A stretch of 53,397 nucleotides of DNA, taken from assembly GCA_039190745.1 (NCBI GenBank), contig JBCCXZ010000021.1, positions 1 to 53,397 of the forward strand, in the 5' to 3' direction. This document shows positions 1 through 53,397 of the stretch, piece by piece (position 1 is the first letter of the stretch; every line of letters starts with the position of its first letter). Position numbers and translations under genes: made by a program. This stretch comes from Planctomycetota bacterium (GTDB lineage: Bacteria; Planctomycetota; Planctomycetia; Pirellulales; Lacipirellulaceae). The notes under the pieces are model-generated. The model made no database searches. It worked only from the letters and a program-made list of their open reading frames with translations, and was not told where the DNA came from.

Positions 1-1216
1 TGATCGACCAGTAGACCATGTAGTCCCAGAGGATCTTGACCGGCATCACGGTTGGGTTGCCGAAGATGCCGTACTGGTCGCAGTAGGCCGACGCGGTGCC
101 GTAGTAGAACTTCTTGAAGACCTTGTCGTACGAGTACGCTCGGATGCGGTACTCGCGGCCGGTGAGGTCGCGGCGGATCAGGTCGGTCAGGAATGTGTTG
201 GCAAAGGCGATGAAGTCACTGCCCGGAGAGTAGAACGGGTCGTGGAAGAAGCCCGCCTCGCCGGTGATGCCCCACCGTTGGCCTGAGAAAACCTGTTTGC
301 ACTCGACGGCGTAGTGCTTGATGGCGCGGAAGTCTTGGATATCGTCGAGCCGGTCGCGAACGGCGGCGGCGCACTGCGGCTCGTGCTTCTCGAGCCAGGT
401 GACCGCCTTGTCCAGTGAGTTGATCATCGAGAGCGGGTGGTGCTTCTCGGACGCCACGATCCCCATGCTGGTCGAGCCGGACGCCAACGGGATGAGCCAG
501 ACCCAGTAGCCGTCGCCCATCAGGTGGTTGGTGCTGTACCAGCGCCCGGTCTTGCCCTCGTGGCCGGCCTGCCAGTTTGCGTCGTCGCACCAGTCGTCGA
601 CCTTGATGTGCTTCTTGAAGCGGAACCAAGCGGCGTTGCCCACGTGGGGCGAGGGCTTCGCCAGATCGAGTTTCCGCTTGATAAAAGCCCGCCGGCCGCT
701 GGCGTCGACCAACCACCGGGCGGAGAGCTCGCGTTGTGTTCCCTCGGTTGTATACCGGACCGTGTGGCCGCCGCGTCTGCCGCCGATGTCGAAATCGTCT
801 ACGGCGGCTTCCTGCCGGAACTGGATGCCCCGGTCTAAGCACTCGTCGGCGAGGTGATTCTCGAACCGCCCGCGGTCGATCTGGTAGCTCGGGCACGGGG
901 CGAACCGCTTGCCGCCCAGTTCCAGACGGTCTTCGATGCGTGAGTTGTCGCCGTTCGGGAAAAAGAACCGCAGGCCCAGTTTGGGGAGCTGCTGCTGGAG
1001 GATGTGCTCCCTCTGCCCCAGGATCTGGCCGAAGTAGTGGGCCCCGACCTCGACGGTCGATTCGCCTACCTTGAAGGCGGCTTCGGGCACGGGGTGCTTT
1101 CGCTTTTCCAAGACCGTAATGGAAGCGTCGGGCAGCTTAGACCGGAGCTGCATGGCAAGCGTGAGCCCGGCGAGCCCACCTCCCAGAATCGCGACGTCGG
1201 TTTTTTCGTGGTTCAT
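1..1216 (-). CDS. Flavin-dependent halogenase-like protein (paralog 2), 3' end truncated by window edge
   Basis: Not in ORF track because it has no stop in the window. Manual translation from ATG at 1216: [24 protein letters not shown] (GxGxxG)...[15 protein letters not shown]...[11 protein letters not shown]...[10 protein letters not shown]...GYWVWLIPL (WxWxIP)...[16 protein letters not shown]. Colinear with 1267..2892. Confidence 0.85.
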
Positions 1217-1266
1217 CGTAGCTTCCCGCTCTGATGGTGGGTTACTGCTTGGGCTGCGTAGGATTG

Positions 1267-2892
1267 CTAAATGCTGAGGACTTCAAACACGCGGTCGAGT
1301 CGGTGCTCGCGGGCCTGCACTTCCGGCAGGCTCTTGCCGACGGTTGGCTGAATTCGCCGGACGCGCGAAGCGATCTCCGCCATCAACTCGCGGATCAGGA
1401 TGACGTTCTCCGCAAAACGCTCCTTCAATGCCGCGTCCTCCAACGGCTCGCGGAGTTCCGCGTTGAGCCGGGTCATGAGCTCAATCTCGTTTTGATTGAC
1501 GAACGCGGCGTCCGCGGCCCCTTCCGGGTCGGCCTCGTGCCACTCGCGGAAGAACTCCTGCATCTTCAGGTTCATGTCGCGGATCTCTTCGATCCCCTTC
1601 GCGAGCGACTGGATGAAGCCAACGTCTGTGAGCTTGTCGTTGAAGTAGAGCAGCGCGGGGAAGCCCCAGTACACGGCGTAGTCCCAGACAAACTTCAGGG
1701 CCATGATCCGAGGATTGCCGAACAGCGGGTACTGGTCGCGGTACGTCAACAGGTTGTTGTGGAAGAGCGTGAGGAAGACGCTCTGCAGCGTCGGCGCGAG
1801 GTGCTGGATCGATCCGCCGGAGAGGTCTTCGTCGATCAAGCGGGTGATCATCGTGTTGCCGATCGCGATGAAGTCGCTGCCCGGCGAGTAGAAGGGGTCG
1901 AGGAACGCGGCCGCTTCGCCGGTTAGGGCCCAGCGGTCGGTCGAGTAGACCTGCCGAGTGCCCCGCGACATGTTCTTGATGGCTAGGAAGTCTTGCATGC
2001 CGTCGCGGTGTGGGAGAACCGCTTGGGCGCACTCGGGTTCGTGCTGTTCGAGCCAGGCGAGTGACTTCTCGAAGCTGTTGATGGTGTTCAGGGGGTGGAT
2101 GCGCGGGTCGGTCACGATGCCGATGCTGGTGGAGCCCGTCGCCAGCGGGATCAACCACACCCAGTAGCCCTCGCCCATCAGGTGGTTGGTGCTGAGCCAG
2201 CGGCGGGGCACCTTGCCGGTCAGGGTCTTCCAGTCGTTGTCGTCGCACCAGTTGTCGACTTGGATCGTCGCGTCGATACGGAACCAGGCCGCGTTGATGT
2301 CGTGTTCGAGGTCTTCTTCGAGTGCGAGCTTGCGCTTGAGGAAGCTCGCCCGGCCCGAGGCGTCGACGACCCAGCGGCAACGGAGCGAGGCCTCGGCGCC
2401 GTCTCGGGTGAAGACGACTCGGTGGTCGGACGGTTCGTCGCCCGCCTCGGCGGACTCGAGGACGACTTCGCGGAGGCGTGCGCCGTCGACGACTTCGGCG
2501 CCCATCTCGGCGACGGTCTCGGCCAAGAAGTTCTCTAGGCGTCCGCGGTCGACCTGGTAGCTCGGCGACGAGAAGAATTCGCTGCCGCCGACTTCGGTGC
2601 CCTCGGCAAGTGACTGGTGGGGCCGCTTGAAGAAGAAACGGAGGCCGAACTTCGGCAGTTGCTGCTCGGTGAGGTGCTTTTTGAGCTTGAGTTGTTCGCC
2701 GAAGTAGTGGGCGCCGATCTCGACGGTCGACTCGCCCACCTTGTGGGTCGTTTCGGAAACCGGGAAGCAGCGTTTCTCAAGAACCGCGATGCGTGCGTCG
2801 GGGCGTTTCATCAGGAGCTGCTTGCAGAGCGTCAGCCCCGCTAAGCCCCCGCCGAGGATGACGACGTCGTAGTGGTTATTGCTGGCGATCAT
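1267..2892 (-). CDS. Flavin-dependent halogenase-like protein (paralog 1)
   Basis: GGGLAG FAD motif, KVGES, LPKFG (candidate catalytic Lys), GYWVWLIPL halogenase motif, [14 protein letters not shown]. Start overlaps the PKS stop (ATGA coupling). Confidence 0.85.
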
Positions 2893-5800
2893 CGGTCTGC
2901 GTTTCCGTGGACGAGCGTAGCGGGTTGGTCGTCGGCGTCTTGTGGTATCTCGGTGATCCAGTACCGCTTTTTCTGGAAGCGGTAAGTCGGCAGGCTCAGT
3001 TTCTTGCGAGGCCGCCCTCCGGAAAGGGCGCCAAACTCGGGGGCGGCGCCGATTTCGTAGAGCATTGCTAGGCTCTGCAGCATCGACTCAACGACACCCG
3101 CGGACTCGTCGGCGGCCGTCAGCCAGGCAGGCCCGTCGGCGGCTCTGCTCTCTTCAACTTCATTGCCCTCGTCAACTCTACGGCCGCCGAAACTAAGCAC
3201 CGCTTCGCAATCTGCTTCTCCGACCAAGCGGTACGCCGCGTCGACCTTCGGATCGGCGGACAGGTGGCGGCGCCAGTAACCGCCCGCCGGGGATCGGTGC
3301 ACAGGCACGATCTCGCCGTCGATGCTGCAAACCAGCGGCAGATTTGGCGGGTAGTAGTTGAAAGTATCGGCCAACGCCTCGAAACGGTCTATGTCGGCTT
3401 GTATTTCTGCGGGGAGCTCGCCTTCGTTGGGGATGGCCCCAGCAGTTGCGGCGAGCCGCTCGCGTACCGCGTCCCGCTCGTGAACAAGGACCCAAGCGTC
3501 GGTGTCGCTGAGGCAGCCGGCCACAGAGGCCGCGGCAAACTGGCCGACACCGACGCCCATAGCGAGTTCGGGCTCGATACCCCAGCTGCGCCAGACCCGG
3601 GCGAGCCCGGCCATGACGCAAAACGTCAGATGCTCTGACGGCAACGATTCACTATCGCTCTCAAACCAGGCCGTGAGCTTGAGGGCCACTTGGTCGTGCT
3701 CGGCGAGCCGTTGGTCAAACTCCCCGACCATCTCCCGGAAGACCGACTCGGCGCTGTACAAGGCCCTGGCGGTTTCGGGTGCGTGGGACTCGCGGCCGTC
3801 GAAGACCCAGCCGATCTTCGGTGCCGACCGGTGATAGCGTGCCTTTGAAGGGGCGGCGGCGCTCCCGTTCGCATGGAGCCGACCGTTGCCGTTGGCCAGC
3901 GAGTGGACAACGCCGTTGGCGCCCGGGGTGGCTTCGCCGGAAAGGCGTCCGAGTTGCTCGGCCGCGTCTTCCAGAGAAGAGACAACGAGCCCGGCTCGGT
4001 ATTCGAAATGCCGCCGGCCGATGCCGAGTGTGTGGCACACGTCGGCAATCGACAGTTCGGGGCGGCCTAAGAGAGAGTCGCGGTAAGATGATGCCAGTTG
4101 TTGCAGCGACGTCTCGCTGCGGGCGCTCACCGGCAGCAGGTAGGCGAGCGGCTTGCTGGCCCGAGAATCAGGCTTAGGGCGCTGATCATCCGACGGGGCA
4201 GGGGGGCCGCTGACAATCACGTGAGCATTTGTCCCGACGAGCCCCAGCGCGGTGACCGCAGCGGTGCGCTGTTCTGCTTCGGGCCATGCGGTCTGTTCGC
4301 TCACCACTCTCAGAGGCAGACGTGACCACGGCACGTGCGGGCTCGGCTCTTCGAAGTGCAGTTGACCGGGAATCACGCCGTGGTGCAGCGCGAGCACGGT
4401 CTTGATCAAGCCCGACACGCCGCCGGCGGCTTCCAGGTGGCTGATGTTGGCTTTGACCGAACCGACCAGCAGCGGAGCATCCGGCTGCCGCCCTTTGCCG
4501 TACACCGAAGCGGCCGCTGCCAGTTCCATGGGGTCGCCATACTCGGTGCCCGTGCCGTGGGCCTCTAGGTACTGCACCTGCGACGGCGCGACACCGGCGT
4601 CTCTCAAAGCTTCTCCGATAACGCGCCCCTGCGCCTTACCGCTGGGTGTGGTGATGCCCCCGCTGAATCCGTTGTGGACCACGGCGCCGCCGCGGACGAC
4701 GGCCATGATGCGGTCGCCGTCGCGCTGCGCGTCTCCGAGCCGCTTCAGCACGACCACGCCGCAGCCTTCGCCGCGGCCGAAGCCATCCGCAGAAGCCGAG
4801 AACGACTTGCAGCGGCCATCCGGCGAGAGCAGCTGGGCTTTCGACATCAGCAGCGAGTTGACCGGAGCTAGGATCGCGTTCACCCCGCCCGCTAAGGCCA
4901 TGTTGCAGTTTCCGTCCTGCAGACTGCGGACCGCCTGGTAGAGCGCCACCAGCGAACTGCTGCTCGCGGTATCGACCGCGATGCTAGGCCCCTCGAAGCC
5001 GAAGGCGTAGCTGATCCGCCCAACCCCTGCGCTGTGCGACAGCCCGGCGCCCTGGAACGCGCGGATGATGTGCTCGTCGTCCAGGCTGGGGAGGAACGCG
5101 TAGTCCTGGCCCATGATGCCCATGAACACGCCGACATTGGCGTCTTCAAGCGGGTACGACGCAACGCCCGCGTCCTCCAGTGCCCGGTGGCTGTTTTCAA
5201 GCAGCATGCGGTGCTGCGGGTCGATCCAGCACGCCTCGTTCTCGGGGATGTTGAAGAACCCCGCGTCGAAGTCGCCGATGTCCTCCAGGAACCCGCCTTC
5301 GCGGGTGTACATCTTCCCGGGCTCGGCGTCGCTGCTGAAGAAACGGTCGGTGTCCCAGCGGTCGTCGGGTATCTCGCGTACCGAATCAACGCCGTTGAGG
5401 AGGTTCTGCCAGAACTGGTCTAGGTCCTCGGCCCCGGGGAACCTGCATGCCATGCCAATAATCGCCACGTCTTCCCGAGCGGCGATCGGCTTGGGTTCGG
5501 CAGGCGGTTGGTCGGATTCTGCCGAAGTGGGCTCGCTCTCGCCTGTGGCAGCAACCAGTTCTTGGACGTGGTCGGCGATCGCGTCGATCGTTGGGTGGTC
5601 GAACAGCATCGTTGGGCCCACCGCGAATTGGTCGCCCAGCATCTGCTGTAGCTCGGCGCCGAATTCGACGGCCATCAGCGAGTCGAGGCCCATCTCGATC
5701 AGGGGCCGATCCGTCTCCGGCTTGTCGGCGGTCGAGAGGATACCTGCGAGCGAGTCTTGGATTGTTTTGACGAGAAGGTCTTTCTTGGCTGCTCCCTTCA

Positions 5801-8800
5801 GGCTGCGGAGCTGGAGCACCAACGCCGAATCGGCGGCCTTCGATTGCCTCTGCCGCGGCGTGACCTCCGCCAACAGCGGCGGCGACTCGCCCACGAGGCC
5901 GCGCTGCATCCGCCGCCAGTCGGCGTCGATGACCGTGGCCTGGGCGGCGCCGCTGTCCAGCAGCCGCTGCAGGGTGTTGTGCGCGTCTTCGACCGAAAGC
6001 GCCGTGATGCCCTGCATCGCAAGCCGCTTGGCGATCCGTTCGTCGTCGGCCATGCCGAGCGTCCAGGGACCCCAGTTGATGCTCAGGCACGGCAGCCCCT
6101 CGGCCCGCCGCTGCCAGGCGAGCCCGTCGAGGTAGGCGTTCGCTGTGGCGTAGTTGCTCTGGCCGGGAGAACCGAGCACCGACGCGGCGGACGAGTAGAG
6201 CACGAAGAAGTCGAGGTCTTCGTCACGCGTGTATTGGTCGAGCAGCCTTGCTCCGGTGATCTTGGGAGCGAGCACCTTCTCGAAACGCTCCCATGTTTGA
6301 TCACCCAGCAAAGCATCGTCGAGGACCCCAGCCGCGTGGATCACGCCGGCCAGCGGCAACAGGTCGTCGCCGAAGCGGCCGATCAACGCCCTCACCTGGT
6401 CGGCGTCGCCCATGTCTGCGTTGTGCACGACCACCTCACACCCGTTGCGGCGGAGCTGGTCGAGTAGTTCCGCGGTCTCTTCTGCAGGCTCCCGACGCGA
6501 GACGAGCACGACTTGCTCAGCGCCGTTGCCGGCCAGCCACGCCGCGGCTTCGCGGCCCAGCATGCCGAGGCCGCCGGTGATCAGGTAGGCCGCACCGGCC
6601 TTTGGCCCGTTAGAAGCTTCTGTCGCCCGTTGGAGGTTAGTCCGTTGCAGCCGGGCTGTGAGCAGCTGCTGGTCGCGAAGAGCAAACTGGCTGTCGTGCG
6701 TCTCGGTGAGCAGCAGGTCCGTCACTCTCTCGGCAGATGTACCGGGGTTTGCGTCACCCGCGCTCAGGTCTACTAACCGGCACCGCAGCCCCGGTTCCTC
6801 GGCGCCGATAACCCGACCAAGACCCCAGTACTGCGTCTGCTCGGGGAATGGTAAGTCGTCGGCCTCGGCGGCGACCCCGCCGGTAGTCACCAGCGTGAGG
6901 CCGCATTCGAGCCGCCGCTGGCCCTGAGCTTGCAACGCGCTGATGAGGTTTAGCAATCCGGAGCAGTGAACCTTGGCGTCCCCCCACGGATCGTCGGAAC
7001 GAACCGCTTTGCCGCCGCAGCACCACACAATTCCGTCAATCGAACCGCCGGGTTCCGAACTGCCCGCGACCAATTGATTCCAATGCTCAGCCGACTCCGG
7101 GCAAACACAGAACTTCGACTCGTTGTGAGTGAAATCCTCGCCGGTTAGCATCTGAACCGACCGGACCGAGTGCCCCCGAGCGGCGAGTTGCTCGGCAACA
7201 AGACCTGGGAAGGCCTCTTCGGTCCCGCCTTGGGAAACGACGAGCCACCGTGTCGGCTCTTGGGTTTCGGCGCCCAAGCGGAAGGGCTGCCAGTCGACGT
7301 GGTACGTCAAGCCGGCCGAAGACGCGCCGCTCATCCGACGGAGCACCGCCCGATCGACGCGTTGCACTTCCAGGCCCAACACCTCGACGCACAACTGGCC
7401 GGCCTCGTTGTAGAGCCGGATGTCGGCTTTCCGGGCGCTCTCCTCGCCTGCCCGCCAGACGCCGTGGCACCAGAGGTTGCCCTCGGGCCGTTCGAGCACC
7501 GCGAGGCGTTCGATCTTCACCGGCAGTGGCAGGCTGTCGTTGTCGTCGTCTACAAGCAGCCCCGCCGCCATCGCGTGCAGAGCCCCGTCGAGCAGCGTCG
7601 GCGGCACGCGGTAGCCGCGTAGGTCGCCTTTGACGCTCATTTGGGCGAGCACTTCGTCTTCGCTGTAACGCAGCGAGTCGATCACCTGGAACGCCGGGCC
7701 GTACTCGAGGTCGAGTCCAGCGAGCCGCGCGTAGAACTCAGCGGCGTCGGCGGAGCGTGGGCACCTCACTTCGATCTGCTCCCGGTCGAGCGGCACGCGA
7801 GCGGGGGCGGCGTCGGCCGGTGGCGCGGTGACCAGCGTCGCTGTGAAGTGGCGGTTCCAGGCCCCGCTGTTCGCGGCCGACGAGTAGCACTCCAACCGCC
7901 GTTCGCCGTCTACGGTCTTCAAAACTGTCTGCAGTGCTGTGCGGGAAGTCGGGGTAAGCGGCTGCTCGAACACCGCCTGTGCGACCGCCCCCGACCCCGA
8001 GTCCGCGGCGGCGAGGGCCATTTCAAGGTAGGCGGCGCCGGGCACCACGGTGTTGCCCATCACGCGGTGGTCCGGCAGCCACGGCGGGCCGTCCGGCTCG
8101 ACGAAGCCCTCGTAGCGGGTTTCGTTGCTGACTCCCGCCAGCGACACCTCCGCACCCAGCAACGGGTGGGCCGTGTGGAATTCGGCGTGCGCCGCACGGG
8201 GCTTGTCGGGCCCCCAGAACCGTCGGCGTTGGAACGGGTAGGTCGGCAGCAGCACCCGCTGCCGATCGCTGCCCGCATACAGCCGGTCGAAGTCGGGCGA
8301 CTCGCCCTGAACGTGCAGGCGGGCCAAAGCGTGCAACAGGGCTTGCTCGTCGTCGACCCCTCGGTCGAGGCAGTTCACCAGTGCGTCGGCTTGCCCGCGC
8401 CAACCCGCAGCGGCCATCCGTGTGAGCGTCGACTGCGGGCCGAGTTCTAGAACCAGTCCGCACCCCAGTTCCTGCACGGCCTCAAGCCCGGCCGCGTACT
8501 GAACCGGCTCGCGGATGTGGCGGGCCCAGTACTCGCCGCTGAACCGGAAGTCGGCCGGCAACGCCTCGCCCGTGACGTTACAGACCAGCGGGATCGCTGC
8601 CCCGGCGTACTCGACCGTGTCGGCCACCGCCTGGAACGGCGCCAACGCCGGGTCCATCAGCGAAGAGTGGAAGGCGTGTGAAGTGGTGAGCGGCTTCGAG
8701 CGGACACCGGCCTCGGTGAGGCGTGTCGCGGCCTGATCAACGGCTTCGGCCGGACCAGAGACCACCGCGTGCGTGCCGTTCAAAGCGGCCAGTGAGAGCG

Positions 8801-10934
8801 CCGGGTTGTTTTCCAGCTCGCCGCGTGCGGCGTCGGCCGACCCGAACACGGCAAGCATCTTCCCGCCCGGGGGCAGATCGCCGATCAGTCGGCCGCGTTC
8901 GCTGATCAGCCGCAGCCCGTCCTCCCACGGTATGACGCCCGCTACGCACGCCGCGGCGTACTGGCCGACACTGTGGCCCATCACCGCGTCGGGCTGCAGG
9001 CCCCAATGCTGCAGCAGATTGGCCAGTCCCATTTGCACCGCGAAGATTGCCGGTTGGGTCCAGCTGGTGTGATTCACCAGATCGGGGTCTTCGAACAGCA
9101 CCTTCGTCAGAGACTCGCCGCGCCAGTCTTGCAGCAGGCTTTCACAGGAGTCGATCGCCTCGCGGAACACCGGCTGACTGGCGTAGAGCCCTCGGCCCAT
9201 GCCCACGAACTGCGAACCCTGCCCGGTGAATTGCCACGCAACCTTGGGGCGACGGCGTCCTTTGCCGAGCACGGCGTGATCGCTGCGAGCACCCCGGGCG
9301 AGAGACTTCAGCGCGTCGACGGCCTCGGACCGGCTGCGGACTACGATCGCTGCCCGTTCGTCGAGGTGCGACCGTCCGACGCACGAGGTGTACGCCGCGT
9401 CGGCAAGCAACGTGGCGGAGTCCCCGCCGAGAGAGTCTGCGTAGCGTTCGGCGAGCTCTTCCAAGGCAGTGGCACTGACGCCGCTTAGTAGGAGCAACTC
9501 GGGCGACGCGCCGCTGCCCTGCATGGCCGTCCCGTTCACCCGCGCCCGACCCGGCGAGGTCGGGGCCGCCTCGACGACGACGTGGGCATTGGTGCCGCTC
9601 ATACCGAACGCGCTGACGCCCGCCAGCCGCGGCGCGGCGTCCGGCCACGCGGTCTGCTCGGTAACCACCTCAACCGGCAGGCGTTCCCAGGGGATGTGGG
9701 GGTTGGGCGTCTCGAAGTTGAGCTGCGGCGGGATCGACCCCTTCTCGAGCGACAGCAGGGTTTTGATCAGCCCCGCCATCCCGGCTGCCGCTTCGAGGTG
9801 GCCGATGTTGGTCTTCACCGATCCAATCAACAGCGGGTTCTTCGCGTCACGCCCGCCGGCGAGCGCCGCGCCGGCGGCCTGCACCTCGATCGGGTCGCCC
9901 AACTCGGTTCCGGTGCCGTGTGCTTCGAGGTAGGCCACGTCCGTGGCCGCAACGCCGGCGCGTGACAACGCCTCGCGGATTACCGCTTCCTGTGCCTTCG
10001 GGTTGGGCGCGGTAAGCCCGCTGCTGAAGCCGTTGTGCCCGACGGCGGAACCGCGGATGACGCCGACGATGGGATCGCCGTCGCGCTGGGCGTCTGCCAA
10101 GCGGCGTAGAGTGACCACGCCGCAGCCCTCGCCGCGCAGGTATCCGTCGGCGGCCGCGTCGAACGCGCGGGAGTGCCCGTGCGGAGAGAGGGCTTTCAGC
10201 TTGCACGTGAGGATGTTCGTGGTGGGCGACACTATCGCGTTCACCCCTCCTGCGAGTGCCCGGTCGCACTCCCCGCGGAGCAGGCTCTGGCAGGCCAAGT
10301 GCAGGGCCACCAGCGACGACGAGCAGGCCGTGTCGATCGCCACGCTCGGCCCGTTCAACCCCAAGTAGTAGGCGAGCCTGCCGCACAGAAAGCTCCCCGC
10401 GGCGCCCGTGGCGATGTACGGGTTGAGGTTCAGGAACGAATCGCTTGCTTCGTTTTGGTAGTCGTTGTGCATCCAGCCGACAAACACCCCGGTCCGCTCG
10501 CCGATCTGTTCCGGTCTCCAGGCGGCCCGCTCCAAAGCCTCCCACCCCGCTTCCATCAAGAGCCGTTGCTGCGGGTCGACCCAAGTCGCTTCCCTTGGCG
10601 AGATGCCAAAGAACTCGGGGTCCATCCGGTCGAGCCCTTCCAAGAACACGCCCCGCCGGGCGTACATCTTGCCGGGGGCTTCCGGGTCTTCGTCGTAAAA
10701 GGCGTCGAGCTCCCACCGGTCGTCGGGAATGTCGCTCGGTTGCTCGGTCCTCTCGACTAGCGATTGCCAAAACGCCTCGGGGCTATCGGACCGGCGCGGG
10801 AAGCGGCAGGCCATCGACACCACGGCGATCGGCCCGCCGCCCGACTCCAGCTCCGCAAGCCGCTGCTTGAGCTCGCGTATCTTCAGCAGGGCTTGCTTGG
10901 CAGGGGAGAGCGGCGTTTGCGGAGAGTCGGTCAT
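2889..10934 (-). CDS. Type I polyketide synthase, docking-KS-AT-DH-KR-ACP-KS(Cys->Ser)-AT(inactive)
   Basis: KS1 DTACSSS/HGTGT/NIGH; AT1 GHSVG and HAFHS (malonyl type); DH HPLLG, HRVMGNTVVP, DGALH; KR TGGLGMLG, HAAGVLDD, YATAN; ACP GLDSL; KS2 DTASSSS/HGTGT/NISH; AT2 GVGVG in place of GHSxG; ends with LPTYRFQKKRYW linker and has no ACP or TE after it. Confidence 0.95.
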   Translation of the reverse strand: MTDSPQTPLSPAKQALLKIRELKQRLAELESGGGPIAVVSMACRFPRRSDSPEAFWQSLVERTEQPSDIPDDRWELDAFYDEDPEAPGKMYARRGVFLEGLDRMDPEFFGISPREATWVDPQQRLLMEAGWEALERAAWRPEQIGERTGVFVGWMHNDYQNEASDSFLNLNPYIATGAAGSFLCGRLAYYLGLNGPSVAIDTACSSSLVALHLACQSLLRGECDRALAGGVNAIVSPTTNILTCKLKALSPHGHSRAFDAAADGYLRGEGCGVVTLRRLADAQRDGDPIVGVIRGSAVGHNGFSSGLTAPNPKAQEAVIREALSRAGVAATDVAYLEAHGTGTELGDPIEVQAAGAALAGGRDAKNPLLIGSVKTNIGHLEAAAGMAGLIKTLLSLEKGSIPPQLNFETPNPHIPWERLPVEVVTEQTAWPDAAPRLAGVSAFGMSGTNAHVVVEAAPTSPGRARVNGTAMQGSGASPELLLLSGVSATALEELAERYADSLGGDSATLLADAAYTSCVGRSHLDERAAIVVRSRSEAVDALKSLARGARSDHAVLGKGRRRPKVAWQFTGQGSQFVGMGRGLYASQPVFREAIDSCESLLQDWRGESLTKVLFEDPDLVNHTSWTQPAIFAVQMGLANLLQHWGLQPDAVMGHSVGQYAAACVAGVIPWEDGLRLISERGRLIGDLPPGGKMLAVFGSADAARGELENNPALSLAALNGTHAVVSGPAEAVDQAATRLTEAGVRSKPLTTSHAFHSSLMDPALAPFQAVADTVEYAGAAIPLVCNVTGEALPADFRFSGEYWARHIREPVQYAAGLEAVQELGCGLVLELGPQSTLTRMAAAGWRGQADALVNCLDRGVDDEQALLHALARLHVQGESPDFDRLYAGSDRQRVLLPTYPFQRRRFWGPDKPRAAHAEFHTAHPLLGAEVSLAGVSNETRYEGFVEPDGPPWLPDHRVMGNTVVPGAAYLEMALAAADSGSGAVAQAVFEQPLTPTSRTALQTVLKTVDGERRLECYSSAANSGAWNRHFTATLVTAPPADAAPARVPLDREQIEVRCPRSADAAEFYARLAGLDLEYGPAFQVIDSLRYSEDEVLAQMSVKGDLRGYRVPPTLLDGALHAMAAGLLVDDDNDSLPLPVKIERLAVLERPEGNLWCHGVWRAGEESARKADIRLYNEAGQLCVEVLGLEVQRVDRAVLRRMSGASSAGLTYHVDWQPFRLGAETQEPTRWLVVSQGGTEEAFPGLVAEQLAARGHSVRSVQMLTGEDFTHNESKFCVCPESAEHWNQLVAGSSEPGGSIDGIVWCCGGKAVRSDDPWGDAKVHCSGLLNLISALQAQGQRRLECGLTLVTTGGVAAEADDLPFPEQTQYWGLGRVIGAEEPGLRCRLVDLSAGDANPGTSAERVTDLLLTETHDSQFALRDQQLLTARLQRTNLQRATEASNGPKAGAAYLITGGLGMLGREAAAWLAGNGAEQVVLVSRREPAEETAELLDQLRRNGCEVVVHNADMGDADQVRALIGRFGDDLLPLAGVIHAAGVLDDALLGDQTWERFEKVLAPKITGARLLDQYTRDEDLDFFVLYSSAASVLGSPGQSNYATANAYLDGLAWQRRAEGLPCLSINWGPWTLGMADDERIAKRLAMQGITALSVEDAHNTLQRLLDSGAAQATVIDADWRRMQRGLVGESPPLLAEVTPRQRQSKAADSALVLQLRSLKGAAKKDLLVKTIQDSLAGILSTADKPETDRPLIEMGLDSLMAVEFGAELQQMLGDQFAVGPTMLFDHPTIDAIADHVQELVAATGESEPTSAESDQPPAEPKPIAAREDVAIIGMACRFPGAEDLDQFWQNLLNGVDSVREIPDDRWDTDRFFSSDAEPGKMYTREGGFLEDIGDFDAGFFNIPENEACWIDPQHRMLLENSHRALEDAGVASYPLEDANVGVFMGIMGQDYAFLPSLDDEHIIRAFQGAGLSHSAGVGRISYAFGFEGPSIAVDTASSSSLVALYQAVRSLQDGNCNMALAGGVNAILAPVNSLLMSKAQLLSPDGRCKSFSASADGFGRGEGCGVVVLKRLGDAQRDGDRIMAVVRGGAVVHNGFSGGITTPSGKAQGRVIGEALRDAGVAPSQVQYLEAHGTGTEYGDPMELAAAASVYGKGRQPDAPLLVGSVKANISHLEAAGGVSGLIKTVLALHHGVIPGQLHFEEPSPHVPWSRLPLRVVSEQTAWPEAEQRTAAVTALGLVGTNAHVIVSGPPAPSDDQRPKPDSRASKPLAYLLPVSARSETSLQQLASSYRDSLLGRPELSIADVCHTLGIGRRHFEYRAGLVVSSLEDAAEQLGRLSGEATPGANGVVHSLANGNGRLHANGSAAAPSKARYHRSAPKIGWVFDGRESHAPETARALYSAESVFREMVGEFDQRLAEHDQVALKLTAWFESDSESLPSEHLTFCVMAGLARVWRSWGIEPELAMGVGVGQFAAASVAGCLSDTDAWVLVHERDAVRERLAATAGAIPNEGELPAEIQADIDRFEALADTFNYYPPNLPLVCSIDGEIVPVHRSPAGGYWRRHLSADPKVDAAYRLVGEADCEAVLSFGGRRVDEGNEVEESRAADGPAWLTAADESAGVVESMLQSLAMLYEIGAAPEFGALSGGRPRKKLSLPTYRFQKKRYWITEIPQDADDQPATLVHGNADR

Positions 10935-10982
10935 AGACGGTGTTGCGTTGTCGAAGCCGCACAGCGGGGCGGCGCGAGCGGC

Positions 10983-12980
10983 CTATCCCATGGATTCCAG
11001 TTCGCGGAGCAGTGCGTCATCGGCCTCTGCGTCGGTCATGCCTTCGATCTCGGAGCGCAGGTCTGCAGCCGTACTTGCCAGCATGCCTGCCGTCGGTTTT
11101 GCCGGCGAGGCTTGCCGCCCGTTTGGCTGCACGCCCGGGTCTTCTCCGTGCAGCGAGGCAACGAGGAACCCCGCCAGGTCCATAAGGCGCGGGTAGTCAA
11201 ACACCAGTGTTGGCGGAACGTCGACGCCGGGGCCTAGCTCCGCCTGCAGGCGGTTGCTCATCTCCACAATCAACAAGGAGTCCAAGCCTAAGTCGAGGAA
11301 CCCCGCCTCTGGATCAGGGTAACTCTCCGACTGGGTCAGCGAAGACACGAGTTCCTGCAGATACCTTGCGGCGGCAGCGCTGCGAGCATTCGGGTGGGCG
11401 GCTGCCAGGAGCTCCCTGAGACCGGTTACGGCGGAGTTGTCGCGAGGAACCAAGCCCCCTTCTACGAACCGGCTTTGGGCGCGTTCCCGCAGCACCGTCT
11501 TCAGGACCTTCCCCGAGGGATTCCGGGGGAGTTCGTCCACGACGAGCACGGCCGTGGGCGTCTTGTAGGCCGCCAGTCGCTCGTGGGCTTCCCTTTGGAT
11601 CGCCTCGGCAGCGTCATTACGGTCGCGGTTGTCCGTCGATCCGAGCACGACAAACGCAACAACCTGCTCGCCGAGCAGCTTATCCGGCACGCCCACCACT
11701 GCGGCGTCCGATACGCCGTCCAGTTCGCGGAGCACCCGTTCCACCTCAGCCGGATAGACCTTGAGCCCGCCGACGGAAATCATGTCCTTCAGCCGGTCGA
11801 CGATAGAGAACAGGCCGCTTTCATCTTGCCGACCGATGTCGCCGGAGTGGAACCAACCATCGCGGATCGCCTCTGCAGTCGCGTCCGGTCGGTTCCAGTA
11901 GCCAAGCATGACGTTCGGGCCGCGGATGACGATCTCTCCCAGCTCCCCGGGGGGGCACTCGGCGCCGGACTCCGAATCGACGATCTTCATCTCCACCCCG
12001 TCGATCGGGGCTCCGATCGAGCCGTTGCGGTGCAGCACGCGGTGGTTGTAGCTGGCGAAAGGCGAAGTCTCGGTCAGGCCGTAGCCCTCATGAATCGGCA
12101 GCCCGAACTTCTCCTGCCATCGCTCTGCCGCTTCTACCGGCAACGGCGCCGCCGCGGAGAAGCAGTAATGCACTGACGAGAGCTCCTCGGGCGAGCAGCA
12201 CTCGTGCAGCAGCTGGAACATCGTCGGCACGCCGTAGAGCTGTGTTACTTGCTCTTCTTGAATCAGCCGCTTGGTGGCGCTGGGCTCGAAAACCCGCTGC
12301 ATGACCAACGTGGCCCCAACGTTCAACGCCGAATTCAGCAGGGCGTTCTGCCCGAAGCAGTGGAACAAAGGAACCGCGAGCAGTATGCGATCTGCGGGCC
12401 GCATGCCGCAGAGGTGGTTGAAGGCGTCGACGTTCGTCCGGACATTGCGGTGGGACAGTGTGGCACCCTTGGGGTACCCGGTCGTGCCCGAGGTGTAGAG
12501 GATTAAGGCCGGGTCGTCCGGCTCTGTGTTCTCCCAGGTGGAGCGGGCGCCGGCCTCGTCGGTGGCCAGGTCTGTATTATTGCAATGCCTGCCACACTCC
12601 GAAGCTTCCAGAACGGCGCCCAGGTGAGCGTCTTCTCCGGAGGCGAGATTCGAAGAGGCCCCCGACGCGGTCACTAAAGCAACCGGCTCGCAGTCCCGGA
12701 CGATGTGCCCGACTTCCTCGGAGACCAGCCGCGTGCTGATGGAAACGGGGACTCCGCCAAGCCGCAGCACGCCGTAGTACCACACAGCGAACGCCGGCAC
12801 GTTCGGCAGCATCAACGCCACGCGGTCGCTTCGGTTCACGCCGAAATCGGCCAAGCGCTCCGCGGCCGCTGCGCTCAGCCGGTCGAGCTCGCCGTAGGTC
12901 CACGATGCGCCCTCGAAGCGGATCGCGTCCTTCTCCGGAAGGAGCCTAGCGACGGCGGTGAGGTGTTCGCAGATGTTCAT
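10983..12980 (-). CDS. AMP-dependent acyl ligase fused to ACP (PKS loading didomain, probable cinnamate-activating)
   Basis: YTSGTTGYPKG, YGLTE, GWFHSGD and PRNPSGK adenylation motifs; C-terminal ACP GLDSL...PTLVFDYP; acidic C-terminal helix. Start moved to ATG 12980 (MNICEHL) because the ORF-track start overlaps the PAL gene. Confidence 0.88.
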   Translation of the reverse strand: MNICEHLTAVARLLPEKDAIRFEGASWTYGELDRLSAAAAERLADFGVNRSDRVALMLPNVPAFAVWYYGVLRLGGVPVSISTRLVSEEVGHIVRDCEPVALVTASGASSNLASGEDAHLGAVLEASECGRHCNNTDLATDEAGARSTWENTEPDDPALILYTSGTTGYPKGATLSHRNVRTNVDAFNHLCGMRPADRILLAVPLFHCFGQNALLNSALNVGATLVMQRVFEPSATKRLIQEEQVTQLYGVPTMFQLLHECCSPEELSSVHYCFSAAAPLPVEAAERWQEKFGLPIHEGYGLTETSPFASYNHRVLHRNGSIGAPIDGVEMKIVDSESGAECPPGELGEIVIRGPNVMLGYWNRPDATAEAIRDGWFHSGDIGRQDESGLFSIVDRLKDMISVGGLKVYPAEVERVLRELDGVSDAAVVGVPDKLLGEQVVAFVVLGSTDNRDRNDAAEAIQREAHERLAAYKTPTAVLVVDELPRNPSGKVLKTVLRERAQSRFVEGGLVPRDNSAVTGLRELLAAAHPNARSAAAARYLQELVSSLTQSESYPDPEAGFLDLGLDSLLIVEMSNRLQAELGPGVDVPPTLVFDYPRLMDLAGFLVASLHGEDPGVQPNGRQASPAKPTAGMLASTAADLRSEIEGMTDAEADDALLRELESMG

Positions 12981-13041
12981 GTTCCGCGGCAGTCGTTGCC
13001 GGGGTGGGCCCGTGTTGTTGAGACGCGATGGCTCGCCGCGG

Positions 13042-14727
13042 TCATCCGGAAGCGGCGAGGTCCTGCTCGAGCAGTTCACAGATCGGCGCCGCGGCCGAAA
13101 GCACGCCGCCGCGGTCCGCGAGGTTGTTGTTCAGCCGCGCCAGCTTCTCTTCCAGCCAGAGGTCTCCGTCGTCGTAGAGAAGCGGTTTGTCCGCATTGGG
13201 CTCCACGCCCACCACGTCGCAGACCGCCTGGTACACCGAGCAGAGTGCCTCGCTCAAGAGCTGCCGGCCGTCGTAGTTGCCTAGTTTTGCTTTCGCCCGC
13301 AGGTCGACCGACTGGATGGAGAACAAGAGCGCGACGCCCATGTAGTGGCGGAACAGGTCTACCGATTTCCACGCAAGGTGCGCCGATCCCCAGGCGAGCC
13401 CGTTGATGTTTTGATTGAACTGCTCCGCGTGCGTCGGGAAGTGCTCGACGAGCGGGTTGCTCATGTGCGTCAGCATCGGCACGATCGAGTTGCCGGTGAT
13501 CTGCAGGCCCTTTAGGCCCATGTTGTAGGGCAGGCTTTCGTTCCCACGGAGCGACGACGGCAAGCCCTTGTTGAACTCGGGCGTCACCAGCACCGAAACC
13601 TGCACATCCAGGTGTTTAGCCATCAAGCCAAGGTAGCGCCGGAGGTCGTCCATCGCGATGCCGACGTACTGGCCCAGGAAGTTCCCGCTCTGATAGAACC
13701 GCTCGGTGTCGGTATCGACGAGCGGGTTGTCAGAGACCCCGTTCATCTCGGTTTCCACCACGCGGCGTGCGTTGTGGAGCCCCTCCAGCAGCGGGCCGAA
13801 GTACTGCGGGAGGCATCGCAGCGAGTACCGGTCTTGGGTCTGCCCAGAACCGTGCGGCTTGCCGGAGTGGCCGTTGCTGCGGTAGGCGGGTGATTCGAGA
13901 AGGCCCCGCATGATCTCGGCGCAGCGGACCTGGCCCGGGTGCGGCTTGCGTTGGTGCACGAACGGCTCGAAGGCTTCCCGCTGAACCTCTAGCGAAACGA
14001 GCATCATCGCCTGAGCAGCGAGTGCCAAGGCGGTGAGTTGTTCTGTCTCGGCGACGCAGTTCGCCGCGACCGCCGAGGAGAACGAAGTGCCGTTGACCAA
14101 AGCCAGGCCTTCCTTCGGTCGCAGCGGCAGCGGCTCTAGCCCCAACTCGCCGAGCAGTTCCTGCCCGCCGAGTTCTTCGCCTCGGTAACGAACCCGCACA
14201 TAGCCGCTCTGCCCGGTGGCGGCACGGGCGATCACCGAGAGGGGCACCAGATCGCCGCTCGCGCCGATCGAGCCCAGTTCGCGCACCACCGGCACCGCGT
14301 CGGCATCGAGCAGAGTGAGCAGCCGCTCAATCAACTCGAAGCGGACGCCCGAGTAGCCTTGCATCAGCACGTTGGCCCGCAGGGCCATGGCCCCGCGGAC
14401 GTGTCGGGGATCGATAGGGTCTCCCGCGCCAGCGGCCAGGAAGTTGAGCAGATTGCCTTGCGACGCGGCGGCTTGCTCCGGCGGCACCGGGATGTCGGCC
14501 ATCCCGCCGAACCCCGTCGTGACGCCGTAAACCGGCCAGCCTTCGTCCACTGCCCGGTCGACCAGGGCCGCCGACTCAGCCATCCGACGCATGGTGGTTG
14601 CGTCGCGTGAGGCACGCACCTCGATGCGCCCGGCCCCGATGCCGGCAATGTCGCGGACCGTCAGAGCCGATCCATTCAGGGAGATCCGCCGGGCGGCTCG
14701 ACTAGCTACGGTCTCTGTGCTCAACAT
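13042..14727 (-). CDS. pal: MIO-dependent aromatic amino acid ammonia-lyase, probably phenylalanine ammonia-lyase
   Basis: YGVTTGFGG, GSIGASGDL (ASG MIO triad), KEGLALVNGTS, QDRYSLRC, SDNPL, GNFLGQY, HAEQFNQNIN. Specificity segment NLLNFL has Phe-Leu as in cyanobacterial PALs. Likely start ATG 14727 (MLSTETV), giving 561 aa. Confidence 0.88.
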   Translation of the reverse strand: MLSTETVASRAARRISLNGSALTVRDIAGIGAGRIEVRASRDATTMRRMAESAALVDRAVDEGWPVYGVTTGFGGMADIPVPPEQAAASQGNLLNFLAAGAGDPIDPRHVRGAMALRANVLMQGYSGVRFELIERLLTLLDADAVPVVRELGSIGASGDLVPLSVIARAATGQSGYVRVRYRGEELGGQELLGELGLEPLPLRPKEGLALVNGTSFSSAVAANCVAETEQLTALALAAQAMMLVSLEVQREAFEPFVHQRKPHPGQVRCAEIMRGLLESPAYRSNGHSGKPHGSGQTQDRYSLRCLPQYFGPLLEGLHNARRVVETEMNGVSDNPLVDTDTERFYQSGNFLGQYVGIAMDDLRRYLGLMAKHLDVQVSVLVTPEFNKGLPSSLRGNESLPYNMGLKGLQITGNSIVPMLTHMSNPLVEHFPTHAEQFNQNINGLAWGSAHLAWKSVDLFRHYMGVALLFSIQSVDLRAKAKLGNYDGRQLLSEALCSVYQAVCDVVGVEPNADKPLLYDDGDLWLEEKLARLNNNLADRGGVLSAAAPICELLEQDLAASG

Positions 14728-14761
14728 GCCGTTCAGGAGCGGTGGGGAAACTGTCGCAGAT

Positions 14762-14791
14762 ATCCTACCGGAGTCGGCATAAGTTGTACAA
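14762..14791 (-). promoter_or_regulatory. Possible sigma70-type promoter for the PAL-PKS operon
   Basis: Minus strand reads TTGTAC-N18-TAGGAT, ending about 35 nt upstream of the PAL ATG. The -35 overlaps the palindrome TTGTACAA (14784-14791). Confidence 0.3.
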
Positions 14792-15073
14792 ATCGCCCGC
14801 TTGCCCAATGCTGCCCACGCAACGCCGCGATCCTCTTTGAGCCGAGGCACCACTCTGGCGTAGCTGAGGCCTGCGGAGGCAGCGTGAGTTTGCAGCCGTA
14901 GTGGTGCACAAGGTTTCGATGCTGCCGAAGTGATTGCCCGAGCCGGTCTCTTGCTCGCCCGCACTTCTACACCGCACGAGGACCCTGTGGAAAGAGCGAA
15001 CTGCTTGCGGATGCACGACGCGGCTTGCGGCAACACGCGACGGAGTCAGCGTCACACGGCGCCCGATACCGAG

Positions 15074-18000
15074 TTAGACTTCGGCGGATTGAACCAGGCA
15101 GCGATAGAGACAGGGCACAAAAAAGAGTGCGAGCGCCGTGGCGCCGGCGACACCGCCGGCAACGGTGATCGCGAGCGGCGGCCAGAATCCGCCCCCGCCC
15201 AAGACTAGCGGAGCGAAGCCGATCACCGTCGTCACCGTCGTCGCAAGGATATGCCGCGTGCAACCGGAGACGACCGCCGCCAACGCACGCCCGTTGCCGC
15301 CCCGGGCCGAGGGGTCATCGCGGATCGCGGCCAGGACGACAATCGAGTCGTTGATCGCAACCCCCACCAGGCCCATCGTGCCGACGATGGCCATGAACCC
15401 AAACGGGTAGCCGAATACCCACAGAGACAACGGGCCGAGCCCCACGGTCAGCGCTCCGACGGCCAACACGATCGCAGCACAACGGAACGAACCAAACACC
15501 GCCACGAGAGTTAGGATCATCAGTGAGAAGAGCAGCACGGCGTTCAACAACAGATTTCGCACCGCCCGGCTGCGTTCCCCGGCTTCGCCTTCGAAGGTCA
15601 GAGCGTATCCCGGTGGGAGTTCGAAGCCCGATTGCGCGAGCCGCGACCGGAAGTCATCCAGCACCGCCCCCGGGAGCACTCCGGCGCGAGTGTAGGCCTT
15701 GACTTCGTTTACGTGCTGGCCGTTGACCCTGGTGATCGCCGCGAAGTCAGAAGTAAGCCTTAACCGGGCCACAGAGGCGAGTGGAGAAGGAGCTTTAGGT
15801 TGCGGCCGAGGACCACCCCGCGGCATCGCAGGCAGGCCCTGAGGCGGACCGGCGGGCGGAAGCGGCAGCGCTGCCAGACGCGCCAGGCGCTCACTGCCCA
15901 ACGGCGCCATCCGAACGTGAACCGGCAGTTCTTCGCCGCCATCAAACACGGTTCCCGCAGGCGCACCCTCAAGGGAAGTGTAGAGGAACTGGGCCACCCT
16001 CTGTTCGTCTTGCCGCACCACGGCCGACTCCTGCGGGTCGAGGTCCAAGCTCAACAAGGGCACGGTTTCTTCCATGTCCGACCGTGTGTGCAGCACATCC
16101 GGCGTTTGGGTCAGCACCAGTCTCAGCCGCGAGCCGAGCTGTTGGAGTGTGGCCGGGTCGGGCCCCGCCACGCGTATCTCAATGGGCGCATCAATCGGCG
16201 GCCCTTGATCGAGCAGCCGCACAACCACGCGTCCGGAAAGATGGCGCCGGTCGACTGCCGATTGCAATGCGTTGACCAAAGCCGTCGTGTTCGCGCCGGG
16301 GGTAACGTCCAGGAAGGCTTGAGCATAGAACGGCGTCCCTCTGCGTCGCGGCACCACGTTGTAGTAGAACGTTGCCGCGCTGCGTCCCAAGAACCAGTGG
16401 GCATGCTCGATCCCTTGCTCGGCCCGGATAGTCCTGTCGATCGCCCGGACCGCCGCGAGCGTCGCGTCGATCGGCTGTTGCGCTGGCAGCTCCAACTCCA
16501 CATGGACTTGGTTGCGGCCCGACGGAGGGAAGAACTGCTTCGGCAGCAACGGGGCGCATGCCAAGCCAATCAGCGGCAACGCAAGGCCGGCCATCACCCC
16601 CAGAAGCGGAACCCGGAACAACACACGCAAGACCCACTGGTAGACCTTCTCGAGCGTTTGGTTCCGCAGGCCCCCCCAGCGTCCCGTGCCGGGAGCATCG
16701 TCGGAAAGCAAACCCAGCAGCGCCGGCACGACGGACATAGCCAGCAGGAACGACGCGGTGATCGCCAGGATCACGCTCACCGCGATCGAACCGACAAACT
16801 CTCCGGGCGGCCCCGGCAGCGTGGCGATCGGCAAAAAGGCCGCCGCAGTGGTAAGTGTCGAAGCAAAAAGCGGCATCGAGAGGTGGCGTACCCCGGCTCC
16901 GATCGCAGCGGCCGTCGGAGCCCCGCGAGACATCCGGGCGCGGATGTCTTCCACGATCACGATGGCGTTGTCGATTAGCAATCCCAGGGCAACGATCAGC
17001 CCCGTGACAGACATCTGGTGCAGCGGCACGCCAAGGGCCCGCAAACCTGTGAGCACCGCAAGGCACGAAAACGGGAGTGTTAAACCCACGACCAGCATGC
17101 ACCTCCAGCCCATCAGCAGCAGCACCACGCACAACACGCCCAGGCCGCTGAGCCCGAGGCTGCGCATCAGGCCGCCGAGGCGCGAGCGGATGTAGTCCTG
17201 CTGAAGGAAGAGGGTCTCGACAGAGACCTCGTCACCATACTCGGCTTCGAATTGCTCGATCCGGCGCTGGAACCCAGCGGTCCAGGCGTCGATCCTGAGA
17301 CCGTCATCTACCAGCACCCCCAGGAACAGTGCAGCAGCGCCATCGGCGAACGCCATCTCCGCCGGCGGAGAAGCGGTCTGTCTTTGCACCAACGCGATGT
17401 CGGCGACCGCGACATCGGCCCCCCGCAGCCGCAACCGCGTTTGAGCCACGCGGCTCGCCGGCGGTTGATCGCTGCCAAGTGCGATGAGCAATGCCTGTTG
17501 ATCGCCTCTCAAGTACCCGGCCGGGGTGCTGGGGTCGGCGTCCCGGATCTGCCCCGCGATTGCGCCCGTCGACGTGCCGAGCGACGCCAGCACCTCGGGC
17601 ATTAGTTCGACAGAGATTTCTTCTCCCGGGTCGCCGATCAGATCGACCCGCTCGGAGCCGAATTGACTTCGCAGTCGCGAAGCAAGCAGCGCCGCCCGCT
17701 TGCGGACGCGCGGGGTGATCTCGCCGTCCTGCTCGCTGGGACGCACGGCCACGATCGCTGCGAACGCCTTGAGCGGGACCACTTCCATCTCGGGTTCCAG
17801 GCACTCTTCGGGCAGGTCAGCCGCTGCTGCGTCGACCAGCTCGCGGACCCGCGTCCAAACGGCGTCGATATCGTCGACCCGATCGCGGAGCTTCAGCACC
17901 ACGTTGACCATCCCTGTGCGGCTATTGGACCTCAGCTCGCCGATTTCGGGGACCGGCTGCAGGGCCTCTTCGAGCTTTACGGCAACAAGCGACTCTACTT

Positions 18001-18169
18001 TCGCCGCGTTGGCGCCGGGGTAGGCCACGCTGACCACGCCGATCCGCTTACCTAATACGGGGTCTTCCAGCCGCGGCAGGGCCACGACCGCCCCGGCCCC
18101 GGCCGCGACGAGCACAAAGCCAACCAGCAGAAGCAGCCTCGGGTTGCGGTAAAGAAAAAGGGCGATCAT
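15074..18169 (-). CDS. RND efflux transporter permease (AcrB/AcrD/AcrF family)
   Basis: 1031 aa with two TM blocks and two periplasmic domains; YPGANA, GLLIDNAIVIVE, LPKQFFP, GVAINDSIVV, FWPPLAITVAGG. Confidence 0.92.
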   Translation of the reverse strand: MIALFLYRNPRLLLLVGFVLVAAGAGAVVALPRLEDPVLGKRIGVVSVAYPGANAAKVESLVAVKLEEALQPVPEIGELRSNSRTGMVNVVLKLRDRVDDIDAVWTRVRELVDAAAADLPEECLEPEMEVVPLKAFAAIVAVRPSEQDGEITPRVRKRAALLASRLRSQFGSERVDLIGDPGEEISVELMPEVLASLGTSTGAIAGQIRDADPSTPAGYLRGDQQALLIALGSDQPPASRVAQTRLRLRGADVAVADIALVQRQTASPPAEMAFADGAAALFLGVLVDDGLRIDAWTAGFQRRIEQFEAEYGDEVSVETLFLQQDYIRSRLGGLMRSLGLSGLGVLCVVLLLMGWRCMLVVGLTLPFSCLAVLTGLRALGVPLHQMSVTGLIVALGLLIDNAIVIVEDIRARMSRGAPTAAAIGAGVRHLSMPLFASTLTTAAAFLPIATLPGPPGEFVGSIAVSVILAITASFLLAMSVVPALLGLLSDDAPGTGRWGGLRNQTLEKVYQWVLRVLFRVPLLGVMAGLALPLIGLACAPLLPKQFFPPSGRNQVHVELELPAQQPIDATLAAVRAIDRTIRAEQGIEHAHWFLGRSAATFYYNVVPRRRGTPFYAQAFLDVTPGANTTALVNALQSAVDRRHLSGRVVVRLLDQGPPIDAPIEIRVAGPDPATLQQLGSRLRLVLTQTPDVLHTRSDMEETVPLLSLDLDPQESAVVRQDEQRVAQFLYTSLEGAPAGTVFDGGEELPVHVRMAPLGSERLARLAALPLPPAGPPQGLPAMPRGGPRPQPKAPSPLASVARLRLTSDFAAITRVNGQHVNEVKAYTRAGVLPGAVLDDFRSRLAQSGFELPPGYALTFEGEAGERSRAVRNLLLNAVLLFSLMILTLVAVFGSFRCAAIVLAVGALTVGLGPLSLWVFGYPFGFMAIVGTMGLVGVAINDSIVVLAAIRDDPSARGGNGRALAAVVSGCTRHILATTVTTVIGFAPLVLGGGGFWPPLAITVAGGVAGATALALFFVPCLYRCLVQSAEV

Positions 18170-19293
18170 TCGGTACCGGTTGGCTGACCGTTGTCGTCGA
18201 ACAAGACGGGAGTAACGCGTTGCCCCAACACAACGCGGTGGACGCCGTCGGACACGACCAGGTCACCCTCGCCGATCGAGCCGTCAACCAGCACCCGCTC
18301 TTCTTCCAGCAACAAGACGTTCACTGCTCGCCGCGACAGCTCGTCTCCCGTATCCCCGCGCACAACTGTATAAACCGACCACAGCCCGCCGGTCTCGCCC
18401 TGCAGCGCCGACATCGGCAGCCAGTAGCCCGCGTAGTCTGTCGGCAAGCGGAACCGGACCTCGACGCTCTCACCGGGGGTCCAGGCGAGACTCTCAGTTG
18501 CGTTCGTAGGCGTGAGCCGCACTAGCCGGGTCAGCGAAGACCGGTCGAGGAGCGGCGAAACCGAAGCGATGCGGGCCGCGACTTGCTGGGACCCCAGTGC
18601 AACGATTGCAGAGGTTCCCACAGATAGCACGGCGGCAACGCGATCGGGCACGTGTGCCTCAAAAACGGGGATGCCGTCCTCGAACACCTCAAACGCAACT
18701 GCCCCGGCGTTGACCATGTCCCCAACGTCGATCGAACGGGAGGCAACGGTCGCGTCGTAGGGCGCCTCGATCCCGCCCAGGTCGATTTCCCGACCGAGCT
18801 CTTGAAGCCGCACGTCGATCGTGCGGATCTCCTGCTCAAGCCGACTCCGCCTCTCGGTCTCCCCGAACGAATCCACACCGCGGGTCATCCCGGCCAGTTC
18901 TTCGCGGGCCGCTTCCCTGCGTGCGGTTAGCCCCCCCAGCTCGGCCTCGGGCCCGGCTTGGAACAAACCCGCCAGACGCTCTCCGGCCACAACCCGGTCG
19001 CCTGGCTGCTTAGTGACTTCCGACACGCGGCCGCTCATCGTGAACCGCAAGGTGCTCCGCCGAGGGGGTTCCGCAACCCCGAAGGCGACGGCCGTTTCGG
19101 AGACGGGACCACTAGGAGTCAGTCGAAGGACCTCCACTCGCAGCGGAACCGCGTCCCCTGTCGCCGTCGACGGCGGAAGCCCCACCGAGAGCAGGTCCCC
19201 GCAGCCCGGGAGTACGGATACCAACCCGCAGGCAAGCAGCCACAGCGGCCTCAGCGACGGGGGCATCGATGTTGACTGAGGGGCGTTCCGCAC
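18166..19293 (-). CDS. RND periplasmic adaptor (membrane fusion protein), probable lipoprotein
   Basis: Lipobox-like LPGC, SGRVSEV..QPGDRV and IEAPYDATV lipoyl halves flanking a coiled coil, GDLVVSDG C-terminus. Coupled to the permease. Start uncertain. Confidence 0.88.
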   Translation of the reverse strand: MRNAPQSTSMPPSLRPLWLLACGLVSVLPGCGDLLSVGLPPSTATGDAVPLRVEVLRLTPSGPVSETAVAFGVAEPPRRSTLRFTMSGRVSEVTKQPGDRVVAGERLAGLFQAGPEAELGGLTARREAAREELAGMTRGVDSFGETERRSRLEQEIRTIDVRLQELGREIDLGGIEAPYDATVASRSIDVGDMVNAGAVAFEVFEDGIPVFEAHVPDRVAAVLSVGTSAIVALGSQQVAARIASVSPLLDRSSLTRLVRLTPTNATESLAWTPGESVEVRFRLPTDYAGYWLPMSALQGETGGLWSVYTVVRGDTGDELSRRAVNVLLLEEERVLVDGSIGEGDLVVSDGVHRVVLGQRVTPVLFDDNGQPTGTE

Positions 19294-19426
19294 GGAGTTG
19301 GTTTCTTCGGAGGCGACTGCTATGGAACCGGGCTATCCAGTAGTTTTGGGAATAGCGACCGCCGACGCTAGTGGCCGGAGTGTCGACACTCCAGGCCTTG
19401 TGCGCCGCGTGCGTAGACTGTAGCGA

Positions 19427-20533
19427 TTGCGTTGGCGTGAAGCCCGCCGGCTGTGCCCGAATGAAAGCAGTACCTTGAGCAGCAAAAACGCACGCGATCC
19501 TGAGGTGCTGATTGTCGGCCAAGGCCTCGCCGGGTCGGTGCTGGCTTGGCAGCTGCTGCGTCGCGGCGTCAGCTTCACGGTCGTCGACCGCGGCGGCGTC
19601 GATCCGTCGGGAGCGCCCTGCGCGTCGCAGGTGGCCGCGGGGCTTGTCACGCCGGTCACGGGCAAGCGGCTCACCCTCGACCCCCGCTGGAGTACGCTAC
19701 GCACCAGCTCCGCGGACTTGTATCGTTACGCAGAGGAGAGGCTGCAAGCGGAGTTATTTGTCGAGAAGCCCTCGCTACGAGTGCTCCAGTCTGCTGCTGA
19801 GCAGGAACAACTCCGCAAGCGGCGAGACGCGTCCGACTACGCCCTGCAAGCTCAGCCGGCCGACCCGCTCGAGCTGCCTGGAATGCTCCGCACGGAGTTC
19901 GGTGCGTTTTGGATGCCCGAAGCGGCCCGGTTGGACGTGCGGCGGTTTGTTCAACTGACTCGGGAGTGGCTGGCCGACGCGGCTCTGCTGCGGACGGCTA
20001 CGCTGACCCCGAACGGGATCGAGGCCGACGCGGGAGGCGTCCGGGCCGACTCGCTCGGGTTCCGTACCGGGCTTGTTGTGTTCTGCCAGGGGGCAGTCCC
20101 GGCCTCGGAGTTGCCCCCGGATTGTCCGCCGGTTTCGGCCGACAAAGGGGAGTTGCTCGAAATAGACGCTCCAGAACTTGAGATTGACTGCGTCGTGCAC
20201 CGCGGGGTGTGGGTGGCGCCCCAATCGAGCCAGAAGCCATCGAGGTACCTCGTCGGTTCCACGTTCACCTGGGGAAAGCAAGACTTTGAACCGACTGCCG
20301 AGGCCCGCGAATCAATCCTCTCCAGACTTTCGGAGTTGACCACCGCCAAGGCAACCGTTGTAGAGCACGCCGCCGCCGCACGTCCCTCGACGTCAACACG
20401 GGTTCCTTGGGCCGCCTTCTCAGAAAGCCAACCGCGTGTCGGATGGTTCAACGGCCTCGGCTCGAAAGGCGTGCTCTGGGCGCCCTGGTGCGCCGCTCGG
20501 TTGGCCGATCAGTGCTCGCGCGTGAGCGGTTGA
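19427..20533 (+). CDS. FAD-dependent oxidoreductase (DAO/glycine oxidase-like family)
   Basis: VLIVGQGLAG dinucleotide motif, SQVAAGLVTPVTG, KGELL, NGLGSKG. True start may be TTG at 19475. Confidence 0.8.
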   Translation: MRWREARRLCPNESSTLSSKNARDPEVLIVGQGLAGSVLAWQLLRRGVSFTVVDRGGVDPSGAPCASQVAAGLVTPVTGKRLTLDPRWSTLRTSSADLYRYAEERLQAELFVEKPSLRVLQSAAEQEQLRKRRDASDYALQAQPADPLELPGMLRTEFGAFWMPEAARLDVRRFVQLTREWLADAALLRTATLTPNGIEADAGGVRADSLGFRTGLVVFCQGAVPASELPPDCPPVSADKGELLEIDAPELEIDCVVHRGVWVAPQSSQKPSRYLVGSTFTWGKQDFEPTAEARESILSRLSELTTAKATVVEHAAAARPSTSTRVPWAAFSESQPRVGWFNGLGSKGVLWAPWCAARLADQCSRVSG

Positions 20534-20540
20534 GCCCGCT

Positions 20541-21347
20541 TCACCGATGCTGCCTGCAAGAAGACTGAGCCGAGCGTTTGACGGCGTACATGGCTGCGTC
20601 TGCTTCGTCGAGCAATTCTTCCAGCCCGGTTGAGCCGTCAAACGCAACGGCCACACCCACGCTTGCGCTGACGGTAAAGGAGCCGTTGCCTTGGTCGAGG
20701 GGCGCGGAAATCTGTCGCTTCAGCCGCGCGACAATCGCGTCCAAGTCCGTCGTCTCGGTAACCTCTCGCACAAAGACCGCGAATTCGTCGCCCCCGTAGC
20801 GCACGACCAAGTCTTCCCCTCGGATCGCGCCGGCCAGCCGTGTGGCAACCTCACGCAGGACCGCATCGCCCGCGACGTGGCCCAACCGGTCGTTGACCTG
20901 CTTGAAGCCGTCGAGGTCGACGAACAGCACCGCACAGGGGCGCCTCGCCGCCTCGGGAGTCGCACGCCAAGCGGCGAATTCCTCCGCAAGCGCTTGGCGG
21001 GTGGGGAGGCCCGTCAACGCGTCGCAGGGGAGACTGCCCCCGGAAGAGCGGGCGCCTACCGTGAGCACCAACGCACGCTGACCGGTTTCGATGAGATCGG
21101 CGGTCTCGATCCGGATCCGGCGTTGGTTGCCAACCGCGGCGTCAGAGCCTTCCAAACACTCTAACGACTCGACGAGATGGCCCAATGTGGCTGACGGCTC
21201 CTCCAGCACTTCGTCCAACCACGACCGGAGCGGCGGTGAGATGGCCAGAATCTGGTCGGTCGCGACGTCCGCGAGCACCACGCCGCGGAGCTCCGCGGCG
21301 GCGTCTTGATCGATAGGACTTCGAAGCTTGTCGTACGAGGAGATCAC
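20541..21347 (-). CDS. Diguanylate cyclase (GGDEF), last gene of the EPS operon
   Basis: DALTGLPTR, FVDLDGFKQVNDRLGHVAGD, RGEDLVVRYGGDEF (RxxD plus intact GGDEF), SVGVA, ADAAMYAVK. Starts 15 bp after the upstream stop. Confidence 0.92.
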   Translation of the reverse strand: MISSYDKLRSPIDQDAAAELRGVVLADVATDQILAISPPLRSWLDEVLEEPSATLGHLVESLECLEGSDAAVGNQRRIRIETADLIETGQRALVLTVGARSSGGSLPCDALTGLPTRQALAEEFAAWRATPEAARRPCAVLFVDLDGFKQVNDRLGHVAGDAVLREVATRLAGAIRGEDLVVRYGGDEFAVFVREVTETTDLDAIVARLKRQISAPLDQGNGSFTVSASVGVAVAFDGSTGLEELLDEADAAMYAVKRSAQSSCRQHR

Positions 21348-21362
21348 GGGGTTGTCTGAGCT

Positions 21363-22196
21363 CTAGTTGGTTGTGCTCTTGGAGTTCATCTTCTGGGTAT
21401 GCGAGCGGGCTTGTTCGCCGCGGACCCGCTGGCGGACCCACTGCTGGGCGAATCCCGCAACGAAGAGTGAGTTGGTGCTCACGTAACGTCCCGCCAGACG
21501 GCGCGGCTCGCTCGCCAGGCGGAACAGCCATTCCAGTCCGCGGCGTTGCATCCAGGAAGGCGCCATCGGTTTCACGCCCGCGTGGAAATCAAACGCCGCT
21601 CCAACGCAGAGCTGAACGACGCCCAGGCTCTCCCGGTGCTCGTAGGCGAAGTGCTCCTGTTTCGGGCAACCGATACCGACGAACAGGATCTTGGCGCCGC
21701 TCTCGCGCACCCGCCGGACGACCTCTGAATCCTCTTCGGAGGTCAGCGGACGGAACGGCGGCGACTCGGCCCCGGCGATCTGCAGACCGGGGAAACGCTC
21801 AAGCAGGTTACTCGACAGCGCATCGAGCACAGCGTCGGACGAACCGCCATACAGGTACACCGGGAGCGACTCCGCGGCGGCCCGTTCGCAAACCCGCAGC
21901 ATCGTCTCCGGGCCGTACACCCGTTCTGCCAAACACAGCCCGTAGAGGGCGTTGAGGGCCCAGCGGACCGACTGCCCGTCGGCGCCGATCAGGTCGAACG
22001 AGTTCACCCGTTCGAGCAACCGCTCGTCACGGTCGGAAGAGACGATCCCGTGTGCCGGGTAGAACGAGGCTAGGGCGGCTTGGCCCCGGCGGGCGGCTTC
22101 GACGATGCAGTCGACCGCTTCGTTGTACTCGGCGGCGCTCACGCGGACGCGCAGCACCTCGTACTTCTGGGGCCACTCAACTCGGTTTGCGGTCAT
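21363..22196 (-). CDS. WecB/TagA/CpsF family glycosyltransferase (GT26)
   Basis: ADGQSV, RVYGPE, YLYGG, SPPFRP, FVGIGCPKQE, VGAAFDF, GLEWLFRLASEPRRL. Confidence 0.93.
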   Translation of the reverse strand: MTANRVEWPQKYEVLRVRVSAAEYNEAVDCIVEAARRGQAALASFYPAHGIVSSDRDERLLERVNSFDLIGADGQSVRWALNALYGLCLAERVYGPETMLRVCERAAAESLPVYLYGGSSDAVLDALSSNLLERFPGLQIAGAESPPFRPLTSEEDSEVVRRVRESGAKILFVGIGCPKQEHFAYEHRESLGVVQLCVGAAFDFHAGVKPMAPSWMQRRGLEWLFRLASEPRRLAGRYVSTNSLFVAGFAQQWVRQRVRGEQARSHTQKMNSKSTTN

Positions 22197-23431
22197 GACA
22201 CATCTGCCATGGGAGGAGCGGCGACAGCTTCAGAGGCTTCGACGACATCGGTCGAGTAAGCAACCGCCCCCGGCTCACAAACGCTCGCGTAGATCGACAT
22301 CAGCAGTTCGTAGTTGCGGTCCGCGGTGTAGAGAGACTCGTAGCTCTGCCGGGCGCCTGTGCGGAGCTCGGCCCGAAATTTCGGGTCGTCTGCGATACGG
22401 CAGACCTTCTCGGCGAGGTCGTCTGGGTCGCGGGGCGAGAAGCCGAGGCCGTTTACCCCGTCGGAAACCATCTCCTCCAACGCGCCGAGCCGCGAGGCCA
22501 CTACGGGCGTGCCCACGGCAAACGCTTCTAGCAGTGTTTTGGGGCAGTTCTCGTACAGCCCGGAGGGCTGCACCAAGCAGGCGGCGTCTCCGACGATTCG
22601 CATCACTTCGTCCAGTTTCTTCCGCCCCAGCCACTCGACGCCCGGCAATCCTGCTGCTCGCTTCTCTATCTCTTCCTGCATCGGTCCGACGCCGATGATC
22701 TTCAGCGGCACCTTGGTCCCGATGCGCTCCCAGGCGTCGAGCAGGTTCGCAATGCCTTTTTCCTTGGCCAGTCTCCCTACGGACACGGCGTAGTTGCCCA
22801 AACCGGCGCCTGTGCCGGGGTCGGTCCAGATAAAGTTCGGCTTCACCACAATCTTGCCTGTCGGCAGCCCCCCGGCAACGAACTTCTCGGCGGAGAATCG
22901 GCTCAGCGTGATGTATCGATCAACGCACCGCTGCCAAGTCCCGAGCAGCTTGTGCACCAGGGTCATGGTCGCGACCACGCCGCTTGCCGAGCGGCTCGAT
23001 CGGTAGCAGCCGTGCAAGACGGCGGGCCAGGGGACGATGCGCTTCAAGCAGTCTTCGCAGGGCGCTCCGTCGCGGTAGAAACCCGCATCCGGGCACATCA
23101 GGCGGTAGTTGTGCAACGTCTGCACCACCGGCACGCCGGCCTCGCGGGCGGCGTAGTAAGCCGCGGGGGAAATCAATGGGAACGTGTTCGAGAAGTGGAT
23201 GACATCGGGCTTCTCCCGCCGCATCAGATTGAGCAACTCGCGGTACGTCGTCCGGTTCCACACCGTCCGCAGGGCGACTTCCAGCCCGCCCATGTGGTCG
23301 ATGACGTTGTTGTGCAGGCTGTAACGCAGCACCTCGTTCCCGCGAGACTCGAGCAACTGGCCCTCGTCGGCAAACACCTGGTCTTCGCCGCCGGCCTGCT
23401 GGTAGTAGTTGTGGCAGAGCAGCACCCTCAT
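22193..23431 (-). CDS. Glycosyltransferase family 4
   Basis: MRVLLCHNYYQQAGGED start (ATG 23431, overlapping upstream stop), TLHNYRLMCP, VGRLAKEKG, ENCPKTLLEAFAVGTPVV (ExxxxxxxE). Confidence 0.9.
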   Translation of the reverse strand: MRVLLCHNYYQQAGGEDQVFADEGQLLESRGNEVLRYSLHNNVIDHMGGLEVALRTVWNRTTYRELLNLMRREKPDVIHFSNTFPLISPAAYYAAREAGVPVVQTLHNYRLMCPDAGFYRDGAPCEDCLKRIVPWPAVLHGCYRSSRSASGVVATMTLVHKLLGTWQRCVDRYITLSRFSAEKFVAGGLPTGKIVVKPNFIWTDPGTGAGLGNYAVSVGRLAKEKGIANLLDAWERIGTKVPLKIIGVGPMQEEIEKRAAGLPGVEWLGRKKLDEVMRIVGDAACLVQPSGLYENCPKTLLEAFAVGTPVVASRLGALEEMVSDGVNGLGFSPRDPDDLAEKVCRIADDPKFRAELRTGARQSYESLYTADRNYELLMSIYASVCEPGAVAYSTDVVEASEAVAAPPMADVS

Positions 23432-24393
23432 CGCGGCGACCGCCCGGCACGCTGCCTCTGCTTCAGTCGGTGTTTCAGCCGGGGCGCCCAGTCGTACCAG
23501 CCCCCGAGCTTCCCGGCGAGCGTCGAGCCGGTGTCCCAATCGAACACCGTGATCCGCCCCCAGCCGAACGGGTCGCGTGCGGGGTCTACCAACTCCACCT
23601 CAGTCGTGAGTGCACAGCACGCGGTTGTCGAGCGTGCGGCCTCCATCAACTCTGGCCCCGCGAGGCCGTCGGCGACCGTGCCGAAGGGAAAAGAGAACGG
23701 GGGAGCATCGACCCCAAAGCTCCGCTGCACGATCTCGGCAGAGACCTCCATCTCCTCCAGGAAAGCCTCGCTGTGGCCGCGGAAGTCGGCGTGCGTGTGC
23801 GTGTGCGTGCCAATCTCGATCAGCCCGCTCGCGAGCATCGATTCGCACTGCTGTATTTGGATCGGCCGGTAGTGCGACCGCGGCACCCGTCCGGTGTATT
23901 CAAACGCCCACGTGTCGAACGGGAACGGCTTGTCCCCGTCTAGGTAGCCCGTGCACAGCAGCAGCGTCGCGGGAGTGCCCAGTTCCTGGAGGATCGGGAA
24001 CGCCTCCGTAAAGACCGTTTCGAAACAGTCGTCAAACGTCAGCACCACCGAACGCGACGGGAGCGGCTCGCCAGAGTGATGAGCCCGCAACGCGCTGCTG
24101 AGCGAGATAAAGCGGTAGCCGCGCTTGAGCAACCCGGTCAGCTGCGCCCGGAATGCCCGCGGCGTCGCGTTGTACGGTGGAGCGGGAACCCCCGGGGTCT
24201 GCGGGGCGACACGGTGGTAGGCCAAGATGCCCAAGGGCTGGTCGGCACGCGAGCCCGTCAGGTCCGAACAGGCTCCGCCGAATCGGGCGACCGCCCGCAT
24301 CGCGGCCTCTTGCAGTCGGGCCTTCCGGCCCGGTCGCCAAGGGCCCACCGGGACTTGCGGCTTGTCGGCGATCGACGCCACGGCGGTGCTCAT
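23428..24393 (-). CDS. Polysaccharide deacetylase (CE4/NodB homology)
   Basis: ILAYHRV, LTFDDC, HTHTH, FSFPFG motifs. No obvious signal peptide. Confidence 0.88.
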   Translation of the reverse strand: MSTAVASIADKPQVPVGPWRPGRKARLQEAAMRAVARFGGACSDLTGSRADQPLGILAYHRVAPQTPGVPAPPYNATPRAFRAQLTGLLKRGYRFISLSSALRAHHSGEPLPSRSVVLTFDDCFETVFTEAFPILQELGTPATLLLCTGYLDGDKPFPFDTWAFEYTGRVPRSHYRPIQIQQCESMLASGLIEIGTHTHTHADFRGHSEAFLEEMEVSAEIVQRSFGVDAPPFSFPFGTVADGLAGPELMEAARSTTACCALTTEVELVDPARDPFGWGRITVFDWDTGSTLAGKLGGWYDWAPRLKHRLKQRQRAGRSPR

Positions 24394-25634
24394 CGCGCCG
24401 GGCCTCCCAGCCGTGGCCGGTTGACGACCTCGCGGACCGCCGCACGGATGCGATCCGCGACCAGGTCAATCGACATCCGCTCAACCGAACGCCGTGAGCA
24501 GTCGCCCATCGCTCCGAGCAGCTCGCGGGCGGCGTAGGCTTCACGCAGGGCCCCGGTCAGGCTGCCGGCAGCCAGCGGGTCGGCCACCCAGCCGTTGACG
24601 CCTTCTTCGACAAGCTCCGATTCACCGCCGTAGACCGAACCGATCACGGGCAACCCCGAAGCCATCGCCTCTTCGAACGCGAGCGAGAAGCAGTCTCGCA
24701 ACGTCGGGAACGCGAACACGTCCGCCGACTGGTAGACCCTCGCCAGGTCTTCCCGGGGCCAGTACCCGAGCACCCGGACGTTCTGCAGCCCCAGTCGAGC
24801 CGCCATCGATTCGAGTTCCCCGCGGTCGGGCCCGTCCCCCGCGAGCAAGAGGGTGATCGGCTCGTCGACACCGTCACACAGTTCTGCCCAAGACTCCAAG
24901 AGCTGCCCAAGTCCCTTGGTGAAGGCCAAGTGCCCAACGTATAGAAACGTCAGGCCCTCGGCCCCCAACTCGGAACGCGTACGCGACCGCTCTGTGGAAC
25001 TCAAATCGGTGGAAAACGAATCAACGTCGAGCGCCTGCCCCACCTCGAAGATCGAGCCGCCCGGCACGCCCAACTCTTCCAGGAACAGCCGAGACTGTTT
25101 GCCGTTGCAGATGCAGCCGTCCAGCCTACGGCCCACGTAGCGTCGGATGTCTTTCTGCCGCGCCCCCGGGCTGGCCTCGGTGTGCGGGGTGCTCTCGCTG
25201 TAGACCATCAAACGGTGACCGGCGAGGCGTGCGGTCACCGTCGCCATAAGCGTCCGGGCACCGAACTCGGAGCTGATCGCAACGTCGGGCCGAAAGCGCA
25301 ACAGGTCCGGCACCACGCCGACGGGAACGTGGACCTGCCGACGCGTCTCAAGCGGCCCCGGGCCATCGACCCGTTGCCGACGGGTGTAGCGGAGCGAAAA
25401 ACTCTTCTTACTCGAGAAAGGCAGGTCCTGGGCGACCGACCACTGGCGGTCGTGCTCCCGGTCGATGCAGGTGAAGACGCAGAAATCCCAACCCTCGGTC
25501 TCCCCCAGCGCTGCGTAGAGCGGCACCCGGTACGGGGCGTTCTCGTTCGTCAGAAGGGCAACCCGCAGAGGTTTCGTCGATCGGCGAGCCGCTTGGCCGG
25601 TCGCCTCGACCGGCTCCAATTGTGAAGTGCTCAT
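24390..25634 (-). CDS. Glycosyltransferase family 4
   Basis: APYRVPLY, FLYVGHL..KG, AGDGP, ADVFAFPT..DCFSLAFEEAMASGLPVI. Confidence 0.88.
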   Translation of the reverse strand: MSTSQLEPVEATGQAARRSTKPLRVALLTNENAPYRVPLYAALGETEGWDFCVFTCIDREHDRQWSVAQDLPFSSKKSFSLRYTRRQRVDGPGPLETRRQVHVPVGVVPDLLRFRPDVAISSEFGARTLMATVTARLAGHRLMVYSESTPHTEASPGARQKDIRRYVGRRLDGCICNGKQSRLFLEELGVPGGSIFEVGQALDVDSFSTDLSSTERSRTRSELGAEGLTFLYVGHLAFTKGLGQLLESWAELCDGVDEPITLLLAGDGPDRGELESMAARLGLQNVRVLGYWPREDLARVYQSADVFAFPTLRDCFSLAFEEAMASGLPVIGSVYGGESELVEEGVNGWVADPLAAGSLTGALREAYAARELLGAMGDCSRRSVERMSIDLVADRIRAAVREVVNRPRLGGPAR

Positions 25635-26920
25635 GCCCGTGTCCTCGCCGGCGAGAGGGCGTCGGGGCCTGTCGCGCTCTGGCGCCAGAAGAGTGCGAAC
25701 AACCAGATCACGGTTTGCGCACGCGGCATCGGCCCGAACAGGGGCGACTCGGTCAGCCCGAACAGCAGGATGACCACGAGCACCAACACCGGGAAGAGTT
25801 CTCGGTACCGCAAGACCGAGTCGAACAGGCCCAGCAGCATGGCGGCGTAGATCGCGGCGCCCACCAACCCGGTGGTCAGCGCCGTGTTTAGCAGCATATT
25901 GTGCGCGTGAGACAACTCGGCGGCTCGGATCCCCGCTCGGTCAAAATCTACAAGCGCGTGCCGGGCCGATCCGTAGCCGTACCCGGTCACCGGCGATTCG
26001 GCGATGCACTCCAGCACGTAGGGCCAGAAGGTTGCCCGCCCCGTGATGTTGAAGATCTCGGCTTCGGTCCCCGTGCGTGACACGGAGGTCAGCACTGCTG
26101 CCCGGCGGACCTCGAAGAGCCCAGCGCCGTACGCGAACAGCCCCGCCGCGAGGACGGCCCCTCCCGTCAAAGCGGCGGCCACGGCCGTGCGTCGACCTCG
26201 CCGCAGGCACAGCCAGACGACGCCCACCGCTAGTGCGGCCAGCAGCGACGTACGGCTTTGCGCGAAGGCGATCGTCAGCAACCCGAAGAGCACAAACCCG
26301 CCGGTCGCCGACCGCGAGAGCTCCTTCCGCGAGGAGAGCGTCAAGGCCACGCAGATCAACCACACCGCCTGGAGGCCCAGCTGCTGCGCGTCGCCGCCCA
26401 CGCGGTACTCGATCACGCCGTCGACCAGATAAGGCGATCGGCCGATCGAGGGAAATAGAAAGTAGAGCGTCCAGGCCAAGCCAATGTACGAAGTGATTGC
26501 TGCGAGCAGCGTCCGCAGCACGGTACGCCGCCCGAGCTGGACCAACACGGCAGGCACAAAGAAGAAGGCGCAGGCGAGCACTCCGCAGGCCGCCGCAGCG
26601 TAGGCAGGCTGGACCGCAAGAGGCAGTGTCGCCGCCGCCCAGCCGATTAGCAGCAGCATCCATGCCCCGGGAAACAGCGTTAGGAAAGACGCGGTCGAAC
26701 GCCAGTAGCAGAGCCCATAAAGGCCGCACACGCCGCACACCGCGAGCCGTACCAGCAGCTGCGTATCGAGCCCAAACTTCTCTCCCGCGTCGGGTCGGAA
26801 GTCGTAAGTGGGGACAATCACCAGCGCGGCCAGCAGCGAGCAACTCAGCCAGTGAGGGGCCCGGGCGAATGAAAAAACGCCCATCCCTTGGAGGCCCGTG
26901 TGTGCGGCGGCGGTGCTCAT
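25631..26920 (-). CDS. O-antigen ligase-like / Wzy polymerase membrane protein
   Basis: Multi-TM protein with QSRTS, TGRATFW, SPVTGYGYG and HAHN motifs. Start ATG 26920 overlaps the flippase stop. Confidence 0.82.
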   Translation of the reverse strand: MSTAAAHTGLQGMGVFSFARAPHWLSCSLLAALVIVPTYDFRPDAGEKFGLDTQLLVRLAVCGVCGLYGLCYWRSTASFLTLFPGAWMLLLIGWAAATLPLAVQPAYAAAACGVLACAFFFVPAVLVQLGRRTVLRTLLAAITSYIGLAWTLYFLFPSIGRSPYLVDGVIEYRVGGDAQQLGLQAVWLICVALTLSSRKELSRSATGGFVLFGLLTIAFAQSRTSLLAALAVGVVWLCLRRGRRTAVAAALTGGAVLAAGLFAYGAGLFEVRRAAVLTSVSRTGTEAEIFNITGRATFWPYVLECIAESPVTGYGYGSARHALVDFDRAGIRAAELSHAHNMLLNTALTTGLVGAAIYAAMLLGLFDSVLRYRELFPVLVLVVILLFGLTESPLFGPMPRAQTVIWLFALFWRQSATGPDALSPARTRA

Positions 26921-28284
26921 GGCACGGAACCCTCCTCCGCAGCGGGAGCAGCTGGAGACCCGATACGCCTCGCCTCCAGTCCGATCACCGTGACCAACAG
27001 CCCGACGGACACGGCGTGCCCGACCAGAGCTCCGTAGGGGATCGCCAACTCGGCCCAACGGTCGTAGCAGAGGTACACGAACAGCAGCATCGCGGCCGCA
27101 CCGCCGCAGCGGGTGTAGACGCTCACGAGCGCCTTGTCGCGCCCCTGGAGGTACGACTCGGCGATCCTCCCCAGCCCCGCAACTGCGTAGGCGGGAAGCA
27201 GCGCCAGAGCCAAAGGCGTCGCTTCACGGAACCGTTCGCCGTACACGAGCACCATCAGCGGTTCGAGGAACAAACCAAAGACCGCCGCGGCAAGCGTCTG
27301 GACCGCAAGGATCAGGCCGCCGAGTTTCACGAGTTGCCGAAGCGACGGCGGGCCGCCTCGCTGGGCACCCGCGTTGAATGCAAACAACGAAATCGCGAGC
27401 GGCAGCACCATCAGGAAAGTCGCCGCGGGCACCGCCGCCGCGTAGTAGCCCTGCATGGTGAAACTAGCCAGCGACAAGAACAAGAAGACATCGATGCGCT
27501 CGAACAGGTCCGACGCGAGCACCGCCAAGGCGTACGGCCTACCCCGGTGCAGCAACCGAGCGGGCGTCGGTCCGCGAGACGAATCCAGTACCTCGCCTGA
27601 TCGCCGGTCGCCCCGTGTTGCGAACCGCCGGTAGGCCAGCCCGAGCACCGGCATCATGACAAAACACACGCCCGCCCATTGGACCGAGGCCCCGCCGGTG
27701 AGCCACATCAGGCTCAAGAGCATTGGGAAACCGACGCCAGAAACCAGCCGGCTGGCGTTGTAGCGATCAAACCGTCTCAGGCCGTGGTCGAGCGAGAGCC
27801 ACAACTGACGGACGTGCTCCAACGGCAAGAACAACGCGCAGAACAAGCAGAGCCATGCCAAGTGCCGTTTCTCTGAGGGCAAGGCCGCGACGGACAGCAC
27901 ACCGACCACCAGCATCGTAACCACCCCGGTCGAGATGCCCAGCCGCACCGCCGTCGCGGAGAGGCGTTGTTCGTCCTGGCTCCGGCGGGTGGCCCAGCGT
28001 GCAATCGCGTGCTGCGTGCCCAACAGGCCGATGAACGTGAACGTCTGAGAAAAGAACACCGCCGTTGCGTATTGCCCGCGACCCTCGGGGCCGAGCATCC
28101 GCGCCAGCAGGACGCCCTGCAGGGCGTAGAGGCCGTACAGCGCGAAGGACGTTGCCACTGTCTGGAGCATGTCCCGAGAGACAAGCCGGCGGACCCCGTC
28201 GACAACGCGGCGCGACCAAGCCGCACCGGCCTGGCTACCGTCCGGCACTGCTGAGGCGGCGATGGTGGGGGAATCGTGCGACAT
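26917..28284 (-). CDS. Wzx-type oligosaccharide flippase
   Basis: LLARMLGPEGRGQY, about 12 hydrophobic segments, RIDVFL...GYYAAA, VYGERF. Confidence 0.88.
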   Translation of the reverse strand: MSHDSPTIAASAVPDGSQAGAAWSRRVVDGVRRLVSRDMLQTVATSFALYGLYALQGVLLARMLGPEGRGQYATAVFFSQTFTFIGLLGTQHAIARWATRRSQDEQRLSATAVRLGISTGVVTMLVVGVLSVAALPSEKRHLAWLCLFCALFLPLEHVRQLWLSLDHGLRRFDRYNASRLVSGVGFPMLLSLMWLTGGASVQWAGVCFVMMPVLGLAYRRFATRGDRRSGEVLDSSRGPTPARLLHRGRPYALAVLASDLFERIDVFLFLSLASFTMQGYYAAAVPAATFLMVLPLAISLFAFNAGAQRGGPPSLRQLVKLGGLILAVQTLAAAVFGLFLEPLMVLVYGERFREATPLALALLPAYAVAGLGRIAESYLQGRDKALVSVYTRCGGAAAMLLFVYLCYDRWAELAIPYGALVGHAVSVGLLVTVIGLEARRIGSPAAPAAEEGSVP

Positions 28285-28312
28285 GCCTACCGGCCCGCCA
28301 AGCGGCGGCGAT

Positions 28313-29425
28313 TCACCTCGCGCCTTTGCGGGAGATCACCGAGGGAACCGTCTGCAGTAAGATCTTCACGTCGTTCCACAAGCTCATCGAACGGACATAC
28401 TCCAGGTCCATCCGCACCCATTGGGCGAAAGTGACCGAGGAACGACCTCGGACCTGCCAGATGCACGTCAGCCCCGGCACGACGTCTAGCCGGCGGCGTT
28501 GCCAAGTGTTGCACCCCTCGGCTTCGTCGACGGGCAGCGGACGCGGGCCCACGAGCGACATCTCTCCCCGCAGCACATTCCACAGCTGGGGCAACTCGTC
28601 GATGCTGGTGCTGCGGAGCACCCGCCCCACCCGCGTCACGCGGGGGTCGTCGGTCAGCTTGAACGCCGGCCCGTCCTGTTCGCTCAGGCTCCGCAGGGCA
28701 GCCTTCTCGGCGTCGGCGCCCTGCCGCATCGAGCGGAACTTAAACATCCGGAACGTTCGCCCGCGGTGACCGGTCCGGGGTTGAACAAAGAACACGGGCC
28801 CAGGCGACTCGGCCTTCACCAGCACCGCGACCGCCGCCAACAGCGGTGCGGACAGGACGATCAACCCAGCCGAGCCGGCGATGTCCACCGCACGCTTCCA
28901 GCGGGGGTGCGCCGCAGCCAAGAGCGGCTCCATCGGGTGTACCGCAGAGCCGTCGTGCGCCGCGGCTTCGTCGTGCGTTGCAGTTTCTTGGTCAGCCGAC
29001 GCGTCGTCCTGCGGCATCCCGTCGAGATCGAAGTCGGAAGGGTAAACAAAGACTTGGTAAGCAAGCCGCCCGCCCGCCTCTGCGAAACGGGAACGCACCT
29101 GCCGTGCCACAACGTGGGCTCCCTCGGCGGGGGTCTCGGGCAGCACCACGCCGATTCGGCCATCGGCGAGATACCCTTTGTCGTCGGTGATCCTAAGGCG
29201 TTCTTCGAGGATCTCTGCGAGCTCCTGCACGCCCGGCCCGTTGGGGCTCGGGTAGTCGATCTCGAAAGCGACTAGACAGAACGTCGAGTCGGACCGGCTC
29301 GCGAGGAACCGGGCCCGTTCCAAGAAGAACATCAACCGGTCGTTGGGCAACAGTATTCCGTGCGGCTCGTTGGCCAGCTTACGGTTTTGGCGGCGTAGAG
29401 CGGCCAGGAGGTTTCTCAGGGGCAT
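28313..29425 (-). CDS. Priming sugar (phosphoglycosyl) transferase with N-terminal degenerate GGDEF-like domain
   Basis: C-terminal Bac_transf motifs KRAVD, SPGPVFFVQPR, FKFRSM, DPRVTRVGRVLR.TSIDELPQLWNVLRGEMSLVGPRP, PGLTCIWQV. N-terminal RLRITDDKGYLADGRIGVVLPET aligns in register with RxxDxxxRxGGDEFxxxLP. Start ATG 29425 or TTG 29437. Confidence 0.9.
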   Translation of the reverse strand: MPLRNLLAALRRQNRKLANEPHGILLPNDRLMFFLERARFLASRSDSTFCLVAFEIDYPSPNGPGVQELAEILEERLRITDDKGYLADGRIGVVLPETPAEGAHVVARQVRSRFAEAGGRLAYQVFVYPSDFDLDGMPQDDASADQETATHDEAAAHDGSAVHPMEPLLAAAHPRWKRAVDIAGSAGLIVLSAPLLAAVAVLVKAESPGPVFFVQPRTGHRGRTFRMFKFRSMRQGADAEKAALRSLSEQDGPAFKLTDDPRVTRVGRVLRSTSIDELPQLWNVLRGEMSLVGPRPLPVDEAEGCNTWQRRRLDVVPGLTCIWQVRGRSSVTFAQWVRMDLEYVRSMSLWNDVKILLQTVPSVISRKGAR

Positions 29426-29491
29426 ATCAGGTGTCAATTCAGGTGGGGAGAATCTTAGGTAGGCAACGTCAGCGTGCAGCAGGCAGGGGTG

Positions 29492-30184
29492 TTATCGCGT
29501 TCGATTGAGCACAGCGCCGATCAGGGCAGCTCCACTCGTGCGGAGCTTTTGCTGGGCGCGGTCGGCGTGGCGGGCATCCGTGCGGCCGGCTTCAATCACG
29601 AGCACCACGCCGTCGAGCAGTCGGGCCATCGAGGTGCAGTTACTGCTCGAGTCCACAGCGGGGAGGTCGACCACCACGAAGTCGAATTCTCCTTTCAGCT
29701 CGCTCAGCAGCGCCCGGAACGCGGCGGGATCGTAGTCGTGGCCAAGACCGCCGGGCTCTCGGCCGCCGGCTAAAAAGCTCAGTCGGTCGAAGCGGGTCGA
29801 AATCAGGCAGTCGCCGAGCAAGGCGGCGCCGCTCAGTGCGTCCGACAGGCCGCAGGTCGGCGTCAGGCCGAGCCGCTCGGCCGGGCCGCCCCGGCGACGG
29901 GCTCCCGCGCAGTCAATCAGTAGTACCCGCCGGTTCGGGCACCCTGCCGCCAGGGCCGACAGATTGATCGCGGTGGTCGTCACGCCTTCGCCGGCATGTG
30001 AACTCGTAACGCCCAGCGCGTAAGCAGAGGCGGAAAGGTCTTGCTGGTGGTCGAGAACCCGGCTTAGCAGAGCGGAGTACTGCTCGCTCGCCGGGTGCGT
30101 GGGCGCGGGTTGGCCGGGCGAGCCCTGCTGAGACGTCGTCGCGGTTTCCCCGGCGTTCTGCGTGTGCGATATCATCGGCGTCAC
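29492..30184 (-). CDS. CpsD/CapB-like (BY-kinase family) P-loop protein with degenerate Walker A
   Basis: GVTSSHAGEGVTT, RVLLIDC, GLSDAL, FDFVVVDLP, DGVVLVI, GAVLN. No C-terminal Tyr cluster. Confidence 0.85.
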   Translation of the reverse strand: MTPMISHTQNAGETATTSQQGSPGQPAPTHPASEQYSALLSRVLDHQQDLSASAYALGVTSSHAGEGVTTTAINLSALAAGCPNRRVLLIDCAGARRRGGPAERLGLTPTCGLSDALSGAALLGDCLISTRFDRLSFLAGGREPGGLGHDYDPAAFRALLSELKGEFDFVVVDLPAVDSSSNCTSMARLLDGVVLVIEAGRTDARHADRAQQKLRTSGAALIGAVLNRTR

Positions 30185-30185
30185 C

Positions 30186-31742
30186 TCAGTTCATCAGGAC
30201 GCGGTCGCGGCGTACCGCCGGAGTACTCGCCAACACGGGCAGCCCGAGTTGGCCCTCGACATCGGCCGCGTCACGCAGCGTGGGCTTCCGGAGCTCGGCA
30301 AAAATCGCGGTGCAAACCGCGCCAAACAAAGCGAGCACCAAGCCGGCCCCAAGCACGATAGCCTTCTTCGGGCTGTACGGCTTCTCGACCAAGGTCGCGG
30401 GCTGCGTGATGCTCACGTTAGAGATCTGCTGCTGGTCGAGCGACTGTTGGATCCGAGCCTGTTCGAGTTTCTCCGAGTAGATGCGGTAGTTCGTATCCGC
30501 AAGTTCCAACTCGCGTTGCAAGTCGGTCACGACGCGCTCCTGGTCGTTCAGCTGCACGACCGCCGCCAGGGCCTTCTCGTGCTGGGCCAAGAGGTCGGCC
30601 ACCTGAGCCTCGCCCGCGGTCGCTGCGGCCCGCTCGGTCAGCAGAGCAAGCTCTAGTTCCCGCAAGGCCGGGTTGGCCGCGGTCGTGTTGTAGACCCGCG
30701 AAGCCGCTTGCGTCTCAAGGATCTTCTCCGCGTTGGCGACCTGGTCGCGGACCGCGACCACGCTGGGGTGGTCGGACGTATACTTCGAGAGGAGCTCTTT
30801 CTCCTCGATCTGCAGCTCGAACAACAGCTGCCGCATGCTGTCGCCCGCCACGTTTGGCATCCCAGCCACCTGCTGGGCCTCGACCCGTTTGGGCAGCCCG
30901 GCGATCAGCCGCTCGAGCGCATCGATCCGGGCCCGGTTCGCGGCCAGCAAAGTCTCGGCAGACTGCTGCTCGGCAATGACTTTCTGCAGCTGAGACTCGA
31001 CCAGCGTGCGCTTCCCCTCGATCGAAGCCAACTGATTCTCGCTCTTAGCTTGCCGCAGTCGATCAGACGCGTCGCTGAGCCTCCTTGAGAACAGCTCGGC
31101 CTGCCCGACGAAAAAGTCATAAGAGCCTTGAGTCTTATGGATCCGTCGGTGTTCACGCAGGTACTCGTCCGAAATCGCCTTGGCAAACCATTGGGCCTGC
31201 TGCGGTGACCGGCCGCGGCAATTGACCGCCAGGAAGTGCGACTTGCGGGCGTGGTAGATGTACGCGTTCTTCGAGAGGGTCTGGATGGCCTTCTCGCGAT
31301 CGCTCAACGGCCCGGTGGGCTCTAACCAAGCGACCACAGTCCCCAGTGCGGAAGAAAGTCCGCTCAGGACGCCGGGCTCTTCGTCGGCCCCCTCAGAGTT
31401 CGGCGGGGAGAGGATCGCTTCCGGACCGAGCCGATCGACAACCTTCTCCATCAATCCGCGACTCTGCAGAATCTCTAGGATCGAGTTCAACTCGGCGTCG
31501 CGAGATTCGTTGAGCGTCAGGGTTTGGTTCGTCGTGACCGTGGGATCGAGCGTCACGCTCTCCCGGCCGACATCGACGAACAATAGGGCTTCCGACTCGT
31601 AAGTCCGCGGGAGCACCAAGAGCGACGCCACCGCCAGGGCCGCGATCAGTACGAACACGAAACCTGACTTCAAGCGGTGACGACGCACGACTCGCAGCAG
31701 GTCTGAGATCCCCGGAGCGGTCGTTTCTTGTTGGGTGACCAT
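30186..31742 (-). CDS. GumC/Wzz-like polysaccharide co-polymerase (chain length determinant)
   Basis: N-terminal TM followed by PRTYESEA, long coiled coil, SNVSITQPA..PYSP, second TM, and VEGQLGLPVLA. Confidence 0.88.
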   Translation of the reverse strand: MVTQQETTAPGISDLLRVVRRHRLKSGFVFVLIAALAVASLLVLPRTYESEALLFVDVGRESVTLDPTVTTNQTLTLNESRDAELNSILEILQSRGLMEKVVDRLGPEAILSPPNSEGADEEPGVLSGLSSALGTVVAWLEPTGPLSDREKAIQTLSKNAYIYHARKSHFLAVNCRGRSPQQAQWFAKAISDEYLREHRRIHKTQGSYDFFVGQAELFSRRLSDASDRLRQAKSENQLASIEGKRTLVESQLQKVIAEQQSAETLLAANRARIDALERLIAGLPKRVEAQQVAGMPNVAGDSMRQLLFELQIEEKELLSKYTSDHPSVVAVRDQVANAEKILETQAASRVYNTTAANPALRELELALLTERAAATAGEAQVADLLAQHEKALAAVVQLNDQERVVTDLQRELELADTNYRIYSEKLEQARIQQSLDQQQISNVSITQPATLVEKPYSPKKAIVLGAGLVLALFGAVCTAIFAELRKPTLRDAADVEGQLGLPVLASTPAVRRDRVLMN

Positions 31743-31949
31743 GAGCTTCGCGGCGCAGACAGGCGCGGCAGGGTGGGGGGACTGGGAGGGACTCGCCGAC
31801 CATCATAGCCACTCACTTCCGCATTTGCGTAGTAATTAGTAGATAGAATCTGGGCTTTCCTGAAGCGGAAACCCATTTGCGGCACCCAAGCCGTGGGGAG
31901 TGCACGGGCTAAACGCCGTCGCAGAGCGGCGATCCTCTGGGCGGAGTCG

Positions 31950-33260
31950 CTACTCGTGCCGCAAGGCTTCGATCGGGTCCAGCCGGGCTGCCCGTACCGC
32001 GGGATAAACGCCAAAAAGCACGCCCACGACCACGGAGATCGCGAACGACAGCGGGATCGACCAAGCCACAAGCTGTGGCTCGACCTCGCGGATGAGTTCC
32101 GGCAGCGTGGCCATCTGTGCCGGGAAAATGCGTTCCATGACCGAGCGGATAAACAACAGGATCGGCTTGCAGAACACGCCCCCCGCGATGCCGAGCGTGC
32201 CGCCCACTACGGAGAGGACCACGCTCTCCACCAAGAACTGGCGGGTGATGTCCCGACGTTTGGCGCCGAGGGCCCGGCGGATGCCGATCTCCCGGGTCCG
32301 CTCTGTGACCGTCGCCAGCATGATGTTCATGATCCCGATCCCGCCGACGAGCAGCGACACCGCAGCGATCAGCCCCAGGAACAGGATAAACATCAGCCGC
32401 GTCGTGTTCGCCTGCTCGATCAACTCCAGCGGAACCGTCAGGGCGAAGTCCGGCATCGAGTGCCCGTAGGCCACGGTGTTTTGAACAAGGTCCGCGGTCG
32501 GCAAGACAAGGTTTCGATCTTCTACCCGCAGCGTAATCTGCGAGACCTCCACGATGTCCCGCTGAAACGTGCCCGGCTTGGTCACGATCACCATGTCCCC
32601 AATCCGTCGCCAGAGCGTCGTAATCGGGATGTACACGTCGTAGCTGTAGTCTTCCGCCGCTAGCGAACCGCCGATGCCCGCCGACGAGTTCCTCGGACGC
32701 ATCGTCCCGACCACGGTGTAGAACTCGTCGGCGACCATGATCTCCTCGCCGATTGGGTTGCCGTACGGGAAGAGCTTCGCCGTCGTCCCCGCAGCGAGCA
32801 CGCAGTAGTTGCGTTCCTCTTCGATGTCCGCGTCGCTGAGGAAGCGGCCCCCGTCCAGCTCCAGCCGCGTGAGCGCCGCGTAGCCCGGGGTGCTCCCGAC
32901 CAACCGGCCCTCCAACTTGCGTGTGCGGTAGCGGAACTCTTCGGGCAACTCGCGGATCGGCACCACCGAGTCGACCGTCGGCACAGTCGCAATAAGCCGC
33001 AGGTAGTCCGCCCGCGTGAGGCCGTAGCCGCCGTCGCCGAGTTCATCGGCGGACGGCTTAATGGTCCGGACAATGATGTTCCGCGCGCCGAGGTCGGCGA
33101 TCTGCTCCTGGGCCGCCCGCCCGATCCCCTCGCCGATCGCGAGCAGCCAGATGACGCCGGTCACGCCGATCAGGATGCCCAGCACCGTGAGCGCCGACCG
33201 CAGCGGGTGCAGCAGCAGGCTCTTCACGCTGAGCTTCAGGGTCCGGATCCAAACGGTCAC
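31950..33260 (-). CDS. MacB-like ABC transporter permease
   Basis: [68 protein letters not shown]. Confidence 0.93.
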
Positions 33261-33961
33261 GAGCGGATCCTCTCGTCAGACAGCACCTCGCCGTCGCGGA
33301 GCACGACGTTCCGCTTCGTCCGCTCGGCGACGTCCGGCTCGTGCGTCACCATGATGATGGTCCGCCCGGATTGGTTGAGGTCCTCCAGCAGAGCGAGGAT
33401 TTCGTCGGTCGTCGCCGAGTCGAGGTTGCCCGTCGGCTCGTCTGCCAGGATGAACCGCGGGTCGTTCACCAGGCTCCGCGCGATCGCCACACGCTGCTGC
33501 TGACCGCCGGAGAGTTGCGTCGGCCGATGGTCCAACCGGTCCTCCAGGCCCACCATGCCGGCCAGTTCTCTGCACCGCGCGCGGGCCTCGGCGCTCAGCC
33601 TGCCGCTGTAGAACAGCGGCACCTCAATGTTCTCGACGACCGACAACGCCGGCAGCAGGTTGTACGACTGAAACACGAAGCCGATCCGCGTCGCACGCGT
33701 CTCGGCCAGCTGGTCGTCGTCCATCGCCGCGACGTCATCGCCGCCAAGCAGGAAGCTCCCCGACGTCGGGCGGTCGAGGCACCCGAGCAGGTTCAGCAGC
33801 GTGCTCTTGCCGGAGCCCGAAGGCCCCATGATCGAGATGTAGTCCCCCTCCGGCACCTCGAGCGAAACGCCGCGGAGCGCGTGGACCGTCTCGCCGCCTA
33901 GGACGTAGTCTTTTCGCAGGTCGGTCAGCCGAGCGGCGAGTGCTAGTGCGTTGCTGACCAC
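33257..33961 (-). CDS. ABC transporter ATP-binding protein (LolD/MacB type)
   Basis: [45 protein letters not shown]. Confidence 0.95.
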
Positions 33962-34009
33962 GGTAGGCGCTGCTCCCAGGCGGGGCTTTGTTGAAAACGC
34001 CGCTGCCCT

Positions 34010-35620
34010 TTAGGCGCCGGAGTTGGCCGATTTGCCATCTTCGGCTGTTGCCACGTCGCCGGGTTCGTCGCCCGACAGAGGCACCGCCCGTTGGGCTTTC
34101 TCGGGGGCCAGTTCGGGGAGGTCGACCACCTCGCGGTACTCTCGGGGGTTCATCGCCACACGGTCTCCCGGCGCCAGACCGTCCTCGATCACAAAGAAGC
34201 GATCGTTCGAGGGGCCGCACGCAACCCGGCGGGCTTCCCAGCCGGCTTCGGCGTACACAAAGCAGTAATAGTCTTCACCGTGCGCGTAGACCGCCTGCAC
34301 CGGCGCCTGCACCGCGTCAGGGACATCGGCGCAGCGGATCGTCACCGAAGTGGTCATCCCCGACCGCAGCTCGGCCGGCGGACTGTTAACGCTGACGTAG
34401 GCCTTGTACTCCTTGACGTTCGCCTTGCGCCAACCGGTTGGCTCCGCGTAGCGGTTCACCGAAACAACCTTGCCGCTGAGGACGTGGTCTCCGATGCCCA
34501 CCGGACGGATCTCCGCCGGCATATCCTTCCGTACATACTGGATGAGCGACTCATTCACCTTCAGCTGCACGCGCATAGCGCTGGGGTCCGGAAGCCGAAT
34601 GATCGCCTGCCGCTCACGGACGATCGCCCCCTCCTCGACAACGAAGTCGCCCTGGCCGCGGACGTCCCGCTCGTGGGCGTAGACCACGGTGCCCGCCTTC
34701 GGAGAGAAAATCTCGCACTTCGTGATCTGGTCTTCGATATCTCGCAGCTTCTCCGTATCGAGCCCGGCGCTCTTCATCTCAGACTGCCACTTCGCTTGCG
34801 CGGTGGCGATGTCGCTCTCGAGCTGCTTCAGCATTTTGGCTTTGGTGAACTCTTCCAGCACGCGCAGCTTGGTCCGCGCCGCCTCCAGCTCCTTGAGCGA
34901 CTTCTCAACCGCGAACTGATCCGCTTCGAGCTGCAGCTCGTTCACGTATCCCTTCGAGGCCAGCTTCTTGCTGAACTCGTAATACTCCCGGGCCCGGTTC
35001 AGATTCTCCTCGGCTACAAAAATCTCGCTCTCAATCGTTTGCTTCTCTTGAACAAACGTCCCCTCCAGGTACTCCTTCTTGGCGATCTTCGCCGTGTCGA
35101 AGAGGTTCCTGGCCTCGATCACCACGGCCTCGGACGTGTTGACGACAATTTGCTGGTTCGTCCGCTCCTCCTTCAACGCCGAGTTGTCCAGCTGGACCAG
35201 AAAGTCGCCCTCCGCGACCACCGTGCCCTCGGGGACGATTTTCAGGATCGACACCCCCGCGGTGTTCTTGCTCCGGACCTGCGACCGGACCTCCGTGACC
35301 CCAGCCGACTCAATCTCGCCGCGCTCGGTGATCTCCAGCACGAAATCGTCCTGCTCGACCGTGTGCAGCAAGATGCCGCGGCTGTTGTCTTCATCCGCAC
35401 TGCGACCGGCGAACCACCAGTAACCCCCGGCGACGGCCACGGCCACCAGAACCAAGAGCGGCGTGACGGCGGCGGCCTGGCGAGGGGCGGGGCGTGCGTG
35501 AACAGTTCTCAGAGCGGGCACAGGAGCTCTCCCAGGCCAAAACCAGTTTCCCATCCCGAGCGACAAACCTCGGTCCCATTCATCGTACGCCGGCCGCGGC
35601 CCCGCGTCAGTCCTGTTCAC
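34010..35620 (-). CDS. MacA/HlyD-like periplasmic adaptor subunit
   Basis: N-terminal TM (LLVLVAVAVAGGYWWF), IVPEGTVVAEGD, long coiled coil, IFSPKAGTV, LRSGMT, GLAPGDRV. Start uncertain (possibly ATG 35554). Confidence 0.85.
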   Translation of the reverse strand: MNRTDAGPRPAYDEWDRGLSLGMGNWFWPGRAPVPALRTVHARPAPRQAAAVTPLLVLVAVAVAGGYWWFAGRSADEDNSRGILLHTVEQDDFVLEITERGEIESAGVTEVRSQVRSKNTAGVSILKIVPEGTVVAEGDFLVQLDNSALKEERTNQQIVVNTSEAVVIEARNLFDTAKIAKKEYLEGTFVQEKQTIESEIFVAEENLNRAREYYEFSKKLASKGYVNELQLEADQFAVEKSLKELEAARTKLRVLEEFTKAKMLKQLESDIATAQAKWQSEMKSAGLDTEKLRDIEDQITKCEIFSPKAGTVVYAHERDVRGQGDFVVEEGAIVRERQAIIRLPDPSAMRVQLKVNESLIQYVRKDMPAEIRPVGIGDHVLSGKVVSVNRYAEPTGWRKANVKEYKAYVSVNSPPAELRSGMTTSVTIRCADVPDAVQAPVQAVYAHGEDYYCFVYAEAGWEARRVACGPSNDRFFVIEDGLAPGDRVAMNPREYREVVDLPELAPEKAQRAVPLSGDEPGDVATAEDGKSANSGA

Positions 35621-38501
35621 GGGGCGGGCGGACGATCACCAGCTCGGTCGACGTATCGTGCGAATCAGGCGGTACGAGAGCGGGCTCCGAGCCTTCAATC
35701 TTGAGCGCCTCGACCGCCCCGCCTCCGCGGTTCGCCAGAGGCGGTGGCAACGGTTCTAGTTCTACAGGCTCTTCGGCCTCGAAACCCTCGGTCTCAATCG
35801 GTTCGCCCAGAGGCAGCGGTTCGACCGGCACGCCTCCCGATTCACCCTCGGGGGACTTTGTGCCCGGGTAGATATCCGTCAGGTTTACCTTTGCCCCGGC
35901 CAAGTAGGCCCGCAGGTCGGACGTCTGGGGCACGTGCTGCCCCGCAGCGTCCAATTGCATCACGCCCAGGTCGAATTCTAGGCCGAGCCGCTGCACCTGA
36001 AAGTTCACCCACACGCTCAAGAGGTCGTTCTGCACATTGAGCAGGTCGGAGAGCGACTGCACCAAGTCGCGGGCGGTGGTGTTGTTGAACTGTGCGGTCT
36101 CACCCGGCAGCGGCGGCTGCGAGAGCCGCAGCTGGGTGAGGTCGACCTGCGCGATCGCCACCTGGACCGCGGCCCGCCGCAGTTCGAGGTTGACTTCGTT
36201 GAGCCTGACCTGCCGCAGCGTGTTCCGCAGGCCTTGGTACACGCGGTCGCGGAACCGGTAGTAGTTCCGCCGGGCTTGCTGGAACTCAATCAACGACTGT
36301 CGGTAGACGTTCCGTTCGGCCAGCCGCGTGATGGGGGCGTCGAACTCGAGCCCGACCCGCAACCGTCCGTTCGTGCCCCGCAAATCGAACGGGTTGTCGC
36401 TCACGTTACCGATGTCGCCGCTGAAGACAATGTCGAGGTCGCTCAGCAGATCGTTCGCGTTGAAGTAGATCAGCCGCCATGCGTCGACCAACGCCGCGCG
36501 GGCGTTCTGCCAGTCGCGGCGGTAGGCGGCGGCAATCCGAAGCGCCTCCTCGAATTCGAGATCGATCTCGTCGAAGGAAATCGCGTCTAGCCGCACGCTC
36601 GCCTGCACCAAGGCGATCTCAAGCAACAAGCCGTTGAGTTCCGAGCCGGCACGGACCAACTCGGCAGGCCCCGGGGCCTCTTCGCTCTCAACCAGCACCG
36701 CCAGCCGCTCAGCCCGCGTCAGGATCTGATCTTTTAGCGTGTAGAACTCCAATCGCTTCGCCTCAAAACGCTCTTGCAGCTTGTCGCCGCTGAAGAGCAT
36801 CGGGTCGATCCTCGCCTCGGCGACCTCGGGGCGTTCCGCCAGCCGTGCCAGCGACGCCTTGCGATCAGGCAAAGCTGCTTCGAGCGTGTTGATGTCCTCC
36901 TCGCAAGCGTCCAGCACCGCAGACAAGCGGCCGAGGACTTCTGCTGCTTCGGCCAACGCGTTGGGCATGCCAGCCATCGCGTCGCCCGCCCCCTCTCCTG
37001 CGTCGCGCATCTCACGCCACAAACCCAAGGCGCCGGCCAGGTCGTTTCTCGCTTCGTCGAGCGCGGGGTCGAGCAACTCAAACCGAGAGAGCGTCTCATC
37101 CGCAAGCTGCACGGGGATCTCGGGCGGCAAACCGAGCGTGATCTTGAAGTTCTCCAGCGTCTGGTCGAAGAAGGTCTCGGACGTAAGCAACTGGCTCTGG
37201 GCGTTCAGCAGCGCCTGATTCGCCAGGTCGACTTGGAATCGGTCGATCCTGTTCGCGTCGTACGACGCGCGGAGCTGCTCGACGCTGCCCCGCAACGCAG
37301 TCACGTTGGAGCGTTGGTTGCGGATCGTCTGAGCGGATTGCAGGATGCCGAGAAACCCGCCCGCGCCTGCCGCTCCGGCCCCGCCGGTGAAGCCGCCGCC
37401 CCCGCCGCCCCCGCCGAAGCCCTGACTAAAACCTTGTCCTTGGAGCTGGTTGCCGAGGTTGCCGAAGCCGCCCCCGCCAACGCCCGCAAAGCCCTCGAGC
37501 CCAGAGCCGCCGAAGAACCCGCCTCGACGCGTTGGGCCTTGGCCCGGGAACTGCCCCGTCACGATGTTCAGGTAAAACCCGCGGCGGAACCGCTCCATCT
37601 GACGGATGTTGGCCAGCAGAGCCCGCTCGGAAATAGTCAGCCGCTCCAACACCACGGTCCGCCCGCCCGCCCGGAGCAGCGGCTGCACCAGGGAGAAGTC
37701 CAGCAGCGTCGTGCTCGAATAGTCGTCCGGTCCGGCGAACTGCCAAACCAGCGAGTTCGCCATCCCAACGACCAGTTCTGCGCCGGTCGCCGTCAGCCGC
37801 TCGGCCCTCAGCCGGTTGGCTCCCGCACGCAACGGCGTCGCTTCGAACAGGGTCGACGACTGCCCCGTCCCGCTCCGGTCGCGGCCGTCGACGGTAAGGA
37901 TCGTCTCCGACCCGCCGAAGAACTGTGTGTCGAACCGGAAGCGTTCGAAGCTCAGGTCGAGCGCCGAGAGGTAGAGCGTCTCCAACTCCGACTGGAAGTC
38001 CGGCGAGTGCACCAGCGCCAAGTCGACCGAAGCCCGCGTGTCCAGCACTACCCGCCCACGTGCGTCACGGGGCAGCTGTTCCTGCCAACTCGGGTTCTCG
38101 ACAAACGGAGTCTTCGGCAAGTGCCGCCAACACTTCGAACCCTTTTTGCAATCGACGCACTTCAGAAACTCGTTCGCGAGCGGGTCGTCCGGCGGCCTCG
38201 GCTCGCAGTCCGGGTCGTGAGGGTCGAACATACGCGAACGCGGGTCGATCTCGATGCGGAACTCCGTGGGGTCGGAGCCCGCTGTCTCGGCGCGGCACTG
38301 AATGATCCTGTTCGCTTCAGCGTCCGCCTGACGCCGGTAGTGTGTCCGCGAACAGCCGATCACCAATACCGAGCCAAGCGTCAAAGCCATGAGCGGCCAA
38401 AACCGCCTCGCCCAACCGCGCGCCGCGTCGAGCCGTGCCGCCGGGTAGACCGGTGGCCGACGCGCTCCTCGGCCATCGCCGGGTGGCTGCGGTGCGGGCA
38501 T
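35607..38501 (-). CDS. Large TolC-like outer-membrane efflux lipoprotein (planctomycete type)
   Basis: Lipobox LVIGC; SVDLALVHSPDFQ, SLVQPLLRAGG, FKITLGLP, ALRIAAAYRRDWQNAR, LEFDAPITRLAERN repeats typical of OEP-like proteins. First gene of an MFP/ABC operon. Confidence 0.72.
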   Translation of the reverse strand: MPAPQPPGDGRGARRPPVYPAARLDAARGWARRFWPLMALTLGSVLVIGCSRTHYRRQADAEANRIIQCRAETAGSDPTEFRIEIDPRSRMFDPHDPDCEPRPPDDPLANEFLKCVDCKKGSKCWRHLPKTPFVENPSWQEQLPRDARGRVVLDTRASVDLALVHSPDFQSELETLYLSALDLSFERFRFDTQFFGGSETILTVDGRDRSGTGQSSTLFEATPLRAGANRLRAERLTATGAELVVGMANSLVWQFAGPDDYSSTTLLDFSLVQPLLRAGGRTVVLERLTISERALLANIRQMERFRRGFYLNIVTGQFPGQGPTRRGGFFGGSGLEGFAGVGGGGFGNLGNQLQGQGFSQGFGGGGGGGGFTGGAGAAGAGGFLGILQSAQTIRNQRSNVTALRGSVEQLRASYDANRIDRFQVDLANQALLNAQSQLLTSETFFDQTLENFKITLGLPPEIPVQLADETLSRFELLDPALDEARNDLAGALGLWREMRDAGEGAGDAMAGMPNALAEAAEVLGRLSAVLDACEEDINTLEAALPDRKASLARLAERPEVAEARIDPMLFSGDKLQERFEAKRLEFYTLKDQILTRAERLAVLVESEEAPGPAELVRAGSELNGLLLEIALVQASVRLDAISFDEIDLEFEEALRIAAAYRRDWQNARAALVDAWRLIYFNANDLLSDLDIVFSGDIGNVSDNPFDLRGTNGRLRVGLEFDAPITRLAERNVYRQSLIEFQQARRNYYRFRDRVYQGLRNTLRQVRLNEVNLELRRAAVQVAIAQVDLTQLRLSQPPLPGETAQFNNTTARDLVQSLSDLLNVQNDLLSVWVNFQVQRLGLEFDLGVMQLDAAGQHVPQTSDLRAYLAGAKVNLTDIYPGTKSPEGESGGVPVEPLPLGEPIETEGFEAEEPVELEPLPPPLANRGGGAVEALKIEGSEPALVPPDSHDTSTELVIVRPPREQD

Positions 38502-38681
38502 GCTAGATGAGTCTGCGGAAGAGTTTACCGCGGCCCGAGAGCCGGGCCGCTATCAACTCTTTCGACCCGCCGCTGAGAGCGCTTGAGCGTTTTGAGAAGA
38601 GGAGAAAGAGAAACACGACCGCAGAAGTCGCGACTTGCTAGCACTGCGCGCCAAGCCATCGCGGCAGATGTTTCTGCGCAG

Positions 38682-38717
38682 AAAAAAACCCTCGACCGCT
38701 CAGGCGGTTGAGGGTTT
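38682..38717 (-). terminator. Rho-independent terminator after the ferredoxin gene
   Basis: aaaccctcgaccgc-tcag-gcggttgagggttt hairpin (one mismatch) adjoining an A7 run, which is U7 on the minus strand; 30 bp downstream of the fdx stop. Confidence 0.8.
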
Positions 38718-38747
38718 GAGATGCGATGACCGCAAGTCGACAGCGGC

Positions 38748-39026
38748 CTAGCTGTCCGCGAGCGGCTCTTTCTTCTCGGTGATCACCGGGTTCTGGGGAG
38801 CCAGCTCGGCGTTCAGCTCGATGAAGCCTTGCCACTCCTCCGGGACGTTGTCTTCGTGGAAGATCGCCTCGACCGGGCACTCGGGCACGCACGCCTCGCA
38901 GTCAATGCACTCGTCCGGGTGAATGTACAAAATCTGCTCGCCCTCGTAGAAGCACTCCACGGGACAAACAACAACGCAATCGGTGTATTTGCAACCGAAA
39001 CAAGGTTCGCAAACGACGTGGGCCAT
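38748..39026 (-). CDS. fdxA: FdxA-type (7Fe/8Fe dicluster) ferredoxin
   Basis: [17 protein letters not shown] and [12 protein letters not shown] motifs, C-terminal VPEEW..FIELN. AGGAGAG RBS upstream. Confidence 0.92.
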
Positions 39027-39465
39027 AGTTCTCTCCTTTCGCGTCGGACCGCATTCGATGGTGTCGGGTTAACGGGCCTCCGAATCACCATCGACGCGAC
39101 GACGTCCCTGACGTTGGCCGATCATAACCATGCCCACAAAGTCGCGGCAAGTGCTTTGTTCGACGCAAAAAACCTAATATTGCAGCACGAAACGCTGCGA
39201 CTGAGTCTCATCAAGAGGGGCTGTTCTACGAACCGCCGACCGCTGCTTGGAACGTCGCAGGCCGCGACGCATCTGTGTTGCTCCGCAATTTGTGGCTACT
39301 TACAATAATCAAGGGCGATAATACAGTGCGGAAGATAGGCGTCTGCACGAGGACAAGACGGCGGGTTTTGGCCGAACAGGCCCATGGGCCACGGGCCCGG
39401 TCAGGTCGCCGCTCAACGGTCACCGGCAAGACTCGCCGCGCAGTTGCTGGAAAGGTACGAACCCT

Positions 39466-40026
39466 GTGGCCCTCTCCGACTTCGATCGCAACCTTGTCGA
39501 ACGCTGCCTGGCCGGGAAGCCGCAGGCCTGGGAGAACTTCGTCGATCGATTCACCGGCCTAGTTCTGCACGTCATCAACCACACTGCTCAGAGCCGGTCC
39601 ACCCTGCTTTCCGCCCCGGACCGCGACGACCTGGCGGGCGAGGTCATGCTCGCGATTGTCCAGAACGATTACGCCGCGTTGCGGAATTTCCGCGGGAAGA
39701 GCAGTCTGGCAACGTACCTGACCGTCATCGCCCGACGGGTAGTGGTCCGAAAACTGGTCGGGACGCAGCAGCCCACGCCGCTCTCAGAGATCGCCGAATC
39801 CGTTGCACCCGGCGACGAAGTCCAGCGGGTCACCGACCGCGATGAGGTGGCCCGCATGCTCGACCGGCTCGACCCGCGGGAATCGGACGTTGTGCGTTTG
39901 TACCACCTGGAAGGGAAGACCTACCAGGAAATCAGCAGCGCCACCGGCATCCCCGCGAACAGCATCGGCCCGACCCTGAGCCGCGCCCGGGCTCACCTCC
40001 GCGACGTGAACCAGCCGAACGCTTGA
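39466..40026 (+). CDS. ECF-type RNA polymerase sigma factor
   Basis: AWENFVDRF, region 2 DLAGEV...FRGKSSLATYLTVIAR, region 4 LYHLEGKTYQEIS.ATGIP..SIGPTLSRAR. Confidence 0.92.
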   Translation: MALSDFDRNLVERCLAGKPQAWENFVDRFTGLVLHVINHTAQSRSTLLSAPDRDDLAGEVMLAIVQNDYAALRNFRGKSSLATYLTVIARRVVVRKLVGTQQPTPLSEIAESVAPGDEVQRVTDRDEVARMLDRLDPRESDVVRLYHLEGKTYQEISSATGIPANSIGPTLSRARAHLRDVNQPNA

Positions 40027-40062
40027 GACTGCGTCTCATCCGCCGTCCGAGCGGTGTGGACG

Positions 40063-40626
40063 CTAGTAACCCGGCCCGCGCAGGTCGATCTCGCCGCCGG
40101 GCCACTCCGCTGCCGCCGGGTAGCGCATCGCGATGTCGTCCCAGAAAGGGTTCGCACTTGGCGGGTCGCCGAGCGAGTTCACGATCGTGTTCTCAACCAA
40201 GCACGCCCCAAGTTTCTCGTAAAACGCACGCACCGCGTGAGAAGTTTGGAACAGCGATACCCTGAAGTTGCCGTGATCGACCATTGCAAAAGCCGCTCGG
40301 ACGACTTCCGCCCCGAGCCCCGAGCCCCGCGTCTCCGGTGCCGAGCAGACCTGCGCTAGCCCGCCGACGGTCATGTCGCCCACGGAGGTGCCGATTGTCC
40401 GCGGCACCATCGCGGCGTGGGCGATGACGGCCTCGCCGTCGAGCACCACGAACGACCGCGGCCCCTCGGCATCTGGCCCTTCGTACTCCGCACCTCGCCG
40501 CAGCAGAGCAGCCGTTCGGGTCTCGACGTTCTTGTCGTCTTTGGGCCAGATCCGAACAAGGAGCTTAGCGATCGCAACCGCCTGAGGCTCCGAAAGCGTT
40601 CTGCCGTCCCAGATTTCGACTTTCAT
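40063..40626 (-). CDS. GNAT family N-acetyltransferase
   Basis: GLAQVCSAPETRGSGLG (motif A), AFYEKLG. Start ATG 40626 with AGGAGG upstream. Confidence 0.85.
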   Translation of the reverse strand: MKVEIWDGRTLSEPQAVAIAKLLVRIWPKDDKNVETRTAALLRRGAEYEGPDAEGPRSFVVLDGEAVIAHAAMVPRTIGTSVGDMTVGGLAQVCSAPETRGSGLGAEVVRAAFAMVDHGNFRVSLFQTSHAVRAFYEKLGACLVENTIVNSLGDPPSANPFWDDIAMRYPAAAEWPGGEIDLRGPGY

Positions 40627-40699
40627 GGCCTGTTTCCTCCTGCAGCCGCACCACGCGATCGTGCACCGATTGCAGCGTCTCGCCCGCAAGATACTGCGG

Positions 40700-41746
40700 T
40701 TACGCGAATCGGTCGATCATCGTCATCCCCGTCGGCGAACCTTCCGAGAGCCCGATGAGCTCTGCCGGAGCATCCGCGAGGGCAATCCTACGCCGGATCA
40801 AGCGGCTCGGTGCGACACGCCCCGATTGGACCAACTCCAGCAGCTCCCGGAAGTAGGAAGCTTGCAGCCCGTGGCTGCCCACGATCTCCAACTCCCGAGC
40901 TACTACCAAGTCCATCGGCAGCGGGGTCTCGGCGTCTTCACCAACGAGCAGCCCCACCTGAACGTGCCGACCACGCTTGGCGAGGCAACGCACCGAGTTC
41001 ATGGCAATCTCAGGCCTCCCTAAAGCGTCGATCGAAACCACAGCGCCACGGCCCGTGATCTCACGGATCGCCTCGGGCACATCACTCGTCTGCGATGCAT
41101 CAACAACGTGCTCCGCCCCAAATTCGCTGGCAAGACGCAGCGCTTCTCCGGTCACGTCGACCCCAATCGGCCGGCCACCCAGGGCCCGGGCAATCATGAT
41201 CGCCGACAGGCCCACCCCACCGCAGCCGTGCACCGCGATCCAGTCGCCCTCGGCGAGTCGGCCTTGCAGGGCGACCGCGCGGTAGGCGGTGCTGAACCGG
41301 CAGCCGAGCGCCGCGGCCGTTTCGAAAGCGACATCCTCTGGCAAAGCAACGAGGTTTCCGTCAGCGAACCGCACTGCGACCCGCTCTGCGAACGATCCCC
41401 ACCCGCTGAAGCCCGGCTGGTATTGGCGGTCGCACACCTGCGGATTCCCGTCGCGGCACTCGGGGCACGCGCCGCAGCCGGCCACAAACGGGATCGTCAC
41501 CCGGTCGCCAACACGCCAGCCGCGAACGGTCGCTCCAACCTCGGTTACCACCCCGGCAAACTCGTGGCCCGGCACGTGCGGCAGTTCGCGGATATCAGGG
41601 TCGTGCCCCTGCCAGCCGTGCCAGTCGCTCCGGCAGAGCCCGGTCGCCCGCACCTCGATCACCGCCCCGTCTGGCGTCGGCGTCGGTTCTTGGACGTTCT
41701 CCACCCGGGGAGTCGATCCGAACCGGTCGTAGAGCACTGCACGCAC
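40700..41746 (-). CDS. Zinc-dependent alcohol dehydrogenase family protein
   Basis: GLCRSD, PGHEFAG, CGACPEC..C structural Zn site, HGCGGVG Rossmann motif. Confidence 0.92.
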   Translation of the reverse strand: MRAVLYDRFGSTPRVENVQEPTPTPDGAVIEVRATGLCRSDWHGWQGHDPDIRELPHVPGHEFAGVVTEVGATVRGWRVGDRVTIPFVAGCGACPECRDGNPQVCDRQYQPGFSGWGSFAERVAVRFADGNLVALPEDVAFETAAALGCRFSTAYRAVALQGRLAEGDWIAVHGCGGVGLSAIMIARALGGRPIGVDVTGEALRLASEFGAEHVVDASQTSDVPEAIREITGRGAVVSIDALGRPEIAMNSVRCLAKRGRHVQVGLLVGEDAETPLPMDLVVARELEIVGSHGLQASYFRELLELVQSGRVAPSRLIRRRIALADAPAELIGLSEGSPTGMTMIDRFA

Positions 41747-41896
41747 GGCTAGGCCTGGCTTGTGGGAATGGCGGAAGTTCTTTTCGGCGGCATTCTATCC
41801 GATCCCGCTGCCAATTCGCGGCCGAGCGACTTGGTCCGCCCCCGGCGGTCGATTATGCTCCTCTCGCTACTTGCCCGGAAGCCTGGAGGAGACATC

Positions 41897-43168
41897 GTGA
41901 CCCACGCCGCCAACCGCCCGTATTGGTCCAATCTGCTGTTCGCCTCAGCGTGCCTGCTACCGAATGCCCTCGCGCAGGCTCAGCCGCAGATCGACCCCGA
42001 CGAAGCACGACCGCGCGTCATGTGGCAGGACGCCAACAGCGTCCGCGGCAAGGTCGCCTTCGTTTTCGGCAAAGTCATCAATGTCAGCGGCACCGACAAC
42101 ATCGCCTTTGTCAACTTCGACCAAGGACGGCCGGGAGAATTCACGGTCGTGATTTTCAGAGACCACTGGGACAAGTTCCCGCAGCCCATCAAGGACATGT
42201 ACGAGGGCAAGCTCGTGCAGGTCCGCGGCCGCGTCGCAGCGTACCGCGACAAGCCGCAGATCGCGGTGACCAGCCCGGACCAGATCAAGGTCCTCGAGGC
42301 CTTGCCCAAGATGTCGCCGGTTGTGGAAGCCGCCGCATCGGGGCCCAGCGACGAACTGGTGGTCGCTTCGTTCAACATCCTGAACCTCTTCGACGCGGTC
42401 GACGACGCCTACCACGGCGACGAGGGCACCGGGCCGAAGCCGCGGGCCGAGCTGGAGGCGATCGCCGCCGAAATCCTGGCCCTCGATGCCGATGTCATCG
42501 CCCTGCAGGAGGTCGAGAACCGCGGCTATCTAGAGCGTTTCGTTGAAGTCTTCCTCCCCGAAGCGGGCTACGACCACATTGTCCACTTCGAGGGCAACGA
42601 CGGCCGCGGCATCGATGTCTGTCTCATCAGCCGCGTCCCGGTGGGCGAGGTGCGGTCGCACCGTCACCTGAGGTTTCCCGACGCCGACGGCCGCGAGCGG
42701 CGGTTCAATCGCGACCTGCTGGCGGTGGAGATCGTGCCGCCGGGAGCCGAGCCCTTCGAGGTCTGGGTCGTGCACCTGAAGAGCAACTCCGGCGGCAGAG
42801 AGTACGCCGAGCCGATCCGCCTCGCCGAAGCCGCCAAGGTGCGTGAGCTGCTCGACGAGGCGCTCGCCGAGGACCCCGACGCGCGGATCATCCTAACCGG
42901 CGACTTCAACGACACCTGGGAAACGCCCACGCTCCAAACCATCGTTGGCAGCGGCCCAGCCAAGCTCTGGTCGGCCGCCTCCGACGCGGGCGACGCCGAG
43001 CCGATCACGTACAACCAAGGCCGTTACCAGAGCATGATCGACTTTATGCTCTGCTCGCCAGCGATGGCCGCGCGGTACGTCGACGGCTCGTTCCGGGTCC
43101 GAAACGGCTCGCCTGAAACAACAGGCTCGGACCACAACCCCGTGATCGCCAATTTCCGCGTCCGCTAG
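41897..43168 (+). CDS. Exported endonuclease/exonuclease/phosphatase (EEP) protein with N-terminal OB-fold-like domain
   Basis: GGAGG RBS then GTG 41897; signal peptide ending ALA/AQA; ASFNILN, LQEVEN, HLKS, GDFND, IDFML, SDHNPV. N-terminal GKLVQVRGRV..Y..KPQI OB-like segment. Confidence 0.88.
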   Translation: MTHAANRPYWSNLLFASACLLPNALAQAQPQIDPDEARPRVMWQDANSVRGKVAFVFGKVINVSGTDNIAFVNFDQGRPGEFTVVIFRDHWDKFPQPIKDMYEGKLVQVRGRVAAYRDKPQIAVTSPDQIKVLEALPKMSPVVEAAASGPSDELVVASFNILNLFDAVDDAYHGDEGTGPKPRAELEAIAAEILALDADVIALQEVENRGYLERFVEVFLPEAGYDHIVHFEGNDGRGIDVCLISRVPVGEVRSHRHLRFPDADGRERRFNRDLLAVEIVPPGAEPFEVWVVHLKSNSGGREYAEPIRLAEAAKVRELLDEALAEDPDARIILTGDFNDTWETPTLQTIVGSGPAKLWSAASDAGDAEPITYNQGRYQSMIDFMLCSPAMAARYVDGSFRVRNGSPETTGSDHNPVIANFRVR

Positions 43169-44127
43169 ACGGAAGCCTGCTTCAAGACCGCCGCGGTGAA
43201 GTTGGAGCCCGTCGTCTCGGCCTCCCAGGTCCAAGCGTCGCCGTAGCGGCGTTCGTAGTCCCGCCACAGCTCAAACCAGTACGCTATAAACTGGAAAGGC
43301 GCGTAGCGCTCGTACCTCGCGAGAATCAGCGGGTCGAGTTCCTTGTCGTTCTTGGGACGCGTGACGCCGGTGACGTGGCAAAAGTGCCGGTACGTTTCCG
43401 TGTCGATCGGTACGTGGTCGTAGTGGCCCAAGAGCTGTAGCATGTTTGCCGCCGCATACGGTCCGAAGCCCTCCAGCCTCAGCAGCGCCTCGCGTAGCTC
43501 TTCGGTCGTCCGGTCGGTCGATTCGTACCACACGGGGTCGATCTCGCCGTCGCAGAACGCCCGGGCAAGCCGCACGATCCGCGCCGCACGGTAGCCCACT
43601 TTGCAGCGGGCCTTAAGCTTAGAAGGCGTCAGCGGCGCCAGAAGCTCCGGCGAGGGGAACGCCCCTTTGCCGACGCGGTCCACCAGCAACTGGTTCATCC
43701 GGATCGTATTCCGCCAGGTGACGTTGCACCCGGTGATCGTTTTCACCATGTCCTCGAACAACGACGGCGAGCGGAACATCCTCAGGAATCCCCGCCGACG
43801 CGCCCCCGCGTGCCGGCGACCCCAAGCCGCAAGGTCTTCGTCGAGCCGCAGCATCCGCCGGAAGGCCGCTTTAATCGCCGCCTGACCCGCCCGGTCGACA
43901 CGGCGATCGCAGGCCAACCGGAGCGGCTCACCAACTCCCCCAGGCTGCGTCGCATCGACCCTCACGACCTGATCATGCGGACGCCCGAGCCGTAGGATCC
44001 GCCAAAACCGTTCGGGCTTAGGTTCCCACCGGTTTGGCGCCAGGATGTAATAGCCGTAGGAGCAAACGGCTCGCTTCAGGTCCAGGTCGGACGGCACGCG
44101 GAACGTGAGTATCGAATTGGCGGGCAA
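43165..44127 (-). CDS. HhH-GPD superfamily DNA glycosylase (AlkA/OGG-like)
   Basis: FEDMVKTI, FPSPE, VGYRA, HhH LEGFGPYAA, catalytic-type Asp in PIDT. Confidence 0.85.
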   Translation of the reverse strand: MPANSILTFRVPSDLDLKRAVCSYGYYILAPNRWEPKPERFWRILRLGRPHDQVVRVDATQPGGVGEPLRLACDRRVDRAGQAAIKAAFRRMLRLDEDLAAWGRRHAGARRRGFLRMFRSPSLFEDMVKTITGCNVTWRNTIRMNQLLVDRVGKGAFPSPELLAPLTPSKLKARCKVGYRAARIVRLARAFCDGEIDPVWYESTDRTTEELREALLRLEGFGPYAAANMLQLLGHYDHVPIDTETYRHFCHVTGVTRPKNDKELDPLILARYERYAPFQFIAYWFELWRDYERRYGDAWTWEAETTGSNFTAAVLKQASV

Positions 44128-44157
44128 GAGTGTGGCCGGGGTGGGAGACTGGAAGCG

Positions 44158-44286
44158 GTGAGCTGTTTAGAGGACAAACCATACAAATGGGACCGCCCTG
44201 GCAAATACCGGTGCAAAGACTGCAAGGCTACCGCGGACAAGAAGGGGAAGCTATGCAAGCCCAAGAAAGTGAAGCCCGCCAAGTGA
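44158..44286 (+). CDS. 42-aa Cys/Lys-rich small protein (putative Zn-binding), below ORF-track cutoff
   Basis: GTG 44158..TGA 44286 translates to MSCLEDKPYKWDRPGKYRCKDCKATADKKGKLCKPKKVKPAK (C..CxxC..C). GGGAG/GGAAG upstream. Codons mostly end in G/C. Confidence 0.7.
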   Translation: MSCLEDKPYKWDRPGKYRCKDCKATADKKGKLCKPKKVKPAK

Positions 44287-44386
44287 CGCCGGGGCGAAGA
44301 GAGTATGAAAAGCTGCCGGCGTGTATCAAAAAAAACGTCTCCGGCCCAAAGGACCGGAGACGCTGCAGGCTGTCTAAACCGCATTG

Positions 44387-45178
44387 CTAGACGCGCGAAC
44401 GCCGACAGACGCCGGCGAAGACGCCCAAGGCCAGCAACGAGAACGTCCCAGGCTCAGGCGTCGGGTACTCAAGGACCACAATCCCTTCTTCAATGATTGT
44501 GTTCCCGGCGTTGTCGACGCCGTCGCCCCAGATCTCGTTGTCGGGGGTGCCGACCCACAGCAACGCCTTGTGGATGTCGAGCGTCTCGCCCGGGAAGATC
44601 GGCGGGAACTTCTCCCAGATCTTCGTCGGGTCCGGGCCCCCGGGGTGCGGAATCGGCTGCGAGTCCCACGGCTGGCCGTTGCGGGTAATCAGCGTCTGCC
44701 CTGCCGGGAAGAGACCGTCAAAACCGGGTTCTCCGGCGAGCACGCGGGGGTCGTCCGGCCGCACCCACTCCCACCCGGGTGTGAGAATCTCCTCATGCCA
44801 GTCGCTCACCGGCCCGCTGCTCGGTGGCCCTCCAGGGGTGCCGGGCACTAGGTGGAAGTCTTCCCAAACCGGGAACGGGAGTGGCTGCGCAGGGTCGAGC
44901 ACAATCGGAGAGGTCCCGCCCGTTGGATCCGGCCTGTACGGCGCCGGGAAGAATTTCGTCATCGGCGGGAGGAACGGCGAGAAGATGAGGTCCGCCTCAA
45001 AATTGTACGTCAGCAAGTCTGGATCAAAATCGACCGGGTACTGAACCAAGGGCGGCAAGATGGCCGTGTTTGGCCCAGATGAAATCTGTGGGATCTGGGC
45101 GACGGCGGTTCCAGACCACACAGCCGTCAGGAAGAGCCCGGAAAACACAACGAGGCAACGGTAGCGCATAGAGTGCAT
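44387..45178 (-). CDS. PEP-CTERM sorting domain surface protein, Pro-rich
   Basis: GGAGAA RBS then ATG 45178; signal peptide ending AVA; C-terminus TPEPGTFSLLALGVFAGVCRRSRV (PEP, TM, basic tail). Confidence 0.9.
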   Translation of the reverse strand: MHSMRYRCLVVFSGLFLTAVWSGTAVAQIPQISSGPNTAILPPLVQYPVDFDPDLLTYNFEADLIFSPFLPPMTKFFPAPYRPDPTGGTSPIVLDPAQPLPFPVWEDFHLVPGTPGGPPSSGPVSDWHEEILTPGWEWVRPDDPRVLAGEPGFDGLFPAGQTLITRNGQPWDSQPIPHPGGPDPTKIWEKFPPIFPGETLDIHKALLWVGTPDNEIWGDGVDNAGNTIIEEGIVVLEYPTPEPGTFSLLALGVFAGVCRRSRV

Positions 45179-45711
45179 TAGTTTCTCCAGTTGAATCTCA
45201 GCCAGAAGGAATTCTTTAGGAAGTAAATCCAAGGAACCGATCGGGAATAAGAACGGCCCGCCGGTGCGTAACGTCCCTATCCGTCAGTGCCTCATCGCTG
45301 TCCGGAGTCCAATGCGTAAGCGTCGAAAAGCCACGCATTGAGAGCCAATTCGCGAGAAAACCACGCCGAGCAAAATGTTGCGGCGTCGATTGCAGCGAGT
45401 TGGTTTCTGAGCACCCTGCCGATGCTCAGGACCGAGTCTTGAAGAGTTCGGGCATTAGCGGTCCCCCCCCGATGGACGCACCAAATCGGCTCGCTGAGAC
45501 CAGAGTCGGGCTAGGAAGGCGAGCGAGCTGAGCAAGCAACCCAACTTTCGCGATCCTACGCCCAAATGCGGACGCCCGCAATAAGATTCTTCGAATAAAT
45601 CTAGCCGCCGTTTTGATGAGGGCACTGCTCGTCAAACGCCGCCCAGATCACTATCGCAACTAGATATGCGGCCAGCGTGGAATCTATTCAAAGGTCATTG
45701 ACCAGAACGAC

Positions 45712-46359
45712 TTAGATCGTCGGCTCGCTCTCTTCAGCGGCCTTGGGCTTCGGGGCTTGGCCGCCGGGGGCGAACAAGAGACCGCCGCTGGAGAATGTCG
45801 TCCCCGTGTTCTCACGAAGCGTTTCGACCTGCGAGAGGCCGCTCGCCAGATCGTCTTCGGTCAGGCTCGAAAGCGGGTGGATGAACGCTGACCAAAGCAC
45901 GCCCTTGTGCAAGGCGTAACGGGCGTCGAGTGCCCGATCGTAGTTGGCGTGCATCGCCAACAGCACAAGTTTCAGGTCTTCCTCGCTCTCGAGATCGATC
46001 TCCATCACCGGCGCCATCACCCGCATCCGATTCGCCCGGCGATCAGTCATGACGAGCAGCACCCGTTCCGCCTGCTCTTCCTCGCCGGCTTCCTCGGCTC
46101 CCTGCTCAGTTTGCTTCTCTTCTGGCCCTTCGGCCGCAGGAGCCCGCAGGGTAATCACCCATGTACCCGGCCGCGTTGCAGCAACCTTCTGGTCGCCGAA
46201 CGCCTCGATCAGCAACTCGCCCAGACGCTCAATGGTCATCCCTTCGCTGTCAGCCGCTCGGGATACGCGGATTCCATGCGGTTCGTTTTCGGAACGGCCA
46301 ACTGCCCAGCTCAACAAACACAGAACGACCAGAGAGACTGCAAAGCCGGTGCGGAGCAT
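45712..46359 (-). CDS. Secreted protein with YbjN/type III secretion chaperone-like domain
   Basis: Signal-like N-terminus; conserved-looking core DRRANRMRVMAPV...ANYDRALDARYAL..GVLWSAFIHPLSSL...GTTFSSG. Family assigned from recall. Confidence 0.6.
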   Translation of the reverse strand: MLRTGFAVSLVVLCLLSWAVGRSENEPHGIRVSRAADSEGMTIERLGELLIEAFGDQKVAATRPGTWVITLRAPAAEGPEEKQTEQGAEEAGEEEQAERVLLVMTDRRANRMRVMAPVMEIDLESEEDLKLVLLAMHANYDRALDARYALHKGVLWSAFIHPLSSLTEDDLASGLSQVETLRENTGTTFSSGGLLFAPGGQAPKPKAAEESEPTI

Positions 46360-46528
46360 GGCGGTGGCCGATCAGGGAGCGTGCGGCGGGCTATCCGATG
46401 CCCCGGATTGTAACAGGTCCTCGGTAAGGGCCCTAAATTCCCGCCATGCACGCATCTGGCGGTTTGGAGATGCCTCACGGGGGCATAAATCAGGCAAACT
46501 GCGGCCAGGGGGACGATAGCCGCAATCC

Positions 46529-46558
46529 TTGACACTGCGAAACGGCCCTGAATACCAT
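46529..46558 (+). promoter_or_regulatory. Possible sigma70-type promoter of the ExbBD locus
   Basis: Perfect TTGACA (46529-34), 18-nt spacer, TACCAT (46553-58), about 150 nt before the first gene. Confidence 0.4.
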
Positions 46559-46708
46559 TCCACGTAACCCGTTTCGGCTAGCGAAGCTGCATCGGCTCGA
46601 GGCCCCGCGGGTTCTCGGCCCCTTCGCCCCTGCTGCCCCAAGCATGCAGCGCACGACCGCCCGGAACGATCACGGAACAATAACCTCTACCGCTGCGCTT
46701 GCTCAACA

Positions 46709-48337
46709 GTGCTTGGTCACGAACGCTTACGTACTAATCTCGGCCGGGCTTCTGTCATTGCGGCGGCTCTCTGGGGGCTTTCCATTGGCAGCCCAAGGGC
46801 CATTGCGCTTACTCCTGAAAGCCCTGAGGTCCGCAAGCTGATCGGCGAAGGTCTTAAGGTGCTTGAGACCGCCGACGACGAACGCCTCGGCGCTAAGTGC
46901 TTGGTCGCGCTGGCATTCCTTAAGACGGGCGCATCGTCCGACCACCCCAAGGTCCAAGAAGCCCTCGAAGCCTGCCGGACGACCAGCGCGTCTGCAATCG
47001 CAAACAAGAACAACGGCGTCTACAGCAACGGCTTGGCGATCATTTTCCTGGTCGAACTCAACCCCGCCGGCAACCGCGACCTCATTGCCCGCTTCGCGGG
47101 CGTGATGGAGCAACGGCAGAAAGACCATGGCGGCTTTGGTTACAAGACTCAGGTGACCGGCGACACCTCGCAGACGCAGTACGCTGCACTCAGCTACTGG
47201 GAGTTGCTCCGCGCGGGCATGCCCCCCAAGGTCGAATCTGTTGACCGGTGCCTGACGTGGCTCTTGCGGACCCAAGACCCGAACGGCTGCTGGGGGTACC
47301 AAGGAAAACTCGGTGAGCTCGGCTCACCCGTCGAGCAGCGTAGGACCTCCGTATCGATGCTCGCCGCCGGAATGGGGGGCTTGCTGATCTGCGGCAACAT
47401 CCTGGGATCGGTAGGTTCGTCGCAGGCCGGCGTCGAAGAAACCCAACAGTCCGACTTGCCCGCTTCGCTGCGTCGCGCCGACGAAGACGACCGGAAAGCC
47501 CGCAAGATGACTATTGCAGGAACAAAGGTCGACCCCGCTCTAGTGCGGGAAAGCATCGCACGCGGTCAGGCATGGATGGACAAGAACTTCAGCATCAAGT
47601 GGACAGGCTACCCGACTTACTACCTGTACTCGCTTGAGAGGTACAAGAGTTTCGAGGAAGTCTTGAACGGCGAGGTCATAGAAGGCCCGGAGTGGTACAA
47701 CCAAGGCGTGGCCGAACTGCAGAAACTGCAAAACGAGTCCGGCGGCTGGAACGACCAGTCGAACGAAGCCAGTGCGACCGCGTTCGCGGTGTTGTTTTTG
47801 GTCCGCTCGACTCAGAAGAGCATCAAGGCCAGCCTCGGCGAGGGGACGCTCGTAGGCGGCCGCGGCCTGTCGGCCAACCTCGCCAACATGAAGATGCAAC
47901 GCGGCCGGCTCGTAGCGGTTGTGCCCCAGAACACCGAGGTCGACCAGCTCCTCAATATGCTAGAAGACTCCGAGGGCGACAACCTCGAAGCCCTCTTGGA
48001 GAGCCCGGCGGCTCTCGCGGTCGAAGACGTGAAGCCCGAAGAATCTCGCCGGCTGCAGCAGATCGTACGAAGCGGCAATCCCGAAGCGCGCGTCCTTGCC
48101 GTGCGGGCGTTGGCACGCACGCGCAAGATCGACTTCGTGCCCACGCTGCTCTACGCGATGACCGACCCCGACCGCCGAGTTGTCCGCGAAGCCCGCGACG
48201 GTCTCCGATTCATCAGCCGACGGTTCGAGGGCTACGGCCTCTCCGACAACTACACCGACTCCGAGCGTTACGAGGCGCTCGACCGCTGGAAGCAGTGGTA
48301 CGCCACCCTGCGACCGGACGCTCCGCCGCCGTTCTAG
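46709..48337 (+). CDS. Exported prenyltransferase/squalene-oxidase-repeat (alpha/alpha barrel) protein with C-terminal HEAT repeats
   Basis: Signal peptide ending AIA; QW-like repeats QKDHGGFGY, QDPNGCWGY, QNESGGW; YYLYSLER; HEAT-like ARVLAVRALAR, DPDRRVVREARDGLRF. Confidence 0.75.
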   Translation: MLGHERLRTNLGRASVIAAALWGLSIGSPRAIALTPESPEVRKLIGEGLKVLETADDERLGAKCLVALAFLKTGASSDHPKVQEALEACRTTSASAIANKNNGVYSNGLAIIFLVELNPAGNRDLIARFAGVMEQRQKDHGGFGYKTQVTGDTSQTQYAALSYWELLRAGMPPKVESVDRCLTWLLRTQDPNGCWGYQGKLGELGSPVEQRRTSVSMLAAGMGGLLICGNILGSVGSSQAGVEETQQSDLPASLRRADEDDRKARKMTIAGTKVDPALVRESIARGQAWMDKNFSIKWTGYPTYYLYSLERYKSFEEVLNGEVIEGPEWYNQGVAELQKLQNESGGWNDQSNEASATAFAVLFLVRSTQKSIKASLGEGTLVGGRGLSANLANMKMQRGRLVAVVPQNTEVDQLLNMLEDSEGDNLEALLESPAALAVEDVKPEESRRLQQIVRSGNPEARVLAVRALARTRKIDFVPTLLYAMTDPDRRVVREARDGLRFISRRFEGYGLSDNYTDSERYEALDRWKQWYATLRPDAPPPF

Positions 48338-48374
48338 CCCGCCTCGTTCCCCGCCTACCGAGGCCCGGCAAAGC

Positions 48375-49235
48375 ATGCCTTCCACCACCAACCCGCGATC
48401 GGCCCGCTACCAACTGCAGGTGAACGCCTACGACCGTACGGCGACGCTTGTCGTAGCGTTGCTGGTGATGGTGGGCCTAACCGTGTTCGGCCTCAGCGTC
48501 ATCTTCTTCACGAACCGGGTGATCACCGTGGTCGAGCCGATCCCCGTGGTGCCCGTCGAGGCGACCAGCGCGAACCCGAACCAGGGCCTCGCCGCAGAGC
48601 CCGACCCGCCGGGGATCGAAGACGCACCCGACCTGAGCGAGCCTTCCCTCCAGGATACGCTTGACGTCCTGATGGATCAGAGCCTTAACGAAGCCCTCTT
48701 CTCCGACGACGCGGTCGACGCACTGAAGGACGCCGGGAAAGGCAAGGGCCTCGGCGACGCCCGGATGGCCGGCGAGGGCGGCGACGGAGTCGTCGAACGC
48801 GTCCCCCGCTGGCAGAGGTGGTCCATCCGCTTCGAGCCCGAATCGGTCACCGATTTCGCGGCTTGGCTCGACCACAACAAAATCGAGATCGGCGTCCTCG
48901 GACGGGACAACCTGGTCCACTACGCCTACGATTTTTCGAAGGGCGCCCCCAAGAACCGCTCGGGGGACCCCAAAGAAGACACCCGCGGGTACACCTCCGC
49001 CGCCGATGGCCCGATGCCCACACTCACCAACGTCCTCGCCAGAAAAGCGGACATCACCAAACACGGCGCGATTGTCCTGCTATTCTATCCATTCGATGTC
49101 GAGAGCATCCTCTGGACCATCGAGCAGAAGCACGCCGACGGCCGAGACGTCAACTCCATCCGCCAGACCGTTTTCACCGTCGAACGCGAAGGCGCGGGCT
49201 ACCAATTCAAGGTGTTGTCTCAGAAGTATTTCTGA
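48375..49235 (+). CDS. Single-TM hypothetical protein with Pro/acidic linker (TonB-like topology)
   Basis: Start ATG 48375 (MPSTTNP); TM ATLVVALLVMVGLTVFGLSVIFF; EPIPVVP...EPDPP linker; Gly-rich GKGKGLGD..GEGGDG; globular C-terminal domain. Confidence 0.75.
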   Translation: MPSTTNPRSARYQLQVNAYDRTATLVVALLVMVGLTVFGLSVIFFTNRVITVVEPIPVVPVEATSANPNQGLAAEPDPPGIEDAPDLSEPSLQDTLDVLMDQSLNEALFSDDAVDALKDAGKGKGLGDARMAGEGGDGVVERVPRWQRWSIRFEPESVTDFAAWLDHNKIEIGVLGRDNLVHYAYDFSKGAPKNRSGDPKEDTRGYTSAADGPMPTLTNVLARKADITKHGAIVLLFYPFDVESILWTIEQKHADGRDVNSIRQTVFTVEREGAGYQFKVLSQKYF

Positions 49236-49297
49236 GCCCGCCTCCGAAACCAACCAACCGCCGGAACCGAACCCCAGAGCGACCCCCCGGGAACCCA

Positions 49298-49933
49298 ATG
49301 GAAGCACTGTTCACACTCATAGGCTACGTCGTCTACGGCGTCTTGGCCGCACTCGCGCTGTGGGGCGCGTTCTGCGTCATCATGGTCTGGCGCCGCGTCG
49401 GGCAGACGCGCTTCGTCGACGAGGAAGACCAAGAAGAGTTCCTCGGCGAGTTGGAGCAAGCGCTCGCCGCCAAGAACTACGACGCCGCGATGGAGCTCTG
49501 CGAAGGCGACCGCCGAGCCATGCCGCAGCTCGCCCTCTATGCGATCAACAACCGCCAACTCGGTTACGCCAAGCTCCGCCGCCGCGTCTCGGAGCGTTTC
49601 CAGCAGGACGTGATGTCCGACATCGACCACCGCCTCAGCTGGGTCTCCACCGTCATCAAGAGCGCCCCGATGATCGGCCTCTTGGGCACGGTCATGGGCA
49701 TGATGGGCGCCTTCGCCAACCTCTCCAGCGGAGAGAAGGTCGACACCATTGCCATGGCCAAAGACATCCAGTTCGCGCTGATCACCACCGCCTGCGGGCT
49801 GGCCATCGCCGTCCCTCTGGTGCTGTGCACCGCGAGCGTCAACGTCCGCCTCCGCAAGATGGAAGACCTCATCGGCGCGGGCCTCGGCCGCCTCATGGAG
49901 AGCATGAAGGTGCTCCTGCCCTCCGGCGGTTAG
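49298..49933 (+). CDS. exbB: MotA/TolQ/ExbB proton channel family protein
   Basis: Start ATG 49298; three TMs; APMIGLLGTVMGMMGAF and ALITTACGLAIAVP motifs. Confidence 0.92.
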   Translation: MEALFTLIGYVVYGVLAALALWGAFCVIMVWRRVGQTRFVDEEDQEEFLGELEQALAAKNYDAAMELCEGDRRAMPQLALYAINNRQLGYAKLRRRVSERFQQDVMSDIDHRLSWVSTVIKSAPMIGLLGTVMGMMGAFANLSSGEKVDTIAMAKDIQFALITTACGLAIAVPLVLCTASVNVRLRKMEDLIGAGLGRLMESMKVLLPSGG

Positions 49934-49956
49934 GTATCGTTGAGTTTTTCGAAGGC

Positions 49957-50130
49957 GAAGGGGATTAAGGGGATGTTGGACATAGGGGGGATGAAAGGAA
50001 AGGATTGTGATTGTAAGGGGCCTCACTGAGACCGATAACGGTTCGGCTAGCAACGCCAAATCGGGCTCGGAGAGCTCTCCTACGAAAAGACCTCATCCCC
50101 CTTCATTCCCAACATCCCCCTATCTCCTTC
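49957..50130. repeat. Imperfect ~40-bp terminal inverted repeat element (REP/MITE-like) between exbB and exbD
   Basis: Left arm gaaggggattaaggggatgttggacataggggggatgaaagg (49957-49998) versus the reverse complement of 50091-50130, gaaggagatagggggatgttgggaatgaagggggatgagg. The region is less GC-rich than its flanks. Confidence 0.7.
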
Positions 50131-50160
50131 TAGTTCAAATATCGTAGCTGCAAGTCAACC

Positions 50161-50646
50161 GTGCCCGACCCTACCGACATCGAAGACGAAGACGCCCCGC
50201 TGGTCGCCAGCAAAGACCGCGATGCCGATAACGACATGGACATCACGCCCATGATCGACATCACGTTCCTGCTGCTGATCTTCTTCCTCGTCTGCTCCAC
50301 CCCCGAGCAGCAGTCGTCTTTCCAGCTTCCGGCCGCGAAGTACGGCAACGGCGTCGGCGAGCGGGAGTCGTTCTTCATCACGGTCGGCGCCGGCGGCATC
50401 GACACCGCCCCCGTCTACCTGGCCGACGGCGAGATCGACGACAAGGTCCTCCCGGACGACGAAGAGCAGCAGACCGAACTCATCCGCGACGCCGTCACCA
50501 AGGCCCGCGAAGGAGACAGCCCCAAAGAAAACATCATCATCAAGGCCGACCGCAACGTCGCCCACCGCGACGTGGCTCGGGTAATCAAAGCCGTCTCGAA
50601 GGTTGAGGGCGCCAAGATCCACCTCGCCGTCCTGGAAGCCGACTGA
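50161..50646 (+). CDS. exbD: ExbD/TolR family protein (copy 1)
   Basis: MDITPMIDITFLLLIFF with conserved TM Asp; IIKADRNVAHRDV. Confidence 0.92.
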   Translation: MPDPTDIEDEDAPLVASKDRDADNDMDITPMIDITFLLLIFFLVCSTPEQQSSFQLPAAKYGNGVGERESFFITVGAGGIDTAPVYLADGEIDDKVLPDDEEQQTELIRDAVTKAREGDSPKENIIIKADRNVAHRDVARVIKAVSKVEGAKIHLAVLEAD

Positions 50647-50657
50647 GGACCCCCGCC

Positions 50658-51161
50658 GTGGCGATTGAAAACACCAACGTGCTCGTCGAGGAAGACGACG
50701 CCCTCGTCCCCGACCGGGGAAGCGACGAGGAGGAACTCGACCTCACGCCGATGGTGGACGTAACCTTCCTCCTGTTGATCTTCTTCATGATCACCGCCGC
50801 GTTCGCTCTGCAGAAAGCGATCGAGGTGCCCCCCATTAACGACGACGAGGCCGCCGCTTCGCAGACCCTGGAAGACTTGGAAGAAAACTCCATCGTCATC
50901 CGCATCGACGGAGACAACGTCTACTGGATCAGCTCGTCCGACCTGGGCGAGGACGAGCACCGCGTCACCAGCAACCAAGAAATGCTCCTCAAGCTGCGCG
51001 AAGCGCGTGGCCCAGACCGCTCCGGCCCCGCCAAGCTGCTCGTCCAGGCCAACGGCGACGCCCGGCACGAGAAAGTCGTCGCCGCCCTCGACGCCGGTTC
51101 CGGAGAGGGCATGAACGACATCCGGCTGATGAGCTACGAAGACGGCGACCTCGACCTCTAA
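50658..51161 (+). CDS. exbD: ExbD/TolR family protein (copy 2)
   Basis: LDLTPMVDVTFLLLIFFMIT; VQANGDARHEKVVAALD. Confidence 0.92.
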   Translation: MAIENTNVLVEEDDALVPDRGSDEEELDLTPMVDVTFLLLIFFMITAAFALQKAIEVPPINDDEAAASQTLEDLEENSIVIRIDGDNVYWISSSDLGEDEHRVTSNQEMLLKLREARGPDRSGPAKLLVQANGDARHEKVVAALDAGSGEGMNDIRLMSYEDGDLDL

Positions 51162-51237
51162 GCAAGCTCAAAACACGAACCAAGCCCCGCTACCCTGAGC
51201 GAAGCAAGCTCCCCCGTTAGGAACACCACCACCGGCC

Positions 51238-53397
51238 ATGAAGCCCGAAGCCTTCCTCGACGTGCTAGAAGAACGCGGCCTCGTCTCCGCATCGATCGTG
51301 GGCAAGATCCGCGAGAAGGTCAGCAAGGGCGACAAGCGGCTCACGTCAAAATCGATCCTCAAGTACCTGGTCAAGAAAGACCTGGTGACCCGGCGCCAGG
51401 CGAAAGACCTCCTCGCGAGCGTCCTGTCCGTCACCGCGAGCGCCGAGTCCAGCATCCTGGGGATCTCGGTGCTGCCGCAGATGCCCGAGGAGCCGCCCGC
51501 CACCACGGGCAGTATTGTCTCCGACGCGCCCGCCAGCGGCGACTCGATCCCGACGATTGCGCCGGTCGGCGAGGTCCCGGCGCAGTCAGACACCGAGCCT
51601 GAGGAGGCTTCCCTCTCCTCAACGTCCCACGCCGAGATGGCGGCGTTCGTCTCGGACTCGATGGACGCGGTCCCCGCCGAGGAGCCAGCCGCGGGCAAGT
51701 CTAAGAAAAAGAAGAAACGCTCCGCCGCCAAGAAAGGCAACGAGTGGGATTCGCCGCTACTGCTGCTGGGCGGCGGCGGCCTGATCGTCCTGATCGCCTC
51801 GGGCGCCCTGATCTACTGGCTCATCAACCGAGAGAGCGGCGACACCATCCTCAAGGAGGCCCGCGAGTTCTACGACGGCTCGTCCTACACCCAGGCCATC
51901 AAGCTCTACGAGCGGTTCGTCGAAGAGTTCCCCTCGCACGCCGAGTACAGCGAAGCGCGCGTCCAGCTCGGCGTCGCCCGGCTCTGGAACGCCACCGAGA
52001 GCAGCTCCGACTACGCCCGGGCCCTCGAGACGGCCAAGACCGTGTTGGAAAACATCCAGGACGAGCCCGCCTTCGAAACCGCCCAGGAGGACTTCGCCTC
52101 CCGGCTCCCGTTCCTCGCCGAATCGCTCGCCAACCAGGCCGAGGCCTCCGACAACCTGGACGTGGTCAAAGAACGCGTCGATCAGGCACGCGAAGCGCTT
52201 TCGCTCTGCGTGAACACAAAGTTCGTCCCCAAACAGCTCCGCAACGACGCGTTGATCGAAACCGTGCAAGAGACCCTCGCCCGCGTCGAGCGTTCGCAGC
52301 AGCAAGCGGTTGACCTCCGCGACGGCCTCGCAAAGATCTCCGAGGCGATCGAGGCGGCGGACCCCGCAGAGGCCTACGCCGTCCACCGCGAGCTGCTGGA
52401 AAAGCACCCGGGGCTGATCAACGACCAGTCCCTCTCCGCCCGCGTCGCCGAGATCGCGGCGTCTGAGAAGGCGGTCGTCAGGTTTGTTGAACAGGGCAGG
52501 GCGGCGACCGCTGACGAACGGCCCTCGAAGATCGTCGCAACGCTCGCGCTCGCCGAGCGCGGCAGCACCGCCAACAGCGGCGTCAGCGGGACGGTTGCGT
52601 ACGATGCCGACGGGGCGATTTACGGGCTCGACGCTTCCGACGGGCGGCTGCTCTGGCGACGCTATGTGGGCGTTGGTCAACGCAACACTCCCGTCTCGCT
52701 GGAGAACGGACGGCTGCTCGTGCTCGGCCTCGCCCACGACGAGCTGCTCTGCATCGAAAGTTCTAACGGCAAGCTCATCTGGCGCCAGGAGATCGGCGAA
52801 CGCACCGCCGCACCGGTCGTTGCCGGCAGCGTGATCCTCCTCTCGGGGAGATCGGGCAAACTGCACGTTGTCGACCTCGAAAGCGGCGACCTCCGCGGCC
52901 ACGTCGAGTTTGGCCAGGCGCTCCGTTCGCCGCCCGCGGTCAGCGCCAACGGGGAACTCGTTTACCTGTCCGGCGAGCACTCCAGCGTCTACACGCTCGC
53001 CACGGCCGATTTTTCGTGCCTGGGAGTGTACTTCCTGGGGCATCAGAAGGGCAGCATCTCCGTGCCGCCCGTCCCGGTGCTCAACAAAGTGATCGTTTCC
53101 GAAAAAACCGGCGTCGCCACCAGCCGCGTCCACGTCCTCGGGACCGACGAGAACGGCGTCATCACCACCGAAGTCGCCGACTCTCGCGTCGACGGAGTTG
53201 TTGCAACGCCTCCGGTGGCGTCCGGGCGGAGGCTCGGCGTGCTTTCCACTACGGGCGTCATCCAGGTGTTCGACGTCGGCACCGGCAACAAAGAGACGGC
53301 GTTCACCCGCGTCGCGGCACGCGACGGGCGACGCGGAGAACCGGTCGCCCGCGTCGCGGCGGTCGGGGGCGGCGACCACGGGGTGGGCGGGGAGAAA
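51238..53397 (+). CDS. Membrane-anchored TPR + PQQ-like beta-propeller repeat protein, truncated by window edge
   Basis: Not in ORF track because it has no stop. ATG 51238 MKPEAFLDVLEERGLV...; basic stretch then TM WDSPLLLLGGGGLIVLIASGALIYWLI; TPR-like AREFYDGSSYTQAIKLYERFVEEFP; propeller blades YGLDASDGRLLW, CIESSNGKLIW, VVDLESGD. Confidence 0.85.
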   Translation, partial: MKPEAFLDVLEERGLVSASIVGKIREKVSKGDKRLTSKSILKYLVKKDLVTRRQAKDLLASVLSVTASAESSILGISVLPQMPEEPPATTGSIVSDAPASGDSIPTIAPVGEVPAQSDTEPEEASLSSTSHAEMAAFVSDSMDAVPAEEPAAGKSKKKKKRSAAKKGNEWDSPLLLLGGGGLIVLIASGALIYWLINRESGDTILKEAREFYDGSSYTQAIKLYERFVEEFPSHAEYSEARVQLGVARLWNATESSSDYARALETAKTVLENIQDEPAFETAQEDFASRLPFLAESLANQAEASDNLDVVKERVDQAREALSLCVNTKFVPKQLRNDALIETVQETLARVERSQQQAVDLRDGLAKISEAIEAADPAEAYAVHRELLEKHPGLINDQSLSARVAEIAASEKAVVRFVEQGRAATADERPSKIVATLALAERGSTANSGVSGTVAYDADGAIYGLDASDGRLLWRRYVGVGQRNTPVSLENGRLLVLGLAHDELLCIESSNGKLIWRQEIGERTAAPVVAGSVILLSGRSGKLHVVDLESGDLRGHVEFGQALRSPPAVSANGELVYLSGEHSSVYTLATADFSCLGVYFLGHQKGSISVPPVPVLNKVIVSEKTGVATSRVHVLGTDENGVITTEVADSRVDGVVATPPVASGRRLGVLSTTGVIQVFDVGTGNKETAFTRVAARDGRRGEPVARVAAVGGGDHGVGGEK

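Follow-up and report, generated by a model that had tools for sequence, protein, structure and literature searches.

A minus-strand gene (28313..29425) in the 53,397-nucleotide stretch of planctomycete DNA analyzed here (the window) fuses a small degenerate GGDEF domain, through an acidic linker, to a monotopic phosphoglycosyl transferase (PGT). The degenerate domain keeps the residues that bind the messenger and therefore likely lets c-di-GMP, a biofilm signal, turn on surface polysaccharide synthesis directly at its first step. The reading that we favor, with moderate confidence, is that this dead, shortened GGDEF domain binds c-di-GMP, cross-links two transferases, and thereby switches on the first lipid-linked step.

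The fusion gene lies in an operon whose genes are all on the minus strand and encode, in order, a Wzc/Wzz-like polysaccharide co-polymerase (PCP-2; 30186..31742), a BY-kinase-like protein (29492..30184), the PGT, a Wzx flippase (26917..28284), a Wzy_C/O-antigen-ligase-family membrane protein presumed to be the Wzy polymerase (25631..27058), a GT4 glycosyltransferase (24390..25634), a polysaccharide deacetylase (23428..24393), a second GT4 glycosyltransferase (22193..23539 as ORF bounds, the true start likely lying downstream), a WecG/TagA-family glycosyltransferase of the HfsJ family (21363..22196), and a diguanylate cyclase (DGC; 20541..21347), the start of which is 15 bp from the wecG stop. 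Wzx and PCP-2 are clear assignments; the Wzy_C match does not separate polymerase from ligase. The operon does end with the cyclase, as an earlier note on this DNA had it, but the upstream bound given there does not hold, since the operon starts with wzc at 31742. Spacing alone suggests that these genes are cotranscribed; a promoter and terminator scan was uninformative, with 0 promoters and terminators at chance level. The operon has no OPX gene, and PF02563 genes are found elsewhere in the same genome.

We took the ATG at 29425 as the start of the PGT; the ORF is open from a TTG at 29437, from which residues are numbered. The Bac_transf domain (28316..28897; PF02397, residues 181-368, E = 1.5e-64, 217 bits versus a Pfam cut-off of 27) contains the Dx12P re-entrant helix (D185-P198), the DE dyad (D280/E281), and GPRP, all intact. 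The dyad is found in 120/120 homologues and Dx12P in 118/120. Judged by sequence, the protein is a monotopic PGT with an intact catalytic core, and it has one hydrophobic (re-entrant) segment. The linker between sensor and catalytic domain spans 28 to 183 residues across the family (median, 40); in the studied protein it carries 11 D/E and no K/R, and it is net negative in 71 of 95 family members.

Several comparisons place the N-terminal domain (residues ∼27-133; 29039..29359) in the GGDEF fold superfamily, as the earlier note had proposed. Pfam detects it weakly (GGDEF_2, E = 0.012), and a 12-sequence profile of the domain matches solved GGDEF domains (best 3ign, E = 1.9e-9). An alignment-based AlphaFold model (pLDDT 89.7, pTM 0.84) superimposes on GGDEF domains with a Z score of 13.6 and an rmsd of 2.4 Å over 113 residues; ranks 1 to 36 of the structure comparison are all GGDEF-fold chains, the first unrelated row having a Z score of 7.7, and Foldseek returned 79 matches at E ≤ 0.001 (TM 0.80 to 5euh). 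A single-sequence model (pLDDT 72) reached just Z 7.0 to 7.7 to GGDEF domains, with no Foldseek match at E ≤ 0.001, and was superseded by the alignment-based model. A profile-profile comparison of the domain with the operon's own cyclase gave a probability of 1.4, nothing meaningful, and thus no hint that the domain arose by duplication of its neighbor.

Relative to solved cyclases, the domain carries a 9- to 10-residue deletion over the DxFKxxND..GH substrate-binding loop and lacks the last helix and last strand, ending after ∼112 residues, where a complete GGDEF fold has some 160 (161 in the Pfam model). The A-site reads ADGRI instead of GGDEF (29153..29167), five residues after RITD. The metal-binding motif has lost its first Asp, and the E59 position varies in the family. 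With GG[D/E]EF, the metal Asp, and the GTP-binding loop all gone, its motifs are not those of an active diguanylate cyclase. The loss of the catalytic motif had been described before, together with a gap-free alignment to the cyclase pattern; that alignment stands from RxxD onward, but ahead of it the domain has lost the GTP-binding loop, and its C terminus is also truncated.

The primary I-site, RxxD (R82-D85, RITD; 29183..29194), is intact, as previously read. In addition, R48 in helix alpha-1 (29294..29296) aligns to WspR R198, the secondary, trans I-site. WspR is reported to bind c-di-GMP through R242xxD245 and R198 of the partner domain, 44 residues ahead of R242, and either Arg mutant is described as purifying nucleotide free (PMC2270323). 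We assembled 120 proteins chosen by the PGT domain alone and dropped 11 with fewer than 110 residues before that domain; the remaining 109/109 match the N-domain profile with nine I-site-area columns masked. At a median identity of 38%, R82 and D85 are each kept in 108/108 homologues, R48 in 106/106, R80 in 107/108, and R41 in 102/105, unlike the five GGDEF positions, which vary. RxxD conservation, which the earlier note had proposed to check, is therefore borne out and extends to R48. The position i-3 of R48 is Arg in 86/106 homologues and L45 in the studied protein, and E42, kept in 83/105, is A42, so the studied lineage lost both E42 and R45; the trans site is reportedly served by an Arg at either of two alpha-1 positions spaced i-3 (PMC8041772). 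The family counts overstate independence because the genomes are kin, and RxxD alone is weak evidence because most local canonical cyclases and other degenerate domains have it too.

The fusion is present in many planctomycetes. A search for the domain gave 1602 clusters (50% identity) at E ≤ 1e-10, the lower ranks of which may include ordinary GGDEF domains. In an alignment-based phylum search, the PGT domain acted as a confounder, and the resulting tally of 323/401 was not used; ∼11 full-length matches start in the N-domain. Among the best 150 representatives, 13 carry two or three tandem copies of the domain, and RxxD is kept in all 27 copies read (from 12 tandem-copy proteins and one single-copy protein). 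Of 39 genomic copies that could be read, 4 have lost RxxD.

We modeled the domain as a homodimer with four c-di-GMP. The model scored 0.70, versus 0.28 for the best control, with the ligand itself outside the score; runs agreed in at least 82% of contacts with a pLDDT of at least 88, and in a benchmark the mark was reached by 20/30 solved homo-pairs and 1/23 monomers. The interface sets E40/R41/F44/L45/R48/S49/S51 against R82-T84 and P100/E101, and R48 of one copy is predicted to sit against the partner's RxxD in I-site geometry. All runs included the ligand, and the pass may reflect remembered geometry of solved GGDEF/c-di-GMP dimers.

The operon cyclase is intact, as had been noted: GGDEF (20781-20795), DxDxFKxxND, and DxLT are all present (motif positions 109, 144, and 185; Pfam E = 3.9e-39), alongside its own RxxD (RGED, 20811-20822). 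On these motifs it qualifies as an active diguanylate cyclase, and it is a member of an EPS-linked cyclase clade. Its N-terminal region is variable and looks PAS-like by eye. A GGDEF gene lies within a ∼20-kb stretch in 24/32 plus 20/40 fusion loci (44/72), versus a chance expectation of about 2.6% for a random 20 kb of the studied genome. One cyclase lineage is linked to fusion loci in no fewer than nine families, its position varying, and the operon-end position recurs in six other loci. This recurrence, and a second flanking gene of the window that is not common to related loci, ruled out a chance inversion beside an ancestral neighbor as the origin of the arrangement. A metagenome locus search by protein found nothing, and a motif scan of metagenomes found four loci with the same gene order, three of them distinct. 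The cyclase is absent from all three of these closest distinct loci and from 10 of 11 phylum-wide loci, and eight orthologues sit away from any EPS cluster. The linkage is real but not obligatory, because a GGDEF gene is found in 44/72 loci in several arrangements and is missing from the stretch read in 28/72. Thus, the co-occurrence anticipated by the earlier note recurs, whereas its "dedicated, self-contained" cyclase was too strong a description. No linked GGDEF gene accompanies any of the four RxxD-lost copies, whereas 20 of the other 35 have one (one-sided Fisher, 0.047, or 0.11 if only intact GGDEF is counted; the numbers are small and the kin are not independent).

BY pseudokinases of the EcpK/HfsB type have BY-kinase homology without the Walker A Lys and the Tyr tail (PMC12004946). 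In 33 unique copies of the BY-kinase-like protein, neither a Tyr cluster nor, at the motif itself, a Walker A Lys is present (a single regex match away from the site was set aside), and 31 further copies also lack the Walker A Lys; a control Wzc on contig C7 has both. The protein is therefore a predicted pseudokinase in all loci read, and the usual phosphorylation control is missing. A phosphotyrosine tail as ligand of the arginine patch was rejected, as the BY protein has no tail.

From these data, we consider it likely that the N-domain binds c-di-GMP, and somewhat less firmly that binding controls PGT output; if it does, activation is the likely effect. Intercalated c-di-GMP dimers would bind the I-site as in PleD, WspR, and DgcR, yielding a back-to-back homodimer in which the model packs helix alpha-1 of one subunit against the partner's RxxD. 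WbaP and EpsZ, which are reported to dimerize through cytoplasmic accessory domains (PMC10942596; PMC12802240), suggest by analogy that dimerization would activate rather than inhibit. The linked cyclase would be a preferred but not exclusive source of c-di-GMP.

Binding might instead serve to recruit or localize the PGT, with the pseudokinase/PCP, with WecG, or at a polar site, rather than control catalysis. PopA is an example of such c-di-GMP-dependent recruitment. The length of the linker suits tethering better than direct allostery, and the partner is a scaffold-type pseudokinase (compare EcpK, PMC12004946), but the modeled interface is a self-dimer through both conserved arginine sites and large monoPGTs are reported to homodimerize through accessory domains (PMC10942596; PMC12802240), and we regard recruitment as unlikely. 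We think it equally improbable that the arginine patch serves dimerization without a ligand, or binds anions (membrane lipid, UDP-sugar, or the acidic linker of the same protein), with no role for c-di-GMP, at least in the studied lineage. That lineage has hydrophobic F44/L45 at the modeled interface without R45/E42, the R390-like site and the linker are acidic, and the closest same-order loci lack a cyclase; however, the residues that never vary are precisely those of the two halves of the known I-site, one cyclase lineage follows the fusion across families, and the RxxD-lost copies lack a linked GGDEF gene. Least probable is that the cross-link inhibits the transferase by immobilization, so that the polysaccharide would be made at low c-di-GMP, as a capsule of swimmer cells might be: the same cross-link is reported as inhibitory in PleD, WspR, and DgcR (PMC7288161, PMC2270323, PMC8041772), but EPS precedents have c-di-GMP stimulating synthesis (PMC12802240; PMC9980756) and a co-oriented cyclase at the operon end better fits positive feed-forward.

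The activating cross-link that we favor has its closest counterparts in PleD, WspR, and DgcR, which share RxxD and the trans alpha-1 arginine, give the best structural matches to known systems (Z 12.9 to 13.1), and use the residues seen in the modeled dimer; they are active cyclases under product inhibition, whereas the fusion lacks the active site, the GTP loop, and the C-terminal part, so that the cross-link itself would be the output. The earlier note had taken PelD of P. aeruginosa as the model. PelD indeed ties a dead GGDEF fold with RxxD to EPS (Pel) synthesis and matches our model (Z 9.4, rmsd 3.4 Å over 105 residues), but it is a separate membrane protein with TM helices and a GAF domain in a synthase-dependent system and requires R402 besides RxxD (PMC2170427). 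The fusion has Wzx/Wzy/PCP neighbors and no conserved arginine in the R402-like helix, R402 being placed by analogy and by RxxD+31 spacing rather than by residue-level superposition: the PleD-R390-equivalent position (RxxD+31) is Q113, with Asp in 67/109 and Arg in 2/109 homologues, and no Arg is conserved at 112 or 115. Because this third, cis arginine is missing, PelD is the poorer model; DgcR is reported to be cross-linked without use of its R390 equivalent (PMC8041772). By sequence, the domain has both parts of an I-site receptor, RxxD five residues before the A-site hairpin and the alpha-1 trans arginine. BcsE (GIL) of cellulose secretion likewise is described as a degenerate GGDEF that keeps its I-site (PMC8461298; Z 7.9 to 8.0), but it is a stand-alone cytosolic subunit of a synthase complex, with no PGT attached. 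In Caulobacter holdfast synthesis, c-di-GMP from a particular cyclase (DgcB) reportedly activates an early glycosyltransferase, HfsJ (PMC9980756). The studied operon shares with that system (HfsAB pseudokinase pair) a WecG-family glycosyltransferase, a deacetylase, and a BY pseudokinase, but the Caulobacter target is of the WecG family, not a priming PGT, and has no fused GGDEF-fold receptor. Myxococcus EpsW-EpsZ and Salmonella WbaP are reported cases of an initiating PGT controlled posttranslationally or dimerized via a cytoplasmic accessory domain (PMC12802240; PMC10942596). Those PGTs have four TM helices and a DUF, and the EpsZ input is a phosphorylated response regulator, in contrast to the single re-entrant segment and built-in nucleotide-sensor fold of the fusion.

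The monoPGT sequence-similarity network of O'Toole et al. (PNAS 2021) reportedly lists regulatory-domain fusions. The earlier note knew of no characterized example of this one, and our literature searches aimed at it also found no description, although that network study or its supplementary material might include the architecture. A 2025 paper on PGT regulation describes posttranslational control of Wzx/Wzy pathways as incompletely understood; the only mechanisms it lists are tyrosine phosphorylation and, as a recent addition, a response regulator, and it assigns c-di-GMP allostery to synthase-dependent systems alone (PMC12802240). In the fusion family, c-di-GMP would act directly on the step that consumes the shared lipid carrier. 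More tentatively, a widespread class of priming PGTs (Planctomycetota, Desulfobulbaceae, and other deltaproteobacteria) may have turned the product-inhibition cross-link of cyclases into an on-switch, in which c-di-GMP from a co-inherited cyclase dimerizes the PGT via a minimal GGDEF module and controls whether undecaprenyl phosphate is committed to a Wzx/Wzy polysaccharide; the operons concerned would be ones that have lost tyrosine-kinase control. As the N-domain is mostly invisible to Pfam, it would represent a large hidden class of candidate c-di-GMP receptors. The proposal is readily testable, with a soluble domain of ∼115 residues, three point mutants, and a standard UMP-release assay. 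If the on-switch reading is true, the fusion would be the first initiating PGT gated by c-di-GMP directly, and a candidate for the switch behind adhesin or holdfast synthesis in planctomycetes; the fusion family offers a concrete entry point to the regulation of planctomycete surface attachment.

The exopolysaccharide (EPS) cluster of the window reads, on the minus strand, from a PCP-2 co-polymerase (30186-31742) through a BY-kinase-like protein (29492-30184), the priming PGT (28313-29425), Wzx, a Wzy_C-family protein, a GT4, a polysaccharide deacetylase, another GT4 and WecG to a diguanylate cyclase (20541-21347). The host is a planctomycete. The sugar transferase belongs to the monotopic PGTs; its catalytic motifs are intact, and it has a single hydrophobic segment. 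The motifs RITD, ADGRI and GGDEF were found exactly where the earlier note had placed them. The fusion protein opens with a basic amphipathic helix (29375-29425, minus strand), and the linker between its sensor and catalytic domains (28904-29038, minus strand) is acidic (11 D/E, no K/R); in 71 of 95 homologues, the linker carries a net negative charge. Upstream of the operon lie a MacB/ABC/HlyD exporter and a 964-aa outer-membrane efflux-like protein (31950-38501, minus strand), genes that are absent from most related loci. The window also contains a secondary-metabolite cluster (1267-15036, minus strand; flavin halogenase-like protein, 2681-aa type I PKS, AMP-binding/PP-binding protein and aromatic amino-acid lyase), after which comes an RND efflux pair (15074-19293).

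As the earlier note had proposed, the N-terminal domain of the PGT has a GGDEF fold, but in a reduced form. Its Pfam match is weak (E 0.012). A profile built from 12 diverged planctomycete copies matched 23 PDB sequences at E ≤ 1, with GGDEF domains on top (3ign, E 1.9e-9). The AlphaFold model, obtained from a 116-row alignment (pLDDT 89.7), matched solved cyclases with Z up to 13.6 (rmsd 2.4 Å, 113 residues), PelD with Z 9.4 and BcsE with Z ~8, the first unrelated row having Z 7.7; Foldseek was concordant (79 matches at E ≤ 0.001, TM 0.80). In alignments to solved GGDEF domains, the GTP-binding loop DxFKxxND..GH carries a 9-10-residue deletion. The domain is ~112 residues long: it terminates at a conserved YP, and the final helix and strand of the fold are missing. 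Therefore, the domain cannot be a cyclase, and its alignment to the cyclase pattern, described earlier as gapless, is so only from RxxD onward.

To avoid circularity, conservation was evaluated in 120 proteins selected by the catalytic domain alone; 11 with <110 residues ahead of that domain were set aside, and the other 109 (38% median identity) were aligned to a profile in which the columns around the I-site had been masked. The mini-GGDEF domain was present in every one of the 109. The RxxD residues R82 and D85 (numbered in the window protein from the TTG at 29437) were each conserved in 108/108, together with R48 (106/106), R80 (107/108) and R41 (102/105), and the GGDEF positions were scattered. 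This pattern points to the I-site. R48 aligned with the WspR arginine 44 residues ahead of RxxD, R198. In WspR, the partner domain supplies this residue to the site, and its mutation abolishes bound nucleotide (PMC2270323). Among 40 further genomic loci selected by the PGT domain, all carried the fusion and 35 of 39 readable copies kept RxxD; two of the four copies lacking it had also lost R48. Against this, the window lineage has A42 and L45, versus E and R in most of the family, so the window copy is a less canonical member.

The arginine patch could instead be an anion or dimer surface independent of c-di-GMP, which we consider unlikely. The lack of a cis arginine like PleD R390 (PMC7288161) does count against I-site binding: the equivalent is Q113 in the window protein, and across the 109 homologues Asp in 67 and Arg in 2. 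Binding by PelD reportedly requires a third arginine, R402 (PMC2170427); DgcR was cross-linked without use of its R390/R402 equivalent. Many ordinary local cyclases have RxxD as well.

A homodimer of residues 22-140, predicted with four c-di-GMP, scored 0.70 versus 0.28 for the best control, with the ligand outside the score; at least 82% of contacts agreed between runs (pLDDT ≥88). Of 30 solved homo-pairs, 20 reached this mark, as did 1 of 23 monomers; these figures are only a rough guide here. In the predicted interface, alpha-1 (E40, R41, F44, L45, R48, S49, S51) faces R82-T84 and P100/E101 of the other copy, a modeled back-to-back geometry as in I-site cross-linking. Since such dimers have already been solved, the pass may reflect memory of them.

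We favor, as fairly probable, a model in which c-di-GMP bridging dimerizes the PGT and turns on the first sugar-phosphate transfer to the lipid carrier. Intercalated c-di-GMP would connect R82/D85 to R48 on a second chain, and the resulting PGT dimer would switch on that transfer. We infer activation from analogy with the WbaP homodimer, formed via an accessory domain (PMC10942596), the EpsW-EpsZ model of a partner-controlled priming PGT (PMC12802240) and HfsJ, activated by c-di-GMP in holdfast synthesis (PMC9980756). That c-di-GMP would act by recruitment, leaving catalysis unchanged, seems to us improbable. Inhibition of the PGT by c-di-GMP is the least likely.

The earlier note also assigned the operon a dedicated cyclase, which turned out to be a recurrent partner of the fusion, not an obligatory one. 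Within ~20 kb, a GGDEF gene was present in 24 of 32 loci found by the N-domain (23 divergent and directly upstream of the fusion gene, 1 upstream of wzc) and in 20 of 40 found by the PGT domain; the chance expectation is ~2.6% per 20 kb for the window's genome. Absences are soft, because contig ends cut some stretches. The latter 20 comprised 16 GGDEF and 4 DGDEF genes (putative cyclases of loci L167, L169, L186 and L188, one frameshifted), placed, like the window's own cyclase, at the end of the operon (6), divergently upstream of wzc (10) or of the fusion gene (3), or immediately downstream of the fusion gene (1). Linked cyclases formed one lineage including the window's gene (support 0.97); in an enlarged tree, 42 of 43 fell in one clade with support of only 0.76, and for 8 clade members no EPS cluster was found in the DNA read around them. 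The closest three distinct loci with the window's gene order had no cyclase in the ~2 kb after wecG, and phylum-wide only 1 of 11 loci had one, from another lineage. None of the four RxxD-less copies had a linked GGDEF gene, versus 20 of the other 35 (one-sided Fisher 0.047; 0.11 with intact motifs only), an association of RxxD loss with cyclase absence that is suggestive at most. The genome contains five genes with strong GGDEF matches and one EAL domain; hence, c-di-GMP signaling is present and other sources are available.

Neither the Walker A lysine nor the tyrosine tail is present in the BY-kinase-like protein of the window or in any of the first 33 unique copies, and the lysine is missing from 31 further copies; a control Wzc encoded elsewhere in the genome carries both. 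By its sequence, it fits the described pseudokinase PCP-2 subfamily (PMC12004946). The pathway therefore probably lacks phosphorylation control, which would leave room for another input. Across the related loci read, the BY pseudokinase/PCP-2 pair is conserved in planctomycetes, a group unmentioned in the main text of the EcpK paper.

The mini-GGDEF-PGT fusion is a family rather than a single case. The N-domain profile matched 1602 representatives among 1.84 billion at E ≤ 1e-10. In the best 150 of these, 66 extended 110 residues or more beyond the domain, with a PGT domain in 62, and 13 carried two or three tandem copies, which could permit cross-linking inside one chain. Such tandem proteins, with a single PGT, include P0018, P0028, P0020-P0027 and P0137, Desulfobulbaceae among them. 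By source name, members come from Planctomycetota, Desulfobulbaceae and Deltaproteobacteria, among others. Matches occurred in 34 of 61 related genomes, the window's included (25/36 within its family). Protein P0139 joins a receiver domain, a mini-GGDEF and PilZ, so the module also exists outside PGT fusions. Candidate longer fusions, P0158 and locus L162 (open frame of 675 aa), place a BcsQ/BY-kinase-like ATPase domain, a weak Pfam match in P0158, ahead of mini-GGDEF and PGT.

Every ingredient of the proposed switch has precedent: PelD and BcsE (PMC8461298), I-site receptors for EPS, for the sensor; HfsJ, an early holdfast enzyme, for early-step control; and EpsW-EpsZ for PGT regulation. The architecture is visible in databases, as automatic labels pick it up in a few tandem members ("glycosyltransferase/GGDEF") and in one Atlas cluster of 54 members. 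In our literature search, no description of a fusion between a GGDEF-fold domain and a PGT turned up, the network survey most likely to list one lying outside that search. The mini-GGDEF-PGT fusion is real and widespread, and the proposed c-di-GMP-PGT switch is open to direct experimental test.
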